The notes: a model not told the origin generated them from the sequence alone. A stretch of DNA of 64,000 bases from an uncultured candidatus Brocadiaceae bacterium (GCA_964538915.1 CAZIFB010000023.1:3294-67293), one strand, 5' to 3'. Counted from the first letter of the stretch, positions 1-64,000 are shown. Numbers and translations are program-made.

Positions 1-3000
1 TCGCGAGCGCGACCACCGCATAGCCGACGGCGGCGAGTGCGCCCGTCGCGACCGACCAGTCTTCCTGTGGCCACCAGTGGCGCATCGCGGCGTAGACGAC
101 GCAGGTGTGCGCGAGGTAGTGCGTGAACGACATGCGCCCGACGTTCGCCACCGGACGAAGCCGGCGCGGCAGTGCGCGTTCCCGCAGCCACCACACGAGG
201 GCCGCCGTCACGGCGATCGCCGCGCCGAAGCGCTGTGCCACGAACGCCAGCGAAGTCGGCTGCCACGTCGGGAGCAGCAGCGGGTCGGGATCGCCCCCAT
301 CGATCGCCGCGACCGCCGGGACGAGGTGCCCGGCGACCACGAGCAGCAGCGCGAGAACGCACCAGCGCGAGAGCCGCGCAGCATCGCGCGAACGCGCCAG
401 TACGGCGCCGATCAGAGGCAGGCACAGCCACGGCAGCAGCGGGTACGCGCCGTCGAGCACGAACCAGCGCAGCGTCGCGAGGCCGAACGAGTGGTTCGCG
501 ACGTGGGTCCCGTCGTCGAGGAGGTCGCTCGCGACGACCTCGCCGAACACGACCCCGACGAACGGCACGACCGACATGCCGACCGCGATCACGGCCGCGA
601 TCGCGAAGCGCCCGGCGCGCTGCAGCGCCACGGTGAGCGGCAGCATCAGGGCGAGCGGCACGAGCACGTCGTTCGGCCAGACGAACCACCAGAAAGGCGC
701 CCCGATCGCCGCCATCGCGAGCGCGCGGCGGCCGACCCAGGCCGCCGGCCGCGGCCGCATGGTCCATGCGACGCCCGCGAGGAGCAGGAACGTCGCTGCG
801 GGCACGCCCTCGAGCCACCCGAGGCTCTGGCGCACGAGCCAGGTGATCGCGACCGTGTCCGCTTCGGCCGGTTCGGGCACGAAGTGCAGCCACACCATAC
901 CGAGCACGGCGAGCCCGCGCACGACGTCGAACGCATCGACGCGCGATGGGGCATCGAGCGCCGCCGGCGCGCCTTCGTCCGCCAGCAGCGGCAGCGCGGC
1001 CTCGGCGACCTCGGCCGTCGGTGCGCCCGCGTAGCAGCGGCCCGGCAGCAGCGTCTCCCGCTTCATCACGACGCTGTGCGGCATCACGTGCGCCCCGTCG
1101 CCGACGTCCACGCCGTAGAGCAGGACCGCGCCCTTCCCGATCGTGCTGCCGCGCCCGATCCGCACCCGATCGATCTTGAGCACACGGTCCTCGAAGCTGT
1201 GCGCCTGGAAGAGCGCGTGCACCGTGGCGCCGTCTTCGATCGCGATCATGTCCGGATCGACGACCTGCGCGAACCCGTCGCCGAGCACACAGCCTCGGCC
1301 GATGCGCATCCCCATCAGCCGGAGGAACCACGGCAGCAGCAGCGTTCCCTCGAGGGCCTGCAGCAGCGTGCGACCGCAGCGCTGCCACAGCACGTAGTGG
1401 AAGTCCCATCGGCTGGCCCAGCACGACCACAGCCCGTGCTGGCCGGGGCGCACGCGGCCGAGCAGCAGCCACTTGGTCGCGACCACGACGGCGGCGAGCG
1501 CCGTGGTCACGACGAGCGTGGCGACGACCGAGGCCAGCCACCGGCCGGTGAAGCCGCCGCCCCCGGCGACACGATCCGCGATCGCGAACCACGCGAGGCC
1601 GGCCGCGGCGAGCAGACCGGGCAGAACGAAGCGCAGCGCTTCCCAGAAGACGCGGTTCGCGTAGCGGATCGGGCCCGGCTCGTGCGTGAGGCGGCGATCG
1701 ACCTCCACCACCTCGCGGCGCGGCAGAAGGAACGGCGGCTGGCCGAACCAGCCCGTTCCGGCCCGCATGCGTGCGTCGTCCGCGACGGTACTGATGCCGA
1801 GCAGCAGGTCGTCCGGCAGCCGTTGGCCCGTGGGCACGACGACGTGGTTGCCGACGAAGGTGCGATCGCCGAGTCCCGTCGTCGCAACCGCGACCGCGCC
1901 TCGGTGCACGTACGGGACGCCGAGGTAGACGCCGTCCGCGAGGAACGAGCCGCCGCCGATCGACGTGTGTTCGGGCAGGACGTCGAGAATCGTGCTGACC
2001 TCGACGTCGTCGCCGACGCGCATGCCCGCGAGCCGGAGCCACCGCGGCCAGAACAGCGTGCCCGAGAGCCACGTCCCCGCGCGCTCGAGCCACGCCGTGC
2101 GCACCGAAGCCCACGCGTGGCGCGCCGACCAGAGTCCGTGGGTTCCGGTGGGGATCTTCGGCGACCAGCGCAGGAGGAGCGCGGTCTGCAGGAGACCCGC
2201 AGGTACCGCGACGATCGCCACCACGACGACCAGCAGCGCGGCGTCGGGCTGTGTCCACGGGCCCGCGCCGCGCAGCCATGCGGCGATCGTGCCGCCGTCG
2301 AGCCCGCACCACGACGCGCCCCACCACGCCAGCAGCGCCATCGGCATCCAGGTCACCGGGCCGAGCACGGCGCGTGCCCCGAGCAGCAGCAACGAATGGC
2401 GCCTCGATGTCGCGGCGGACGGACCGGCCTGCGGCAATCCGCCAGGCGACGCGTTCGGCGCGGCCGGCACGCCACTCCACGCGGCACGGTCGGGCACGCG
2501 TGTTCCCGCCGGAGCGAACGACAGCGGTGCGAGCATCGCCCCGTCGCCGACGACGACGTCGGGCCCGGTGCCCGCGCGCGTGGCCAGTGTCGCGCCAGCG
2601 CCGATGCGCACGGGACCGATCACGAGTTCGCCCGCGTCCAGCTCGCACAGGCCGAGATCGACTTCGCGGCAGAGCGTCGCGTCGTCGCCGATCTCGAGCA
2701 GATCCCAGCCGCCGCCCGAGAGGTCGACGCCGCGGTGCACGTGGACACGCCTGCCGATGCGCGCGCCGAGCGAACGCAGCAGCACTCCGTACATCTCCGT
2801 GCCGGCGCAGAACGACCACGGCAGCGCCCGCGCCATCGTCGCGACGACCCAGTGACGCAGACGGAGCCCGCTCCAGGCGGACACGCGGCCCGGAACGTAG
2901 CGCCCGATCAGCAGCTCCTTCGCGGCAACGACGAGCCACCACAGGGCGAGCGACGCGAGGCCCGCGGTTGCGAGCGCGAGCCACGGTGCAGCGAGCAGGA

Positions 3001-4945
3001 AGGCGCCGAGCGGAAGCGAATCGAGCAGCCACGGCAACAGGTCGAACGCCACGAGGCCCACGGCGGTCGATCCGAGCCCGAGGAACCCGATGAGGAACAG
3101 CACCTGGCCCGCGGTGAACACCAGCAGCGATGCGCGCGAAGCCGGACCGGCGTCGCGACGGGCCGCTCCAGGCGTCGCCGCGGCGCTGCCCGGCACGCGC
3201 GCGCGAAGCACGAGGCCGGCGACGGTCGGTGCCTCGTAGAGATCGCGTACGGCGATCCGCGACATGCGTTCGTCGGCACGCAGCTGCGACACGAGCAGCG
3301 CCGCCCGGAGCGAGTTGCCCCCGAGTGCGAAGAAGTCGTCGCCGTCGCGGATCGCACTCGCGGGCACGGCGAGCACCTTCGCGAAGGCGGCGCGCACGCG
3401 GCCTGCGATCGAGTCGTCGGTGTGCACCGCGCCGATCGCCGCGATCCCGACGAACGGCAGCGAGCGACGGTCCACCTTGCCGCCGACGGTGCGCGGCACG
3501 CGCTCGAGCAGCGCGAGGCGCGTCGGCACCGCGATGGCCGGCAGTTCGGCGCGGACACGAGCCACCAGTTCGTCGAATCGCGGCGGCGCCGCCGGATCCG
3601 CCGGCACGACGTGCGCGACGAGATCGCGATCCGGCTCGTCGCCCTGGACGGTGCACACGACTTCGCGAACGCCGCCGACGCGCGCGAGCACCGCCTCGAC
3701 GGCTTCGAGTTCGATCCGATGGCCGCGCACCTTCACCTGCGCGTCGATGCGGCCGAGGTGGCGCAGTTCGCCGCGTTCGTCCTGCACGACCAGATCGCCG
3801 GTGCGGTAGACGCGACCGAGGCCGGGCAGGGTCGGAAAGCGCTCGGCAGTCAGAGCGTCGAGCCCGAGATAGCCGCGCGCGAGGCCTGGCCCTGCGATGC
3901 ACAGTTCGCCCGGCTCGCCGCGCGGCACGGGTCGGAGGTCCTCGCCGAGGACGTGCGCTGCGTGCGGCGGCACCGGCGTGCCGATCGTCACGGGTTCGCC
4001 CGCGCGAACGCGGCCGCGCACGACCGTGACCGAACACTCGGTCGGCCCGTAGCCGTTCTCGAGCCAGACGTCGCGACCCCACACCGCCGCGAGATCCGCC
4101 GGCAACGGTTCGCCGCCGACATACGCGAGGCGCAGGTCGGGCAACTCGTCGCGCGGCGAACGGCAGCCGAGCGCGCGGAGCAGTGTCGGCGGCGGACAGA
4201 GGATGGTGATCCGTTCGGCGCGCAACCACGGCAACAGATCGGGGCCGAGCCGTACGGTCTCGTCGTCCATCACGACGACCGTGGCGCCGCTCGCGAGCCC
4301 GAGCCAGATCTCCTCGACCGACGAGTCGTACGCGGGCGAACTGCCTTGCGCGATGCGATCACCCGGCCCCATTGCGAAGCGCGTCACGCCTTCGCGGATC
4401 AGGTTCACGACGCCGCGGTGCTCGATGCAGACGCCCTTCGGCCGACCGGTCGTGCCCGACGTATAGATGACGTAGGCGAGGCGGTTCGGGTCCGGACCCG
4501 GCAACGCCCGCGCATCCCGCCGCGGCACGTCGATGCCTGCGGGCACGAGGACGATCGGGACACCGAGCCCGGCGAAACGATCGGCGAACCCGGCCACCGT
4601 GACGATCGCAGCCGCCCCCGTGTCGCGCACGACGTGGTGCAGATGCGCGTCGGGGAACGACGGGTCGAGGCACACGTGCGCGCCGCCGGCGAGCAGCACC
4701 CCGAGCTGCGAAGCGACCAGCCACGGATCCTGCCGCGGCACGAGCACGACGATGCGCGACTCGTCGCCGACGCCGGGCCCGAGCTCGGCGGCGATCCACT
4801 CCGCCATGCGCTCGAGCTGCGCGAACGTCACCCTCAAGCGCTGGCGGCGGCCGTTCGCCGGGGGCACGTCGATGGCGACACGGTCCGCGTTCTTCGCGAC
4901 GCCGGCGACGAAGAGGTCCGTCAGCACGGCGCGTTCCTCGACCAC
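1..4945 (-). CDS. Pls/PosA-family NRPS-like homopoly(amino acid) synthetase: adenylation domain, PCP, TM-interleaved tandem C1/C2/C3 domains, plus extra C-terminal DUF418/YeiB-like membrane domain (3' end beyond window start)
   Basis: Absent from ORF track because there is no stop in the window. Hand translation of the minus frame (codon high coordinate = 1 mod 3) is open from GTG 4945 to base 1. A-domain motifs: LTDLFVAGVAKNADRVAI, YTSGTTGRPKGV (4430-4465), GYGPTE (4037-4054), YRTGD, GRIDAQVKVRGHRIELEAVE, PRTVGGKVDR. PCP motif FFALGGNSL (Ser codon 3311-3313). Then TM helices alternate with three related soluble repeats (LRSLGARIGRRVHV, LRLAGMRVGDDVEV, LRLMGMRIGRGCVL). The last ~320 aa read VDAFDVVRGLAVLGMVWLHF ... 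GRMSFTHYLAH. Confidence 0.85.
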   Translation of the reverse strand, partial: MVEERAVLTDLFVAGVAKNADRVAIDVPPANGRRQRLRVTFAQLERMAEWIAAELGPGVGDESRIVVLVPRQDPWLVASQLGVLLAGGAHVCLDPSFPDAHLHHVVRDTGAAAIVTVAGFADRFAGLGVPIVLVPAGIDVPRRDARALPGPDPNRLAYVIYTSGTTGRPKGVCIEHRGVVNLIREGVTRFAMGPGDRIAQGSSPAYDSSVEEIWLGLASGATVVVMDDETVRLGPDLLPWLRAERITILCPPPTLLRALGCRSPRDELPDLRLAYVGGEPLPADLAAVWGRDVWLENGYGPTECSVTVVRGRVRAGEPVTIGTPVPPHAAHVLGEDLRPVPRGEPGELCIAGPGLARGYLGLDALTAERFPTLPGLGRVYRTGDLVVQDERGELRHLGRIDAQVKVRGHRIELEAVEAVLARVGGVREVVCTVQGDEPDRDLVAHVVPADPAAPPRFDELVARVRAELPAIAVPTRLALLERVPRTVGGKVDRRSLPFVGIAAIGAVHTDDSIAGRVRAAFAKVLAVPASAIRDGDDFFALGGNSLRAALLVSQLRADERMSRIAVRDLYEAPTVAGLVLRARVPGSAAATPGAARRDAGPASRASLLVFTAGQVLFLIGFLGLGSTAVGLVAFDLLPWLLDSLPLGAFLLAAPWLALATAGLASLALWWLVVAAKELLIGRYVPGRVSAWSGLRLRHWVVATMARALPWSFCAGTEMYGVLLRSLGARIGRRVHVHRGVDLSGGGWDLLEIGDDATLCREVDLGLCELDAGELVIGPVRIGAGATLATRAGTGPDVVVGDGAMLAPLSFAPAGTRVPDRAAWSGVPAAPNASPGGLPQAGPSAATSRRHSLLLLGARAVLGPVTWMPMALLAWWGASWCGLDGGTIAAWLRGAGPWTQPDAALLVVVVAIVAVPAGLLQTALLLRWSPKIPTGTHGLWSARHAWASVRTAWLERAGTWLSGTLFWPRWLRLAGMRVGDDVEVSTILDVLPEHTSIGGGSFLADGVYLGVPYVHRGAVAVATTGLGDRTFVGNHVVVPTGQRLPDDLLLGISTVADDARMRAGTGWFGQPPFLLPRREVVEVDRRLTHEPGPIRYANRVFWEALRFVLPGLLAAAGLAWFAIADRVAGGGGFTGRWLASVVATLVVTTALAAVVVATKWLLLGRVRPGQHGLWSCWASRWDFHYVLWQRCGRTLLQALEGTLLLPWFLRLMGMRIGRGCVLGDGFAQVVDPDMIAIEDGATVHALFQAHSFEDRVLKIDRVRIGRGSTIGKGAVLLYGVDVGDGAHVMPHSVVMKRETLLPGRCYAGAPTAEVAEAALPLLADEGAPAALDAPSRVDAFDVVRGLAVLGMVWLHFVPEPAEADTVAITWLVRQSLGWLEGVPAATFLLLAGVAWTMRPRPAAWVGRRALAMAAIGAPFWWFVWPNDVLVPLALMLPLTVALQRAGRFAIAAVIAVGMSVVPFVGVVFGEVVASDLLDDGTHVANHSFGLATLRWFVLDGAYPLLPWLCLPLIGAVLARSRDAARLSRWCVLALLLVVAGHLVPAVAAIDGGDPDPLLLPTWQPTSLAFVAQRFGAAIAVTAALVWWLRERALPRRLRPVANVGRMSFTHYLAHTCVVYAAMRHWWPQEDWSVATGALAAVGYAVVALA

Positions 4946-4958
4946 GACCCGGCCGCGC

Positions 4959-5471
4959 TCAGTCCGCGTGCCCGTCGGCGGCGCGAAGCCACGGCGCCGC
5001 GCGGTCCGCGATCACGGCCCGCTGCGCGGTCGACAGGAACCGCCAGCCGCGGATCCAGCCGCGACACTCGGGCGCCCCGCACGAGCAGAAGAACGGCTCG
5101 GCCATCTCGTACTCGTTCGTTTCGTAGTCGAACGTGACGTCGTCGCCGACCGCGATGTCGCGCAACGCGACCAGTCTGCGCCCGCGCAGCAGCGCGTTCG
5201 GTCGGCACGAGTGGTTGAGGAAGCGCCAGGGATGGCGCCCGGAAGACCCGTCCGACTCGCCGATCCGACCGGCGGTCACGTGCTCGCCGGTGCCGATCTG
5301 CACCGAGTAGCGGTCGGGTCGATCGGCCACCTCGCCGTCCACGAACAGGATCTCGGTCCCCGCCGCGAACCCCGCCGCCGCGACCGTCGTGAGGCAGCCG
5401 TCGCGGCGTTCGACACGGACCCGGCGCTCGGTGACAGGGATGGGGTCGATGGCAGTGCGATGCGGCCGCAT
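4959..5471 (-). CDS. SET-domain protein-lysine N-methyltransferase-like protein (~170 aa)
   Basis: Track ORF 4959..5561 with start moved to Met31 (5471). SET core RFLNHSC (NHSC = 5205-5216), VTFDY, Cys-rich post-SET-like FFCSCGAPECRG. Stop at 4959 lies 13 nt upstream of GTG 4945 of the synthetase. Confidence 0.8.
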   Translation of the reverse strand: MRPHRTAIDPIPVTERRVRVERRDGCLTTVAAAGFAAGTEILFVDGEVADRPDRYSVQIGTGEHVTAGRIGESDGSSGRHPWRFLNHSCRPNALLRGRRLVALRDIAVGDDVTFDYETNEYEMAEPFFCSCGAPECRGWIRGWRFLSTAQRAVIADRAAPWLRAADGHAD

Positions 5472-5603
5472 GGAGGGCGTGCGAGGGGCGCGGGCAACGC
5501 GCAGCCGCCCGACGCCAACACCGCAAGGCCGAGATTCCCGACCGATGCGACACCGCGTCACCCGACACTGCTGTCCGGACCGAGCCGAACACCGGCTCCC
5601 CGT

Positions 5604-6821
5604 TCACCGCGGCGCGCCGACGAACGGCACGCCGTCGATGACAACGCCCGTGCAGTGCGTCGTGTACTCGAGCGGATCGCCGTCGAACATCGCGAGATCC
5701 GCGTCCTTGCCGGCCTCGAGCGAACCGATGCGCGCGTCGACGCCGAGCAGCTTCGCCGCGTCGATCGTGAGCGCGCGCAGCGCCGCGTCGGCGGGAAGGC
5801 CGTGCCCGACCGCGACGCCCGCTTCGAAGAGCACGACGCGCGTCTTCGGCACGTAACCTTCGAAGCCGCTCTGCAGTGCGAACGGCACCTTCGCCTCGAG
5901 CAGCAGGCGCGGCAGTTCCATCGTGCCGTTCTCCATCTCGCCGGTCGTGCGCGCCATGGCCGGATGCGGCAGCACGGGGACGTTCGCCGCCCGGATCTCC
6001 GGAAGCACGAGGTAGCTCTCCGCAGCGCCGTCGAGCACGACCCGGATCGAGAACTCCTGCGCGACGCGCAGCGCCGAGAGGATGTCGTTCGACCGGTGCG
6101 CGGTGACCAGCAACGGCACGTCACCGGCGAGCACCCTGGCCATCGCCTCGAGGCCGAGGTCGACCGGCGAGGCGGCGTCCTTCTCACGCTTGCCGGCGTA
6201 TTCGCGCGTCCGCTGCAGCAGTTCGCGCAGCATCGCGACGGACTTCGCGCGTGTGCCCGGCGACTTGCCCGCGCCGGCTCGGCCGGAGTCGCCGAGCGTG
6301 CAGGCGACCATCGCGAACGGCACGACGACATCCGTGTCGACCGTGCGGCCGCGCAGCTTGACCACGCACGTCTGGCCGGACACCAGGGCACCCGGCGCGT
6401 GGCCCGTGTGCGCGGTCGTCACCCCGAGGCCGCGCAGCCAGGCGACGAGTTCGTCGCGCGGATTGAACGCGTCGATCGCGCGAAGCTCGGGTTGTGTGGC
6501 GGCGGAGCGTTCGAGCTGGTCCTGGTCGTGCGGGATGTTCAGCAGGCCGCTGAGACCGACGGTCGAGTGCGCGTCGATCAGGCCCGGCATCACGACGGCG
6601 GCGCGGAGGACCTGCGCGCCCGATGGAACGTCGAGTTCGGCCGCCGGCACGACCCTCTCGATCTTGCCGTCCTTCACCAGCACCGCGCCGTCGGTGATCG
6701 GCGCCCCCGCCATCGTGATCACCTTGTCGCCGCGCACGACGACGACTCCCGTCGCCGCTTCGCCCTGAGGCACGGGCAGCGCCGACACGACCGTGAGTAC
6801 GAGGAGCGAGGAGAACATCAT
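5604..6821 (-). CDS. secreted metal-dependent amidohydrolase (prolidase-like/imidazolonepropionase-like subgroup)
   Basis: C-terminal 405 aa of track ORF 5604..8894. Start MMFSSLLVLTVVSALP (signal peptide) at 6821 overlaps the upstream stop (ATGA 6818-6821). Motifs PGLIDAHSTVG and GKDADLAMFDGDPLE. Confidence 0.85.
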   Translation of the reverse strand: MMFSSLLVLTVVSALPVPQGEAATGVVVVRGDKVITMAGAPITDGAVLVKDGKIERVVPAAELDVPSGAQVLRAAVVMPGLIDAHSTVGLSGLLNIPHDQDQLERSAATQPELRAIDAFNPRDELVAWLRGLGVTTAHTGHAPGALVSGQTCVVKLRGRTVDTDVVVPFAMVACTLGDSGRAGAGKSPGTRAKSVAMLRELLQRTREYAGKREKDAASPVDLGLEAMARVLAGDVPLLVTAHRSNDILSALRVAQEFSIRVVLDGAAESYLVLPEIRAANVPVLPHPAMARTTGEMENGTMELPRLLLEAKVPFALQSGFEGYVPKTRVVLFEAGVAVGHGLPADAALRALTIDAAKLLGVDARIGSLEAGKDADLAMFDGDPLEYTTHCTGVVIDGVPFVGAPR

Positions 6822-8131
6822 TGGCCTCCTTGCGCGGCGAAGCAGCACATCGACATCGCCTGCCCGTTGCTCGCGCCGTAGCCGCCCATCGCCATCAAGC
6901 GGTCCTTCGGATCCGCGAGGTCGAACACCTTCGTCCCTTCGACCCAGGTCTGCAGGACCTGCGTGTGCACCGACAGCGGATCGCCCGACAGCACGACGAA
7001 GTCCGCATCCTTGCCGACCGTGAGCGTGCCGATGCGGTCCTGCAGGTCGAGCATGCGCGCGTTGGCGATCGTCACCGACTCGAGCGCCTTCGCTCGATCC
7101 ATGCCCGCACGAACCGCGAGAGCCGCGGAACGGAGGAACAGCCGGCTGTCCGTGATGCCGTCGTCGGTGTGCAGACCCACGAGCACGCCGGCGCGATCGA
7201 GCACGGCCGCGGTCTCGAGCGACAGGTTCCTCGCTTCGAGCTTGCCGCCCGGAGAGTCGATCACGATGACCGAACACGGCACGCCGGCCGCCGCGATCTC
7301 GTTCGCGACGAGCGCGCCCTCGCTGACGTGGTGCAGTACGCAACGGAACCCGAACTCCTCGCGCAGGCGCAGCACGGTCAGGATGTCGTCCTGCCGGTGC
7401 GTGTGGTGGTGCACGACGCGCTTCCCTTCGAGCACCTCGACGAGCGCTTCGAGGCCGAGACTGCGCTCGGGCATCTTCTCGGGGTCGCCGTTCGCATCCG
7501 CGACCTTGCGCTGGTACTCCCGGGCGCGGAGGAACTGAGCCCGCACGAGCGCCGCGGCCTTGCCGCGGGTGCCGGCGAACGGCGGGTCGCGCTGCGGATT
7601 CGTGCCGTTCGCCATCTTGATCCCCCACGCGAGGCTGCCGTCGGCGTTCTTGATGGTGAGGTCGTCGACCGTGCGCCCGTCGCGCAGCTTGAGGTAGATC
7701 GTCTGGCCCGAGAGCAGGTGCCCGCTGCCGGGCATCACGTTCGCGGCGGTGATGCCGCCGGCCTGCGCCTTCTGGATGCCGGGATCTCGCGGATCGATGG
7801 AGTCGAGCGCGCGCACTTCGGGCTGGATCGGACCGCTTCCGTCGGCGCCCGCGACCGCACCGATGTGCGAGTGGCTGTCGACGAGCCCCGGCAGGATCGT
7901 CTTGCCCGTCGCATCGATCACGGTTGCGCCGTCGGGCACCGCGACGGCGTCGCGCGCGCCGATCGCTTCGATGCGGCCGCCGCGGACGAGCAGCGTGCCG
8001 TTCGTTATCGGCGGTCCGTCCACCGGGATCAGGGTCGCACCGACGAAGGCGTGCGGCGCGTCCTGGGCCGCGACCGCGACTGCGAGCAGGAGCGGCGACA
8101 ACGCCGCGCGAACGGAACGAGACCTGGTCAT
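6818..8131 (-). CDS. secreted metal-dependent amidohydrolase (paralogue of the downstream gene)
   Basis: Signal peptide MTRSRSVRAALSPLLLAVAVAAQD. Motifs PGLVDSHSHIG (HxH metal site), VHHHTHR, GLHTDDG, GKDADFVVLSGDPL. Confidence 0.9.
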   Translation of the reverse strand: MTRSRSVRAALSPLLLAVAVAAQDAPHAFVGATLIPVDGPPITNGTLLVRGGRIEAIGARDAVAVPDGATVIDATGKTILPGLVDSHSHIGAVAGADGSGPIQPEVRALDSIDPRDPGIQKAQAGGITAANVMPGSGHLLSGQTIYLKLRDGRTVDDLTIKNADGSLAWGIKMANGTNPQRDPPFAGTRGKAAALVRAQFLRAREYQRKVADANGDPEKMPERSLGLEALVEVLEGKRVVHHHTHRQDDILTVLRLREEFGFRCVLHHVSEGALVANEIAAAGVPCSVIVIDSPGGKLEARNLSLETAAVLDRAGVLVGLHTDDGITDSRLFLRSAALAVRAGMDRAKALESVTIANARMLDLQDRIGTLTVGKDADFVVLSGDPLSVHTQVLQTWVEGTKVFDLADPKDRLMAMGGYGASNGQAMSMCCFAAQGGQ

Positions 8132-8226
8132 GACGGTTGGTTACTCGCTGACTCCGCGAAAGGCCATCCACTCGGCGACAGAACCCGACGAACGTGGGCG
8201 CGGCGCACTCGAGCCCCCGGGCTTGG

Positions 8227-10251
8227 TCATCGCGCGAGTTCGCGCAGCAGACGATCCGCCGCGTAGACCTTGCGGAGCGACTCGACGATGCCCTTCGGGT
8301 GCACACACACGCTGCGTTCGACGCGTTCGCCGTACAGGAACTCGTTGGCGAGCGACTCGATGTTGCCGTCGAACAGGAGGCCCACCAGCTCGCCGCGTGC
8401 ACTGACGACGGGGCTGCCCGAGTTGCCTCCGGTCGAGTCGACCGTGCACACGAAATCGACCGGCGCCTGCATGTCGATGCGGTCCTTCGCCAGGAGCCAC
8501 TCGCGCGGCAGGTCGAACGGGTGCTGGTGATCGAACTCGGCGGCGCGGGCGAAGAGACCGTGGAAGACCGTGCGCCACGGTGCGCGCGACCCGTTGTACG
8601 GATAGCCGAGCACGCGGCCATCGCTCCACCGAAGCGTGAATGTCGCGTCCGGCGACACGTCGCTCCCGTACACCGCGAACAGGAGCTTCGCGAGATGGGT
8701 GCCCAGAGCGGCTTCGGCCGCGTCGATCGAACCTTGCAGCGCCTGATTCGCCAGATACAGGGATCGCACCGCGCGCCCCGCGACCAGAGCGACGTCGTCG
8801 CTCGACTCGATCGCCGACTTGCCGCCCGCGAGCAGCGAATCGAGGAACGCCGGGTCGGCCAGTCTGCTCTTCGACTGCAACGCAGCCGCGGCATCCTCCG
8901 GACTGCGCCCCCCGAGCAGCGCGGCCAGATACGGGTCGCCCTTCGGCAATGCGCGCGCCGCGCGACGCAGATGATCGACGAAGAAGGCCTCCTGCAGCGG
9001 ATTCGGCGAGCAGTCGACGTCGCGTGCTTTCTTCGCCTGCGCCTCGTCGCCCTTCTCCGCGAACTCGAGGACGATGGACGCGCGGATCAAGAGCGGTGAG
9101 CCGCCGTGCGTCTGGAAGTTGAGCGGGGACTCGAGTTCGCGGCGCTTCTGCATCAGGCTCGCGATCCGTTGCCACAAGGCGAGTTCGCCACCGCGGCCGC
9201 TGTCGGCAAGGCGCGCCTTGAACACCCGCTCGGCTTCGGCCTTGCGCGCCATGAACGCCGGATCCGACAGCGCCGCGTGTTCGCCGCGGTAGAGCTTCTG
9301 CCCGTTCTCCAGGCCGAGGATCGTCGTGCGCACCTTCTTCTCGGACTCTGCATCCCTGCTCGCGAAGGCGCGCAGGATCTCGATGCGCGAATCGATCATC
9401 TCGCGGATCCGCGGATAGCGCGCGTCGCGCTGGTACTCGAGCTGCGCCGTCGTGAGCAGTCGCTGCGTTCCGCCGGGATTGCCGGTCAGGAACACGAGAT
9501 CGCCCTCGGCCGGGCCATCGCCCCACGGGAAGTGGAACGCCTCGGTGTCCGCCGGCTTGCCGTCGACGTACGCGCGGCAGAAGGAGAAGTCGACCGCGTA
9601 ACGCGGATAGACGAAGTTGTCCGTGTCGCCGCCGAAGTGCGACACCTGCAGGTGCGGCGCCATCACGAGCCGTACGTCGTCGAAGATGCGGTACTGGTAG
9701 AGCTGCCACACGCCACCGTGGAACAGCTTCACGATCTGTGGATCGAGACTCGGCTGCTCGCGCCGCGCGTCGGCAAGGATGCGTTCGCGGTTCTTCGTGC
9801 GCACGCGCTCGGCCTCCTCGTCGGCCGTGCCGTCCGCGACGCCCGCGCTGACGGCCGCGGTCACGTCGGACATGCGCACGAGCTGCTGCACGGTGAGACC
9901 TTCGAGCCGCACTTCGTCGCCGAGGTCGCGCGCGACGAATCCGTCGCGAACCCAGTCCGCGGCTCCCTGCGCCTTCGCGACCGCGTCGCGCACGCAGTGG
10001 TGGTTCGTCAGGATCAGACCCTGCGGTGAAACGAACGATGCGGAGCAGCCGCGACCGAAGCGGAGCGACGCGAGGCGCATTCGGGTCCACCACGCCTCGT
10101 CCGCGACGAAGCCGTACTCGCGCTTCAGGTAGTCGAGTGGCGGTCGCTCGAACGTCCACATTCGGCCGAGGCCGAGTTCGTCCTGAGCGAGCGCGGATAC
10201 GGAGATGCCGAGCGCGGCGACGAAAGCCGCGCAGAATCGAGACGAGGGCAT
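8227..10251 (-). CDS. S46-family dipeptidyl-peptidase (DPP7/DPP11-like serine peptidase)
   Basis: Signal peptide MPSSRFCAAFVAALGISVSALAQD. S46 hallmarks CSASFVSPQGLILTNHHC (His region) and GGNSGSPVVSARGELVGLLFDGN (catalytic Ser region). Confidence 0.9.
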   Translation of the reverse strand: MPSSRFCAAFVAALGISVSALAQDELGLGRMWTFERPPLDYLKREYGFVADEAWWTRMRLASLRFGRGCSASFVSPQGLILTNHHCVRDAVAKAQGAADWVRDGFVARDLGDEVRLEGLTVQQLVRMSDVTAAVSAGVADGTADEEAERVRTKNRERILADARREQPSLDPQIVKLFHGGVWQLYQYRIFDDVRLVMAPHLQVSHFGGDTDNFVYPRYAVDFSFCRAYVDGKPADTEAFHFPWGDGPAEGDLVFLTGNPGGTQRLLTTAQLEYQRDARYPRIREMIDSRIEILRAFASRDAESEKKVRTTILGLENGQKLYRGEHAALSDPAFMARKAEAERVFKARLADSGRGGELALWQRIASLMQKRRELESPLNFQTHGGSPLLIRASIVLEFAEKGDEAQAKKARDVDCSPNPLQEAFFVDHLRRAARALPKGDPYLAALLGGRSPEDAAAALQSKSRLADPAFLDSLLAGGKSAIESSDDVALVAGRAVRSLYLANQALQGSIDAAEAALGTHLAKLLFAVYGSDVSPDATFTLRWSDGRVLGYPYNGSRAPWRTVFHGLFARAAEFDHQHPFDLPREWLLAKDRIDMQAPVDFVCTVDSTGGNSGSPVVSARGELVGLLFDGNIESLANEFLYGERVERSVCVHPKGIVESLRKVYAADRLLRELAR

Positions 10252-10260
10252 GGCGTTTCC

Positions 10261-11403
10261 TTACCGCACGGTGGCGGGTTCTGCACCGGACTTCGCGGCC
10301 GCGTGCCACTTCGCGAGCAGCGACGCTTCCCGCTCCGCCGGGAGCCCGGTGCGCCCGAAGGGCCTGGCGCCGCGCTCGCCCTTCGCCCATTGCAGCGTGT
10401 CCCGCACGGTGTCGCCGACGGGGCGGAAGCGCAGGCCGGCCGCGATCGCCTTCGTGTTGTCGACGACCGTGCGCGCCCCGCGCGGGATCCACAGCGGCAT
10501 CTGCATCCACGGGCGCACGTCGTTCTCGGCGAGGAACTCCTCGTCGGCCCAGGTCAGAGTGACCGCGCTGGATGTCGCGCACTTGCAGGCCGAGAGCACA
10601 TCCCCCATCGACACGCGCCCGGCGAAGCCGTTGACGTTGTGCACGCCGGTGACGTTCCGCTCGATGCAGTGCAACATGAACTCGGCGAGGTCGCGCACGT
10701 CGACGAACTGCACTTGCCCGTCCGGATCGCCCGGTGCGAGCACTTCACCGCCCTTGTCGATGCGCACGGGCCACCACGTGAATCGATCGCTCGTGTCGCC
10801 GGGGCCGACGATGAGTCCGGGACGCAACGTCGACACCTTGCCAGGCATCGCCGCCTCGGCCGCCGCCTCGCAGCGCGCCTTCAGCGGCCCGTAGAACGGC
10901 ATTGCCTGCGCGATCGCGTTGACGCCCTCGACCTTTCCGTCCTCGACCTCCGCGACGGGCGTCGCCTCGTCGATCGTGTCGGGGCGCTGGCCGAAGCTTC
11001 CGTAGACGGAGATCGTGCTGATGAACTGATAGTGCTCGCACGAACCGGCGAAGAGCTTCGCCGTCGCTTCGACGTGCGCCGGCACATAGCCCGACGTGTC
11101 GACCACCGCGTCGAACGTGCGTCCCTCCAGCGAAGCGAGATCCCCGGTGTCGCGGTCGCCCCGCAGGTGCTCGAGGTCGGGGAACAGCCCGGGGTTGGTC
11201 TTGCCGCGATGGAACAGGGTCACTTTGTGCCCGTTCGCCAGCGCCGCGCGAACGAAGTGCGGCCCGAGGAAGCCGGTGCCGCCGAGCACGAGGATCTTCT
11301 TCGCGCGGGCGGGGTGCCGCGCCACGGCCCCGCGCGCCAGCGGTGCGAGCGCACCGGCGGCAGCCATCGACGACAGGAACGAGCGGCGCGTAGGTCCGAG
11401 CAT
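10261..11403 (-). CDS. Tat-signal NAD(P)-binding epimerase/dehydratase-family (extended SDR) protein
   Basis: Tat-like RRSFLSSMAAAGALAPLARG. Rossmann motif KKILVLGGTGFLGPHFV. Ends 9 bp upstream of the S46 peptidase start, same strand. Confidence 0.8.
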   Translation of the reverse strand: MLGPTRRSFLSSMAAAGALAPLARGAVARHPARAKKILVLGGTGFLGPHFVRAALANGHKVTLFHRGKTNPGLFPDLEHLRGDRDTGDLASLEGRTFDAVVDTSGYVPAHVEATAKLFAGSCEHYQFISTISVYGSFGQRPDTIDEATPVAEVEDGKVEGVNAIAQAMPFYGPLKARCEAAAEAAMPGKVSTLRPGLIVGPGDTSDRFTWWPVRIDKGGEVLAPGDPDGQVQFVDVRDLAEFMLHCIERNVTGVHNVNGFAGRVSMGDVLSACKCATSSAVTLTWADEEFLAENDVRPWMQMPLWIPRGARTVVDNTKAIAAGLRFRPVGDTVRDTLQWAKGERGARPFGRTGLPAEREASLLAKWHAAAKSGAEPATVR

Positions 11404-11569
11404 GGGCCCCTTCTACGGAGCTCGCCGGGCGCGCGTTGGCGGCATCTGCCCCGCGAGGGATGCGCCGCGCCAAGGCCCGGGCGCCGAGGGATCCATGGCA
11501 TCGGTTACCGGCGCCAAGGACGCTGGCTACCATGCGCCGGTCGCCGCAGATGCCCTTCCAGGAGACCCC

Positions 11570-12757
11570 ATGCTCACTCGTTCGCGCGTTGCGTCCGTCG
11601 GCACTTCGTTCCTTCTCCTCACCGCCGCCGCCGCGGCCCAGTCCGTCATCGTCGTCGACGGTCTGAATCGCCCCGGCACCCACTTCCTCGACCTGCCCGC
11701 CGCCGAGGCGGCCGCGGTCAATGGCGACACCATCCTGCTGCGTACCGACGGTGGCAGCTACCACGGAGTCACGACGAGCAAGGCGTTGACGATCACCGGC
11801 GGCGCTTCTGCCTACGCGACGATCATCGGCCCCGCGCCGTGCTTCACGATCAGCGGCCTCGCAGCCGGTGCCGATTTCGTGTTGCAGAACATCGAGGTGC
11901 TCTCGTCGGGTGCGGCCGGCCCGGCGATCAGCGTGCAGGCGTGCCTCGGGCGGGTGCACCTCGTGCACGTGGATGCATACAACTACTCCGGGCCGCCCGG
12001 CCTCGACATCTCACTGTGCAGCGCCGTCACGGTGCGCGACGGGACGTTCCTCGGCCGGCCCGGCCTGCGCGCGCAGAACACCACCCTGGCTGCCAGCGGC
12101 GCTCGCTTCTACGGGCAGCCTGGCGCTTCGGCGACGATCCTGCCGAGCGCCGGCGCCAGGCTCGTCGACTGCACCGCGTGGTTCTCGGACGTGCAGGCGT
12201 TCGGCGGCAACGGGTGGCACACCGACGCTCCGGGTTCCGGGCTCGAACTGACGAACACCACGCTGTCGATGACCGGTGCGTCGAACGCTTCGCGCGCGAT
12301 GAGTGGCTATCTCGGCACCCAGGCGACGCCGGGATTCACCGCAGCCGTCCCGGCCATCGTGGGACAGAACAGCCTGTTGCGCATCGACCCGGACGTCGTG
12401 CTCGGCACGATCGGAGGTGCTTCACCGATCGTCGGCGCCACGGCCACCACCGCGACCATTCCGTCGTTCTCGCTCTACGGCGTGTGGAACCTCTTCACGA
12501 TGACGGACCCGGGCACGTCCACCGCGGTGATGACGGTCGTCGGTTTCCCGGCGAACCCGCTGTCCCTGCCCGGCGTCGAAGGCCGCCTGTGGCTCGACCC
12601 CGCCGGGATGTTCGCGGTGGCCGGCGTACTCGGCGGCTACACGGGCTTCAACGAGACCATGCTCCCGCTCGGCTTCACGTTCACGATCCAGTTCGCGGCG
12701 CTGCAGGGCGCAACACTCGAACTGTCGCCGCCCGCGATCGCACGCCGCCGGGAGTGA
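11570..12757 (+). CDS. secreted hypothetical protein, possibly parallel beta-helix
   Basis: Start moved to ATG 11570 (GGAGAC just upstream) inside track ORF 11096..12757. Signal peptide MLTRSRVASVGTSFLLLTAAAAAQS. Gly/Thr/Ala-rich strands (ITGGASAYATIIG, FVLQNIEV). No family recognised. The C-terminal ~85 aa is shared with two other secreted proteins in this window. Confidence 0.65.
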   Translation: MLTRSRVASVGTSFLLLTAAAAAQSVIVVDGLNRPGTHFLDLPAAEAAAVNGDTILLRTDGGSYHGVTTSKALTITGGASAYATIIGPAPCFTISGLAAGADFVLQNIEVLSSGAAGPAISVQACLGRVHLVHVDAYNYSGPPGLDISLCSAVTVRDGTFLGRPGLRAQNTTLAASGARFYGQPGASATILPSAGARLVDCTAWFSDVQAFGGNGWHTDAPGSGLELTNTTLSMTGASNASRAMSGYLGTQATPGFTAAVPAIVGQNSLLRIDPDVVLGTIGGASPIVGATATTATIPSFSLYGVWNLFTMTDPGTSTAVMTVVGFPANPLSLPGVEGRLWLDPAGMFAVAGVLGGYTGFNETMLPLGFTFTIQFAALQGATLELSPPAIARRRE

Positions 12758-12817
12758 TTGCGAACGGCAGGAGCGAGGTTGCCGGCGCCGGGCGGCGCCG
12801 CTCCGGACCGGCAGGGG

Positions 12818-13891
12818 TCACCGGGGCTTCTTGAGGCGCTCCGACAGCACCTCGAGGACCGAGTTGGCGCCCATGTATTCGTTCCCGACGTAGCTGTCGG
12901 CGATCAGGGCGCCCGTTGCGTCCAGCATGACGAGGTCCGGGATGCCCCGCGAGTCGTGCGCCTGCGCGATCGGGATGGAGGAGAGTTTGTCCCACGCCAC
13001 TGCGAGCCACGGGAAGTTGTGCTCCTTCGTGTACTGCTGCATCTCGCGCTCGGTGCGGTCGCGGCTGATCCAGATGATCTCGAACCGCTTGCCCGCGTCC
13101 TTCTTGTTGGCCTCGTAGAAGCGCACCAGTTCGGGTGAGAACGCCTGACACGGACCACACCACGAGGCCGAGAAGTAGAGCACGACGAACTCGGGCGGAC
13201 TCTTGGGATTGACGCGAGCCTTCTTGCCGGTGCGAAGGTTGAACAGCTTGCCGTCCAACTCGTTCAACACGCGGTGCCCAGCAGGAGGCCGCTTCGTCTC
13301 CAGCACCGCCCGCACGCGTGCCACGAGGTCCGTCTCGTGCACGCCGACCCGGGGCATGTAGTCGAAATCGGGGTGGCGAGCGCACACCCACTTGCCGTCG
13401 AACGTGCCGAAGGTGAGCTCGCTGCCGGCGCGGAACTCCTTCTGGTCGGCGCCCTCGCCGGCCGTGATGGTCGATCGCAGGATCACCTTCGCCGGCCAGA
13501 GATCCGCCCGCGCGACGATCGTCTTGATGTCCAGGGCGCGCTGCACGGGGGACATGCTCGCGAATTCACTGTTTGCCACGGCCAGCACGTCGGTGTCCGC
13601 CCGGGGAATGGTCCCCGAGTTGCCGCTCGGCAGGCCGATCACGGCCTGTTCTCCCTGCAATCCGAGCACGGGATAGGTCGCTTCCAACGACAAGGTGTCG
13701 TGCGCATAGCCGTAGGCTTTCGTCACCTTGCATTGCGCGGGCCACAGCTCGGGGCGTTCGAGGAGCTGTGCCCATGTCATGGGCTGCGGCACTTCGGCTG
13801 ACGGTGGCGGATTCGCGGGTGCCGGAGCCTGAGCGACGATCGCGGACGATGCCAACAACGCGACGAGCGGGACGGTGATGCCTTGGTTCAT
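12818..13891 (-). CDS. secreted thioredoxin-fold (TlpA/nucleoredoxin-like) protein with unassigned N-terminal domain
   Basis: Start moved to ATG 13891 (MNQGITVPLVALLASSAIVAQA) inside track ORF 12818..14425. Contains VVLYFSASWCGPCQAF (CGPC redox motif). Confidence 0.8.
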   Translation of the reverse strand: MNQGITVPLVALLASSAIVAQAPAPANPPPSAEVPQPMTWAQLLERPELWPAQCKVTKAYGYAHDTLSLEATYPVLGLQGEQAVIGLPSGNSGTIPRADTDVLAVANSEFASMSPVQRALDIKTIVARADLWPAKVILRSTITAGEGADQKEFRAGSELTFGTFDGKWVCARHPDFDYMPRVGVHETDLVARVRAVLETKRPPAGHRVLNELDGKLFNLRTGKKARVNPKSPPEFVVLYFSASWCGPCQAFSPELVRFYEANKKDAGKRFEIIWISRDRTEREMQQYTKEHNFPWLAVAWDKLSSIPIAQAHDSRGIPDLVMLDATGALIADSYVGNEYMGANSVLEVLSERLKKPR

Positions 13892-13998
13892 GGGTGCTTC
13901 CCCGCGCCGAGCATAACAACTCACTTGGGCGCGCCAACGCGTTGCGTGACTCGAGAAAAGCCGCCTGACTTCCCGAAAGGAGCGCCGGACAAGCCCGA

Positions 13999-15432
13999 TC
14001 AGTTGTTCGTGTAGACGTCGATGGCGTTCGACATCGCGAAACCGAGCGCATTCGCCGCGGGGTCGTACGCGGCAGCCTGCACGCTGCAAGCCGTGCCGAC
14101 CAGCGCCGGCGACACCGGCATAGTGAACGACTGCGTCGCAACGCCGTTCGCGTCCGCGAGGAGCAGTAGAAGCGAGTCGGGACTGGCAAGAAGACGGTTG
14201 CCCGGCGCTCCGAGCGGACCCAGGTCGACGTCCACGTTGGCGCCGATCAAGAACAGAGAGAGGCCGTTCGCCAGCTGGCCACGCACGTCGAAGAAGACGC
14301 TCTTCCCGGTCGCACAGCTGCCACGCGTGGTCACGCGCGGCTTGTTGCCGATGCTCGTGGTACCCGAGCCGCCACGGCGCACCAGGCGGCTCGCAACCGG
14401 CAGCGTCGGGTCGTTCCAGTGGCAACGCACCTGCTGTCCCGAGAGTCCCGTGATCCCGTCCTGCCGCCCGTCGCCATCGACGTCACCGAACGGACGCGGC
14501 GCGATCGACGTCGAGCCGAGGAAGGTCAACGTGGCGCCGCTCACGATGTCGCGGACGGGCGAGGTCAGCACGGAGAAGTCGTCGTGACCGTCCCCGTCGA
14601 AGTCTCCCATCGGAATCACGTCGACCAGGCTGGACGACGAGTCCTGCGGGATCGATCCGAGGACCGGACCGGTACCACCATCCCGCACTTCGGAAACGCC
14701 CAGCACGACGTTGCGGACGATGAAGTCTGCGCTGCCGTTGTTGTTGACGTCGCCGATCAGCCGCGGCCGGAAACCGTTCTCCGAGCCCATCGTGGACGTC
14801 GTGAACGTGGGCCCGAGCACGTTGCGGAGTATGCCGCTGAAGACGTCCACGGTGGAATAGTCCGCGTATCCGTCGCCGTTCAGATCGCCGACGAAGCCTC
14901 GCATGTTGAAGCCGAACAAGATCGGGATCGAGTGGAGGATGCCCCCGGTCCGGCCGGAGCGGACTTCAAAGCGATCCCCGGCGCGAATCAGCGTGTCGTC
15001 ATGGCCGTCCGCGTCGAGGTCTCCACCGCCGTACGACTCGACGAACCCGCCGAAGGTGCTGGAGTACGCCGACCACGTGTGCAGCGTCGAACCGTCGGCG
15101 CCGGACACGACCGTCGCGACGATGCCCGGCTGCCGCCACACCAGATCGTCGCGACCGTCCGCGTTCACGTCCCCCGCAGGAAAGTAGCCGTTCACCGAGT
15201 CCGTCCACGGCCGCGTGAGATGCGCGATCGTCGTGCCAGCGAGGTCGCGGCAGACGACAACATCCGCCCCGACGACTCCCGAGTAGTCCGCGTTCCCGTC
15301 GCCATCCACGTCCCCGACGCACACCGGAGCGGGAACGGGGTACGGCGCGCCGATCATCACGGACTGTGCGACGGTGGACACCGCGAAGAAGGACGAAGCG
15401 GTCACCAACGCGAGTGGAGAGAGAGTCGGCAC
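13999..15432 (-). CDS. secreted FG-GAP/VCBS repeat protein
   Basis: GTG start at 15432 and a signal peptide. Repeated Ca-binding loops GDVDGDGNADY, GDVNADGRDDL, GDLDADGHDD, GDLNGDGYADY, GDVNNNGSADF, GDFDGDGHDDF, GDVDGDGRQD. C-terminal ~85-aa shared module. Confidence 0.85.
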   Translation of the reverse strand: MPTLSPLALVTASSFFAVSTVAQSVMIGAPYPVPAPVCVGDVDGDGNADYSGVVGADVVVCRDLAGTTIAHLTRPWTDSVNGYFPAGDVNADGRDDLVWRQPGIVATVVSGADGSTLHTWSAYSSTFGGFVESYGGGDLDADGHDDTLIRAGDRFEVRSGRTGGILHSIPILFGFNMRGFVGDLNGDGYADYSTVDVFSGILRNVLGPTFTTSTMGSENGFRPRLIGDVNNNGSADFIVRNVVLGVSEVRDGGTGPVLGSIPQDSSSSLVDVIPMGDFDGDGHDDFSVLTSPVRDIVSGATLTFLGSTSIAPRPFGDVDGDGRQDGITGLSGQQVRCHWNDPTLPVASRLVRRGGSGTTSIGNKPRVTTRGSCATGKSVFFDVRGQLANGLSLFLIGANVDVDLGPLGAPGNRLLASPDSLLLLLADANGVATQSFTMPVSPALVGTACSVQAAAYDPAANALGFAMSNAIDVYTNN

Positions 15433-15676
15433 GAGAGTTCCTTTGGCAAGGTCGAGAGACGCCGCATGCTACCGCGCCGCGACGAGCGTCGGGGCTTCGA
15501 GGTCGCGCCGCGGGGCTTCCGTGGTGCCGCGCTTCACGCGCTTGCGCCGGCAGCAAAGAGCGCCGCCCAGGAAGGACGGCCATGACCGTTCGAGCCCTTC
15601 CCGAGTAACTGGGCAACGGCTATAGCGCCGGCCTGCGATCGCCCTGCAATTCGCGAGAACACTCGTCCGCCCGGCG

Positions 15677-15890
15677 TGGAGTTGCCGCTTGCGAGGGTGC
15701 GGCGAAGCCGCGCGCGAGCAATGACCGACTCCCCGGGCTACCTGGCCGGCGCGCTCCGTGCGATACGCCTGGTACGCCCGGCATGGAGTTGCCGCTTGCG
15801 AGGGTGCGGCGAAGCCGCGCGCGAGCAACGCCCGACTCCCCGGGCTACCTGGCCGGCGCGCTCCGCGCGCCGCGCCTGGTACGCCCGGCA
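15677..15890. repeat. 2 x 107-bp head-to-tail direct repeat; each unit ends with the last 14 nt of tRNA-Arg
   Basis: Unit 1 is 15677-15783 and unit 2 is 15784-15890, with 101/107 identical by hand alignment. Both end in cctggtacgcccggca. Unit 2 runs into the genuine tRNA. A degenerate third copy of the tRNA 3' end lies at 15661-15676. Confidence 0.85.
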
Positions 15891-15953
15891 GGAGTCGAAC
15901 CTGCAACCCTCAGATCCGAAGTCTGATGCTCTATCCAATTGAGCTACGGGCGC
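15877..15953 (-). tRNA. tRNA-Arg (anticodon UCG), CCA encoded
   Basis: Minus strand folds by hand as GCGCCCG TA GCTC AATTGGATA GAGC A TCAGA CTTCGGA TCTGA GGGTT GCAGG TTCGACT CCTGC CGGGCGT A CCA. All four stems pair (G1-U72 wobble). T33, anticodon TCG, G37. 77 nt. Confidence 0.9.
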
Positions 15954-15999
15954 GCGGCGAACGACGATAGCCACTGCACGCCGCGGCGCCAGCGCGCGA

Positions 16000-17340
16000 T
16001 CAGCGCAGGTCCAGGGCGCCATTGCTGTCCGCGAAGGACTTGTCCTGACCGCCCATCGCGCGCGCCATCGAGACGTAGAGGTTCGCCATCGGCGTGCCCT
16101 TCGGCACGGTGACGTGACCGCGCCCCTTCGCCGCTCCACCGCCCTCGCCGAGCAGCAGCACCGGCAGGTCGTCGTGGTTGTGGCGATCGCCGTCGCCGAT
16201 GCCCGAGCCGAACACGACGAGCGTCTGCGACAGGAGATCGCCGTTCGGCGTCTTCGCCGCTTCGAGGCGCGCGGCGAACGTCGCGAGCTGCTCGACCTGG
16301 AAGCGGTTGATCTTCGCGAGCGCAGCGAGCTTCTCCGGCTTCTTGCCGTGGTGGCTCACGTCGTGGTGGCCGTCGGGTACGCCGAGGAAATCGTAGCTGC
16401 GGTTGCTGCCGGCGTTGCCGAGCATCAGCGTGACGACGCGCGTTCGTTCGGTCGCGAGCGCCATCGCGATGAGTTCGTACATGACCTCGAGCTTGCCGCG
16501 GTATCCCTTGTCCGACGCCGACAACCCCGCGGGAACGGATGCGCGCTCCTTGCCACCGTCGTCGGTGCGCTCGAGCCGTTGCTCGAGCTCACGCACGGCC
16601 TGGAGATACTGCTCGAGCTTCTGCCGGTCGGTCGGCGCGAGGCGCGCCCCGAGCGACTTCGCCTCGGCGAGCACGCTGTCCAGCACGGAGCGGTCCACGT
16701 CGCGGCGTTGCTTCTCCGTCGCCGCGTCGATCGCCTTCTTTGGATCGCCGAACAACCGCGCGAACACCGCCTTCGGATCGGTCTCCTTGGCAACCGGCGT
16801 CTCCGGCGTACGCCACGCGATGTTGTTGCCGTAGGCGCAGGAGTAACCCGAGTCGCACACACCCGCGCGCGCTCCGCGCTCCAGGCCCAGTTCGAGCGAA
16901 GGGAACGGCATGTTGCCGCCGACGCGCGCCGCGATCACCTGGTCGATCGACACGCCGACGCGGATGTCGGCACCACCGGTCTTGAACGGGTGCGCACACG
17001 TGAGGAACGAAGCCGCTGCGCGAGCGTGGTCGCCGGGCCCGTCGCCGTGCGCGAAGCCGGCATCGATCGCCAGCCCGGACCACACCGTGACGCGGTCGCG
17101 CAACGGAGCGAGCGGCGCCAGCGTCGCACCGAACTTCGCCGCGCGCCCTGTCCCGTCGGGCCGCCACTCGGCCATGTTCATGCCGTTCGGCGAGAACACG
17201 AAGACGCAGCGCGGCATCGCGGGCGGCGGCTGCCGCGTGAGCGCCGGCGTCATGGCATCGAGCCAGGGCAGCGCGATGCAGGCCCCGCTGCCGCGCAGGA
17301 ACGCGCGGCGGTCGAGGGCGAGGCGGCGGATCGGCGGCAT
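16000..17340 (-). CDS. DUF1552 domain protein (Tat signal)
   Basis: Start moved to ATG 17340 inside track ORF 16000..18033. Tat signal MPPIRRLALDRRAFLRGSGACIALPWL, then FVFSPNGM, GDHARAAASFLT and DVSHHGKKPE, typical of DUF1552. Confidence 0.85.
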   Translation of the reverse strand: MPPIRRLALDRRAFLRGSGACIALPWLDAMTPALTRQPPPAMPRCVFVFSPNGMNMAEWRPDGTGRAAKFGATLAPLAPLRDRVTVWSGLAIDAGFAHGDGPGDHARAAASFLTCAHPFKTGGADIRVGVSIDQVIAARVGGNMPFPSLELGLERGARAGVCDSGYSCAYGNNIAWRTPETPVAKETDPKAVFARLFGDPKKAIDAATEKQRRDVDRSVLDSVLAEAKSLGARLAPTDRQKLEQYLQAVRELEQRLERTDDGGKERASVPAGLSASDKGYRGKLEVMYELIAMALATERTRVVTLMLGNAGSNRSYDFLGVPDGHHDVSHHGKKPEKLAALAKINRFQVEQLATFAARLEAAKTPNGDLLSQTLVVFGSGIGDGDRHNHDDLPVLLLGEGGGAAKGRGHVTVPKGTPMANLYVSMARAMGGQDKSFADSNGALDLR

Positions 17341-17417
17341 GGTCCGGCGATCATGCCCGATCGGCCGCGGCGAGCGAATCCCCACGGCCCGCGACGCTCG
17401 GCCCGACCCTCGGCCTC

Positions 17418-17840
17418 TCAGACGTTGAACTGGAACTCGACCTTGTTCGGCAGCTGCACGTCGAGTTCGTAGAGCGACTTGATCTCGATCGTGTAGGAGC
17501 CGGGCGGGAGCGGCGCCTCGAGCGGGAAGGTCCAGCGGAACTCGCGGTAGGTCTTCGGCTGGATGTCGAGGCGCACCGACTGGCCCTTCGGATTGGCGGG
17601 CGACAGCTCCTTGTCGCACTTCATCCGGACGTCGCAGAGATCGAACGACACCTTGAGGTCGTGGTCGTTGAAGATCTTGACGCCGATCTCGATGCCGCGC
17701 TTGCCGTTCTTCACGCGCACGACGTCGACGAGAAGACCCGCCACGCTCACCTGGGGCGGCTGCGGGACGCGGCAGCCCGTGGCGATGGCGCATACGCACA
17801 GGAGCGGAATCGCGAAGCGAGCGGAAGAGGGGTTGCGCAT
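17418..17840 (-). CDS. small lipoprotein, unknown function (140 aa)
   Basis: Start moved to ATG 17840 inside track ORF 17418..18026. Lipobox AIATG|C. Non-biased beta-rich sequence. No family recognised. Confidence 0.6.
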   Translation of the reverse strand: MRNPSSARFAIPLLCVCAIATGCRVPQPPQVSVAGLLVDVVRVKNGKRGIEIGVKIFNDHDLKVSFDLCDVRMKCDKELSPANPKGQSVRLDIQPKTYREFRWTFPLEAPLPPGSYTIEIKSLYELDVQLPNKVEFQFNV

Positions 17841-17974
17841 CCCCCCAGTTTGGCAAGGCCGGGACCCTTCGTTCAAGTGCAGCGCATGCGGATCGCGCAG
17901 AACGTGTGCGAACGCCGCGGCGCCGGGCTCCCGCGTTGACCCTCTCCCGCGCCGTCGACATGATGCGCGGCCCG

Positions 17975-18730
17975 ATGGTCGGCCAGACACCCTCGACTGC
18001 TGCGGGCCCGCGTGCGCGGCGGGCACTGGTCACTGGCGGCAGCCGCGGGATCGGCGCGGCGATCTGCCGCCGGCTCGCGGCCGACGGCTATGCGGTGATC
18101 GTGAACTACCGCTCCGACGGCGCGGCAGCCGCGAAGGTCGTCGGCGACATCGAAGCCGCCGGCGGCGAAGCCGTGGCGGCGCAGTTCGACGTCGCGGACG
18201 GCCCCGCCACCGCGCGCGCGATCGCGACACTGCTCGAAGAGCCGCGCCCGATCGCCGTGCTGGTGAACAACGCCGGCGTCGCGCGCGACGCGGCGTTCCC
18301 GGCGATGACCGAGGAGCAGTGGCACGACGTGATGCGCACGACGCTCGACGGCTTCTTCCACGTCACGCACCCTCTGGTGATGCCGATGGTGCAACGCAAG
18401 TGGGGCCGCATCGTCAACCTCTCGTCGATCTCGGCGCTGCGCGGCAACCGCGGCCAGGCCAACTACGCCGCCGCGAAGGCGGGCATCCTCGGTGCGACGA
18501 AGACGCTCGCGATCGAACTCGCGAAGCGCAAGATCACCGTGAATGCAGTCGCGCCCGGACTCGTGGAGACCGAGATGATCGCGGGCGTGCCCGAGTTCGT
18601 GTTCGACATGATCCCGATGCGCCGCGCCGGGACTCCCGACGAGGTCGCGTCGCTCGTCGGCTTCCTCGCGTCCGAGGACGCCGGCTACGTGACCGGGCAG
18701 GTGATCGGCGTCGACGGAGGCTTCCAATGA
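17975..18730 (+). CDS. fabG: 3-oxoacyl-ACP reductase (FabG/ApeQ-like SDR) of aryl-polyene locus
   Basis: Motifs ALVTGGSRGIGAAI, NNAG, SSISALRGNRGQANYAAAKAG (Ser/YxxxK). Start is ambiguous (ATG 17960 or 17975). Stop overlaps the next start (ATGA 18727-18730). Confidence 0.85.
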   Translation: MVGQTPSTAAGPRARRALVTGGSRGIGAAICRRLAADGYAVIVNYRSDGAAAAKVVGDIEAAGGEAVAAQFDVADGPATARAIATLLEEPRPIAVLVNNAGVARDAAFPAMTEEQWHDVMRTTLDGFFHVTHPLVMPMVQRKWGRIVNLSSISALRGNRGQANYAAAKAGILGATKTLAIELAKRKITVNAVAPGLVETEMIAGVPEFVFDMIPMRRAGTPDEVASLVGFLASEDAGYVTGQVIGVDGGFQ

Positions 18731-19947
18731 ACGACGGCCACGACGTGCTGGTGATCGGCGCGGGACCCGCGGGCGCAACCGCGGCCGGCCTCCTGGCCCA
18801 GACCGGTCACCACGTGCTCGTTCTCGAGAAGGACGAGTTCCCGCGCTTCCACATCGGCGAGTCGCTGCTGCCCGCGGGCCTTCCCGTGCTCGAACGGCTC
18901 GGCATCGATCCCTCGAAGGACACGTTCGTCTACAAGGCCGGCGCCGAGTTCGTCTGCGAAGAGAGCGGGCGGCGCGGCGTCTTCGTCTTCCGCGAGTCGC
19001 TGCCCGGATGCGCGCGCCACGCGTGGCACGTCGATCGCGCCCGCTTCGACAAGGCGCTGCGCGACCGCGCCGTCGCGCTCGGCGCGGAGATCCGCCACGG
19101 CGCGACCGTGGTCGACGCGGGCGTGAACGGCGACTCCGTGTTCGTAAAGACGCGCGAGGCCACGTTCCGTGGGCGCTACCTGATCGATGCGTCGGGCCAG
19201 TCGCGGCTGCTCGGGCGACGAGCGGGCACGCTGAAACCGTACGACCGCTTCGGCCACTGCTCGGTGTTCACGCACTACGAAGGACTCGGCGATGCGGCGG
19301 TCGAAGAGATCGGGCCGACGACGAACAACATCCGCATCATGCTGCGACCCGAGGGCTGGGGCTGGATCATCCCGTTGCCCGATCGCGCCCTCAGCGTCGG
19401 CATCGTCGGGCGAGCGAAGATGACGCCCGACGACCTCGATCGTGGCCTGATCGAGAGCCCGATGGTGAAGCGGCTCACCGCCGGTGCACGCCGGCTCGGC
19501 ACACACGTGGTCGGCAACTTCAGCTATCGCAACACGGTGCCGTCGGGCTCACGGTTCACGTCGATCGGGGACGCCGCGTGCTTCCTCGACCCGGTCTTCT
19601 CGTCGGGCGTGACGCTCGCGCTGCGCGGTGCCGAAGCGGTCGCCGACAAGCTCTCGGACGCGCTGAAGAACGGCACCGAGGCCGACCCCGCGTTGCTGCA
19701 CGCCCACGACAGCGGGATGGATCGCGCATACCGCACGTTCGCCGCGCTGATCGAGCGCTTCTATCACACGAACTTCGCCGAGACGATGTTCCTCGGCCCC
19801 GTCGACGACCAGCCGCTGCGGCGCGGCGTGATGAGCGTGCTCGCGGGCGACGTCTGGCGCGAGGGCAATCCGTTCCAGGACATGCTGCTCGCAGCGAAGC
19901 GCAAGGAGAAGGCGGCGGACGCGAGGCGGAGCGGCCATGCGAACTGA
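18727..19947 (+). CDS. FAD-dependent halogenase-like oxidoreductase
   Basis: C-terminal part of track ORF 17563..19947. Motifs VLVIGAGPAGATAA (GxGxxG), EGWGWIIPL (WxWxIP, 19354-19377), FLDPVFSSGV. Confidence 0.8.
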   Translation: MNDGHDVLVIGAGPAGATAAGLLAQTGHHVLVLEKDEFPRFHIGESLLPAGLPVLERLGIDPSKDTFVYKAGAEFVCEESGRRGVFVFRESLPGCARHAWHVDRARFDKALRDRAVALGAEIRHGATVVDAGVNGDSVFVKTREATFRGRYLIDASGQSRLLGRRAGTLKPYDRFGHCSVFTHYEGLGDAAVEEIGPTTNNIRIMLRPEGWGWIIPLPDRALSVGIVGRAKMTPDDLDRGLIESPMVKRLTAGARRLGTHVVGNFSYRNTVPSGSRFTSIGDAACFLDPVFSSGVTLALRGAEAVADKLSDALKNGTEADPALLHAHDSGMDRAYRTFAALIERFYHTNFAETMFLGPVDDQPLRRGVMSVLAGDVWREGNPFQDMLLAAKRKEKAADARRSGHAN

Positions 19948-21106
19948 CCCGCTCCGGGTCACCGGATACGCGATGCTGAGTGCGCTCGGCGGCTCGCGCG
20001 ACGAACACCTTCGCTCGATGATCGAAGGCCGCACGGGTCTCGGCAAACCTCCGTTCGAGCTGCCGTTCGCGACCGCGGTGGGCGCCGTCACAGCGCCGCT
20101 GCCCGACCTGCCCGCGCCGCTCGCGCCGTGGTCGACGCGTCTTGCACGGATGTCGGCGCAGCTGATCGCACAGCTCGACGAGCCGCTCCGCCGCGCGCGA
20201 CAGAAGTGGCGCCCCGAGCGCATCGCGGTCCTGCTCGGCACGAGCACGGCCGGCGCCGACTCGACGGAGCGCGCGTACCGCGCCTTCATCGCCGACGGCC
20301 GCTTCCCCGACCGCTACGACTTCCTCCGCCAGCACACGTTCGGCGCGGTGCTGCACGTCATCGCCGAACTCGCGGGCGCCCGCGGTCCGGCGTGGATGGT
20401 GTCGACCGCGTGCACGTCGAGCGCGAAACCGTTCGCATCGGCGGCGCGCCTCATGGCGACAGGCATGATCGATGCGGCGATCGTCGGCGGCGTCGACACG
20501 CTGTGCCAGATGACGCTGCACGGCTTCGAGTCGCTGCAGGCGCTCGACCGCGCGCCGTGCCGGCCTTTCCACAAGGACCGTCTCGGCATCAGCATCGGCG
20601 AAGGCGGCGCGTTCGCGCTGGTCGAACGCACGGGCGACGCACGCGTGCTCATCGAGGGCGTCGGCGAGACGTCGGACGCCTACCACGTCAGCGCGCCGCA
20701 CCCGGAAGGCGCCGGCGCGCTCGCCGCGATGAAGGAGGCGCTGCACTTCGCCGGACGCACCGCGGACGACGTCGACCACGTGAACGCGCACGGCACCGGC
20801 ACGAAGCTGAACGACAGCGCCGAGGCGAAGGCGATCGGCGCTCTCTTCGCGCGGCCGATCCCCGTCGTGTCGACGAAGTGCTACACGGGTCACACTCTCG
20901 GGGCGGCGGGTGCGCTCGAGTTCGCGTTCTCCGCCTGCGCCATCGAAGAGGGCTGGGTCCCGCCGGCTCTGGGCGCCGACGAACTCGACCCGGAGATCCG
21001 CCTCCACGTGCCGCGCGACGTCGTGCGCGGCACCTACCGTCGCGTGATGAGCAACTCGTTCGCGTTCGGCGGCAACAACGTCGCGATCCTCGTGGGGGCA
21101 CCGTGA
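19937..21106 (+). CDS. beta-ketoacyl-ACP synthase (KS, FabB/F-like; APE type II PKS)
   Basis: Cys-His-His contexts VSTACTSS, AYHVSAPHP, NAHGTGT, and C-terminal NSFAFGGNN. Overlaps the upstream gene by 11 nt. Confidence 0.9.
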   Translation: MRTDPLRVTGYAMLSALGGSRDEHLRSMIEGRTGLGKPPFELPFATAVGAVTAPLPDLPAPLAPWSTRLARMSAQLIAQLDEPLRRARQKWRPERIAVLLGTSTAGADSTERAYRAFIADGRFPDRYDFLRQHTFGAVLHVIAELAGARGPAWMVSTACTSSAKPFASAARLMATGMIDAAIVGGVDTLCQMTLHGFESLQALDRAPCRPFHKDRLGISIGEGGAFALVERTGDARVLIEGVGETSDAYHVSAPHPEGAGALAAMKEALHFAGRTADDVDHVNAHGTGTKLNDSAEAKAIGALFARPIPVVSTKCYTGHTLGAAGALEFAFSACAIEEGWVPPALGADELDPEIRLHVPRDVVRGTYRRVMSNSFAFGGNNVAILVGAP

Positions 21107-21882
21107 GCTCGCCGCGCATCGCCGTCACCGGGCTCGGCTTCTGGGCCACGGGATTCCCAACCGTCGCCGCGTGGACCGCGGGCACCGCGGATCCGACCGC
21201 CGACAAGCCGCAGGGCAAGGCCCTCGACCGCGTGAACCGCCGACGCGCCGGCCCGCTCGATCGCGCCCTGGCCGACGTCGTCGCCGACGCGATCGCGCAA
21301 GCGGGCGTCGATCCGGCGAGCGTGCCCGTCGTCGTCGGCTCGTCGATCGGCGAAGCCGTCACGATGATCGGCCTGCTCGACGAGATGTGGCGCAACCACA
21401 ATCCGATGTCGCCCGCCGACTTCACGATGAGCGTGCACAACGCCGCGTCGGGGCTCATCTCGATCTCGAACAAGAACCGCGGCATGACGACTTCGATCGC
21501 CGCGGACGAGAACACACCCGCCGCCGCGCTGCTCGAGGGCATCGGTCTCGCGCTCACTCGCGAAGTGCCCGTCGTGGTCGCGTGTGCCGACGAACCCGCG
21601 CCGCCGACGCTCGTACAGCACGCGCCGCCGTGGGCGATGCTCGCGTCCGCCGTCGTTCTGGCGCCGCAGGGCGCCGCCGGCGCGCTCGCACATCTGGAAG
21701 TCGAAGAACGCGGAACGCCGACCGTCGTGCCGGGACCGTTCGCGCCGCTGCTGCTCCAGAACCCGCAGATCGGCCTCGCGATGGTCGTCGACGCGATCGC
21801 GCGCGGCGCACGCGGCGTGCTGCCGCTCGATCGCGGCACGGGCCGCGGCCACGTCGCGCGCATCTCCGCCGGCACGCCATGA
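21103..21882 (+). CDS. KS-like chain-length-factor-type protein (no recognisable active-site Cys)
   Basis: GTG 21103 overlaps the KS stop (GTGA). C-terminal part of track ORF 20128..21882. Sequence VSSPRIAVTGLGFWATGF...NAASGLISISNKNRGMTTSI resembles the KS N-terminal half but lacks the ACxS and HGTGT motifs. Confidence 0.7.
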   Translation: MSSPRIAVTGLGFWATGFPTVAAWTAGTADPTADKPQGKALDRVNRRRAGPLDRALADVVADAIAQAGVDPASVPVVVGSSIGEAVTMIGLLDEMWRNHNPMSPADFTMSVHNAASGLISISNKNRGMTTSIAADENTPAAALLEGIGLALTREVPVVVACADEPAPPTLVQHAPPWAMLASAVVLAPQGAAGALAHLEVEERGTPTVVPGPFAPLLLQNPQIGLAMVVDAIARGARGVLPLDRGTGRGHVARISAGTP

Positions 21883-22313
21883 GCCCGTTCCCGCCGATCG
21901 TCGACCTCGTACCCCACGCGCCGCCGACGGTCGCACTGGACGAGCTCGTCGACTGGAGCGAAGACGGCGCCGCCGCCGAGCTGACCGTACGCGACGGCGG
22001 CCTCCTCGTACGCGACGGGCTGGCCGACACGGTCGTCTGCCTCGAATACATGGCGCAAACCGTCGCGGCGTGCCTCGGCTACGGCGCGTTCCGCGGCGGC
22101 GTCGGCGTGCGCGTCGGCATGGTCGTCGCCTGCCGCCGCCTCACGCTGCATCGGTCGCACGTGACCGTCGGCGAACGCCTGCGCACCCGCGTGACACGAC
22201 TGCGCGCCACCGACGACATCAGCAGCTTCGAGGCCGAAGTCCGCGATGCCCACGGCGCCTCCGTCGCGACCGCGACGATGACCCTCGTGCACGCCGAAAA
22301 GCCGCCGACCTGA
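21879..22313 (+). CDS. hot-dog fold 3-hydroxyacyl-ACP dehydratase-like protein (ApeP-like)
   Basis: ATG 21879 overlaps the upstream stop (ATGA). 144 aa. LEYMAQTVAACLGY and a single hot-dog-sized domain. C-terminal part of track ORF 21171..22313. Confidence 0.7.
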   Translation: MSPFPPIVDLVPHAPPTVALDELVDWSEDGAAAELTVRDGGLLVRDGLADTVVCLEYMAQTVAACLGYGAFRGGVGVRVGMVVACRRLTLHRSHVTVGERLRTRVTRLRATDDISSFEAEVRDAHGASVATATMTLVHAEKPPT

Positions 22314-22380
22314 CGCCGCCGCGACCGCGACCGACGACTGCCCTGTTCCCAGCGGCCGCCGGGTCCGGTCGAATCCGAGG

Positions 22381-25300
22381 ATGCCCTCGCCCACCCTCGC
22401 GCTGCTCGCCCTGCTCGCGCCACAAGAGCCGGCGGCTCCCCCGACGCGACCGTTGTCGTTCGAACGGCAGGTGCTGTCGGACCGGTTCCTGTGCGAAGGC
22501 GCCGGGTTCGGCGACCTCGACGGCGACGGCGACGCCGACGTCGTCGCCGGACCATGGTGGTACGAAGGCCCGGAGTTCACGCAGCGCCACGCGCTGTATC
22601 CCGAGAAGCAGTTCCACCGACTGCACTACTCGGACAACTTCTTCGCGTGGGTCCGCGACGTCGACGGCGACGGGCACAACGACGTCTTCTGCGTCGGCTT
22701 CCCGGGCCAGGACGCGTTCTGGTTGCGCAACCCCGGCGAAAAGGACGGTGAGTGGGTACGCCACGTCGTGTTCCAGGGCATCGACAACGAGTCGCCCGAG
22801 TTCGTGGACCTCACCGGCGACGGCAAGCCCGAACTCGTCTGCCAGAACAACGACCGGCTCGGCTGGATCCAGGCGGACTGGAACGATCCGAAGAAGGCGT
22901 GGACGTTCCACACGGCGCTCGGCAAGGGCGCGGGCGCGGCGTTCACGCACGGGCTAGGTGCCGGCGACATCGACGGCGACGGGCGCCGCGACATCGTGAC
23001 GGCGCGCGGCTGGTACGCGCAGCCGAAGGAACTCACGTGCGATCCGGAGTGGACCTTCCACGCGGTCCCGTTCTCACCCGGTCACGGCGGCGCGCAGATG
23101 CTCGTCACCGACGTCGACGGCGACGGCGATGCCGATGTCGTGACTTCGTACTCCGCGCACGGCTGGGGCCTCGCGTGGTTCGAGCAGCAGGAGGCAGGCG
23201 CCTTCGTCGCGCACGAACTGATGCCGGCGAAGCCCGCCCCGGGCAATGTCAGCGAGCTGCACGCGCTCTGCCTGTGCGACCTCGACGGCGATGGCCTGCA
23301 GGACGTCGTGACGGGCAAGCGCTGGTGGTCCCACGGCCCGACGAAGGACGGCAACGCCGACGGCGCAAACGATCCGGCGATCCTGCTGGGTCTCCTGCTT
23401 CGTCGCGACGGCAAGAGCGCGCGCTACGAGGTGACGGTGCTCGACGGCGATTCCGGTGTCGGCACGCAGGTCGTCGCGGGTGACGTCGACGGCGACGGCG
23501 ACACGGACGTGGTGGTCGGCAACAAGAAGGGCACGTTCGTGCTCCGCCAGCAGGAGCCGAAGAAGGTCGGCAAAGCACCGGCGGCCGTCGGCGAGCCTCC
23601 CGACCTCGACTTCGAGAGCGGTTCGCTGCGCGGATGGACCGCGACCGGCAACGCCTTCGAGGGCCAGCCGATCCGCGGCGACACCGTCGCCGCGCGTCGC
23701 GCGAAGATGCGGAGCGCACACCAGGGCGAGTTCTGGGTCGGAGGCTACGAACTGCTCGGCGACGAACCGACCGGTACGCTGACGTCGAACCCGTTCCCGG
23801 TGACCGGCGCGTGGGCGACGTTCCTGGTCGGCGGCGGCGAAACCGACGCGACGCGGGTCGAAGTGCTCGATGCCGCCGACGACCGCGTGCTGTTCTCCGC
23901 GCACGGCACCAACCGCGAAACGATGGAACCGGTGCTGCTCGACCTGCGCGCGCACGCCGGGAAGTCGCTGCGCATCCGCCTCGTCGACGAAACGAGCGGC
24001 GGCTGGGGCCATGTGAACTTCGACGCATTCCTGTTCCACGACGCGCCGGTGCGCGGGACGCTGCCCGACTCGATCGGCGGCCTCGCGCCCGCGGAAGCGG
24101 CGCGCGCGATGACGGCCCTGCCCGGCTTCCAGGTCGATCTGATCGCCGCAGAGCCCGACCTACACCAGCCCGTCGCGCTCTGGGTCGACCAGCGCGCGCG
24201 ACTCTGGGTCGCCGAGGCGTACAGCTACCCGACCCGCCGCGAGGACAAGGACGCGAGGGACACGATCCTGGTGTTCGAGGATCGCGATCACGACGGCAGC
24301 TACGAGAGCCGCACGGTGTTCTTCGACAAGCTGAACCTCGTGAGCGGCCTCGCGTGCGGCTTCGGAGGCGTCTGGGTCGGCGCCGCGCCGCACCTCCTGT
24401 TCATCCCCGACGCGAACGGCGACCTCGTGCCCGACGGGCCGCCCGAGGTCGTGCTCGACGGCTTCGGCTACGAGGACACGCACGAGACGCTCAACAGCTT
24501 CACCTGGGGCCCCGACGGCTGGCTCTACGGCACGCACGGCGTCTTCACCGAGAGCAACGTCGGCGTCCCGGGCACTCCGGCCGATCGCCGCGTCGCGCTG
24601 ACGTGCGGCGTGTGGCGTTTCCAGCCGCAGCGCCGCGAGTTCGAAGTGTTCGCGTACGGCACGAGCAACCCCTGGGGCGTCGACTTCGACGAGCGCGGCG
24701 AAGCGTTCCTCGCGTGCTGCGTGATCCCGCACCTGTGGCACATGGCGCAGGGTGGGCGTTTCCGCCGGCAGAGCGGCAGCCACGCCGACCCGCACCCGTG
24801 GATCGAGATCGCGACGATCGCCGACCACCTGCACTACGCGGGCAGCACGCGCGACCACGCGTGGTGGGGCCGGGAGCGGGCCGTCGTCGACCCCGGCACC
24901 GACGCGGCGGGCGGCGGCCACGCCCACTGCGGCACGCTCATCTACAAGGGCGACGCGTTCCCGCCCGAGTTCCGCGGCGCGATGCTGTTCCACAACATCC
25001 ACGGCAACCGCGTCAACCAGGACCGCCTCGAACGCCGCGGTTCGGGCTACGTCGGCCACCACGCTCCCGATCTCGTGAAGGCGAACGATCCGTGGTTCCG
25101 CGGCGTGGCGCTGCGGCAGGGTGCGGCCGGCGAGGTCTTCTTCATCGACTGGTACGACAAGCTCGCGTGCCACCGCGAGAAGCCGGAGCTCTGGGATCGC
25201 ACGAACGGCCGCATGTACCGCCTGAGCTACGGCGCGCCCCGCGGAGTGGACGTCGCGTTCGACGCAGAGACCGACGATCAGCTCGCGGCGGCCCAGGCGA

Positions 25301-27549
25301 GCACCGACGAGTTCGTGGTCTCGCACTCGCGCCGCATCCTGCAGGAACGCGGAACGATCGCCGCGTCGGCGACGCGCACTCTGCTCGACATGCTGCACGG
25401 CCACGCCGACCCGTTCGCCAGGCTGCGCGCCCTGTGGGCACTGCATCTCACGAACGGCCTCGACGCCGCCGAACTGCTCGCCCTGCTCGCGAACACGAAC
25501 GAAGACCTGCGCGCCTGGGCCGTCCGCATCGCGGCGGAGCGCACCGATCGCTTCCCGACGGTGATGGCCGCCCTGCCCGCCATGGCGCGCACCGAGGGCT
25601 CGCCGGCGGTGCGCCTCGCACTCGCCTCGGCGCTCCAACGGCTGCCGGTGAAGGCGCGCCGCGACCTCGCCGCCGCGCTGCTCGCCCACGGCGAGGACAA
25701 CGGTGACCACAACATCCCGACGGTGCTCTGGTACGGCGTCGAACCGACCGCTGCGGTCGCCGGCGAGGACTTCGTGCAGCTCGCGCGGGACGCATCGCTC
25801 GCGAAGGTCCGGACCCTGATGTGGCGCCGCGCCGCGCTCGGCGACGAAGCGCAGCGGTCCCGCCTCGTCGCGATGCTCGCCAACGCCGATTCCCCGCATG
25901 CGGAGATCCTTCGGGCGATCGTCGCGGCGATGCGGGACGAACCGGGCATGGTCGCACCGAAAGGCTGGAGCTCGACCAGTGGCGCACTGCTCGCGAGCCG
26001 CGACGAGGCCGTTCGCGATCTCGCGGGTGAGATCGCACTCGCGTTCGGCGACATGAACCTCGCCCCGACCTTCCGGGCGCGGCTCGCCGACGCAACCGTT
26101 CCCACGCCCCGCCGCATCGCGGCGCTCGACGGTCTCGTGCGGCTGCGCGATCCCGCCACCGGGCCCGTCCTGCTGCACCTGCTCGACCAGCCGGACATGC
26201 GTCGCGCGGCGCTGAACGCACTCGGCGCGTACGACCTCCCCGACGCACCGGCGCGTGTCCTGGCCGTCCTCGACGCCCTCGACGCGACGGACCGCGAACT
26301 CGCCCTCACCACGCTCGCCGCGCGCCCCACGTCGGCGCGCGTGCTGCTGGAGTCGATCGTCGCCGGCACCACGAGCGCACGGCTGCTCGACGCGGCGAGC
26401 CTGCGGCGTCAGCTCCGTTCGCTCGGCGACCCCGACGTCGAGGCGCTCCTGCAGCGGGCCTGGGGCCGCAGCGTGCGCCCGGACGAAGGCGCCGCCGAAG
26501 ACATCGCACGCTACAAGCAGCTGTTGACGCCGGCGTTCCTCGCCGAGGCCGACCGTTCCAACGGCCGCGCGATCTTCGCGCGCACCTGCCAGGCGTGTCA
26601 CAAGCTGTTCGACCAGGGCGGAACGCTCGCGCCGGATCTGACCGGCAGCAACCGCGGCGACGTCGACTACCTGCTCGCGAACATCGTCGATCCGAGCGCC
26701 GAGGTCGGCCGTGAGTACCAGCTCGTCACCGCGCGCCTCGCCGACGGCCGCGTGTTCGCCGGCAACATCGTGAAGGACACCGCGGCGGCGGTCACGCTGA
26801 AGACGCTCGCCGGCACGCAGGTGATTCCGCGTGCCGACCTGGCGACGGGCACGAAGGAGAATCCCGCGATCGCCTACTCGCCGGTGTCGCTGATGCCCCC
26901 GGGGCAGTTGCAGATGCTGGCCGACACCGACGTTCGCGACCTGATCGCGTACCTGATGAGCAAGCAGCAGGTACCGATCGCGGCGTCACGCGAGAACCTC
27001 GGCACGTTCTTCGACGGCCGCTCCCTCGCCGGCTGGAGCGCGAACCCGGCCGTGTGGCACGTCGAAGACGGCGAACTCGTCGGCAGCACCGCCACCGGCA
27101 TCCCGCACAACGACTTCGCACAGAGCGATCTGCTGCTCGGCGACTTCCGGCTCGAACTCGAGGTGAAGCTGTCGCCGGACACCGCGAACTCAGGCATCCA
27201 GTTCCGCAGCGTCGGACTCCCGGACGGCGAGATGCGCGGTTACCAGGCGGACATCGGCGCGGGCTGGTGGGGCCTGCTCTACGAGGAGAACGGGCGGGCC
27301 GTCCTGCAGAAGGCGGCCGCGAACCCCGTCCGCGTCGGCGAGTGGAACGACTACGAGATCCTCGCCACCGGCAGTCGTGTACAGCTCGCGATCAACGGCG
27401 TTCGCACCGTCGATTTCACCGACGAGGCCGGACTGCGCCGCGGCATCGTCGCGCTCCAGGTCCACTCCGGCGGACCGACCGAAGTGCGCTTCCGCAGGTT
27501 CCGGCTCGAAGTCGACCCGCAGCCCGAGCTTCGCAGCGTGAGACGCTGA
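22381..27549 (+). CDS. 1722-aa secreted mosaic protein: FG-GAP repeats, lectin-like domain, PVC-type membrane-bound-dehydrogenase domain, HEAT-like repeats, CxxCH heme-binding domain, DUF1080
   Basis: Short signal peptide. N-terminal GDLDGDGDADV/VDGDGHND/GDIDGDGRRD/TDVDGDGDADV loops. FESGSLRGWTATGNAFEGQP...GGWGHVNFDAF. LHQPVALWVDQRARLWVAEAYSYP...WGPDGWLYGTHG...NPWGVDFDERGEAF. CQACH at 26587-26601 followed by DLTGSNRGDVDYLLANIVDPS. C-terminal WHVEDGELVG...NSGIQFRS...VALQVHSGGPTEVRFRRFRLE (DUF1080-like). Confidence 0.9.
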   Translation: MPSPTLALLALLAPQEPAAPPTRPLSFERQVLSDRFLCEGAGFGDLDGDGDADVVAGPWWYEGPEFTQRHALYPEKQFHRLHYSDNFFAWVRDVDGDGHNDVFCVGFPGQDAFWLRNPGEKDGEWVRHVVFQGIDNESPEFVDLTGDGKPELVCQNNDRLGWIQADWNDPKKAWTFHTALGKGAGAAFTHGLGAGDIDGDGRRDIVTARGWYAQPKELTCDPEWTFHAVPFSPGHGGAQMLVTDVDGDGDADVVTSYSAHGWGLAWFEQQEAGAFVAHELMPAKPAPGNVSELHALCLCDLDGDGLQDVVTGKRWWSHGPTKDGNADGANDPAILLGLLLRRDGKSARYEVTVLDGDSGVGTQVVAGDVDGDGDTDVVVGNKKGTFVLRQQEPKKVGKAPAAVGEPPDLDFESGSLRGWTATGNAFEGQPIRGDTVAARRAKMRSAHQGEFWVGGYELLGDEPTGTLTSNPFPVTGAWATFLVGGGETDATRVEVLDAADDRVLFSAHGTNRETMEPVLLDLRAHAGKSLRIRLVDETSGGWGHVNFDAFLFHDAPVRGTLPDSIGGLAPAEAARAMTALPGFQVDLIAAEPDLHQPVALWVDQRARLWVAEAYSYPTRREDKDARDTILVFEDRDHDGSYESRTVFFDKLNLVSGLACGFGGVWVGAAPHLLFIPDANGDLVPDGPPEVVLDGFGYEDTHETLNSFTWGPDGWLYGTHGVFTESNVGVPGTPADRRVALTCGVWRFQPQRREFEVFAYGTSNPWGVDFDERGEAFLACCVIPHLWHMAQGGRFRRQSGSHADPHPWIEIATIADHLHYAGSTRDHAWWGRERAVVDPGTDAAGGGHAHCGTLIYKGDAFPPEFRGAMLFHNIHGNRVNQDRLERRGSGYVGHHAPDLVKANDPWFRGVALRQGAAGEVFFIDWYDKLACHREKPELWDRTNGRMYRLSYGAPRGVDVAFDAETDDQLAAAQASTDEFVVSHSRRILQERGTIAASATRTLLDMLHGHADPFARLRALWALHLTNGLDAAELLALLANTNEDLRAWAVRIAAERTDRFPTVMAALPAMARTEGSPAVRLALASALQRLPVKARRDLAAALLAHGEDNGDHNIPTVLWYGVEPTAAVAGEDFVQLARDASLAKVRTLMWRRAALGDEAQRSRLVAMLANADSPHAEILRAIVAAMRDEPGMVAPKGWSSTSGALLASRDEAVRDLAGEIALAFGDMNLAPTFRARLADATVPTPRRIAALDGLVRLRDPATGPVLLHLLDQPDMRRAALNALGAYDLPDAPARVLAVLDALDATDRELALTTLAARPTSARVLLESIVAGTTSARLLDAASLRRQLRSLGDPDVEALLQRAWGRSVRPDEGAAEDIARYKQLLTPAFLAEADRSNGRAIFARTCQACHKLFDQGGTLAPDLTGSNRGDVDYLLANIVDPSAEVGREYQLVTARLADGRVFAGNIVKDTAAAVTLKTLAGTQVIPRADLATGTKENPAIAYSPVSLMPPGQLQMLADTDVRDLIAYLMSKQQVPIAASRENLGTFFDGRSLAGWSANPAVWHVEDGELVGSTATGIPHNDFAQSDLLLGDFRLELEVKLSPDTANSGIQFRSVGLPDGEMRGYQADIGAGWWGLLYEENGRAVLQKAAANPVRVGEWNDYEILATGSRVQLAINGVRTVDFTDEAGLRRGIVALQVHSGGPTEVRFRRFRLEVDPQPELRSVRR

Positions 27550-27564
27550 GCGCGAGTCCGCGCG

Positions 27565-30207
27565 TCACTGCACGTCGATCGATCGAACGTTCGAACTCGG
27601 CAGCGGCCACGGGTCCGCGGCGGTCAGGTCGTACGCGATGGCCTGCACGTGGAAGTCCGGCCACGGCAACGGCGGGATCGTCCACGACACGGAGTCCGTT
27701 CCCGCGTCGAACAGGCGCGGATCGGTCCAGACGATTTCGCTGAACGCGTTGCCGATGCCGAGATCGACGATGCCGGGCGCCGACGACGGCGCGTTGCTCG
27801 TACTGAAGCCGATCATCGCGATCGACCACGACGGGAGGGAGCCGGTGCCGCAGTGGACCTGGAACGTCCACGACGGCGTGATCCACGGCGGCGCCGCGAC
27901 GACGAGCGGGCCCGTCGTCGGGCTGACCTGGATGACCGTCACACCGCTGCCGCCGACGGAGTTCCAGACCGACAGACCGTACCACGACGGCTGCAGTCCC
28001 TGCGGCGGGTACACGCGCATCTCCGTGGGGCTCACGATCTCGAACCAGCCGAGATGCCAGTTCGCCGGCGTCGTGTCGGTGATCGAGTAGAGGCCGAAGC
28101 GCACGCTGGTCGCGGTGTCCAGCCGTTCGCCCGTGACGACGATCGGCACGTTGCCGACGTTCGGCACGTTCGTCGAGCTGACGCCGGTCACCGCGGGACG
28201 GCGCGGGAACGACGGGAGTCCGTAGGTCGGGAACAGATCGTCGGTCGGCCACGACGGCACCGCGTCGATCAGGTCGTTCAGGTAGTCGAAGTCGGTCGCC
28301 GCGTCGCCGCGATTCACGAGCACGGTGACCGAGATGCCGTCGGTGCGCCAGAACGTGCGCGTCTTGCAGTCGGACAGGTCCCCGCTCTTGTTGTAGACGA
28401 CCACGCCGTTCGGCCGCTGGCTCCAGCTGAACGAACCCGGCGTGCTCTGGGTGATCGGCTCGTACGGCCCCGCCGGGAACGTGTGCTGCGCCAGCATGCT
28501 CGCCTGCCGCGTCTGGTCGAGGACGATCCAATCCGCGCCGAGACCGAACGTGCCGGCCATCACGCGTGCCCAATCGACCGCCGAGAAGGCCATGCCGCCC
28601 GAACCGTCGGCCAGACCGAGGTCGGCGGACCACTGCGACGCCTTGCGCGTCTGCGCGGTCACGAGGTTGCTCTTCAGGAGGTAGAGCTCGGGCGCCTGCC
28701 CACGCAGTTCGCCGACCGCGAGGTTCGCGGAGAGCGACGCGGCGACGCGAGCGCGGTTGATGCCGAACGGCGTGTACAGGTTGTTCTGCAGCCACGTCTG
28801 CATCGACTGGCCGGAGACGTGTCGGACGACCTGGCTGGCGAGCAGGAAGCCCGTGTTGCAGTAGGAGGCCGCGGTTCCCGGCTGGAACCAGTACGGTCGG
28901 CTCGACAGCCAGTCGACGGCCTGCGCGTGACTCGCCGGCAGCGGCGCGTTCCCCGCGCCCGAGTAGGAGTACTCGGCCGCCTGGATGCCCGAGTAGTTGC
29001 GCTCCATCCCGCTCGTGTACTCGAGGCAGTTCAGCAGCGAGACGTTGCCGAAGTTGGTACCGCCGGTCGTCAGCCCGAGGATCGACTTCGGCTTCTGCGA
29101 CAACGTCACCTGGCCGTCCTGCACCAGCTTGTGCACCGCGATCGCCGTGAGCACCTTCGTCATGCTGGCGATCCGGAACAGACTCGTCGGCTGCGTCGCG
29201 TGGGTCCCGGTCTCGCCCCACGTGTAGCCGCGCGCGAACACGAGGCGGCCGTCCTTGGTGATCGCGATCGCGGCGTTGCGAGCGCGTTCGGTGTGCAGGA
29301 GCCACGTCATGTAGGTGTCGAACGCCGCGAATTCCGAGCGCGCGACGCCGGTCGTCAGGTCCGTTCGCGCCAGCGGTGTCGCGTGTTGCGCGAACGAGCC
29401 GGCGACGCGCAAGCCCGTGCCCGATCCGCCGGACGCGATGATCTGCGGATTCCGGCCGAAGCCGATCTGCGTCGCATTCGTGCTCTGCCACGACGCCGAT
29501 GTCTGACCCGAGTACACCGCGTCCGAACCGACGCGGTCGTCGCGCCAGACAGATACGTATTGCTGGCTGTCGGACATGCCGAGCGCGGCCAAGCGCGCCT
29601 CTGCCTCCTGCATCGCGCTGCTCGTCTCGTCGAACGCCGCGGCATCGGCGTCGAGCACGTGCCCCCACGAGTCACCGCTCGTGTTCGGTTCGAAGACGGC
29701 GGTGTACCAGGGCGACGACTGGGTGTTGTAGACGTCGACGCTCACCGGCCAGCGCCCGAGATCGCGCTGCTGGCCGCAGGTCGTCTCGAAGCTCGATGCC
29801 GTGTTGCCGAACAACTCGACGACCGACGCACCGTCCGAGACGAACACGGCAGCGAACACGATGTCGCTCCCGGTGCCGGCGGCGGTCACGAGCTTCGCCC
29901 GGTAACCCTGACCGATCCACGTCGTGCGCTGCGTCAGGTACTGCGTCAGCGTCATGCCGTGACCTGCGACCCACGACGGCCCCGTCGCGAGCCGCCACAC
30001 CGCCGAGTAGCGCTGCGTCGACAGACCACCGGAGACGGCGAGCTGTTCGAGGCGGTACCCCTGCGCACGCAGCGTCGTGTACTGCGTCTGGTGCGACGTC
30101 GCCGTCACCCCGTGGTAGGCGACGATCTGGGCAACCGCGGTCAGTGCGAACAGGGCCGACGCCGCGGCGATCCGCAGCGCTGCGAAGAGGGACGGGAAGG
30201 AGGGCAT
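27565..30207 (-). CDS. secreted beta-lactamase-family serine hydrolase with five N-terminal ~50-aa tandem repeats, an IPT/TIG-like domain and the shared C-terminal module
   Basis: Start moved to ATG 30207 ([27 protein letters not shown]). Repeats follow the pattern h.G.T...Y/F....GYR....YxAVW/F. Catalytic SxxK in [18 protein letters not shown]-like [24 protein letters not shown]. Confidence 0.85.
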
Positions 30208-30348
30208 CGAAAGGAAGCAGCGAACCGCCGGCCCTCCGTGTTCGCGGATTCCGGGAGAACCACCCGCAGTCTCCCGCTGAGACCGATGCCATCGCGGCGA
30301 CGGGCACATCGCCGCCCGATGCGGTCGCGCGTGTTACGTTCGTTCGGC

Positions 30349-31959
30349 ATGCCGCAGTCCACCGAAACGACGAAGACCTCGCCCGCCGTCCGACTGCCCG
30401 ACGATCTCGCCTCGGCATCCGGCGCCGTACTCACCCCGGAAGCGCTCGCGTTCGTGACCGACCTGCAGCGACGCTTCGGCCCGCGCCGCAAGGCGCTGCT
30501 CGAGCGGAGGAAGGACGTGAACCAGCGCCTCGCGGCCGGCGCGCTTCCCGATTTCCTGCCGGAGACGAAGTGGGTCCGCACATCGGAGTGGCGCGTGGCG
30601 CCCGTGCCCGCGGAGTTGCTCGACCGCCGCGTCGAGATCACGGGCCCGGTCGAACGGAAGATGGTCATCAACGCGCTGAACAGCGGCGCCGACGTCTTCA
30701 TGGCGGACTTCGAGGACAGCTGCGCCCCGACGTTCCGCAACGTGATCGAGGGCCAGCAGAACCTGTCCGACGCGGTGCGTCGCACGATCGCCTTCACCGA
30801 CGAGAAGACGGGCAAGCGTTACGCGCTCGCCGAGAAGGTCGCGGTGCTGTTCGTCCGCCCGCGCGGCTGGCACCTCGAGGAGAAGCACGTGCTCGTCGAC
30901 GGGCAGCCGGTGTCCGGTTCGCTGTTCGACTTCGGCCTCTTCTTCTTCCACAACGCCAAGGAGCAGCTCGCGCGCGGCACGGCGCCGTACTTCTACCTGC
31001 CGAAGATGGAGAGCCACCTCGAGGCGAGACTCTGGAACGACGTGTTCGCGTACGCGCAGCACGCTCTCGGGATCCCGCACGGGACGATCAAGGCGACCGT
31101 CCTGATCGAGACGATCCTCGGTTCGTTCGTGATGGACGAGATCCTCCACGAACTGCGCGACCACTCGGCCGGACTCAACTGCGGCCGGTGGGACTACATC
31201 TTCTCGTTCATCAAGAAGCTCGGTCACGACGCCGCGCGCGTGATGCCCGACCGCGCGACGGTGACGATGGAGCAGCACTTCCTCCGCAGCTACAGCCGCC
31301 TCCTGATCGAGACGTGCCACCGCCGCGGCGCGTTCGCCATGGGCGGCATGGCCGCGCAGATCCCGATCAAGAACGACGCCGAAGCGAACGAACGCGCAAT
31401 GGCGAAGGTGCGCGCCGACAAGCAGCGCGAGGCGAAGGACGGCCACGACGGCACATGGGTCGCGCACCCCGGACTCGTCGCGATCGCACGCGAACAGTTC
31501 GACGCGGTGCTCGCCGGCCGCAAGAACCAGCTCGAGGTCCGTCTGCCCGACCTGCGCGTGACGCAGCAGGACCTGCTGCAAGTGCCTGCCGGTCAGATCA
31601 CCGAAGGCGGCCTGCGACAGAACCTCGCGGTCGGCGTCCGCTACACCGAGGCATGGCTGCGCGGCAGCGGCTGCGTGCCGATCTTCAACCTCATGGAAGA
31701 CGCGGCGACCGCCGAGATCTCGCGCACGCAGGTCTGGCAGTGGCGCCACCACGGTGCTCGTCTCGCCGACGGCCGCGTGATCGACGCCGCGCTCGTGCGC
31801 ACGACACTCGCCGACGAAGTCGCGAAGGTGCGCGCCGAACTCGGCGACGAGGCCTTCGGCAAGAGCCGCTTCGCCGACGCAGCGAGCCTGTTCGAGTCGC
31901 TGATCCTCGCCGACGAACTGCCCGAGTGGCTGACGGTGCCCGCCTACGCGCACCTCTGA
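30349..31959 (+). CDS. aceB: malate synthase A
   Basis: C-terminal 536 aa of track ORF 27649..31959. Motifs [57 protein letters not shown]. Confidence 0.95.
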
Positions 31960-31963
31960 TAGC

Positions 31964-32021
31964 GCCTTCTCTTCGTTCTCCTCTCGCTCTTTCTTCTCCC
32001 GACTCTCGTTCTTTCCCACCC
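31964..32021 (+). other. 58-nt polypyrimidine (about 90% C/T) aceB-aceA spacer
   Basis: gccttctcttcgttctcctctcgctctttcttctcccgactctcgttctttcccaccc lies immediately before ATG 32022. It has about 6 purines, no Shine-Dalgarno, and is visibly T-richer than its surroundings. Confidence 0.6.
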
Positions 32022-33341
32022 ATGACCTGCATCCGCAGCACTTCCGCATCCGATCCGTACCTCCCGCACCTGCCGCTCCCGCAGGGTCGTTTCGCCGGTA
32101 TCCAGCGCGACTACTCACCCGCTGACGTCGAGAAGCTGCGGGGCAGCATCCGCATCCGCCACACGCTGGCCGAAGCGGGCGCCGCGCGACTGTGGGACCT
32201 GCTGCACCGGCCCGAACACACCGCGGCGCTGGGCGCACTGACCGGCAACCAGGCCGTGCAGATGGTCAAGGCCGGATTGAAGGCGATCTACCTCTCGGGC
32301 TGGCAAGTCGCGGCCGACGCGAACCTCGCGGGCCACATGTATCCCGACCAGAGTCTCTACCCGAGCAACTCGGTGCCCCAGGTCGTGAAGCGCATCAACC
32401 AGGCGCTGCAGCGCGCCGACCAGATCGCGCACATGGAACAGAAGGGCGACCAGACGCACTGGTTCGCACCCATCGTCGCCGACGCCGAAGCGGGCTTCGG
32501 TGGCCCGCTGAACGCATTCGAGCTCATGAAGCTGATGATCGAAGCGGGCGCCGCCGGCGTGCACTTCGAAGACCAGCTGGCGAGCGAGAAGAAGTGCGGC
32601 CACCTCGGCGGCAAGGTCCTCGTGCCGACGCAGACCTTCGTGCGCACTCTCAACGCGGCGCGCCTCGCGGCCGACGTCTCCGGCGTGCCGACGATCCTCG
32701 TCGCGCGCACCGACGCCGACGCTGCGGGTCTGCTCACGAGCGACGTCGACGAACGTGACCGCGCCTTCGTCACCGGCGAACGCACGAACGAAGGATTCTT
32801 CGTGACCAAGGCCGGCCTGCCGCAGGCGATCGCGCGCGGGCTCGCCTACGCGCCGTACGCCGATGTCGTGTGGTGCGAGACGAGCCACCCGGATCTCGCC
32901 GAAGCGAAGGCGTTCGCCGAAGCGATCCACGCCAAGTTCCCCGGCAAGCTGCTCGCGTACAACTGCTCGCCGTCGTTCCACTGGAAGAAGAACCTCGACG
33001 ACTCGACCATCGCGCGCTTCCAGCGCGAGCTGAACGCGATGGGCTACAAGTTCCAGTTCGTGACGCTCGCGGGCTTCCACGCCCTCAACCACTCGATCTT
33101 CGAGCTGGCGCACGACTACAAGGACCACGGCATGGCGGCCTACGTGAAGCTGCAGCAGGCCGAGTTCGACGCCGAGAAGCGCGGCTACACCGCGACGAAG
33201 CACCAGCGCGAGGTCGGCACCGGCTACTTCGACGCCGTCACGCAGGCGGTCAGCCAGGGCAAGTCGTCGACGACGGCGCTCGCCGGCTCGACCGAAGCCG
33301 AGCAGTTCTACGGGGACAAGAACAAGCGCCACTCGGCGTGA
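32022..33341 (+). CDS. aceA: isocitrate lyase
   Basis: C-terminal 439 aa of track ORF 29499..33341. Motifs [36 protein letters not shown] (ICL signature), [19 protein letters not shown]. Confidence 0.95.
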
Positions 33342-33352
33342 TCGCGGGGCCC

Positions 33353-33376
33353 GGGTTCGCGCGCAGGCGCGAACCC
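33353..33376 (+). terminator. GC-rich hairpin 12 nt after the aceA stop (10-bp stem, GCAG loop, no U-tract)
   Basis: gggttcgcgc gcag gcgcgaaccc, perfect complementarity checked by hand. Confidence 0.4.
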
Positions 33377-33569
33377 CCGGCTTCCGGCGGCGGCCCCGGC
33401 TCATGATGGCCGGAGAAGGACGCGTCACCCTCACGCGGCACGGCGCGCCTGCCCGTGCCGGTCGGCCCGCATCGCGCAGCGCGTGAGGCGATGGCCTTCT
33501 CGACGCTGGGACGGGTCGGAGAGGTTGATGTCGGGGGGCGACTGATCTGGCGTCTCAACGCAACGTTGG

Positions 33570-33593
33570 AGCGGCGATCGCGCGATCGCCGCT
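33570..33593 (-). terminator. perfect 24-nt palindrome overlapping the stop codon of gene 33592..34701
   Basis: agcggcgatcgcgcgatcgccgct equals its own reverse complement. Confidence 0.35.
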
Positions 33594-34701
33594 AACGAAG
33601 CAGAGCGCCGAGCCGCGCGACGAGCAGTGCCTCGGCGTCCGCGAGCGACTTCGGCATCGCCTTGCTCACCGCCGGGCTCTGGTCGTTCTGGAAGTCGACG
33701 AGCACGTAGTCGCCGGTCGCCGTGGTGACCACGGCGTGCAGGTAGCAGTGTTTGCCTTCGGCATCGACGCCGAGGTCCGCGGCGAGCACGTAGTCGACCT
33801 CCGGCGCAGGAGCCTTGCCGAGCGACGCCTTCACCGCGCGCGCCAGGTCCCAAAGGCGCTTCTGTTCGTTGCTGTCCGCGGCCACGGTCGGCTTCGCGCC
33901 GTCCGCCTTCGCCTCGGCGCGGCAGCCGAACTCCTTGCCGATCGCTTCGGCGAGCCGCGCCGCACTCGTGACGTCGTGAGCACCGGCCACGACCGTCGGC
34001 AGCACGGCGACCCGCGCCTTGCCGATCGTGTCGCGCATCGTCGCGAGCCGTGCCTTCATCGCCGCGAACTCCTTCTGGTCGGGCACACCCGACCGCTCCT
34101 TCCAGCCCTTCGCGAACTTGCCGTCGCGCACGCTGCCGGGCGCCTTCTTCCAATCGGCGAGCCCGAAGAGGCGATCGGCGACGAGCATCGAGCAGCCGAG
34201 CGGATCGGGGTCCTTCGCCGCGGTGCGCTTGAAGTCGGCGTCGGCGGGTGTCTGTCGGTCGACGAGCACGACGTGCCCCGCTCCGTCGGCGACGACGAAG
34301 CGGACCTCCTCGGGCCCGGTCTTCGGCGTGCCGAGGAACTCCGCATACAGGTGGTGTCTCTTCGCGGCCTCGCCGCCGAGTGCCGCCACGTGCGCAGAGA
34401 ACAGTGCGGGCACGTCGTCCCACTTCGTGTCCTTCGGCGGCGTGAACGGAGCCGCGGCGACGTCGAGGTCGGTCATGCCCTGCTTCTCCAGGACGAGGCC
34501 GAGCGCTTCGGCGACCCGCGAATCCGGGCGGCCCAGCACGACGATCGGATGCAAGACGAACGGCGCCGCAACGCCAGCGGCGTGCAGGGCCTCGCGGCGC
34601 GCAGTGTTCTCGGGATCCTGCGGCGCCATGGCGAAAGCGGGACACGACGCGGCGGCCGCAACGGCGGCGAGGAGAGAAGGGAACGGGCGAAGACGGATCA
34701 C
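33592..34701 (-). CDS. secreted/lipoprotein-like hypothetical protein with internal ~150-aa duplication
   Basis: GTG start at 34701 with GGAGG 7 nt upstream. Signal peptide MIRLRPFPSLLAAVAAAASC. The two halves share the pattern hhVLxxVVxG...YAEFLG/YVLAADLG...VVLVDRQ/YVLVDFQ. No family recognised. Confidence 0.65.
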   Translation of the reverse strand: MIRLRPFPSLLAAVAAAASCPAFAMAPQDPENTARREALHAAGVAAPFVLHPIVVLGRPDSRVAEALGLVLEKQGMTDLDVAAAPFTPPKDTKWDDVPALFSAHVAALGGEAAKRHHLYAEFLGTPKTGPEEVRFVVADGAGHVVLVDRQTPADADFKRTAAKDPDPLGCSMLVADRLFGLADWKKAPGSVRDGKFAKGWKERSGVPDQKEFAAMKARLATMRDTIGKARVAVLPTVVAGAHDVTSAARLAEAIGKEFGCRAEAKADGAKPTVAADSNEQKRLWDLARAVKASLGKAPAPEVDYVLAADLGVDAEGKHCYLHAVVTTATGDYVLVDFQNDQSPAVSKAMPKSLADAEALLVARLGALLR

Positions 34702-34783
34702 GGACGAACCTCCATGCTTGTTCTGTAAGTATGCACTGACTCTACGCAGGGCGGAAGTGGCCGGGTCCGGTTTCCGTCTGTCG

Positions 34784-34794
34784 CCCCCCCCCCC
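34784..34794. repeat. C11 (G11 on minus strand) homopolymer in an intergenic region
   Basis: 11 consecutive C counted by hand. Lies 83-93 nt upstream of GTG 34701 and 80 nt downstream of the OMT stop. Confidence 0.9.
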
Positions 34795-34873
34795 TCGGCC
34801 TCATGGCACCGCGAAGGTGGCCGTTGGTCGCATGCCGCGTCCCAACCTGGGTCGGGCCGACCGAAGCGACCGG

Positions 34874-35872
34874 TCAGTTGCGCGCGACGACGAACCAGGT
34901 GCCGGCGGTCAGCGGCTCGAATCGCTCGACCACGAGCCCGGCGTCGCCGACGAGCCGACGCAGCTCCGGCTTGCGGCGCACACGCCCCTGCAGCAGCACC
35001 TGCATCTCGAGGTCGAGCATCGCCGCCATGTCGGCACGGTTGTCCGGCGACAGGATCGTCTCGAGCAGCAGCACCCGCCCATCGCGACCCACGGCCTCCC
35101 TGCAGCGCTGCAGCAGCGCAACCGCGCGCTCGTCGTTCCAGTTGTGCAGCACGTGCTTCACCATCACGAGGTCTCCGGCGGGCACGGTCGAGAAGAAGTC
35201 GCCGCCGAACACTTCGATGCGGTCGCCGAAGCGTTCGGCGAGCCCCGCTCGCGCACGGTCGACGACGTGAGGCAGGTCGAGCAGCACGCCGCGCAGGTGC
35301 GGATTCGCCGCGAGCACCGCCGCGAGAAGCGAGCCGCGCCCACCCCCGACGTCGACGACGCGGCGCACGGCGACGAAGTCGAACTCGGCGCACAGCGCCG
35401 CGGCTTCGTGCTTCGTGAACGCGTCGATCGCCGCGTCGTAGCGTGCCGCCGCGTCAGGGCGCCCACCCATCCAGTCGTAGAGTGCGCTGCCGTTCGCGAG
35501 GGTGAAGGCACTCGCGCCGTCCCGCGACACCTCGCGCAACCGCGACCACGGATCCCACTGCTCCTTCGCCCCGACGAACTCCGCCATCGCCCCGAGTGCG
35601 TCGGCACGCAGTGCGCGACCGCGCTCGGTGACCACGAACTCGCCGGGCGTAGGGCTCTCGAAGAAGCCGAGACCGGCGCAGATCCGCAGCACGGCGCCCA
35701 TCGCGTCGATCGGGCAGCCGATTTCGGCGGCAAGCTGCTGCGCGGTGCGCGGCGCAGCGGCGAGACGTTCCGCGAGCCGCCACGCCGCCGCGGTCGACAC
35801 CGCCTGCGCCCGGCCCTTTCCGCCGAGCACGTACATCAGGTACTCGCCGGGCGAGCCGTCCTCCGGCGTCAC
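34874..35872 (-). CDS. class I SAM-dependent O-methyltransferase (COMT/Methyltransf_2-like with N-terminal dimerisation/wHTH domain)
   Basis: Motifs VVDVGGGRGSLL (SAM motif I), FGGDFFSTVPAGDLVMVKHVLHNWNDE, GRVLLLE. Start is either GTG 35872 (GTGA overlap with the halogenase stop) or ATG 35836. Confidence 0.85.
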   Translation of the reverse strand: MTPEDGSPGEYLMYVLGGKGRAQAVSTAAAWRLAERLAAAPRTAQQLAAEIGCPIDAMGAVLRICAGLGFFESPTPGEFVVTERGRALRADALGAMAEFVGAKEQWDPWSRLREVSRDGASAFTLANGSALYDWMGGRPDAAARYDAAIDAFTKHEAAALCAEFDFVAVRRVVDVGGGRGSLLAAVLAANPHLRGVLLDLPHVVDRARAGLAERFGDRIEVFGGDFFSTVPAGDLVMVKHVLHNWNDERAVALLQRCREAVGRDGRVLLLETILSPDNRADMAAMLDLEMQVLLQGRVRRKPELRRLVGDAGLVVERFEPLTAGTWFVVARN

Positions 35873-37644
35873 GGCATCGCACCTGCGAACAGTTCGCGAG
35901 CCTCCGCGGCTCGCGGATGGCGGCGGATCGGCCCGAGGCCACGCTCGACGTCCCGCGCGAGGTCCGGCAGGCCGTGGCGACGCTCGAGTCCCTTCTTCGC
36001 CTCGATCTCGAGACGCATCGCCGACACCGGCACACCCCACTTCGAGAACTCGACGGCGTCGATCAGTTCGCGACCGCGTTCCGGTCCGAGCTCCTGCACG
36101 ATGCGCAGGACGAGCTCGGCGACGATCTCGTGCGCCTGCTCGAGCCGCATCTTCAGGTAGTCGAGCGTCTCCTCGAACGTCATCGACTTGCCGACCGCGA
36201 CGTGCGCGTCGATCAGCACCGACGGGAACGCAGGCGCCTGCTTGAACACCGGCGCGGGATCCTCCGGCGCCATCTTCGCCCAGGTCGCGAGCAGCTTCTC
36301 GACGTGCGCCATCAGCTCGAGGAAGCGCCGCCCGTACATCGCGACCTTCTCCTGCCCTTCGGCGTCGAGGCGGCAGAGCTCCTGCATGAAGTACTGGCAG
36401 GTGAAGGACCAGTAGCAGAAGTTGTTGAAGAAGACCTTGTACGCCATCGCCGACGAGTGGCCGTAGATCGGCGCCGCGGTGCGGAAGAGCTGCAGCGAGC
36501 CGTTCAGGATCGAACGGTACTGCGCGTTCATCATCATCGCCTTCTGCTTCACGTCGCCGCCGGCGAGCGCCGTGCGCATCGTCTCGACGGTGAAGCAGTT
36601 CGCGAAGCCGATGAAGTCCGTGCCCGGGCTGAACAGCGGATCCGCGAACGCACCCGCCTCACCGACGAGCGCCCAGCCGTCCTCGGACCAGCAGCGGCCG
36701 ACGTTGTAGCTGTAGTTGCGAAGGCACAGGAAGTCCTCGATCTCGTACTTCGCGAGCGCATCGGCGAGCTGCGGTTCGTGCTGGCGGATGAACGCGAGCG
36801 TCTTCTCGAGTCCGGCGATGTGGTGGTAGTCGTGCGTGTCCTCGTGGATGACGAGGCCGATGCTCGTCTTGCCGCTCGACAGCGGAATCACCCAGACCCA
36901 GTAGCCGGCGCCCATGAAGTGGTTCGTCGCGAGCCAGCGCTGCTCGGCGCACGGGCGCGTGTGCCACTCGGTTTCGCTCTTCGGCACCATCTCGTTGATG
37001 TCGAACTTCCCGTCGATGCGAAACCACCCCGCGCTCGCCGTGTGGTGCGAGCCGCGCGTCAGCTTCTGCTGACGGCGCAGGATCGCCTGCCGCCCCGTCG
37101 CATCGACGACCCAGCGCGGATGCAGTTCGTGCTCGACGCCGTCCTGCTCGTAGCGCACCGTGTGACGCGCGCCGCCCTTGGCGAGGTCGATCCCCGTGAC
37201 CTTCGCGCCTTCGATCAACGTGGCGCCGTCCTCCTCGATCATCGCGCGCAGGTCGGTCTCCATGCGGCCACGATCCATCTGGTAGCTCTTCAACGGCGGC
37301 TCCGCACACGGCCCGATCTCGGTGCGAAGGTGCAGCGGCAGATGGCCGCCCCCGGGGAAGAACCGGATGCCCCACTTCAGCAGCTGGCGCTCCTGCATGT
37401 AGGGATGCAGCCCGAGTCGCATGATGTACTGAGAGCCCAGCTCGACCGACGACTCGCCCACCTTGTGGCAGGCCTCGGGGAGCGGGCGCTTCGTCCGCTC
37501 GACCACCGTGACCCTCGCCTCGGGCAGTTCGCGGCGGAGTTGCCGAGCCAACAGGAGGCCCGCCAGCCCGGCGCCGCAGATCACCACGTCGAAGGGGTCG
37601 CCAGCCGGGTCGGGACGGAGCCGCGTAACGTCGTTCTTCTGCAT
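35869..37644 (-). CDS. flavin-dependent halogenase (591 aa)
   Basis: Motifs DVVICGAGLAGLLLA (GxGxxG), GAGYWVWVIPL (WxWxIP, 36880-36906), GEAGAFADPLFSPGTDF (FxxPxxSxG). Confidence 0.85.
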   Translation of the reverse strand: MQKNDVTRLRPDPAGDPFDVVICGAGLAGLLLARQLRRELPEARVTVVERTKRPLPEACHKVGESSVELGSQYIMRLGLHPYMQERQLLKWGIRFFPGGGHLPLHLRTEIGPCAEPPLKSYQMDRGRMETDLRAMIEEDGATLIEGAKVTGIDLAKGGARHTVRYEQDGVEHELHPRWVVDATGRQAILRRQQKLTRGSHHTASAGWFRIDGKFDINEMVPKSETEWHTRPCAEQRWLATNHFMGAGYWVWVIPLSSGKTSIGLVIHEDTHDYHHIAGLEKTLAFIRQHEPQLADALAKYEIEDFLCLRNYSYNVGRCWSEDGWALVGEAGAFADPLFSPGTDFIGFANCFTVETMRTALAGGDVKQKAMMMNAQYRSILNGSLQLFRTAAPIYGHSSAMAYKVFFNNFCYWSFTCQYFMQELCRLDAEGQEKVAMYGRRFLELMAHVEKLLATWAKMAPEDPAPVFKQAPAFPSVLIDAHVAVGKSMTFEETLDYLKMRLEQAHEIVAELVLRIVQELGPERGRELIDAVEFSKWGVPVSAMRLEIEAKKGLERRHGLPDLARDVERGLGPIRRHPRAAEARELFAGAMP

Positions 37645-37715
37645 CGGAGGACCGTTCCTGTTGAGGTCCGGCAGTCTGGCGGGCCGCTCGGCGCGAGTCC
37701 ACTCCGAGGGCCTCT

Positions 37716-37749
37716 CCCTGGGGCGTGTTGTTGCCCGGGCTCCCCAGGG
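37716..37749 (+). promoter_or_regulatory. 8-bp inverted repeat (ccctgggg N18 ccccaggg) in the divergent halogenase/ACP intergenic region
   Basis: Arms at 37716-37723 and 37742-37749, 25 nt upstream of the ACP ATG. Could be an operator or a leader hairpin. No experimental support. Confidence 0.2.
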
Positions 37750-37773
37750 TGCCTAGAGTCGCCGCCCCACGCC

Positions 37774-38064
37774 ATGGCCGACACCCTCGAAGACCAGTTG
37801 AAGCGCCTCATCGTCGACACCCTCGCGCTCGAGGACGTGGCACCGGAGAGCATCGAAACGAACGCGCCGCTCTTCGGCGAGGGACTCGGTCTCGACTCGA
37901 TCGACGCACTCGAGATCGCCCTGGCCGTTCACAGTAAATTCGGCGTGAAGACCGTCGCGAACGACGAGAAGAATCGCGAGTACTACCACTCGATCGCCTC
38001 GCTCGCGCAGTTCGTCCGGACCAAGCAGGCGGAGAACGCCGCACAGGCCGCCGCCGGCGCCTGA
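37774..38064 (+). CDS. acyl carrier protein
   Basis: C-terminal 96 aa of track ORF 35917..38064. Motif GLGLDSIDALE (phosphopantetheine Ser codon 37897-37899). Confidence 0.9.
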   Translation: MADTLEDQLKRLIVDTLALEDVAPESIETNAPLFGEGLGLDSIDALEIALAVHSKFGVKTVANDEKNREYYHSIASLAQFVRTKQAENAAQAAAGA

Positions 38065-38071
38065 CCCACCG

Positions 38072-38662
38072 ATGGCGCCGCGGTCGCCTTCGTTCCTCGC
38101 GCTCGCGGCGAAGGTGCTGCTCGGGGTCGTGTTCATCGCGTATCCGGTGCTCGTCTGGCAGGGCCTTCGGGCCGGCAGTCCGCGCGTGATCGCCGCGGCC
38201 CTGCTGTGCATCGTGCTCCCCGTCGCCGCGTTCCGCCTCCGCCGCGCGAAGAACGCGTCGCTGCGCGGCCTCGCCGCGGTGCCGATCGCGACCGCGATCG
38301 GACTCGTGCTCTCCGCCGCCCTCGACAACGCCGGGTGCCTGCTGCTCGTGCCGACGGCGATCAACGCCGTCTTCCTCACGGTCTTCGGTGCGTCACTGCG
38401 ACGCGGGTCGATGCCGATGGTCGAGCGCTTCGCGCGGCTGCAGGAGGACACGTTGTCGGCCGAGCAGCGCGCGTGGTGCCGTCTCTGGACGATCATCTGG
38501 AGCGCGTTCTTCGTCGCGAACGGCACGTGCGCGGCGGTGCTCGCGGCAGCGGCGCCGCTCGAGTGGTGGGCGACCTACAACGGCCTCGTGTCGTACGTCC
38601 TGATGGGGTTCCTGTTCGCGATCGAGTGGACGGTGCGCCGCCGGCGGTTCTCCCGTGGCTGA
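38072..38662 (+). CDS. integral membrane protein of aryl-polyene loci (4-5 TM)
   Basis: Hydrophobic segments LALAAKVLLGVVFIAYPVLVW, IAAALLCIVLPVAAF, LAAVPIATAIGLVLSAAL, LLLVPTAINAVFLTVFGA, WTIIWSAFFVANGTCAAVLAAA. Sits between the ACP and the ligase-like gene. Confidence 0.65.
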   Translation: MAPRSPSFLALAAKVLLGVVFIAYPVLVWQGLRAGSPRVIAAALLCIVLPVAAFRLRRAKNASLRGLAAVPIATAIGLVLSAALDNAGCLLLVPTAINAVFLTVFGASLRRGSMPMVERFARLQEDTLSAEQRAWCRLWTIIWSAFFVANGTCAAVLAAAAPLEWWATYNGLVSYVLMGFLFAIEWTVRRRRFSRG

Positions 38663-40064
38663 GCCCCACACGACCCGACCGTCGCGCACGGACGCCGTCG
38701 CACGCATCGCCGCCGCGTTGCCCGAGGCGACACCGGGCTCGCAGGTGGTGATGGTCTTCGAGGGCGACCGCAGCCGCTTCGTCGCGACGCTCGTCGGCGC
38801 ATGGCAACGCGGCCACGCTGCCGCCCTGCCCGAGGACCCGCGCCGGCTCGCCGTCACCGCGACCCTGTCGCGACCGGACGTCGCCCTGCTCGCGCACGAC
38901 ACCGGCGTCGGCACCGGCCTCGACGTGCGCACCGTCGCGGCGGAGGACGTTCGGCCGTTCGCCGTCGATCCGAAGACGATCGGCGCCGTCGTCTGCGTGG
39001 CCGCGGGCGCGGACGGCCGAGCGGTCGCCAGGTCCTGGTCCGCTGCGGACGTTGCCGGGCTGCTCTCGCACTGCACGGCGGCGCTCGCGCTGCCGCGCAA
39101 TGCGACCGTCTGGAACGCGTTCCCGACGGCCGCGCCCTGTGCGCTGCTCCCCGGCCTCCTCGCACCGCTGGTCGTCGGCGCGCACGTCGTCGGCCGCGCT
39201 GCACTCGACGTCGAGACGATGGCGCACGAACTCGCCGCGTCGTTCGCCCACACGCTGGTCGCACCCGCCGCGACCCTCCGCGCGCTGTCGCTGCACGAGG
39301 CCGACACGCCGGCGCTGGTGCAAGTGGTGGCAGCCGACGAAGCGCTCGACGAGAGATCGATCCGCCGCTTCGCGGCGAACGGCGTGCGCACGATTCGCCT
39401 CTCGACGATCGAGGCGCCGCGGCCCCACGACGACGCCGGGGCTCAACTCGCCGCGGGTCTGTTGCTCGCCGACGGCGTCACCGACGCGGCGGTCGAGGCC
39501 GTGGTCACGCCTACGGGCCGCGTGTTCTGCTGCGTGGTCGCGACGCCGGGCTCCCTCGACGAAGCGCGTCTCCGTGCGCAGGAGCACGCCGATGGCGTCG
39601 TCGAACTGCGCCGCGTCGACGCCATCCCGCGCGAGCAGGACGGCCGTGTCCCGCGCGACGTCGTGCTGCGGCTCTGCGGGCGCAACGCGGACGGCTCCCC
39701 CGTCGTCCACGACCTCGTGTTCGTGCCGGCCGCGACCAGCGGGGAACGCCGCGTCTTCCGGGTGCACGTGCCGACCGGGTTCTTCGCGTTCGCCGGGCAC
39801 TTCGCGACCTACCCGGTCCTGAGCGGCGCGATGCAACTGCACGAACTGGTGCTGCCGTGCCTGCGGCTCGTCGCCGGACCGGGCGCGCGTCCGGCCGCGT
39901 TCCAGGACCTCAAGTTCCTCGCGCGCATCGCTCCGGGCGACACGGTCGACGTCTCGCTGCGCGTCGACCCCGCGGCCGCCTCGGCGGAGTTCGAGATCGT
40001 CCGCGGCGACACGAAGTGCTCGAGCGGGCGCGCGACCCTGCGCGGCACGGAGTCGCCGCCGTGA
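38655..40064 (+). CDS. degenerate AMP-ligase (ANL)-like domain fused to a FabA/FabZ-like hot-dog dehydratase domain (ApeH-ApeI-like fusion)
   Basis: GTG start overlaps the upstream gene by 8 nt. ANL-like topology, but the P-loop position reads VCVAAGADGRAV instead of T/SSGTTGxPKG. C-terminal FFAFAGHFATYPVLSGAMQLHELVL is a typical dehydratase hot-dog motif. Confidence 0.75.
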   Translation: MAEPHTTRPSRTDAVARIAAALPEATPGSQVVMVFEGDRSRFVATLVGAWQRGHAAALPEDPRRLAVTATLSRPDVALLAHDTGVGTGLDVRTVAAEDVRPFAVDPKTIGAVVCVAAGADGRAVARSWSAADVAGLLSHCTAALALPRNATVWNAFPTAAPCALLPGLLAPLVVGAHVVGRAALDVETMAHELAASFAHTLVAPAATLRALSLHEADTPALVQVVAADEALDERSIRRFAANGVRTIRLSTIEAPRPHDDAGAQLAAGLLLADGVTDAAVEAVVTPTGRVFCCVVATPGSLDEARLRAQEHADGVVELRRVDAIPREQDGRVPRDVVLRLCGRNADGSPVVHDLVFVPAATSGERRVFRVHVPTGFFAFAGHFATYPVLSGAMQLHELVLPCLRLVAGPGARPAAFQDLKFLARIAPGDTVDVSLRVDPAAASAEFEIVRGDTKCSSGRATLRGTESPP

Positions 40065-40801
40065 CCACACCCCGGATCTGCGCACTCATCCCGACGTACG
40101 ACAACCCGCGCACGGTGCGCGACGTGGTTCTCGGCGTCCAGCGCCACGTGCCGGACGTGATCGTCGTCGACGACGGCAGCGGTCCCGAGGGTCGGGCTGC
40201 GTGCGAAGCGATCGCGAAGGGCGGGCTCGCGACCGTGCACCGCCTGGCGAAGAACAGCGGCAAGGGCGGCGCGGTGAAGGCGGGCTTCGCCGTCGCAGCG
40301 GAGCGCGGGTTCACGCATGCCTTCCAGGTCGACGCGGACGGCCAGCACGACCTCGCGTGCATGCCGGCGTTCCTCGCGGCGGCCGCCGAGCGGCCCGACG
40401 CGCTGATCCTCGGCTACCCCGTCTACGACTCCACCGCGCCGAAGACCCGCATGACCGCGCGCCGCGTGACGAAGTTCTGGGTCGACCTCGAGGTGGGCCG
40501 CGACCGCGTACACGACGCGATGATCGGCTGCCGCATCTACCCGATCGAAGCGGCGCTGCGCAGCGGCACGCGCGGCGACCGCATGGACTTCGACGTCGAA
40601 GTCGTCGTGCGCATGGCGCGCGGCGGCGTGCCGATCGTCAACCTGCCCGTCAACGTGCGCTACCTCACCGCCGAGCAGGGCGGCGTGTCGCACTTCCGCC
40701 CCGTGCGCGACATCGTCCGCTTGTCGTGGATGCACAGCCGCGTGTGCACGGGGATCTCGATGCGCTGGGTCTTCGGCCGGCTGCTCGGCGGTGCACGATG
40801 A
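40061..40801 (+). CDS. family 2 glycosyltransferase
   Basis: GTG 40061 overlaps the upstream stop (GTGA). Motifs ICALIPTYDNPRTV, VIVVDDGSGPEG, QVDADGQHD (DxD). Confidence 0.85.
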   Translation: MTTPRICALIPTYDNPRTVRDVVLGVQRHVPDVIVVDDGSGPEGRAACEAIAKGGLATVHRLAKNSGKGGAVKAGFAVAAERGFTHAFQVDADGQHDLACMPAFLAAAAERPDALILGYPVYDSTAPKTRMTARRVTKFWVDLEVGRDRVHDAMIGCRIYPIEAALRSGTRGDRMDFDVEVVVRMARGGVPIVNLPVNVRYLTAEQGGVSHFRPVRDIVRLSWMHSRVCTGISMRWVFGRLLGGAR

Positions 40802-41766
40802 GCGAACGCCCGGCAACGTGGCTGTCCCGCCGCGAACGCGGCACCATCCTCGGCATCCGCGCCGCGTTCCGCTGCGCGACGCTGTTCGGCCGTCCCGCGA
40901 CCAAGCCGCTCGTCGGCTTCCTCGCGTTCTGGTACCAGCTCTTCGATCGGCGCACGGCGCACATCTCGCGCGCCTGGCTGCGCCGCGCGACCGGCCGCGA
41001 CCCGGGGTTCTTCGGCGTGTGGCGTCACCTCTTCACGTTCGCGCAGACGACGCTCGACAAGGTGTTCCTGCTGACGAACCGCACGAGGAGCCTCGTGTTC
41101 AACCGCACGGGGCACGAACTGCTCACGGCACAGCGGGCGACCGGCCGTGGTGCGGTCCTGCTCGGCGCGCACGTCGGCAGCTACGAAGCCATGCGCGCCG
41201 GCGGCGACCGCGACGACGTGCCCATCAAGATCCTCGGCTACTTCCAGAACGCCGCGCGCATCAACTCGCTGCTCGCCGAACTGAATCCGACGCAGGCCGC
41301 GCAGGTGATCCACGTCGGCGACGATCCGGTCGGCGTCGTCGCGAAGGTGCAGGAGTGCATCGAGAAGGGCGAGTTCATCGCGGTCCTCGGTGACCGCACC
41401 GGACTGAACGACCGCAGCGTGCCGGCGACGTTCTTCGGCGAACCCGCCAACTTCGCCAGCGGGCCGTTCCTGCTCGCATCGATCCTGCGGTGCCCGGTCT
41501 ACCTCGTGTTCGGCCTCTACGAGGCGCCAAACCGCTACGAGTTGCATTGCGAGCGCTTCGCCGATCGCCTCGACATCCCGCGCCGCGACCGCGAAACGGC
41601 GCTGCGCGCCTGGGTGCAGCGTTACGCCGAACGCGTCGAACACCACGCTCGCTCCTCGCCGCTGAACTGGTTCAACTTCTACGACTTCTGGGCCCCCGAC
41701 GCGCGCGGCGCCGCCGCCACTCGCCCGACCGCCGCGGCCCCCACCGAGCAACGAGCCACGTCGTGA
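40798..41766 (+). CDS. LpxL/HtrB-like lysophospholipid acyltransferase (ApeD-like)
   Basis: ATG 40798 overlaps the upstream stop (ATGA). AVLLGAHVGSYEAMRA (HX4E/D-type motif region), IAVLGDRTG, GPFLLASILRCPVYLVF. Confidence 0.8.
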   Translation: MSERPATWLSRRERGTILGIRAAFRCATLFGRPATKPLVGFLAFWYQLFDRRTAHISRAWLRRATGRDPGFFGVWRHLFTFAQTTLDKVFLLTNRTRSLVFNRTGHELLTAQRATGRGAVLLGAHVGSYEAMRAGGDRDDVPIKILGYFQNAARINSLLAELNPTQAAQVIHVGDDPVGVVAKVQECIEKGEFIAVLGDRTGLNDRSVPATFFGEPANFASGPFLLASILRCPVYLVFGLYEAPNRYELHCERFADRLDIPRRDRETALRAWVQRYAERVEHHARSSPLNWFNFYDFWAPDARGAAATRPTAAAPTEQRATS

Positions 41767-42182
41767 ACCGGAAACGCCCGCCGCACGCGATCACCGTCGA
41801 GCAGAAGATCGGGCTGCACCACTGCGATCTGCTCGGCGTCGCGTGGCACGGCCGCTACTTCGAGTGGTTCGAGGTCGCGCGCACGGCTCTTTTCTGCAGC
41901 ATCGACCTCGACGTGCCGCGCATCCGCGACCTCGGGTTCCGCATGTACGTGGTCGACGCCCGCTGCCGCTACATGGCCGCGCTGCAGTACGGCGACACCG
42001 CGACGATCACCGCGTGGTTCGTGGCGACGGAACCGTTGATCCGCGTCGCGTACGACATCGTCGATCCGGGAACCGGCCGCTGGTGCGCCCGCGCGACGAC
42101 GGTGCTCGCGACGACCGACGCCGCGGGCACCCTGCTGGCGACGACGCCGGCGGAGCTGCTCGAACGGCTGCCGCGCCGCTGA
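41763..42182 (+). CDS. 4HBT/YbgC-like acyl thioesterase (hot-dog)
   Basis: GTG 41763 overlaps the upstream stop (GTGA). 139 aa. HHCDLLGVAWHGRYFEWFEVART is typical of 4-hydroxybenzoyl-CoA-thioesterase-fold proteins. Confidence 0.8.
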   Translation: MNRKRPPHAITVEQKIGLHHCDLLGVAWHGRYFEWFEVARTALFCSIDLDVPRIRDLGFRMYVVDARCRYMAALQYGDTATITAWFVATEPLIRVAYDIVDPGTGRWCARATTVLATTDAAGTLLATTPAELLERLPRR

Positions 42183-42190
42183 TCACCGCG

Positions 42191-43840
42191 TCACTTGTCG
42201 GACGGGATCTCGAGCATCGTCGACTCCTGCAGGCGAGCCTGCATGTCGGCGACGTAGCGCGGCACCTCGAACGCGGCGGTCAGCGACCACGGGTGCCGCT
42301 CGCGAACCGCGTTCCACAGCACGATCACGTCCTGGTACTGGCGCTGCTCGACCATCCGTTCCTTGCTCACCAGCGACCAGGTCTCGACGACGGCGAAGCG
42401 CGCCACCAGCTCGACGCACGCGAATGCACCGAACGCGGCGACACCGCACACGGTGAGGAACAGGCGCACCAGGCGACGCTTCCGTTCGCGACGGCGCACG
42501 AAGATCTCCTTGTCGATCATCTCGATCGACACGGTCGCTTCGCGGTTGCCGGGCTCGATGTCCAGGACCTCCTCGAACAGGGAACGTGCGGCGACGTAGT
42601 CCTGCTTCTGGATCAAGGTCTTGCCGCGCCGCGCTAGCTGCTTCACCGCCTCCTGCGACTCGCCGCAGTCGACACGGCAACGCGCGAGCTCGACGTGCAG
42701 GGCGTCGTCGTCGGGTGCGACACGCAGCAGCTTCTCGAGCACTTCCTTCGCCCGGCTGTGCAGACCGGGACCGCGATGGAGCGACACGAGCTGCATGCCG
42801 TCCCGCACCGCTTCTTCGCGTCGCCCCTGCGCGATGAGCAGCGCCAACGTCTTCTCCCAGAGACTCTGGTCGGTCGGCGTCAGCTCCTTCGCGTACTCGA
42901 GTTCGCGCAGCGCGTCGTCCGTACGACCGGCCTCGAGGTGGAGATGCCCGGCCAGCTTGCGCGCCGCGGCGGCGGCGACGCCGTCGTCCAACGCCTCGGC
43001 GAGGCGCGCTTCGGCGGCGAGCAGGTCGAGGTTGTGCGGTTCGCGCTCCAGCGCACGGCGGACGAGCTGACGCGACCGCGCCGGATCGTCGCTCTCGACG
43101 CCCCGCGCGATCTCGAGCAGGTCCTCGGTTCCCGTCGGCCGCGCGAGCCGGTCGCGGACGAAGTCGGCCATCATCTTGAACGCGAGGAAGCGCTGGTGCG
43201 GGAAGAGGTCGGCGACCTCCTTCACGCTGCGCGAGCCGTCGAGTGCACCGAGGATCTGTGCCGCCAGTTCGGGGTCCTCGCTCTCGGCCGGGCACCTGGC
43301 CCCGGTGCGCGCCTGGAAGTGCATGCCCTCCGACGGCAGGAACTTCTTGATCTCGGCCCAATGATCGACACGGCGCGTGGCTTCGAGGATCAACGGCGCC
43401 ACCGGCAGTGCGAGCTGCAGACTCGTCTCGTCCGCGTCGAAGCCGCGGTCCGGCTCCTTCTGTTCTTCGAACTGGAATTCGCCCTGCGCCGCCGCGATCA
43501 GGTTCGCGATGTCCTCCGAGAGGAACTCCTCCGCAGCCTGCTTCGCGGCTTCGAACGTGAGCACCTTCGCGCCGACCAGCACTTCGAGCGCACAACGACG
43601 ACCGCGCTTCTTGTCGGCGGCCTCGAGCTTGCGTCGCGTCAGCACACCCGCGGCGACCAGGCGCTCGGGCAACGACACACGACCGTCGCTCGCGAGCATC
43701 GCGACGTTGCCGTCGCGGAAGAACACCTTCGACTGCCCGTCCTCCGAGCGCAGCGTCAGCGTGCCGGTCCGCGCATGGACCTGGATGTTCTGCAAGAGGT
43801 CCGCGAGATCGATGGTTGCGAGATCGCCCGAAACGGTCAT
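42191..43840 (-). CDS. DUF4388 (PatA-N-like) plus TPR-repeat protein with C-terminal TM helix
   Basis: Start set to ATG 43840 (GGAGG 5 nt upstream) rather than 43879. N-terminal GDLATIDLADLLQNIQVHARTGTLTL (DUF4388 signature). TPR-like helices in the middle. TM helix LFLTVCGVAAFGAFACVELVA. Confidence 0.8.
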   Translation of the reverse strand: MTVSGDLATIDLADLLQNIQVHARTGTLTLRSEDGQSKVFFRDGNVAMLASDGRVSLPERLVAAGVLTRRKLEAADKKRGRRCALEVLVGAKVLTFEAAKQAAEEFLSEDIANLIAAAQGEFQFEEQKEPDRGFDADETSLQLALPVAPLILEATRRVDHWAEIKKFLPSEGMHFQARTGARCPAESEDPELAAQILGALDGSRSVKEVADLFPHQRFLAFKMMADFVRDRLARPTGTEDLLEIARGVESDDPARSRQLVRRALEREPHNLDLLAAEARLAEALDDGVAAAAARKLAGHLHLEAGRTDDALRELEYAKELTPTDQSLWEKTLALLIAQGRREEAVRDGMQLVSLHRGPGLHSRAKEVLEKLLRVAPDDDALHVELARCRVDCGESQEAVKQLARRGKTLIQKQDYVAARSLFEEVLDIEPGNREATVSIEMIDKEIFVRRRERKRRLVRLFLTVCGVAAFGAFACVELVARFAVVETWSLVSKERMVEQRQYQDVIVLWNAVRERHPWSLTAAFEVPRYVADMQARLQESTMLEIPSDK

Positions 43841-44010
43841 GACATCCTCCGCATCCCGTTTCGGCATCGCGCGCGCCACGCGGGTGGACCACTACGGAAA
43901 ACTCCGCCCTGCCGCCCCTGCTCCGGCGCCGAACCCTCGATGGCGCCGGGAGACCCGATCCGGGACGAACTTGCGCGGCCCGGCGACGCCCACCTACCAT
44001 CGCCGCGCGC

Positions 44011-44775
44011 ATGCGACCTTCCGAGCGACCCACGACGCCGCTCCTGCTGTCCGTCCTGGCGGCAGGGCTCTTCGCCGCCTCGGCGAGTTCGCAGACGCCT
44101 CCCGCGGCGCCGAAGGCGGTGGATCCCGCGCCGAAGGCGATCGAGCCGACACCGCAGGATCGGGCGCGCCCGGCGAACGCCACCGAGCTGTTCCGAGCGA
44201 TGGCGGCGATGCGCGGCCTCGAAGCGAGGTTCGAGGAGGAGAAGCACCTGCAGCTGCTCGCCGCTCCGCTGCACAGCTCGGGTGCGCTGTACTTCCTGCG
44301 GCTCGACCCGCGCGACGCGGGGGAAGGGCGCACCGCCGGCGGCTACCTGACGCGTGTCGTCGAGAAGCCCGAGCCGTCGACCGTGCGGATCTCGCCACGG
44401 GAACTGCGTGTGCAGAACCGCGACGGCACCGAAGTCATCGACCTCGAACGCAGCGACAAGGTGCGCACGTTCGTCTCGTCGCTCGTGCAGGTGTTCGCCG
44501 GCGACGAGGCGGCGCTGACGAAGGCGTGGTCCGTCGAGTTCGTCACCGATCCGAAGAGCGACAAGACCTGGACGCTGACGCTGTCGCCGCGCGCGGCGCC
44601 GCTCGACAAGACCGTGAAGAGCCTGCGCCTCGTCGGCGAGGGGCGCGCGATCGTCCGCGTGGAGATGCTGGAGCCGAACGGCGACCGCACCGTGACGCGC
44701 ATCGTCGGCGCCGACCCCGACCGGGCCTTCGACGCCGCCGAGCAGAAGAAGCTGTTCGGCATCGAACCGCGATGA
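44011..44775 (+). CDS. LolA-like outer-membrane lipoprotein-carrier-fold protein (ApeL-like)
   Basis: Signal peptide. FRAMAAMRGLEARFEEEKHLQLLAAPLHSSGALYF matches the LolA-family N-terminal pattern. Sits directly upstream of the MMPL gene. Confidence 0.7.
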   Translation: MRPSERPTTPLLLSVLAAGLFAASASSQTPPAAPKAVDPAPKAIEPTPQDRARPANATELFRAMAAMRGLEARFEEEKHLQLLAAPLHSSGALYFLRLDPRDAGEGRTAGGYLTRVVEKPEPSTVRISPRELRVQNRDGTEVIDLERSDKVRTFVSSLVQVFAGDEAALTKAWSVEFVTDPKSDKTWTLTLSPRAAPLDKTVKSLRLVGEGRAIVRVEMLEPNGDRTVTRIVGADPDRAFDAAEQKKLFGIEPR

Positions 44776-47168
44776 CCGGCGGCGAACGGCCGCGGCTCCT
44801 GCTCGGCGCACTGGTCCTCGCCATCCTGGGCGGGTTCGTCGCGCTGCGATTGCGTGTCACGACCGACATCACGCACTTCCTGCCGCACGGCGAACGCGAC
44901 TCCGACGTCGATCTCGCGCGCCGCATCGCGACCGGGCCGATGAGCCGCACGATGGTCCTGCTCGTCGACACGAACGACCGCGACGAGGCCGCCGCCGTCA
45001 GCAGGACGTTCGAGGCCGAACTGCGCGCGGAGCCGGCGGTCGCGATCGCGGCCGAGTCGATCGAGGGCGGTCCGCCGCCCGGCATCGAGGAGGCGCTGTG
45101 GTCGCTGTGGCACCCGCGACGTTTCGCGTTCCTCGCGGCGGAGACCGACGACGGGCAATCGCGGATCGGCGACGCACGCATCACCGCGGCGGTGGCCGAG
45201 CTGAAACGTCGCCTCGCTTCGCCGATGTCGGGGCTCGTCTCGCGCGTGGCGCCGAGCGATCCGTTCCTCGTGATGCCGCGACTCTTCGAACGCATGTCCG
45301 GCGGCAGCGGCGCCGGGCTCGCGATCGTCGAAGACCGCTTCGTCACGACCGACGGAACCGGAGCCGTGCTCTTCCTCACGACGCGCGCGTCGTCGTCCGA
45401 CTCGACGGCGCAGCGCCCGGTGCTGCGCGGCGTGCAGGACGCGTTCGCCCGCGTCGTGCAGAAGCACGGCCGGCACCTGCGCCTCCGGCGCAGCGGCGCG
45501 AACCGCCACGCGATCGCGGCCGAGGACTCGATGCAGGCGGACATGCAGCGTGTGTCGATCGTGTCGATCGCCGGCCTGCTGTCGCTCTACCTCCTGTTGT
45601 TCCGCTCCGTCCGCCCCGCGCTGCTGTCGCTCCCCGTCCTCGGCGCAGGCTTCCTCGCGGGCACCACCTCCTGCCTGCTCGCTTTCGGCGCGATCCACGG
45701 GCTCACGCTCGCGTTCGGCGCGTCCCTGCTCGGCGTCGCCGTCGACTACTCCCTGCACTTCTATGCGCACGAGGCGCTGTCGCCCGACCCGCGCGGCCCG
45801 CGTTCGACGCTGCGGCGGATCCAGGGCAGCCTCGTGCTGTGCACCGCGACGACGATCGTCGGCTTCGTCGCGCTGCTCGGCTCGACGTTCCCCGGCCTGC
45901 GCGAACTGGCTCTCTTCGCGGCCACCGGCCTCGCGGCCTCGCTCGGCGCAACGTGGCTGATCCTGCCGGCCCTCACCCGCGGCGTCCGCGTCACCCGCGT
46001 GAGCCGTATCCTCACCGGCGGCCTCGCTGCACTCGAAGACCGCCGCACGCGATCGCGGCTCTGGCTCGTGCTCCCGGCGATCGCGATCCTCGTCGCGACC
46101 GCTGTCGGCCTGCCGCGTGCGTCGTGGGACGACAGCGTGCAGAGCCTGAACCGCGTCGATGCGACCTTGAAGGCCGAAGACGACGCCGTGCACGCACGGG
46201 TCGCGCGCTTCGAGCAGCGGCGCGTGCTGGTCACCGAGGGCGCAGACGAGAACGCAGCGCTCACGAACTACCGCACCGTGGCGACGGCGCTCGCTGCCGC
46301 GAAGGACCGGACCGCGATCGCCGACTTCGGCAACATGGCAGCGCTGCTGCCGAGCCCCGATCTGCAGGCACGGGTCGACGCGGCGGTGCGCGGCGACGCG
46401 ACGCTGTGGCCGCGCCTTCGCGACGCACTCGTCGCGGCAGGCTTCAAGACGGAGGCTTTCGCCCCGTTCGTGGAGGACCTCGGCAAGCCGGCGCCCGCGC
46501 CGCTGTTGCCCCGCGATCTCGACGGCACGCCGCTGCAATCGCTCGTGCGGCCGTTCCGCCTCGACCTGCCCGACGGCACGGCGTGGCTCTCGTTCGTGCA
46601 GCGTGCAGAGCCGGAAGCGTTCGCGGCCGCCGGAGCGCTCGGCCCGCAGGCCCTCGGCGAACACACCCGCGTCATCGACATCGAAGCGACCCTGGCCGGC
46701 GCTCTCGCACGCTACCGGGGCAGCATGGTCGAACTGCTGCTGCTCGGCACGCTGGCGGTCGTGGTGCTCGTGGCGGCGAAACAGCGGCGCCTGCGCCCGA
46801 CCCTGCTCGCCTGCGCCCCTCCACTGCTCGCCGCGGCCGGTACGGTCGGCGTGCTCACGCTGGCGGGGGTGCCGATGAACCTGATGAGCCTGATGGCCCT
46901 CCTCATGGTCGTCAGCATGGGCGACGACTACGGCATCTTCCTCGTCGACGACGCCGACGCCGAGTCGCGCGACGCGACCCACCTGTCGGTGATCTCGTCC
47001 GCGATGTCGACGATCTTCGGCTTCGGCCTGCTCGCGATGTCGGACCAGCCTGCGCTCCGTTCGATCGGTCTCGTCTCGATGGTCGGCGTCGTACTCAGCG
47101 TGGTCCTGGCGCTCGCGACCGGCGCGCTGTTCTTGCCGGTCCGCCACGGTGCTTCGCCGGCCCGTTGA
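44772..47168 (+). CDS. MMPL/RND-superfamily exporter (ApeM-like)
   Basis: ATG 44772 overlaps the upstream stop (ATGA). C-terminal 798 aa of track ORF 43377..47168. Two blocks of 5-6 TM helices each follow a large soluble loop. Motifs GVAVDYSLHF and MGDDYGIFLV. Confidence 0.85.
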   Translation: MTGGERPRLLLGALVLAILGGFVALRLRVTTDITHFLPHGERDSDVDLARRIATGPMSRTMVLLVDTNDRDEAAAVSRTFEAELRAEPAVAIAAESIEGGPPPGIEEALWSLWHPRRFAFLAAETDDGQSRIGDARITAAVAELKRRLASPMSGLVSRVAPSDPFLVMPRLFERMSGGSGAGLAIVEDRFVTTDGTGAVLFLTTRASSSDSTAQRPVLRGVQDAFARVVQKHGRHLRLRRSGANRHAIAAEDSMQADMQRVSIVSIAGLLSLYLLLFRSVRPALLSLPVLGAGFLAGTTSCLLAFGAIHGLTLAFGASLLGVAVDYSLHFYAHEALSPDPRGPRSTLRRIQGSLVLCTATTIVGFVALLGSTFPGLRELALFAATGLAASLGATWLILPALTRGVRVTRVSRILTGGLAALEDRRTRSRLWLVLPAIAILVATAVGLPRASWDDSVQSLNRVDATLKAEDDAVHARVARFEQRRVLVTEGADENAALTNYRTVATALAAAKDRTAIADFGNMAALLPSPDLQARVDAAVRGDATLWPRLRDALVAAGFKTEAFAPFVEDLGKPAPAPLLPRDLDGTPLQSLVRPFRLDLPDGTAWLSFVQRAEPEAFAAAGALGPQALGEHTRVIDIEATLAGALARYRGSMVELLLLGTLAVVVLVAAKQRRLRPTLLACAPPLLAAAGTVGVLTLAGVPMNLMSLMALLMVVSMGDDYGIFLVDDADAESRDATHLSVISSAMSTIFGFGLLAMSDQPALRSIGLVSMVGVVLSVVLALATGALFLPVRHGASPAR

Positions 47169-47220
47169 CCTCGGGCCGAATCCTGCGCTGGCGCTGCACC
47201 GACCGGCGCCGCTGCGTATC

Positions 47221-47886
47221 GTGCGCGCCGTGCGTCCCGCCCGCTGCTTGCCGCTCCTCGCCGTCGCCGTCGCCGCTGCCGCGTGCACGACGACGCGGCG
47301 CACGCCGTTCGACGAGATGGAGTATCCGGGCGAATTGCTGCCCGCGCAGGCGGTGCCCGGCGACGTGGTCTGGCAACAACGCGTCACGGCGACCTGGGGA
47401 CTGGCCGGCGGGGAACCGGGCGAACGCGGCTTCGACGCGGCGATCCAGAAGCAGGGAGACGTGCTGACGGTGCTCGGCCTGTCGCCGATGGGTTCGGTCG
47501 GCTTCGCGATGATCCTGCGCGGGACGACGGTCGAGGTGCAGAACCACGCCGACCAGGAGCTGCCGTTCCCCGCGCGATTCGTGCTGCTCGACGTGCAACG
47601 CACCTTCTACCCGTGGCTCGGCGCACCGCTGGCGAACGGGCAGCGCACCGGCGTCGTCGGCGTCGAGGAAGTCACCGAGCGATGGGCGAACGGTCGCCTG
47701 CTCCATCGCACGTTCACCCGCCGCGACGGCAAACCCGCGGGCACGATCGCGGTGACGTACGACTGGCGCGACGACGACGCACGCGACCGGCTCGCGCCCT
47801 CGCGCACCGTGCTCGACAACGGCTGGTTCGGTTACCGCCTCGCGGTCGACACGCACCGAGAGACGAAGCTCGGTCCGTCCCGCTGA
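47221..47886 (+). CDS. DUF3261-like lipoprotein (ApeN-like)
   Basis: Track ORF 47149..47886. Preferred start is GTG 47221, giving VRAVRPARCLPLLAVAVAAAA|C (lipobox). Position after the MMPL gene is as in APE clusters. Confidence 0.6.
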   Translation: MRAVRPARCLPLLAVAVAAAACTTTRRTPFDEMEYPGELLPAQAVPGDVVWQQRVTATWGLAGGEPGERGFDAAIQKQGDVLTVLGLSPMGSVGFAMILRGTTVEVQNHADQELPFPARFVLLDVQRTFYPWLGAPLANGQRTGVVGVEEVTERWANGRLLHRTFTRRDGKPAGTIAVTYDWRDDDARDRLAPSRTVLDNGWFGYRLAVDTHRETKLGPSR

Positions 47887-49004
47887 TGGCCATCCGCGTC
47901 CACGTCGCCGGCCGCGGCGCGATCACCGGCTTCGGCCCGGGCCACCGCCGGTTCGTCGACGCGATCTTCGCCGGCGAGACGGCGATCCGGACGCGCGCGC
48001 GCACTGCTGCGTTCGCGGTCCCGACGAACGTCGCGGCCGAAGTGCCCGGCGATGCACTGCCGCCGGGCCTCGCCGGGCGCGACCACGCCTTCTGGTTCGC
48101 GATCACCGCCGCCCACGAAGCGCTCACCGAAGCGCGCGAACCGCCGCACGACCGCACGATGCTCGTGCTCGCGTCGACGAAGGGCGACCTGTCTGGCGTC
48201 GACGGCGCCGGCGACGGCCTCGGGCAGCCGTGGCGGCTCGGGGCGCGGCTCGCGCACGAACTCGGCATCGGTGGCGACGTGGTGAACGTGTCGTGCGCGT
48301 GCGCGTCCGGCCTCGTGGCGCTCGCCACGGCCGCACGCCGGATCGCGGCCGGCGAAGCCGAGCGCGCCCTCGTCGTCGGCGTCGACGCGCTGCACGCGTT
48401 CGTGATGGCCGGATTCGGTTCACTCAACGCCCTCGACCGCGAACCCTGCCGGCCGTTCGATCGAGCGCGCCGCGGAGTGACCCTCGGCGAGGGTGCGGGC
48501 GCGATCCTGTTGTCGCGCCATGCGCACGAGTCGATCGGCGCCGCCATCGTCGGACACGGCGGCGCCAACGACGCGTGCCACGTCACCGGCCCCGACCGCC
48601 AGGGCGCGGGCATCGCTCTCGCCGCCGCGCGTGCGCTCGCGAACGCGGGGCTCACGACACACGACGTCGACGTGCTGCACCTGCACGGCACCGCGACCGA
48701 GGCGAACGACGCGACCGAGGCGACGGGCCTCGCGCGCCTGTTCGGTGGCCGCACGCCGCCGGCCTTCGGGACGAAGGCGCAGACCGGTCACACGCTCGGC
48801 GCAGCGGGCGTTCTCGAGGCCATCGCCGCCATCGAGTCGCTGCAACGCGGCGAAGCGGCCGCGAACGTCGCACTCGCAGACCCGGACGTCGACGCGGGTC
48901 TCGACCTCGTCCGCGCGCCGCATCGCCTGCCGCGGGCGAAGACCGCGCTCAAGGTCGCGAGCGGGTTCGGCGGCGTGCAGGCCGCGGTGGTGCTCCAGTC
49001 ATGA
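47886..49004 (+). CDS. beta-ketoacyl-ACP synthase (KS, second copy)
   Basis: ATG 47886 overlaps the upstream TGA by 1 nt. Motifs NVSCACASGL, ACHVTGP, HLHGTATEAND, ASGFGGVQAAVVL. Confidence 0.9.
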   Translation: MAIRVHVAGRGAITGFGPGHRRFVDAIFAGETAIRTRARTAAFAVPTNVAAEVPGDALPPGLAGRDHAFWFAITAAHEALTEAREPPHDRTMLVLASTKGDLSGVDGAGDGLGQPWRLGARLAHELGIGGDVVNVSCACASGLVALATAARRIAAGEAERALVVGVDALHAFVMAGFGSLNALDREPCRPFDRARRGVTLGEGAGAILLSRHAHESIGAAIVGHGGANDACHVTGPDRQGAGIALAAARALANAGLTTHDVDVLHLHGTATEANDATEATGLARLFGGRTPPAFGTKAQTGHTLGAAGVLEAIAAIESLQRGEAAANVALADPDVDAGLDLVRAPHRLPRAKTALKVASGFGGVQAAVVLQS

Positions 49005-49654
49005 CGCCTCCCGTCGTCGTGGCCGCCGTCGGCGTCGTCGACGAGATCGGCATCGCGGGGAGCAGCGGTGTGCGCGTGTCCTGGGGCGATCTCGGCATCG
49101 CCGCACCCGGCGACGGCCGCACGTTCCGCGCCGCCTTCGGTCGCAGTGACGAGACGTTCCGCCGGCTCGACGTTGCGTCCCGCACGCTCGTGCTCGCGTG
49201 CGAAGCGCTCGCGCTGCCGGCCGTGCTGGCGCCTGACCGACGCGACGAGACGGCACTGGTCGTCGAGACGACGGCCGGTTGCCTCGACGCGGATCTGCAG
49301 TTCGCCGCGAGCCTCGCCGCGGCGATGCACGACGCGCCGATCTTCCCGTACACGTTGCCGAGCACGTGCCTCGGGGAAGTGGCGCTGCGGCACGGCCTGC
49401 GCGGCATCAGCACCTGCCTGTCGGTCGCACCAGCCTCCCGCGGGGCGGCGCTCGCCGAGGCGACCCGCCTCCTGACGAACGACGAGGCGCCCGCGGTCGT
49501 CGTCGCGAGCGTCGACGTGCTCGTCCGTCCGGATGCGCCGGCCCCGCGCGAGTGCCGGGCCGTGGCCGCGCTGCTGACGACCTCGGCGTCGGGATCGCGC
49601 GCCGTGGCGATCGCGCCGCTCGCCTGGTCGTCGCTGCTCGAAGCCGCGCGCTGA
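49001..49654 (+). CDS. KS N-terminal-like chain-length-factor-type protein (second copy)
   Basis: ATG 49001 overlaps the KS stop (ATGA). 217 aa. FPYTLPSTCLGEVALRHGLRG resembles the KS fold without the catalytic triad. Confidence 0.7.
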   Translation: MTPPVVVAAVGVVDEIGIAGSSGVRVSWGDLGIAAPGDGRTFRAAFGRSDETFRRLDVASRTLVLACEALALPAVLAPDRRDETALVVETTAGCLDADLQFAASLAAAMHDAPIFPYTLPSTCLGEVALRHGLRGISTCLSVAPASRGAALAEATRLLTNDEAPAVVVASVDVLVRPDAPAPRECRAVAALLTTSASGSRAVAIAPLAWSSLLEAAR

Positions 49655-49668
49655 TCGGCGCGGCGGCG

Positions 49669-52461
49669 TCAGCGCACTTCGAAGTGGTACGACCCGCCGC
49701 CGACCTGCACCTCGCAACCGCTCGCGTCGACGCCGACGACGTGCACGGCGCCGGCGGGCGGGCGGACGCGCCCGCGATCGACGAGCAGGTCGCCGCTCTC
49801 GGTCACCGACGCGTCGGGCCGCCCGAGCATCGGCACGACGATCGTCGCGTTCGTGTTCGCGGGAACGTCGACGTCGAGCGCCACCGTCGCTCCGCTTCGC
49901 CGCCACGACACACCGATGCGTCCGCGCACCGAGTCGAAGTGGCCGCGCGCCCACGTGAGATCGCCGACGACGGACGGCTTCACGACGATGTCGCGCCAGG
50001 CCACCGAACCCGGCGCCTGACGGATGCCGAGCAGCGAGCGACGGAACCAGGCGCTCACCGCGGAGTACATCGCGTGGTTGCGCGACCATCCGTCGATGCG
50101 ACTCCAGTGCTCCCACAGCGTCGTGGCCCCCTGGTCGAGCATGTAGCCGTACCCGGGGAACTCGCGGGAACGCACCATGCCGAGCACGAGGTCGTCGCGC
50201 CCGGCGTCGCTCAGCACTTCGAACATGTCGCCCGTCGCGAACATGCCCGTCGACAGGCGGCCGTGTTTCGCCTGGATCTCGTCGAGAAGCACGCCGAACG
50301 CCTTCTCGCGCAGTTCGGGCGGAACGAGCCCGTGGCGCAGCGACGTCGCCTGGCTCGTCTGCGTACGCACGAACACCTGCCCGGTCGCCGGCTCCACCTG
50401 GCGCGCGAACGCGGCTTCGATCGCGCGCGCGAGCGCCTCGAACTCACGCACGTCGTCGGCCCGGCCGAGCACGTTCGCGAGGTCGACGAGGATCGAGACC
50501 ATGCGGTGGTACGCGACGGTCGCCATCAACGGCGAGGGGTTGAAGCCGATGTTGCCGTGATCGCCGAAGCACGCGACCGCGAGATTCTCGGGGGAGCGAT
50601 CGCGGCAGAAGCTCACGAGCCGCCGCACCGTCTCGTACTGCTCTTCGACGAGCCGTCGGTCGCCGTACTCGGTCCAAGCACGGTGCACGAGGTACGGATG
50701 CGCGAGCATCCAGCCGAGCGGTCCGGTGTCCGGCGTGAGACCGCTCTCGTTGACGCCGACATCCGGCGCACATTCGGGCAGGCCGCCGTCGGGCCGCGCG
50801 TCGCGCGCGAAGTCCTCGACCGCCTTCCGGTGCATCGTCGCCATGTCGAAGACGGCCTGGTACGCGGTGGCCGAGGCGACCATGTCGCCGCCGTAGCCGA
50901 AGCGCTCGCGCGCCGGGCAGTCGGACAGCACCGACGACGCATTGCTGAGCAGCGTCCGCACGACGACTTCGTCGATGCGGTTGCACAGTGGATCGGAGCA
51001 CTCGAACGAGGAGACGCGCCGCAGGTCCGCATGCCAGACGAGACCCTCGATGTCGCCCGCGGCGAGAGCGTCGGGCAGACCGGTGACCTCGACGTAGCGG
51101 AAGCCGTGGCACGTGAAGCGCGGCTCGAACACTTCGCGGCCGCCGCCGCGGCAGACGTACGTGTCCTCCTGCAGAGCAACGGGAGGCGCGCCGGGACCGC
51201 CCTTGCCGGGTTCGTTCACCTGCGCCGCGACCGTCGAGGTCGGATCGATCGTGCCGTCGGGCCGCAGCTCTTCGGCGTAACGCAGCACGACCGCCGTGCC
51301 GGCCGGTGCCGTCACCGCGAGCCGAACCGCGCCGGCGAAGTTCTCGCCGAAGTCGACGACCTGCATGCCAGGCAGCGGGCTGGTCACCGCGACCGCTTGC
51401 ACCGTTCGTGACTGCCGCACGGGCGGGATCGGCAGGCAGCGCAGTTCGCCGCCAGGCGCCGCGACGACGTCGGCCCGCCGCCACGCGCGGTCGTCGAAGC
51501 CGGGGTCGTCCCATCCGTCGGGCCACGCCGCTGCAGCGAAGCGTTCGCCGAGATAGACGTTGTCGCGCAGCACGGGGCCCGGCGCCGTCCGCCACGAACG
51601 ATCCGACACGACACGCACGATCCGTCCGTCGCGCTGCACGACCTCGAGCACGCACCACAGCTTCGGCTGCCCGCACGCGAGCGTCGTGCGCAGGTCGAGA
51701 CGCCCCCACAGCCTCAGCGGCAGCGGGTCGTACCAGCCGCGGCCGAGCATGACGCCCAGAGCGTTCTCGCCGTCGTGCACGAACGACGTCACGTCGTGGA
51801 CGACGTACGGAACGACGGTCGAGTAGCGGGTCCACGCCGGCTGGAGGAGTTCGTCGCCGACGCGCCGGCCGTTCAACCGCGCCTCGTGGAAGCCGAGACC
51901 GCAGACGTATAGGCGGGCGCGCAGCGGCTCACCGTCGATGCGGAACGTGCGGCGGAGCAGCGGTGCGGGCCGGTCGCGGTAGTGGTCCTCGGCGCGCGTC
52001 GGAGCCTCCTGACCGTCGCCTATCCAGAGCGCGGCTCGATCGTTGGAGCGAAGGAGTCCGGTCTCGAACCACGTCGGCGTCGCGGACGCCGATTCCGCGC
52101 CCTCGGCGTTCCACGTGCGCACCGTCCACCAGTAGCGCGTGGCGCTCGCGAGCCGCGGCCCGCCCCACACGACGTGCAGGCTCTCGTCGCTCCCGACGCG
52201 GCCGGAGTCCCACACGTCGGGCTTCTCGTCGGCGAGCAGAGCAGGCGCGGTGGCCACCAGGATCCGGAACGCCGTCTGGCGGGCGCTGCGCGCCGCATCG
52301 ACGAACCGCCACGACAGCCGCGGGTTCTCGACGTCGACGCCCAGCGGGGTCGAGACGTACTCGCAGCGCAGGTCGGTCGGCGGTTCGCCGAGCGACGAAC
52401 TCCAGGGGAACGAGCACGCCGCAGCCAGCACGGCGAACGGCAGGAGCGACGACTTCCTCAT
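49669..52461 (-). CDS. GH78 alpha-L-rhamnosidase (lipoprotein signal)
   Basis: Start moved to ATG 52461 (MRKSSLLPFAVLAAA|C) inside track ORF 49669..53376. N-terminal LRCEYVSTPLGVDVENPRLSWRF plus QTAFRILVA is the classic bacterial rhamnosidase N-terminus. 930 aa. Confidence 0.9.
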   Translation of the reverse strand: MRKSSLLPFAVLAAACSFPWSSSLGEPPTDLRCEYVSTPLGVDVENPRLSWRFVDAARSARQTAFRILVATAPALLADEKPDVWDSGRVGSDESLHVVWGGPRLASATRYWWTVRTWNAEGAESASATPTWFETGLLRSNDRAALWIGDGQEAPTRAEDHYRDRPAPLLRRTFRIDGEPLRARLYVCGLGFHEARLNGRRVGDELLQPAWTRYSTVVPYVVHDVTSFVHDGENALGVMLGRGWYDPLPLRLWGRLDLRTTLACGQPKLWCVLEVVQRDGRIVRVVSDRSWRTAPGPVLRDNVYLGERFAAAAWPDGWDDPGFDDRAWRRADVVAAPGGELRCLPIPPVRQSRTVQAVAVTSPLPGMQVVDFGENFAGAVRLAVTAPAGTAVVLRYAEELRPDGTIDPTSTVAAQVNEPGKGGPGAPPVALQEDTYVCRGGGREVFEPRFTCHGFRYVEVTGLPDALAAGDIEGLVWHADLRRVSSFECSDPLCNRIDEVVVRTLLSNASSVLSDCPARERFGYGGDMVASATAYQAVFDMATMHRKAVEDFARDARPDGGLPECAPDVGVNESGLTPDTGPLGWMLAHPYLVHRAWTEYGDRRLVEEQYETVRRLVSFCRDRSPENLAVACFGDHGNIGFNPSPLMATVAYHRMVSILVDLANVLGRADDVREFEALARAIEAAFARQVEPATGQVFVRTQTSQATSLRHGLVPPELREKAFGVLLDEIQAKHGRLSTGMFATGDMFEVLSDAGRDDLVLGMVRSREFPGYGYMLDQGATTLWEHWSRIDGWSRNHAMYSAVSAWFRRSLLGIRQAPGSVAWRDIVVKPSVVGDLTWARGHFDSVRGRIGVSWRRSGATVALDVDVPANTNATIVVPMLGRPDASVTESGDLLVDRGRVRPPAGAVHVVGVDASGCEVQVGGGSYHFEVR

Positions 52462-54878
52462 CGGCGGGGCACCGCGGCGAGCGGCCGTCCATCGGCGTCG
52501 ATGTCGCGATCGACCGCCGCGAGGCACCGCGCGAGATGCGGATCGCCGTCGCGGCGCAACAGACCGAGCGTCACCGTCGCGAGCTGCGCGAGGACTTCGT
52601 CGATGAGCTCGGTGGCGACGCCGTAGAACAGGAAGTTGATCGGCGCGAGATCGCCGAGAGCGAGCAGCGTCCGCGTGCGACCCGACGCAAAGCGGAACGT
52701 CCAGCGATGGCCGTACACGCGCGCCGTGCGAGGGTCGAGCAGTTCGCCGACGCCGATCGCGACCGCTTCGCCGCCGATCGTCGGAGCCTCTTCGCGAAGT
52801 TTGCCGCCGAACCACGACATCACGTCGCGGAACTCGACCTTCTTCGTCGATCCGCTCGCGAGCACGAGCGCGGACTTCGTGCCGTGCAGGAGCCAGCGTT
52901 CGACGTCCGCACCCTGCACGACGCTCTGGCCCGTGACGCCGGTCACGAGATCCACGTCGAGCCACGCATCGCCGACGCCCGCCAGAGTGAGCGCCTCGGG
53001 AACGCCGGTGCCCCGTCCCCGCCCGGCCTCGAGGTCGACGCCCAGCACCCGCTGCTCGTCGATGCGGGGCAGGAGCGCGCGACAGAGTTCCGAGCCGATC
53101 GCGCCGCGCGAGCCGAGAACGAGGCAGGTGCGCCGCGCCAGGATGCGACCGTCGGCGTTCAGCACGGTCTCGACGGCGTTCAGGATCGACGCGGCGACCT
53201 CGCGCGACTCGACCTCGCGCTTCAGCCGCGAGATCGCGATCGAGAACGAGGGCAGCGCGAGCCGTCCGTGTGCACGCTCGACCTCGACGAGCCGGTCGAA
53301 GCCGTTGCGGGTGTGCTCGACGGTGCCGTGCAGCCGCCCCGCGAAGACGCTCTCCGCGGGACGCTCGTCGGCGCACGCGTGGCCGAGCGCCGCGGCGAAC
53401 GCGCGCACGCTGTCACCGCGCAGCATCGCGTCCTGCACGACGGGACCGAGGTAACCGCCGTCCTCGACGAGCAGCATGCGCTGCCCTGCGCGTTCGGCGC
53501 GGTCGATCTGCGCGAGAAAGGGAACGACGGCCGCGGCCCGCATCGCCGTCACGTAGGCATGGTCGTTGCCGGCGAGCGCACGTTCGATCGCAGGGGCCTC
53601 GTCGAGGCGCGAATACGCGTGCGAAGGGCGATAGCGGCCCTCGACACGATCGGCCGCCGGAACGTGCACGAGCGCCAGCGCGCGGAACTCGTCGGGCGGC
53701 AGGTCGAGCACGGCGTCGAGGTAACTCGCCGGTGGCTCGCCCGCGTACGACACGAACAAGCAGCAGAGGTCGCGGCACCCGAGGGCACGCAGGGCACCGA
53801 TCAGCCCGACGACCTCGGCCGTCATGTGGTGCACCAGGAAGACCGGCGTCGCGCGCAACGGCGCGTCGGCGTTCGCATCGACCACCGCCCGCAGCGCGGG
53901 CATGCGCTGCAGGAACGCGTCGACGTCGGGACACTCACGGCGCTGACCGATCGACAGCTCGAGCACACGTCCGAGCTGCGCCAGGTCGAGGAACACCGGG
54001 ATCGCTCCGGTGTCGATCCGCACGACCTCGCGGGCCGCGAGCAGGCGGCGCACGTTCTGGTCCTCGAGCGCGAGCAGCACGCGCTTCACCCGATCGGTGA
54101 TCTCGGACGGCGCGCTGTCGATGAGCATCGACACGGCGCTCTCCGGCCACTGGATCGACACCCGCTGGATCGCGGAGAGACCCGCCTGGTCGAACTGGCG
54201 GAAGAGATGGCTGTGCGGACTCCGGCTCTCGACGAACGAACGGCGGCCGCGTTCGGCCTCGCGGCGCAGTGCCTCCGCCCACGTCTCCGCGATGCGGGTC
54301 GAACCGGCGATGAAGTGGCGGTCCTCCGCGTCCGCGACCGGCACGTGCGCGATGCGGGCGATGTCGATGCATCCGACCGCACCGCAGTCGACCGTGAGCC
54401 GCAGACCGGCGGCGGCGGCGGCGCTCGACGGCAGGTGTTCGAGCACGACGCGGCGTCGGCCGTTCGTGCCGCTGAACTCCGCGACGAGCGCCCGCGACGA
54501 CGACCGATCGGCCGGCAGGAGCGCATCGCGATAGCGCTGCCGCTGCAGGCTGCCCAGCACTGCGCGCAGGTGCATCTCGAGGAGGTCGGGCCGAGCCACG
54601 AACTCGGCGACCAGCGCCGGTTGCACCACGAGGTGAACGACCTCGATGCCGAACACCTCGACCAGTTCGGGCGTCTCGCGTGCGCGGAGGCGGCGTTCGA
54701 TCGCTGCGTCGGGGCGCTCGCTGCGGGCGCGCACACCGATCATCTCGGCGAGCGCACGCGACAACACCGACAGGCCGTGCATGACGGCGAGCGAACCGAC
54801 GGCGAGGACCCAGGTGCCGTCGTGGCGTTCGAGCGGCGGGCCGATCGAGGTTTCGAGGCGGGCAGGGGCGTCGTTCAT
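52458..54878 (-). CDS. 806-aa hypothetical protein: unassigned ~330-aa N-terminal half plus very divergent adenosylhomocysteinase-like NAD-binding half
   Basis: ATG 54878 overlaps the upstream stop and its own stop overlaps the rhamnosidase ATG (both ATGA). By-eye parallels to AdoHcyase: LLVEDGGYLGPVV (53430-53474) vs DDGGD, VEHTRNGFDRL (53289-53321) vs EETTTGVxRL, LVLGSRGAIGSE (53088-53123) vs GYGDVGKG. Confidence 0.7.
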   Translation of the reverse strand: MNDAPARLETSIGPPLERHDGTWVLAVGSLAVMHGLSVLSRALAEMIGVRARSERPDAAIERRLRARETPELVEVFGIEVVHLVVQPALVAEFVARPDLLEMHLRAVLGSLQRQRYRDALLPADRSSSRALVAEFSGTNGRRRVVLEHLPSSAAAAAGLRLTVDCGAVGCIDIARIAHVPVADAEDRHFIAGSTRIAETWAEALRREAERGRRSFVESRSPHSHLFRQFDQAGLSAIQRVSIQWPESAVSMLIDSAPSEITDRVKRVLLALEDQNVRRLLAAREVVRIDTGAIPVFLDLAQLGRVLELSIGQRRECPDVDAFLQRMPALRAVVDANADAPLRATPVFLVHHMTAEVVGLIGALRALGCRDLCCLFVSYAGEPPASYLDAVLDLPPDEFRALALVHVPAADRVEGRYRPSHAYSRLDEAPAIERALAGNDHAYVTAMRAAAVVPFLAQIDRAERAGQRMLLVEDGGYLGPVVQDAMLRGDSVRAFAAALGHACADERPAESVFAGRLHGTVEHTRNGFDRLVEVERAHGRLALPSFSIAISRLKREVESREVAASILNAVETVLNADGRILARRTCLVLGSRGAIGSELCRALLPRIDEQRVLGVDLEAGRGRGTGVPEALTLAGVGDAWLDVDLVTGVTGQSVVQGADVERWLLHGTKSALVLASGSTKKVEFRDVMSWFGGKLREEAPTIGGEAVAIGVGELLDPRTARVYGHRWTFRFASGRTRTLLALGDLAPINFLFYGVATELIDEVLAQLATVTLGLLRRDGDPHLARCLAAVDRDIDADGRPLAAVPRR

Positions 54879-56323
54879 GGCCGCCCTCCGTCCGAATCCT
54901 CGTGCTCCACCACCGCCTTGATGCATGCGCGCGAACCGGCGACGGCGAACGCGCGCGCGAGGTCGGCCGCGGCGAAGCGATGCGTGACGAGCCGTTCGCC
55001 GATGCGTCGCAGATCCGCGTCCGCCGCGAGCAGTTCCAGCGCACGACGGAAGTCGCCGCAGCGCGAACTCGACAACACGAGGCCGCGCGCGACAACGGCC
55101 TGCAGCAGTTCCGAACCGGCGACCTCCGCCGTGGGCGTCACCAGGACGGTGCCGCGCGGCCTCACCAGCGACCGCTCGTCGCCCGCACGGGGCCTGATCG
55201 CCGCGTCGACCTCGGCGGCGTTCCCCGCCACGGCGACGGTGGCGCGCGGCAGACCCGTGGTCTCGCGGTCGAACTCCACGGCAAGGGCCGCCGCATCGCG
55301 TCCGGCGCGGACGTCCGCGGTCGCGGCGAGCCACGCGGGCGGCGGCGATGCGGCGAGCCACGCGATGCGCGGGCGCCCGCCGATCGCGAGCTGCTGCCAC
55401 TCGGACGCACCGGGCGCGGGCGGCCGATCCGGGAAGCGCGCGATCGAGAGTTCGTCGACGACGAGCGCCGTGAGGTTCGCGAGCCCGCACGACACGCGAC
55501 CGTGCGTCGACTTCAGGTGGACTTCACGGCGCGCGATGCGCACCGCGGTCGGGAGGCCCTCGGGGTTGCCCGTCGTGTCGATCACGACGTCGCACGACGC
55601 CTCGGGCACGCCACCGGCGGCGAGCACGTGCACTTCGTCCGCGCCGCAGGCCGTCGCGAGTTCGCGCAACGACGGATCGCGCACGAAGGCCACGACGGAG
55701 AAGTCCGCGCCCGCGCGGCGGCGCTCCGCACGCACACCGGCCAGCGCCGCGACGACGAGCATGCCGAGGCGGCGCGGTCCGAGCACGGCGATGCGGTCAC
55801 CTGCGCGCGGAGCGATCGAATCGACGGCGTGCAACGCAGCGGCGAAGGGCTCGACGAGCACCGCAGCGGTGTCCGGCACCACGTCCGGCACTTCGAGGCA
55901 CGCGTCGACCGGCGCGAGCAGCCAGGGACCGAAGCCGCCCGGCAGGCCGTGGATGCCGAGCGTCAGTCGATCGGGGCAGTGTGTGTGCAGCCCGGCGCGG
56001 CAGAACGCACACTCGGCGACGCCGCGAGCGTGGTGGGACGCGTTGATCTCCACCACGTACCGGCGACCGGCGTCGTCGCGCGCGATCACTTCGTGGCCGG
56101 TGACCTGCGGCAGCGGGAACGGCAGGTGGTGCCGGGCGAGATCGGTCGAACAGACACCGCACTGACGCGTCCGCAACAGCCGGTAGCCGGGGCCGAGTTC
56201 GAGCACGACCGCGCCGTCGCGCTGCACCGTCCAGCCGCGGTCGTTGCCGCGCAGCCGATAGTGCGCCGGCACGAACGTCGTGTCCTGCCGGTAGTCCAGG
56301 GCGTCGAACTCCACGGTGGTCAT
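54875..56323 (-). CDS. zinc-type medium-chain dehydrogenase/reductase (MDR) with ~110-aa insertion
   Basis: ATG 56323 overlaps the kinase stop (ATGA). Motifs RQCGVCSTDL, VTGHEV, LVEPFAAAL, degenerate Rossmann AVLGPRRLG. Extra segment ARFPDRPPAPGASEWQQLAIGG...VAVAGNAAEVDAAI. Confidence 0.8.
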   Translation of the reverse strand: MTTVEFDALDYRQDTTFVPAHYRLRGNDRGWTVQRDGAVVLELGPGYRLLRTRQCGVCSTDLARHHLPFPLPQVTGHEVIARDDAGRRYVVEINASHHARGVAECAFCRAGLHTHCPDRLTLGIHGLPGGFGPWLLAPVDACLEVPDVVPDTAAVLVEPFAAALHAVDSIAPRAGDRIAVLGPRRLGMLVVAALAGVRAERRRAGADFSVVAFVRDPSLRELATACGADEVHVLAAGGVPEASCDVVIDTTGNPEGLPTAVRIARREVHLKSTHGRVSCGLANLTALVVDELSIARFPDRPPAPGASEWQQLAIGGRPRIAWLAASPPPAWLAATADVRAGRDAAALAVEFDRETTGLPRATVAVAGNAAEVDAAIRPRAGDERSLVRPRGTVLVTPTAEVAGSELLQAVVARGLVLSSSRCGDFRRALELLAADADLRRIGERLVTHRFAAADLARAFAVAGSRACIKAVVEHEDSDGGRP

Positions 56324-57504
56324 CCGATCTCTCCCGGGCCGTTGCCGATGCGGAGGACGTCGAACGCCGGGTGCACACCGAAGCGCGCCTCGAACGCCTC
56401 GCCGACGCGGCGGCCGACCGACGCCGACGAACCGGGGCGCAGCAGCGCGATCGCACATCCGCCGAAACCGGCGCCGGTGAGCCGCGCGCCGAAAACGCCG
56501 TCGCACCCGCGCGCCGCGTCCGTGATGACGTCGAGTTCGTCGCAGCTCACGTCGAAGTCCGCGGCCGTCGAGCGATGGCTCGCGTCGAGCTGGGCACCGA
56601 GCGTCGCGTAGTCGTGGCGACGCAACGCGGCGACCGCGAACGCCGTGCGTTCCATCTCGGTGACGACGTGGCGCGCACGACGGAACGACACTTCGTCCAT
56701 GGCTTCGCGGCTCGATTCGAGTTCGGCCAGCGAATACGAGGCGAGGTGCGGCAGGTCGCGAACGTGCGTGCGCAGGATCTCGTGGGCGGTCGCACACTGG
56801 GCGACCCGCTCGTTGAAGCCGCTCTTGGCCAGGTGCCGCGGCTTCTTCGTGTCCATCACGAGCACTTCGCAGGCCTGCGGATCGAAGGGCACGTGCTCCC
56901 ACCGCGGCCCCGCACAGCGCAGCAACAGCACCTGGCCGGCCCGCCCGAGCGCCGACGCGAACTGGTCCATGATGCCGCAGCGGACGCCGACGAACCCCGT
57001 CTCCGCGCGGTGCGCGATCAAGGCGAGCTGCTGGCGATCCAGCCGGGTGTCGTGCAGTGCGTCGAGCGCGAGCGCGGTGACCACTTCGATCGCCGCGGAC
57101 GACGACAGGCCGGAAGCCATCGGCACGTCGCCGCCGAAGACGACGTCCATGCCCTTCGTGACACCGGTGCGTTGCTGGAAGCCGTGCCACACGCCGATGG
57201 GATACGCCGCCCACCCCCACTCCGAACGCATGCGCCGGCCCACCGCCGCGACGTCGAGGTCCACGGCGAGCTGCTGGTCCAGGCTGCGCAGCCGCAGGCG
57301 ACCGTCGGCGCGCGCAACCGCCGCTGCGTAGATGCCCCGGTCGACCGCCATCGGGAGCACGTCACCGCCGTTGTAGTCGAGGTGCGCACCGACCAGGTTG
57401 ATGCGCCCGGGTGCGAAGAAGCATCGCGGCAGCGCCCCGCCGAACTCACCGCGAAAGCGCCCGACGACGGCATCGAGCAGGGCGGGTCGCGTGGGGACGG
57501 ACAT
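56320..57504 (-). CDS. GHMP sugar kinase, galactokinase-like with altered signature
   Basis: Start set to ATG 57504 (track gives 57552). GRINLVGAHLDYNGG (57373-57408 covers GRINLVGAHLDY), GGDVPMASGLSSSAA (GHMP motif II), GARLTGAGFGGC (motif III). Confidence 0.85.
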   Translation of the reverse strand: MSVPTRPALLDAVVGRFRGEFGGALPRCFFAPGRINLVGAHLDYNGGDVLPMAVDRGIYAAAVARADGRLRLRSLDQQLAVDLDVAAVGRRMRSEWGWAAYPIGVWHGFQQRTGVTKGMDVVFGGDVPMASGLSSSAAIEVVTALALDALHDTRLDRQQLALIAHRAETGFVGVRCGIMDQFASALGRAGQVLLLRCAGPRWEHVPFDPQACEVLVMDTKKPRHLAKSGFNERVAQCATAHEILRTHVRDLPHLASYSLAELESSREAMDEVSFRRARHVVTEMERTAFAVAALRRHDYATLGAQLDASHRSTAADFDVSCDELDVITDAARGCDGVFGARLTGAGFGGCAIALLRPGSSASVGRRVGEAFEARFGVHPAFDVLRIGNGPGEIG

Positions 57505-57629
57505 GGACGAACCATCGAACTGGTGCGCAGCGTCCCGCGCAAGCCATGCCATCGCCCGATGCGGGCGCGGCTCGTTCCGGGAATGCCCGCGTAACGGCGT
57601 CGTGCGGGCGGGCTATACCTTGGGTGCGT

Positions 57630-58715
57630 ATGCCGAAGCTCTCGCTGACGACGATCACCGCCTTCCTGCTGCCGTTCTCCGTCGCCGTCGCGCAGGACAC
57701 TCCCGCGCAGGAAACTCCCGCGCCATCGGCGGCAGCCCCCGCCCAGGCGCCGCACCACGTCGTTCGCCGTTTCCCGCAGGACCGCGACGTCACGATCGCG
57801 ATCGTCGGCACGCGCGCGCTCTCGCTCGGCGATCTCGTCGATCACATCGACGCGAAGCACTACCCGGGCTTCCGCAAGGCCATGGAGACGCGGCCCGAGT
57901 TCCAGCGCATGCTGCAGTCCGACCTGATCGCGCCATGGGTGCGCCAGTTCGTGGACATCGAGGCGCTCCGGCAGACGGCGAAGCAGAAGGTCGACGAAGA
58001 GAAGCTGATCGCCGCGCAGAGTGCCGCGCTGAAGAACATGTTCCAGGGCTGGCTCGACTCCTACATCAACGAAGCCCGGTCGAAGGGTCGCCCCGACCCG
58101 TCGCAGCGCACGGTGAACGTGCTGCTCTCGGACTTCCAGCTCCGCAACGGCCTCGCGGCGGAGATGCAGGGCTGGCTCGACTACCTGGAGCCCGACGACT
58201 ACTCGCGCGGCCAGTTGCAGAAGTTCTTCACGGAGCACGCGCGCTACTTCGGTGGCCGCGTGAACATCCGGCACATCCTCGTGCAGAACCGCGACGCCGG
58301 CACGGGCATCCTGCTGACGGAGGAGGGTGTCGCCCGCGCCGCCGCCCGGCTGGCCGACATCAAGGGCCGCCTGCTCAGGGACGGTTCCAACTTCGAGGAA
58401 CTCGCCCGTCTCTACTCCGACGACACGAAGACGGCCCAGCAGGGCGGTGAGTTGAAGGGCATCCTGCGTTTCGACGATCGTCTGCCCGCGCCGCTCTGCC
58501 GCGCGGCGTGGATGCTCGAGGACGGCCAGATGAGCGACGTCGTCGAGACGCAGTACGGCTGGCACCTCGTGAAGCGCGTCGACTTCGACCAGAACATGTT
58601 CATCCTCTTCACCGACGACGCGATCCCGACGATCCGCGACGTGATGCACCGAGCCAGGCAGGAAGAGCGGCTCTTCGCGGCGCGCCACGACACCGAGCGG
58701 CAGCTGATGCTCTGA
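57630..58715 (+). CDS. secreted parvulin-type peptidyl-prolyl isomerase (SurA/PrsA-like)
   Basis: Start moved to ATG 57630 (MPKLSLTTITAFLLPFSVAVAQD). Parvulin domain: RHILVQNRD...FEELARLYSDD...GGELKGILRFDDRLPAPLCRAAWMLEDGQMSDVVETQYGWHLVK. Confidence 0.8.
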   Translation: MPKLSLTTITAFLLPFSVAVAQDTPAQETPAPSAAAPAQAPHHVVRRFPQDRDVTIAIVGTRALSLGDLVDHIDAKHYPGFRKAMETRPEFQRMLQSDLIAPWVRQFVDIEALRQTAKQKVDEEKLIAAQSAALKNMFQGWLDSYINEARSKGRPDPSQRTVNVLLSDFQLRNGLAAEMQGWLDYLEPDDYSRGQLQKFFTEHARYFGGRVNIRHILVQNRDAGTGILLTEEGVARAAARLADIKGRLLRDGSNFEELARLYSDDTKTAQQGGELKGILRFDDRLPAPLCRAAWMLEDGQMSDVVETQYGWHLVKRVDFDQNMFILFTDDAIPTIRDVMHRARQEERLFAARHDTERQLML

Positions 58716-58729
58716 ACGACGCGGTCCCG

Positions 58730-59041
58730 TCAGCCGGCGCGCACCGACCACCACACGAGCAACCACGTCGGGTTGAGCACGGACCACAGCACGGCCCACC
58801 GCCGGAACGGCTGCTTCACGGTCTTGTGGCGGAACCACGACATCGCGAGCCACGCGCCCAGGAGGCCGCCGAGCCCGATGCACCACAACAGCGTCCGCTC
58901 CGGCACGCGCCGGCCTTCACCGCGACTGCGCCACTTGTCGAAGCCGTAGAGCAGCAGCGTCACGACGTTGCCGACGATCCACAGCGACCAGAGCAGTTGC
59001 AGCATCGCCGCGATGATGCACGCGCCGTTCGCGGGTGACAA
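58730..59041 (-). CDS. DUF1294 small membrane protein
   Basis: YGFDKWRSRGEGRRVPERTLLWCIGLGGLLGAWLAMSWFRHKTVKQPF matches the DUF1294 pattern. The true start may be the internal Met (~59005). Confidence 0.7.
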   Translation of the reverse strand: MSPANGACIIAAMLQLLWSLWIVGNVVTLLLYGFDKWRSRGEGRRVPERTLLWCIGLGGLLGAWLAMSWFRHKTVKQPFRRWAVLWSVLNPTWLLVWWSVRAG

Positions 59042-59068
59042 CGCAGCGCACTAGACTCCGCGCTCCCC

Positions 59069-60277
59069 ATGCAGGTCACCGCGCAAGACGTCGCCAGCGC
59101 CTTCCTCGCGATCCAGAATCACGTGCAGCGGACACCGACGGTCGCGGCGCCGCGACTCGGGGAGATGCTGGGATGTCGGCTGTTCCTGAAGCTCGAGAAC
59201 CTGCAGTTCACCGGCTCGTTCAAGGACCGCGGGAGTTGCCTCAAGCTCCAGCGACTCGCGCAGGCGAACGATCCGCCGGCAGGCGTGGTCGCCGCGTCGG
59301 CCGGCAACCACGCCCAGGGCGTCGCGTACCACGCGCGCCGGCTCGGCCTTCCCGCGGCGATCGTGATGCCGCAGACGACGCCGTTCTCGAAGGTCGAGCG
59401 CACGGAGGCTCTCGGCGCCGAAGTGCTGCTGCGCGGCGAGTCGGTGGCCGAGTCGACGACGTACGCCCAGGAACTCGCGCGGCAGCGCAACTTCGCGTTC
59501 GTGCACCCGTACGACGATCCGGTCGTCGTCGCGGGCCAGGGCACGGTCGCGCTCGAGATGCTCGAGGACCGCCCCGAGATCGACACGCTCGTCGTGCCGA
59601 TCGGCGGCGGCGGCCTCTGCAGCGGGATGGCGATCTGGGGCAAGCACGTGAAGCCGGCGATGCGCGTCTACGGCGTGCAGACCGAGATGTGCCCGTCGAT
59701 GCGAGCGGCGATCCGCGGCGAACCGATGCCCGCGTTGCGAACGCACACGCTGGCGGACGGCATCGCGGTGAAGACGCCCGGCGTGGTGACGCAGGAGATC
59801 CTGAAGGCGCTCGTCGACGACGTCCTGCTCGTCGACGAGGTCGACATCGAGACCGCGGTGCAGACCCTGATCGCGCAGCAGAAGGTCGTCGCGGAGGGCG
59901 CCGGTGCGGCGGGTTTCGCGGCGCTGCAGAAGCACGCCGGGTTCTTCCGCGATCGCACCGTCGGCGTCGTGATCTGCGGCGGCAACATCGATCGGCGCAT
60001 GCTGTCGACGGTGCTGCTGCGCGGGCTGAAGCGCGACGGCAAGGTCGCGAAGCTGCGCATATCCATCCACGACGTTCCGGGCGTGCTCGCCCGCGTGACG
60101 CAGATGATCGGTGCCGCGGGCGCCGACATCATCGACATCGAGCACCAGCGGCTGTTCAACAACCTGGCACCGCGCCAGGCCGAACTGGACGTCGTGATGG
60201 AGACGCGCGGCAAGGCGCACGTCGACCAGATCCTTCTGACCCTCGAAGCGGCGGGCTTCCCGGCGCACGCGCTCTAG
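59069..60277 (+). CDS. ilvA: threonine ammonia-lyase (PLP-dependent, short form with one ACT-like domain)
   Basis: Motifs ENLQFTGSFKDRG (PLP Lys), ASAGNHAQGVA, VPIGGGGL. C-terminal regulatory ACT-like segment KLRISIHDVPGVLARV. Confidence 0.9.
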   Translation: MQVTAQDVASAFLAIQNHVQRTPTVAAPRLGEMLGCRLFLKLENLQFTGSFKDRGSCLKLQRLAQANDPPAGVVAASAGNHAQGVAYHARRLGLPAAIVMPQTTPFSKVERTEALGAEVLLRGESVAESTTYAQELARQRNFAFVHPYDDPVVVAGQGTVALEMLEDRPEIDTLVVPIGGGGLCSGMAIWGKHVKPAMRVYGVQTEMCPSMRAAIRGEPMPALRTHTLADGIAVKTPGVVTQEILKALVDDVLLVDEVDIETAVQTLIAQQKVVAEGAGAAGFAALQKHAGFFRDRTVGVVICGGNIDRRMLSTVLLRGLKRDGKVAKLRISIHDVPGVLARVTQMIGAAGADIIDIEHQRLFNNLAPRQAELDVVMETRGKAHVDQILLTLEAAGFPAHAL

Positions 60278-60300
60278 GCGCTGCCGTCGCGATCCGTACG

Positions 60301-62211
60301 GTGAGGATCCATCCGACAAGACCCGTTCTCGAGTCCACGACCGCTACTCACCGGGCGAACGAACACGCCGAAAGCCTGCCGAACGCGGTGCGCAAGGAGC
60401 AGGGCGCGTGGTTCACGCCGACGGCGCTCGCGATGCCGACCGCGGCCCGCGCCCTGGAGCCGCTGCTCGCAAAAGGCGAACCGGCGCGCCTGCGCATCGT
60501 CGATCCCGCGGTCGGCGGCGGCGTATTCCTCGTCGCGGCACTGCGAACGTTGGTCGCGGCCGGCCTGAGACCGCGGGCCGCCGCGAAGTGCGTCCTCGGC
60601 ATCGACTGCGACGCGAAGGCGGCTGCGCTGGCGGCGAGTGCGGTGCACGAAGCGTGCGGCGACGGTGTCGCCCTGACCGACGTAGCGACGCGAGTCCGCG
60701 CCGGCGATGGCCTGCTGGAGCTGGAGCCCGCGACGTTCGATGCGGTGCTGACGAACCCGCCGTGGGAGACGCTGCAGGCCGGGCCGCACGCGAAGGCGCG
60801 CGTCGAGAGGCTCCGTCCGCTCTTCCGCCACCAGGGCCGCGGCAAGCTGTTCACATACCGCCTGTTCGTGGAGCGCGCGCTGCAGCTGCTGCGGCCGGGC
60901 GGCCGCTTCGGCCTGATCGTGCCGGCGAGCCTGTGGTTCGACCGCGATGCCGAACCGCTGCGCCGCCTCCTTCTCGACGAGTGCGAGTGGGAATGGTTGT
61001 TCGGATTCGAGAACCGCGAGCGCGTCTTCGCGATCGACAGTCGCTACCGCTTCGGTGTGATCGTCGGGACGAAGGGCGGTCGCACGGACGCAGTGAAGGT
61101 CGCATTCGCACGAACGGCCGTCGCCGACTGGGCACACTCCGATCCGCGAAGCGCGACGTACGCCCGCGACGAGCTGCGCGCGCTGAGTCCGACCTCGGGG
61201 GCATTCGTCGAAATCGAGGACCGTCGCGATCTCGACCTGCTCCGCCGCATGCAGGGCACCGGCACCCCGCTCGTCGGCAACGGCGCCGCGTTCTCGTGGC
61301 GACAGGGCGACTTCAACATGACCGCCGATCGCGCGAACTTCGTCGAACGCGAACACGCCATCGCGCGCGGCTACCGGCCGGGCGCCGACGGCGCGTGGAG
61401 CAACGGCCGCGACCACGCCCTGCTGCCGCTGCTGCAAGGCGCGATGATCGGCGATCTGCACCCGAACGCGGCGGTGCACGCGCGGGGCACCGGACACGCG
61501 ACGACGTGGCGGACGGCGACCCCGGCCGACGGCGTGGTACCGGCGTACTTCGTGCCGGCGGAGCCCTGGCGCGCGACCGCGGCGTCGCGCCCCCGGGCGC
61601 GCATCGTGCTGCGCGCCCTCTCGAACGCGACGAACGAGCGCTCGGCGATCGTGTGCCTCGTGCCCGACCGCCCCTGCGGCAACTCGCTCGGAGTGCTGAC
61701 TCCGCGCGCCGGCGGCGGCCCTCCGCTCCGCGCCATGGCGGCGGCCGCTGCGGCGCTGTCGTCGCTCGCGTTCGATCACGCGCTGCGGCTCCGCCTCGTC
61801 GGCACGAACCTCAACCACTTCGTCCTCGCGGACTGCGTGCTGCCCCGCCTCGACGAAACGGACGCCGTCGACCTCGCCCGCGCCGCGCTCCGGCTGTGCG
61901 CAATCCTCCCCGACGGCGACACACTGTGGCGCGAGGCGACGGCCGAGGGATGGCTGCCGGACGAAGGACCTGCGACGCGACCGGAAGTCCGCCGCGATCT
62001 GGCGACGCGCATCGACCTGATCGCCGGGCGCGCGTTCGGCCTCGACGCCGACGACATCGCGTGGATCGTGCGAGGCTGCGATCGGCCGGCGACCGAGAGC
62101 CGAGGCGCAGCGGCATCGCGGGCGCACGGCCGGGGTTTCTGGCGTGTCGACCGCACGCTGCCCCCGCACGAACGGCGCCCGATGCGCTGGCTCGCCGCCG
62201 CGAGGCGCTGA
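60301..62211 (+). CDS. solitary Eco57I-like (gamma-class) N6-adenine DNA methyltransferase with unassigned C-terminal half
   Basis: C-terminal 636 aa of track ORF 59035..62211, with GTG 60301 as start. QGAWFTPTALA, motif I IVDPAVGGGVFL (VDPAVGGGVF = 60499-60528), motif IV TNPPW (60751-60765), GGRFGLIVPASL. Confidence 0.8.
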   Translation: MRIHPTRPVLESTTATHRANEHAESLPNAVRKEQGAWFTPTALAMPTAARALEPLLAKGEPARLRIVDPAVGGGVFLVAALRTLVAAGLRPRAAAKCVLGIDCDAKAAALAASAVHEACGDGVALTDVATRVRAGDGLLELEPATFDAVLTNPPWETLQAGPHAKARVERLRPLFRHQGRGKLFTYRLFVERALQLLRPGGRFGLIVPASLWFDRDAEPLRRLLLDECEWEWLFGFENRERVFAIDSRYRFGVIVGTKGGRTDAVKVAFARTAVADWAHSDPRSATYARDELRALSPTSGAFVEIEDRRDLDLLRRMQGTGTPLVGNGAAFSWRQGDFNMTADRANFVEREHAIARGYRPGADGAWSNGRDHALLPLLQGAMIGDLHPNAAVHARGTGHATTWRTATPADGVVPAYFVPAEPWRATAASRPRARIVLRALSNATNERSAIVCLVPDRPCGNSLGVLTPRAGGGPPLRAMAAAAAALSSLAFDHALRLRLVGTNLNHFVLADCVLPRLDETDAVDLARAALRLCAILPDGDTLWREATAEGWLPDEGPATRPEVRRDLATRIDLIAGRAFGLDADDIAWIVRGCDRPATESRGAAASRAHGRGFWRVDRTLPPHERRPMRWLAAARR

Positions 62212-62235
62212 TCAGCCGGCGTCGCGATCCTGCGC

Positions 62236-64000
62236 CTACTTCTTCGCTTCGCGGTCGCGCGCTTCGAGCTCGGCGGTGACGTCGACGTCCCACTCGACCG
62301 TTTCGCCGTCGACGATCGTACGCGTGATCCGGATCTCCGGCTTGCCGGGTTCCGCGAGGATCGCGGTGTAGGTGTCCGGCGGCACGCTGCCGAACTCGTA
62401 CCAGCCCGAATCGGCGACCTCGTCCCGGTTCATCAGGCGGCGCATCACGGACAGAGTCGACACTCGGCTCACGACCGCCTTGCCCTGGCCGTCCAGCAGC
62501 GAGATCTGCGCGAACGGGATGCGCTTCTTGTCGACGTTCGTCGCGCGCACCCGCAGCGTCGCACCGCGAACCATGCGCAGTGTCACCTCGGTCGATCCGT
62601 CCTCGGCGACCTTCACGTCGTTCGCCTTGCCGGCTTCGAGCGCTTCGCTCTCGACGCGAAGGTCGTACACGCCGGGCGTGAGGCCCTTGATCTCGAAGCG
62701 GCCGTCCTCGCCGCTGCGGATCGGGCTCGGTTGCGCGGCGATGAGGTCGAGCATCGGGTTGCCCTTCGCCTTCGCCTTCCTGGCGCTCGTTTCGACGTAC
62801 GCGATCTCCGCGCCGCGAACAGGGTTGCCGGAGCCGTCGACGACGATGCCCGTGATGCGGCCGGCCATCGGCACCGTCACCACGAGTCCCTCGACGTTCG
62901 TCACTCCGTCGACCACGACGTTCTCGACCGACGCCTCGCCGTGCACGTCGGCGTCGCCGTCGCCGCCGCCGCCGCGACGCCCGCGGCCCAGCCGGCTGCC
63001 GGCGGTCACGCGGTAGGTGCCGGGTGCTATGGAGCGCAGGGTGAACTCGCCCTCGGCGTTGGTTCGCGCCTGCGCGAGCCCGTTCTGCGCGATCAGGCCG
63101 ATGAGCCCCTCCGCGGCGCCGAGCGAACCCTGATCGCTGCCGAGCGTCACCTGCGTGCCCGAGACCGGGTTGCCGCGCGTGTCGATCACCCGTCCACGGA
63201 TGGAACTCGTCGGCAGCGACACGTCGAACTGGAAGTCGCGGATGTCCTCCGGGATCTCGACCTCGAACGTCGTCTGCACGGGCTGCCCCTGGAAGCGCGT
63301 GACCTGCATCACGTAGTCGCCGGGCTTGATGCCGGGCAGTTCGTAGCGGCCGTCCATGCCGGCGGCGTTCGCGCGGATGCCCATGCCGAGCAGGCCGTCG
63401 CGATCCGTGCCGAGCAGCGTGACGAGCGCACGCGGCACGGGCGCCGTGCCTTCTCGGACCACGCCGTACACACGCACACCGTTCTCGCTGTCGTCGTGCA
63501 CGTCGAGCCGCACGATCTGGCCCTGCTTCACCCCGATCGACTTGAGCCGCATGTTGCTCATCAGCTCGAGTCCGATGTTGTCGGCTCGCTCGTCCATGCG
63601 CGACTTGAAGACGACGTAACGACCCGAGGGCAATCCGTCGATGCGGTAGTAGCCCGCCTTGTCCGTCGTCGTGCTGCGCATCGTCCCGGCCTGCAGGCTC
63701 ACCGCGACCATCAGGGCGTCCGCGAGCGGTCGCTGGCCCAGCCCCGTCACGTTGCCTTCGATGCCGCCGCCGTCGTCGAGGCGGATTTCGATGTCGGGCG
63801 TGGGCACACCGGCCTTCACCTCGACGTCCTTCGCGGACGACTTCGCCTTGTCCGGATGCCGCGCGGTGAAGCGGTACTTACCTGGGCTGAGGGCGGCGAT
63901 GTGGAAGGCGCCCTTGCTGTCGCTGATCGCGCTGCGCTGATTCGTCGCAGACGACAGTGCGAGGAAGTCGAAGTCCTCCGGATCGATGCTGAAGAGTCCG
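62236..64000 (-). CDS. carboxypeptidase-regulatory-like (CarboxypepD_reg) domain repeat protein, 5' end beyond window
   Basis: Track ORF 62236..63819. The frame stays open to base 64000 (..SDSKGAFHIAALSPGKYRFTARHPDKAKSS..). Repeated units follow the pattern G.V.D..G.P...A.V......TD..G.Y.I.GL.PG.Y. Confidence 0.8.
   Translation of the reverse strand, partial: GLFSIDPEDFDFLALSSATNQRSAISDSKGAFHIAALSPGKYRFTARHPDKAKSSAKDVEVKAGVPTPDIEIRLDDGGGIEGNVTGLGQRPLADALMVAVSLQAGTMRSTTTDKAGYYRIDGLPSGRYVVFKSRMDERADNIGLELMSNMRLKSIGVKQGQIVRLDVHDDSENGVRVYGVVREGTAPVPRALVTLLGTDRDGLLGMGIRANAAGMDGRYELPGIKPGDYVMQVTRFQGQPVQTTFEVEIPEDIRDFQFDVSLPTSSIRGRVIDTRGNPVSGTQVTLGSDQGSLGAAEGLIGLIAQNGLAQARTNAEGEFTLRSIAPGTYRVTAGSRLGRGRRGGGGDGDADVHGEASVENVVVDGVTNVEGLVVTVPMAGRITGIVVDGSGNPVRGAEIAYVETSARKAKAKGNPMLDLIAAQPSPIRSGEDGRFEIKGLTPGVYDLRVESEALEAGKANDVKVAEDGSTEVTLRMVRGATLRVRATNVDKKRIPFAQISLLDGQGKAVVSRVSTLSVMRRLMNRDEVADSGWYEFGSVPPDTYTAILAEPGKPEIRITRTIVDGETVEWDVDVTAELEARDREAKK

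Follow-up and report, generated by a model that had tools for sequence, protein, structure and literature searches.

A single housekeeping enzyme, S-adenosylhomocysteine hydrolase (SAHH, or AdoHcyase), and its close variants are essentially the only known users of SAHH-type chemistry, the transient 3'-oxidation of a nucleoside with tightly bound NAD. SAHH is a homotetramer whose C-terminal residues Lys426 and Tyr430 contribute to the NAD site of the neighbouring subunit. The SAHH domain of the IRBIT protein is about 50% identical to AHCY. Nine side chains of SAHH hydrogen-bond adenosine, and the homocysteine channel is lined by a Gly300-His301-Phe302 molecular gate that is "completely conserved among SAHHs" (PMC4647836, from which the roles of the pocket residues are taken throughout). 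In the archaeal enzymes that prefer S-inosyl-L-homocysteine, from Pyrococcus furiosus (7R37/7R38) and Methanococcus maripaludis (7R3A), the replacement of HxTxE by HxExK switches the purine specificity (bioRxiv 10.1101/2023.05.12.540488, from which the definition of the HxTxE/Q and HxExK nucleobase motifs is taken).

Here we describe a protein with a predicted, strongly diverged SAHH-like module, encoded by an uncultured candidatus Brocadiaceae bacterium in the window, i.e., the whole stretch of 64,000 nucleotides that was analysed. Its gene belongs to a local operon with the order galK, MDR, target, GH78 and with overlapping stops and starts:

56320..57552, minus strand: galactokinase gene, 410 aa, first of the local operon (GHMP_kinases_N/C, GalKase_gal_bdg; TIGR00131 at 270.5 bits vs a cutoff of 226.65).
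54875..56323, minus strand: partner gene, MDR/Zn-dehydrogenase-like, 482 aa (ADH_N, NCBIfam and PDB matches, motifs); its stop overlaps the target ATG by 4 bp (ATGA).
54884..54889, minus strand: Shine-Dalgarno-like GGAGGG within the end of the partner gene, read directly from the sequence, with GGAGG 7-11 nt 5' of the target ATG.
52458..54878, minus strand: target ORF, 806 aa plus stop, translated from the ATG at 54878 to the stop at 52458-52460 (translation, codon-position GC, dN/dS, homologues).
49669..52461, minus strand: GH78 alpha-L-rhamnosidase gene, 930 aa, last of the local operon (five Bac_rhamnosid Pfam domains); its ATG overlaps the target stop.

The target is a real, conserved protein-coding gene, and the observation made in an earlier sequence-only reading of the window holds. 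ATGA overlaps, read directly at the junctions, tie it to its neighbours on both sides. The GC content at codon positions 1, 2 and 3 is 0.77, 0.49 and 0.88, a coding pattern typical of the window (71% GC), and the comparison with the closest relative (L007, 94% identical) gives a dN/dS of 0.09, with values of 0.13 for the N-terminal half and 0.06 for the C-terminal half. Two regions were distinguished in the encoded protein:

53925..54878, minus strand: N-terminal family-specific alpha/beta domain, residues 1-318 (separate model, Foldseek, Pfam/NCBIfam, conservation).
52458..53924, minus strand: C-terminal predicted SAHH-fold module, residues 319-806, with substrate-binding-like and Rossmann domains (Foldseek, family profile vs PDB, PF05221, hhalign).

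The C-terminal ~485 residues are predicted to have the two-domain fold of SAHH, and the resemblance to AdoHcyases is far greater than expected by chance. The AlphaFold2 model of the whole target (pLDDT 88, pTM 0.83) contains both the substrate-binding domain and the hinged Rossmann cofactor domain. Its Foldseek comparison with the PDB, a check that the sequence-only reading had proposed, returned SAHHs for all of the top 50 matches (E from ~1e-15, precisely 9e-16, to 8e-14; probability 1.00), with target-normalised TM scores of 0.57-0.72 and ~15% identity across 480-550 columns. The top 23 matches of the family profile to PDB sequences were likewise AdoHcyases, aligned as two collinear stretches, and the hhalign alignment with human AHCY was collinear over 381 columns, in agreement with the earlier threading of this half by eye onto the AdoHcyase order of motifs. 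All six motifs quoted in that reading were found in the protein (residues 343-367, 469-479, 518-530, 546-569, 585-602 and 643-654). The suggested search with the two AdoHcyase profiles gave a divided result: PF05221 was the sole meaningful Pfam match of the window protein, at a sub-threshold 14.2 bits vs a cutoff of 25, and PF00670 (AdoHcyase_NAD) had no match to the target in the Pfam search. The target thus lies below the curated Pfam thresholds for AdoHcyase, and these profiles reach SAHH at sub-threshold level only; across the family, PF05221 matches 25 of 38 members at E <= 1 (best E 1.3e-5). The NCBIfam search of the target protein gave no match.

Residues 1-318, modelled alone, give a confident fold (pLDDT 91, pTM 0.86) for which Foldseek found no significant match (best E 0.1 in PDB and 0.011 in BFVD); the same residues have no Pfam or NCBIfam match, consistent with the earlier remark that the first ~330 residues match nothing recognisable. 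Only about eight positions of this domain are near-invariant over 47 diverse family members, which reach down to 17% identity and served as the conservation set throughout, and the whole domain is missing from relatives of ~570-740 aa, including the protist ones. Because it is poorly conserved and absent from these shorter relatives, the N-terminal domain is more likely to be a scaffold or a partner-docking element than a second active site.

Putative equivalents of the SAHH nucleoside and cofactor sites were located in the C-terminal module as follows:

53814..53831, minus strand: HHMTAE, residues 350-355, the HxTxE nucleobase motif (hhalign mapping).
53451..53465, minus strand: EDGGY, residues 472-476, equivalent of SAHH DDGGD, with D473 for Asp131 (hhalign).
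53301..53318, minus strand: EHTRNG, residues 521-526, equivalent of SAHH EETTTG (HMMER and hhalign alignments).
53208..53231, minus strand: SRLKREVE, residues 550-557, with K553 for the catalytic Lys186 and E557 for Asp190 (HMMER alignment to 3gvp and 6uk3, hhalign).
53028..53114, minus strand: dinucleotide-binding signature from GSRGAIG (589-595) through GVDLE (613-617), aligned to SAHH GYGDVGKG and the Glu243 region.
52842..52856, minus strand: SGSTK, residues 675-679, at the place of the SAHH N-I-G-H-F gate (global hhalign).
52608..52643, minus strand: hinge segment PINFLFYGVATE, residues 746-757, equivalent of SAHH LVNLGCAMGHPS (global hhalign, register +/- one residue).

Most of the nucleoside-contacting residues of SAHH appear to be kept in the target. 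Six of the nine adenosine-contacting side chains are identical in the hhalign alignment (H351, T353, E355, D473, T523 and K553 for His55, Thr57, Glu59, Asp131, Thr157 and Lys186, respectively), one is conservatively changed (Asp190 to E557), and two are replaced (Glu156 by H522 and His301 by Ser/Thr 677-678). The sequence-only reading, in which most catalytic residues were considered replaced, had therefore overstated the loss. Within the set of Asp131, Glu156, Thr157, Lys186 and Asp190, three of the five are unchanged, Asp190 is conservatively replaced and Glu156 is lost, the register of the hhalign mapping being uncertain by one residue in the second half. In the EHTRNG segment, E521 stands for Glu155, H522 replaces Glu156 and T523 stands for Thr157, followed by Arg and Asn in place of Thr158 and Thr159. 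These segments are strongly conserved among the 47 members: T353, E472, D473, Y476, E521 and E557 are invariant, and H350, H351, E355, H522, T523, N525, G526, S550 and K553 are found in at least 90% of them. The HxTxE motif is carried by 191 family members, whereas nine distant members, forming one distant branch, have HxDxK instead.

The glycine loop of the target, G589-x-x-G592-x-x-G595, is a GxxGxxG variant of GxGxxG, and an acidic residue, D615, closes the second strand; in the model, the loop is surrounded by a strand (585-588), a helix (593-602) and a second strand (611-614). G589 and G595 are invariant in the conservation set, with G592, I594 and D615 at 90% or more. The module thus keeps a dinucleotide-binding signature, which would be consistent with the binding of NAD. 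The gate segment of the target is A-S-G-S-T-K (674-679), so that Gly-His-Phe reads Gly-Ser-Thr, and no histidine occurs in this segment in either alignment register. It is conserved in its own right, with S675 invariant and G676, S677, T678 and K679 at 90% or more. In the hinge, N748 probably stands for SAHH Asn346; P746, G753 and E757 are invariant and N748, F749, Y752 and V754 reach at least 90%, and residues 750-755, with pLDDT below 50, form the least confident loop of the model. The C-terminus (...AVDRDIDADGRPLAAVPRR) ends ~30 residues past the hinge helix without Lys or Tyr, i.e., the Lys426/Tyr430-type tail of SAHH is absent. The model also shows an extra beta-hairpin within the substrate domain (residues 398-418).

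Searches with the target identified 163 homologues by a word-indexed method and 819 cluster representatives by an exhaustive one. The family has no fewer than 819 such representatives at E <= 1e-3, and no fewer than 156 at the stricter limit of E <= 1e-30. It ranges over Planctomycetota, all Leptospira and some protists, where the relatives are shorter and stand alone without the N-terminal domain. The family is unnamed and covered by no Pfam or NCBIfam model, and its named members are all labelled "hypothetical protein". In Leptospira, the two genes of the pair are labelled "hypothetical protein" and "alcohol dehydrogenase catalytic domain-containing protein". L. borgpetersenii, whose family member is ABJ76989.1, expresses an abundant canonical adenosylhomocysteinase, Q04NN6 (PMC9679693). 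Since Leptospira also has an abundant canonical SAHH, the family member is not the housekeeping SAH-recycling enzyme there.

Gene neighbourhoods were counted over 79 genome loci, 75 of which could be assessed for an upstream MDR gene. Such a gene lies directly upstream of the family gene in 58 of the 75, across Planctomycetota and Leptospira, and natural fusions of the partner to the family occur in P0015, P0094, P0102, P0109 and P0111. The MDR gene is thus the conserved partner; the pairing is found nearly always but is not universal, as ~17 of the 75 loci have no MDR partner nearby and some of these carry an amidohydrolase or a PrmA-like methyltransferase gene there. The partner protein of the window passes the Pfam threshold for ADH_N (1.6e-7, 31.9 bits vs a cutoff of 23.5), whereas ADH_zinc_N was not detected in it by Pfam. 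In NCBIfam and PDB searches it matches Zn-dependent polyol and threonine dehydrogenases, but it remains far under every NCBIfam equivalog cutoff. The catalytic-zinc ligand motifs CGxCxTD, GHE and EP are conserved, a conserved G-P-R-[RK]-L-G takes the place of the GxGxxG glycine loop, the Cys lobe of the structural zinc is not conserved, and an insertion of ~130 aa brings the length to ~480 aa. This gene, the conserved neighbour, had not been singled out in the sequence-only reading.

The galactokinase and GH78 neighbours are lineage-specific. Galactokinase is upstream in just 12 of the 79 loci and GH78 downstream in just 4, and all of these loci belong to one Planctomycetota clade with at least 61% identity, which weakens the earlier argument from a sugar-metabolism operon. 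In roughly 9 of ~18 independent lineages, by our own tally, the gene pair lies amid glycosyltransferase, nucleotide-sugar or sulfotransferase genes, with cluster contents that include NTP-transferases, epimerases and glycosyltransferases; the association is not universal, since several lineages have unrelated neighbours. Such surroundings suggest a connection of the pair with nucleotide-activated sugars, or with cofactor by-products that arise when envelope glycans are modified. A PrmA-like gene is found directly upstream in nine Leptospirales loci outside Leptospira, and methyltransferase genes also lie near the family gene in L088, L089 and L006.

Our best reading, in which we have about even confidence, is that the target is an NAD-dependent enzyme that, together with its MDR partner, acts on a non-SAH compound containing an adenosyl group. 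Residues ~319-806 would form a diverged SAHH-fold module with sites for a dinucleotide, most probably NAD, and for a purine-nucleoside moiety. As in SAHH, the adenine would be held by the kept His-x-Thr-x-Glu, the 3'-OH by the kept Thr and Lys, and the 5' position by the kept His and Asp. Missing from the module are the His301 gate, which gives the homocysteine channel its shape, Glu156, and the tail that caps the NAD of the neighbouring subunit in SAHH. Bound NAD+ would oxidise the 3'-OH of the substrate and thereby activate chemistry at C4'/C5' (elimination, addition or epimerisation), the 5' substituent being something other than homocysteine. The target would work with, and probably be bound to, the MDR-type protein encoded immediately upstream, which keeps its catalytic-zinc ligands and has a non-canonical nucleotide loop. 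This agrees with the sequence-only proposal of an NAD-binding enzyme that reuses the SAHH fold for a non-AdoHcy substrate, as far as the fold, the dinucleotide signature and the lost gate, Glu156 and tail are concerned; its basis in the sugar operon is weak. The retention of HxTxE in so many members and the resemblance of the HxDxK branch to the inosine-type HxExK make it probable that the substrate is derived from a purine nucleoside and is not a plain sugar. A more specific version, which we put forward tentatively as a possibility, is that the MDR-like and SAHH-like proteins constitute an undescribed two-component enzyme for the SAHH-type 3'-oxidation of a 5'-substituted purine nucleoside other than SAH, candidate substrates being sugars or nucleotide-sugars linked to adenosine and by-products of sulfotransferases or methyltransferases.

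Close to what the sequence-only reading had in mind, the target might instead be an NAD-dependent oxidoreductase or epimerase of a sugar, sugar-phosphate or polyol, downstream of galactokinase or in nucleotide-sugar pathways, with a pyranose or furanose ring occupying the SAHH pocket and no nucleoside in the substrate. The overlapping galK, MDR, target, GH78 operon, the similarity of the MDR partner to polyol and threonine dehydrogenases and the glycan clusters with NTP-transferases, epimerases and glycosyltransferases would fit such an enzyme, and a different cis-diol might suit the ribose-contacting residues just as well. However, the linkage to galK and GH78 is limited to one clade, and without a purine it is difficult to account for the conserved base-specific Thr and Glu of HxTxE and for the parallel HxDxK variant; we consider this reading unlikely.

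Somewhat more doubtful is a regulatory subunit that binds a nucleoside or NAD but has no catalytic activity, an IRBIT/AHCYL-like pseudoenzyme that would control or scaffold the MDR partner as the real enzyme. A precedent exists in AHCYL1/2 (3mtg and 3gvp, both recovered by Foldseek), which combine an SAHH fold with an N-terminal extension and lack hydrolase activity; three SAHH features are gone (His301, Glu156 and the tail), and the coupling to the partner is tight, sometimes to the point of fusion. The putative catalytic Lys, Asp and His and the cofactor loop are, however, very strongly conserved across phyla and into protists, whose shorter relatives stand alone without the N-terminal domain, and the C-terminal half has the lower dN/dS (0.06). 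Moreover, the degenerate nucleotide loop is that of the partner, which argues for the redox cofactor being held in the SAHH-like module.

The least probable alternative, a true S-adenosylhomocysteine or S-inosylhomocysteine hydrolase paralogue with the specialised task of locally removing the by-product of methyltransferases (e.g., nearby glycan or protein methyltransferases), would account for the retained HxTxE, Asp131, Thr157, Lys186 and Asp190 (as Glu) and for the methyltransferase genes close by in several lineages, but ordinary SAH hydrolase activity seems unlikely because Gly-His-Phe reads Gly-Ser-Thr, Glu156 is His, the Lys426/Tyr430 tail is missing and a canonical abundant SAHH coexists in Leptospira, and such a paralogue, at ~15% identity and under the Pfam cutoff, would leave the MDR partner unexplained.

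If the target is merely a minor SAHH paralogue, its interest is modest. The family is large; it has kept the putative nucleoside pocket and the key Lys, Asp and His, no longer has the homocysteine gate, and has acquired a new domain along with a zinc-dehydrogenase-like partner. The two genes form a core gene pair of the genus Leptospira, pathogenic species included, with generic labels for both, and identification of the substrate would provide a new reaction in nucleoside or nucleotide-sugar biochemistry as well as a function for this conserved pair. The two-component version, if true, would imply a new envelope-glycan or nucleoside step common to Planctomycetota and all Leptospira including the pathogens, which the stand-alone module would extend to some anaerobic protists.

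With respect to known systems, human AHCYL1/IRBIT and AHCYL2 (3MTG, 3GVP) resemble the target in having an SAHH-fold domain after an N-terminal extension, and they are among both its structural and its sequence matches. In contrast to the folded 318-residue domain of the target, their extension is short and disordered; they are known from animals only and are not known to have an MDR partner. Membership in an AHCYL/IRBIT-type family was rejected, given the 15-17% identity of the target to 3gvp and 3mtg in the Foldseek alignments and its confidently folded N-terminal domain. The partner shares the GroES-like domain, the CGxCxTD/GHE/EP zinc-ligand motifs and the C-terminal MDR end with the polyol/threonine-dehydrogenase branch of MDR proteins (4EJ6, RspB 4ILK, TDH), but differs from it by G-P-R-[RK]-L-G in place of GxGxxG, the unconserved structural-zinc Cys lobe, the ~130-residue insertion and sub-equivalog scores. 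Compared with SAHH itself (AHCY/SahH; human 1LI4, Bradyrhizobium elkanii 5M5K), the target has the same predicted two-domain fold, collinear motifs, HxTxE, putative equivalents of Asp131, Glu155, Thr157, Lys186 and Asn346, Asp190 as Glu, and a Rossmann loop with an acidic residue closing the second strand. It departs from SAHH in its ~15% identity and sub-cutoff Pfam scores, GxxGxxG vs GxGxxG, His for Glu156, Arg/Asn for Thr158/Thr159, the Gly-Ser-Thr gate, the missing Lys/Tyr tail, the 398-418 beta-hairpin, the 318-residue N-terminal domain, the MDR-like partner gene and, in Leptospira, the presence of a canonical SAHH alongside. Finally, the archaeal S-inosyl-L-homocysteine-preferring SAHHs are of ordinary length, with a full catalytic set, a His gate and no known MDR partner; the split of the target family into HxTxE (191 members) and HxDxK (nine distant members) is analogous to the switch from HxTxE to HxExK among SAHHs.

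Within the 64-kb window (GC about 71%), the 806-aa protein under study (the target) is encoded on the minus strand, its translation running from an ATG at 54878 to a stop at 52458-52460. The GC content of this ORF by codon position (0.77/0.49/0.88) is the coding signature of the genome and is absent from the long plus-strand ORFs that overlap it. A GGAGG box is seen upstream of the ATG, and ATGA overlaps join both the start and the stop of the target to the adjoining genes. Compared with the nearest relative (L007, a locus in a Planctomycetota MAG, 94% identity), the dN/dS ratio is 0.09, with 0.13 in the N half and 0.06 in the C half; purifying selection acts on both. Simple GC3-based gene calling delimits an operon of four genes.

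The minus-strand operon of the target
57552-56320, minus strand: galactokinase, passing the TIGR00131 cutoff
56323-54875, minus strand: medium-chain, zinc-dependent (MDR-like) dehydrogenase, 482 aa, by domain and family searches (the partner)
54878-52458, minus strand: the target, SAHH-like, by gene call
52461-49669, minus strand: GH78 alpha-L-rhamnosidase, by domain and family searches

Promoter and terminator consensus scans of 49300-58000, which are uninformative for a Planctomycetota genome, returned no sites. A plus-strand gene run at 44011-49654 (LolA_3, MMPL, DUF3261, a first ketoacyl synthase and a second of just 217 aa) converges on the GH78 gene with 15 bp between the ends, and resembles aryl-polyene-type lipid clusters. 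Elsewhere in the window are an unusual fusion protein of more than 1648 aa that runs off the edge (2-4945, minus strand; AMP-binding and PP-binding, i.e., adenylation and carrier, domains with Hexapep and a membrane acyltransferase of the HGSNAT_cat/Acyl_transf_3/DUF418 kind), a 1722-aa protein with FG-GAP repeats, DUF7133, HEAT, a cytochrome c motif and a 3-keto-disaccharide hydrolase domain (22381-27549, plus strand), and a gene for a 636-aa Eco57I/N6_Mtase-like DNA methyltransferase (60301-62211, plus strand) with no obvious restriction partner within the window.

All six peptide motifs that the sequence-only reading had compared with S-adenosylhomocysteine hydrolase (SAHH, AdoHcyase) were found in the target. 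Its sequence similarity to SAHH is weak, nevertheless consistent. An NCBIfam search gave no match, and phmmer against the PDB reached an E-value of 0.33. The proposed PF05221 search was borne out for the homologues of the target (the family), 25 of 38 members matching with a best E-value of 1.3e-5, and not for the target itself, which at 14.2 bits stays below the cutoff of 25. When the PDB was searched with the family profile, the top 23 matches were AdoHcyases, aligned in two collinear stretches. When one AHCY sequence is aligned to the family with hhalign, the probability is just 19-29%, and therefore the homology claim rests on structure comparison together with the consistency of the matches. 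An AlphaFold2 model built on the 38-sequence alignment (pLDDT 88, pTM 0.83) retrieves with Foldseek only SAHH or SAHH-like structures among its best 50 PDB matches (E 9e-16 to 8e-14, probability 1.00, target-normalised TM 0.57-0.72), at about 15% identity across about 500 columns covering residues ~319-806. As judged from this predicted structure, the SAHH resemblance is real, and the AdoHcyase-like fold proposed for the C-terminal part holds.

The N-terminal third had been said to resemble nothing recognised, and this stands: residues 1-318, modelled separately, adopt a confident fold (pLDDT 91) with no family-library match and no significant Foldseek match (best E 0.1 in PDB, 0.011 in BFVD). 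Weak matches in both libraries are the small alarmone synthetase 5DED, TUT7, Pol mu and CutA, and viral RelA/SpoT proteins also occur (probability up to 0.23 in PDB, TM up to 0.21). A nucleotidyltransferase or RelA-SpoT-like synthetase was rejected as an assignment, with these low scores and no GS...DxD catalytic motif being conserved; it is a faint lead only. Since near-invariant positions number only about eight in the family as a whole, and since relatives of 570-740 aa (including Mastigella, Mastigamoeba and foraminifer Nonionella sequences) consist of the C-terminal module alone, we regard the N-terminal domain as accessory, with a probable structural or docking role. The protist modules come from EukProt transcriptomes and genomes of Nonionella stella, Mastigella eilhardi and Mastigamoeba balamuthi (P0190, P0191, P0224), and one of them is part of a 1854-aa protein that also has an M4 peptidase domain. 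At the other end of the target, a DxDxDG-like motif, AVDRDIDADG (residues 788-797; 52488-52517, minus strand), is kept in Planctomycetota members only. A calcium loop was thus discarded as a family feature, Leptospira and protist members retaining only (A/T)(V/T)D, the family-wide part. The distant relative P0223, which had also pointed to such a loop, carries a true EF-hand pair fused after its SAHH-like module.

The sole conserved neighbour of the family is the MDR-like gene, found by tblastn immediately upstream in 58 of the 75 loci with upstream DNA available, and several proteins of ~1280-1306 aa are fusions of the two. An apparent 1270-aa fusion at locus L048 was discounted, its Arg/Pro-rich upstream part being an out-of-frame artefact of high-GC ORF extension. 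The partner retains the catalytic-zinc motifs. Where MDR dehydrogenases have GxGxxG, the partner carries a conserved G-P-R-[RK]-L-G; its structural-zinc Cys lobe is degenerate and not conserved, and ~130 residues are inserted. These traits suggest that any NAD(P) binding by the partner may be of an unusual kind. In two loci of one Planctomycetota sub-clade (L044, 6455-11792; L045, 6242-12001) an Amidohydro_3 gene takes the place of the partner, overlapping the start of the target homologue, and a class I/II aminotransferase gene lies downstream. The partner is likewise absent from non-Leptospira Leptospirales (L052, L054, L057, L064, L078, L079, L084), where the genes directly upstream (match at ~8001) encode a conserved uncharacterised protein of ~595 aa, a methyltransferase resembling PrmA and a protein with a STAS domain. 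Among Leptospira, the pair of partner and target is followed by NUDIX in saprophytic species and has GT4 and GATase_4 neighbours in pathogenic ones. Glycan-biosynthesis genes (GT4 and GT2 glycosyltransferases, NTP-transferases, epimerase/dehydratases, DegT, GFO_IDH_MocA, Wzy_C, sulfotransferases) surround the pair in roughly 9 of ~18 independent lineages by our own tally, a no more than suggestive association.

The sugar-metabolism operon invoked in the sequence-only reading does not extend beyond the clade of the window, in which 12 loci have galactokinase alongside the pair and 4 have GH78; restricted to one clade, it was set aside as a functional guide. A plain sugar or polyol oxidoreductase, in essence the reading drawn from that context, is unlikely, given the retained nucleobase motif of the target. 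In an archaeal SAHH preprint, HxTxE marks adenosine-type and HxExK inosine-preferring enzymes (10.1101/2023.05.12.540488). In our census of the gathered family proteins, 191 carry HxTxE; HxTxD or HxTxQ occurs in a few, and HxDxK in 9 distant members. This split parallels the archaeal one and argues by analogy that the ligands of the family still belong to the purine nucleosides.

Human AHCY (identical to PDB 1LI4) was mapped onto the family with hhalign. In mouse SAHH structures, Glu156 and Asp190 contact the 2'-OH, Thr157 and Lys186 the 3'-OH, His55, Asp131 and His301 the 5'-OH, and Thr57 (N1), Glu59 (N6) and the His353 backbone the adenine (PMC4647836).

SAHH residues and their counterparts in the target
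His55: H351, identical
Thr57: T353, identical
Glu59: E355, identical
Asp131: D473, identical
Glu155: E521, identical
Glu156: H522, replaced
Thr157: T523, identical
Lys186: K553, identical
Asp190: E557, conservative
Asn191: S558, replaced
Asn346: N748, identical (probable; register uncertain by one)
Gly300-His301-Phe302: G676-S677-T678, His lost

Across 47 aligned cluster representatives, with identity down to 17%, the mapped positions and those of the cofactor site are either invariant or conserved to at least 90%, and the earlier statement that most catalytic residues are replaced was therefore too strong. The tail with Lys426/Tyr430, which in SAHH caps the NAD of the adjacent subunit, has no counterpart in the target; its cofactor loop, as modelled, reads G589-x-x-G592-x-x-G595, and D615 follows the second strand. 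The nucleoside pocket appears largely intact, the losses concentrating on the side of the 5'-substituent. There, the Gly-His-Phe gate is completely conserved among SAHHs and lines the homocysteine channel (PMC4647836). The very strong conservation of catalytic-type residues speaks against the target being an IRBIT-type regulatory subunit devoid of catalysis, another unlikely reading.

The family comprises 163 matches in a word-indexed search, and 819 representatives at E ≤1e-3 (156 at E ≤1e-30) in an exhaustive one. In data with one genome per species, members are present in many MAGs of Planctomycetota and, at 30-35% full-length identity, throughout Leptospira, pathogenic and saprophytic alike; further ones come from other Leptospirales and, scattered, from MAGs of Anaerolineales, Thermodesulfobacteriota and Acidobacteriota. 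RefSeq annotates the Leptospira members as 'hypothetical protein' and the products of the genes upstream of them as 'alcohol dehydrogenase catalytic domain-containing protein'; a literature search on the family or on SAHH-like proteins in Leptospira found nothing relevant. An anti-phage defence system was rejected: PADLOC matched neither the target, the partner nor the two flanking genes, and in Leptospira the pair belongs to the syntenic core, not to a variable island. L. borgpetersenii carries the family member ABJ76989.1 alongside an abundant canonical adenosylhomocysteinase, Q04NN6, detected in a proteomic dataset (PMC9679693), and the family member is not the housekeeping SAHH. This coexistence and the lost gate argue against a true but specialised hydrolase of SAH or SIH, the least probable reading.

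Our preferred reading, held with about even confidence, is that the target is a predicted NAD-dependent SAHH-type enzyme module that would bind an adenosyl compound other than SAH and act with the MDR-like partner; it may also be linked to the metabolism of envelope glycans or nucleotide sugars. Should the substrate prove to be a new nucleoside-linked metabolite, interest in the family would be raised. The fold and general chemistry are known. In the libraries and records covered, neither a curated family model nor a name exists for the family, for the way its domains are combined, for its partner or for its distribution.
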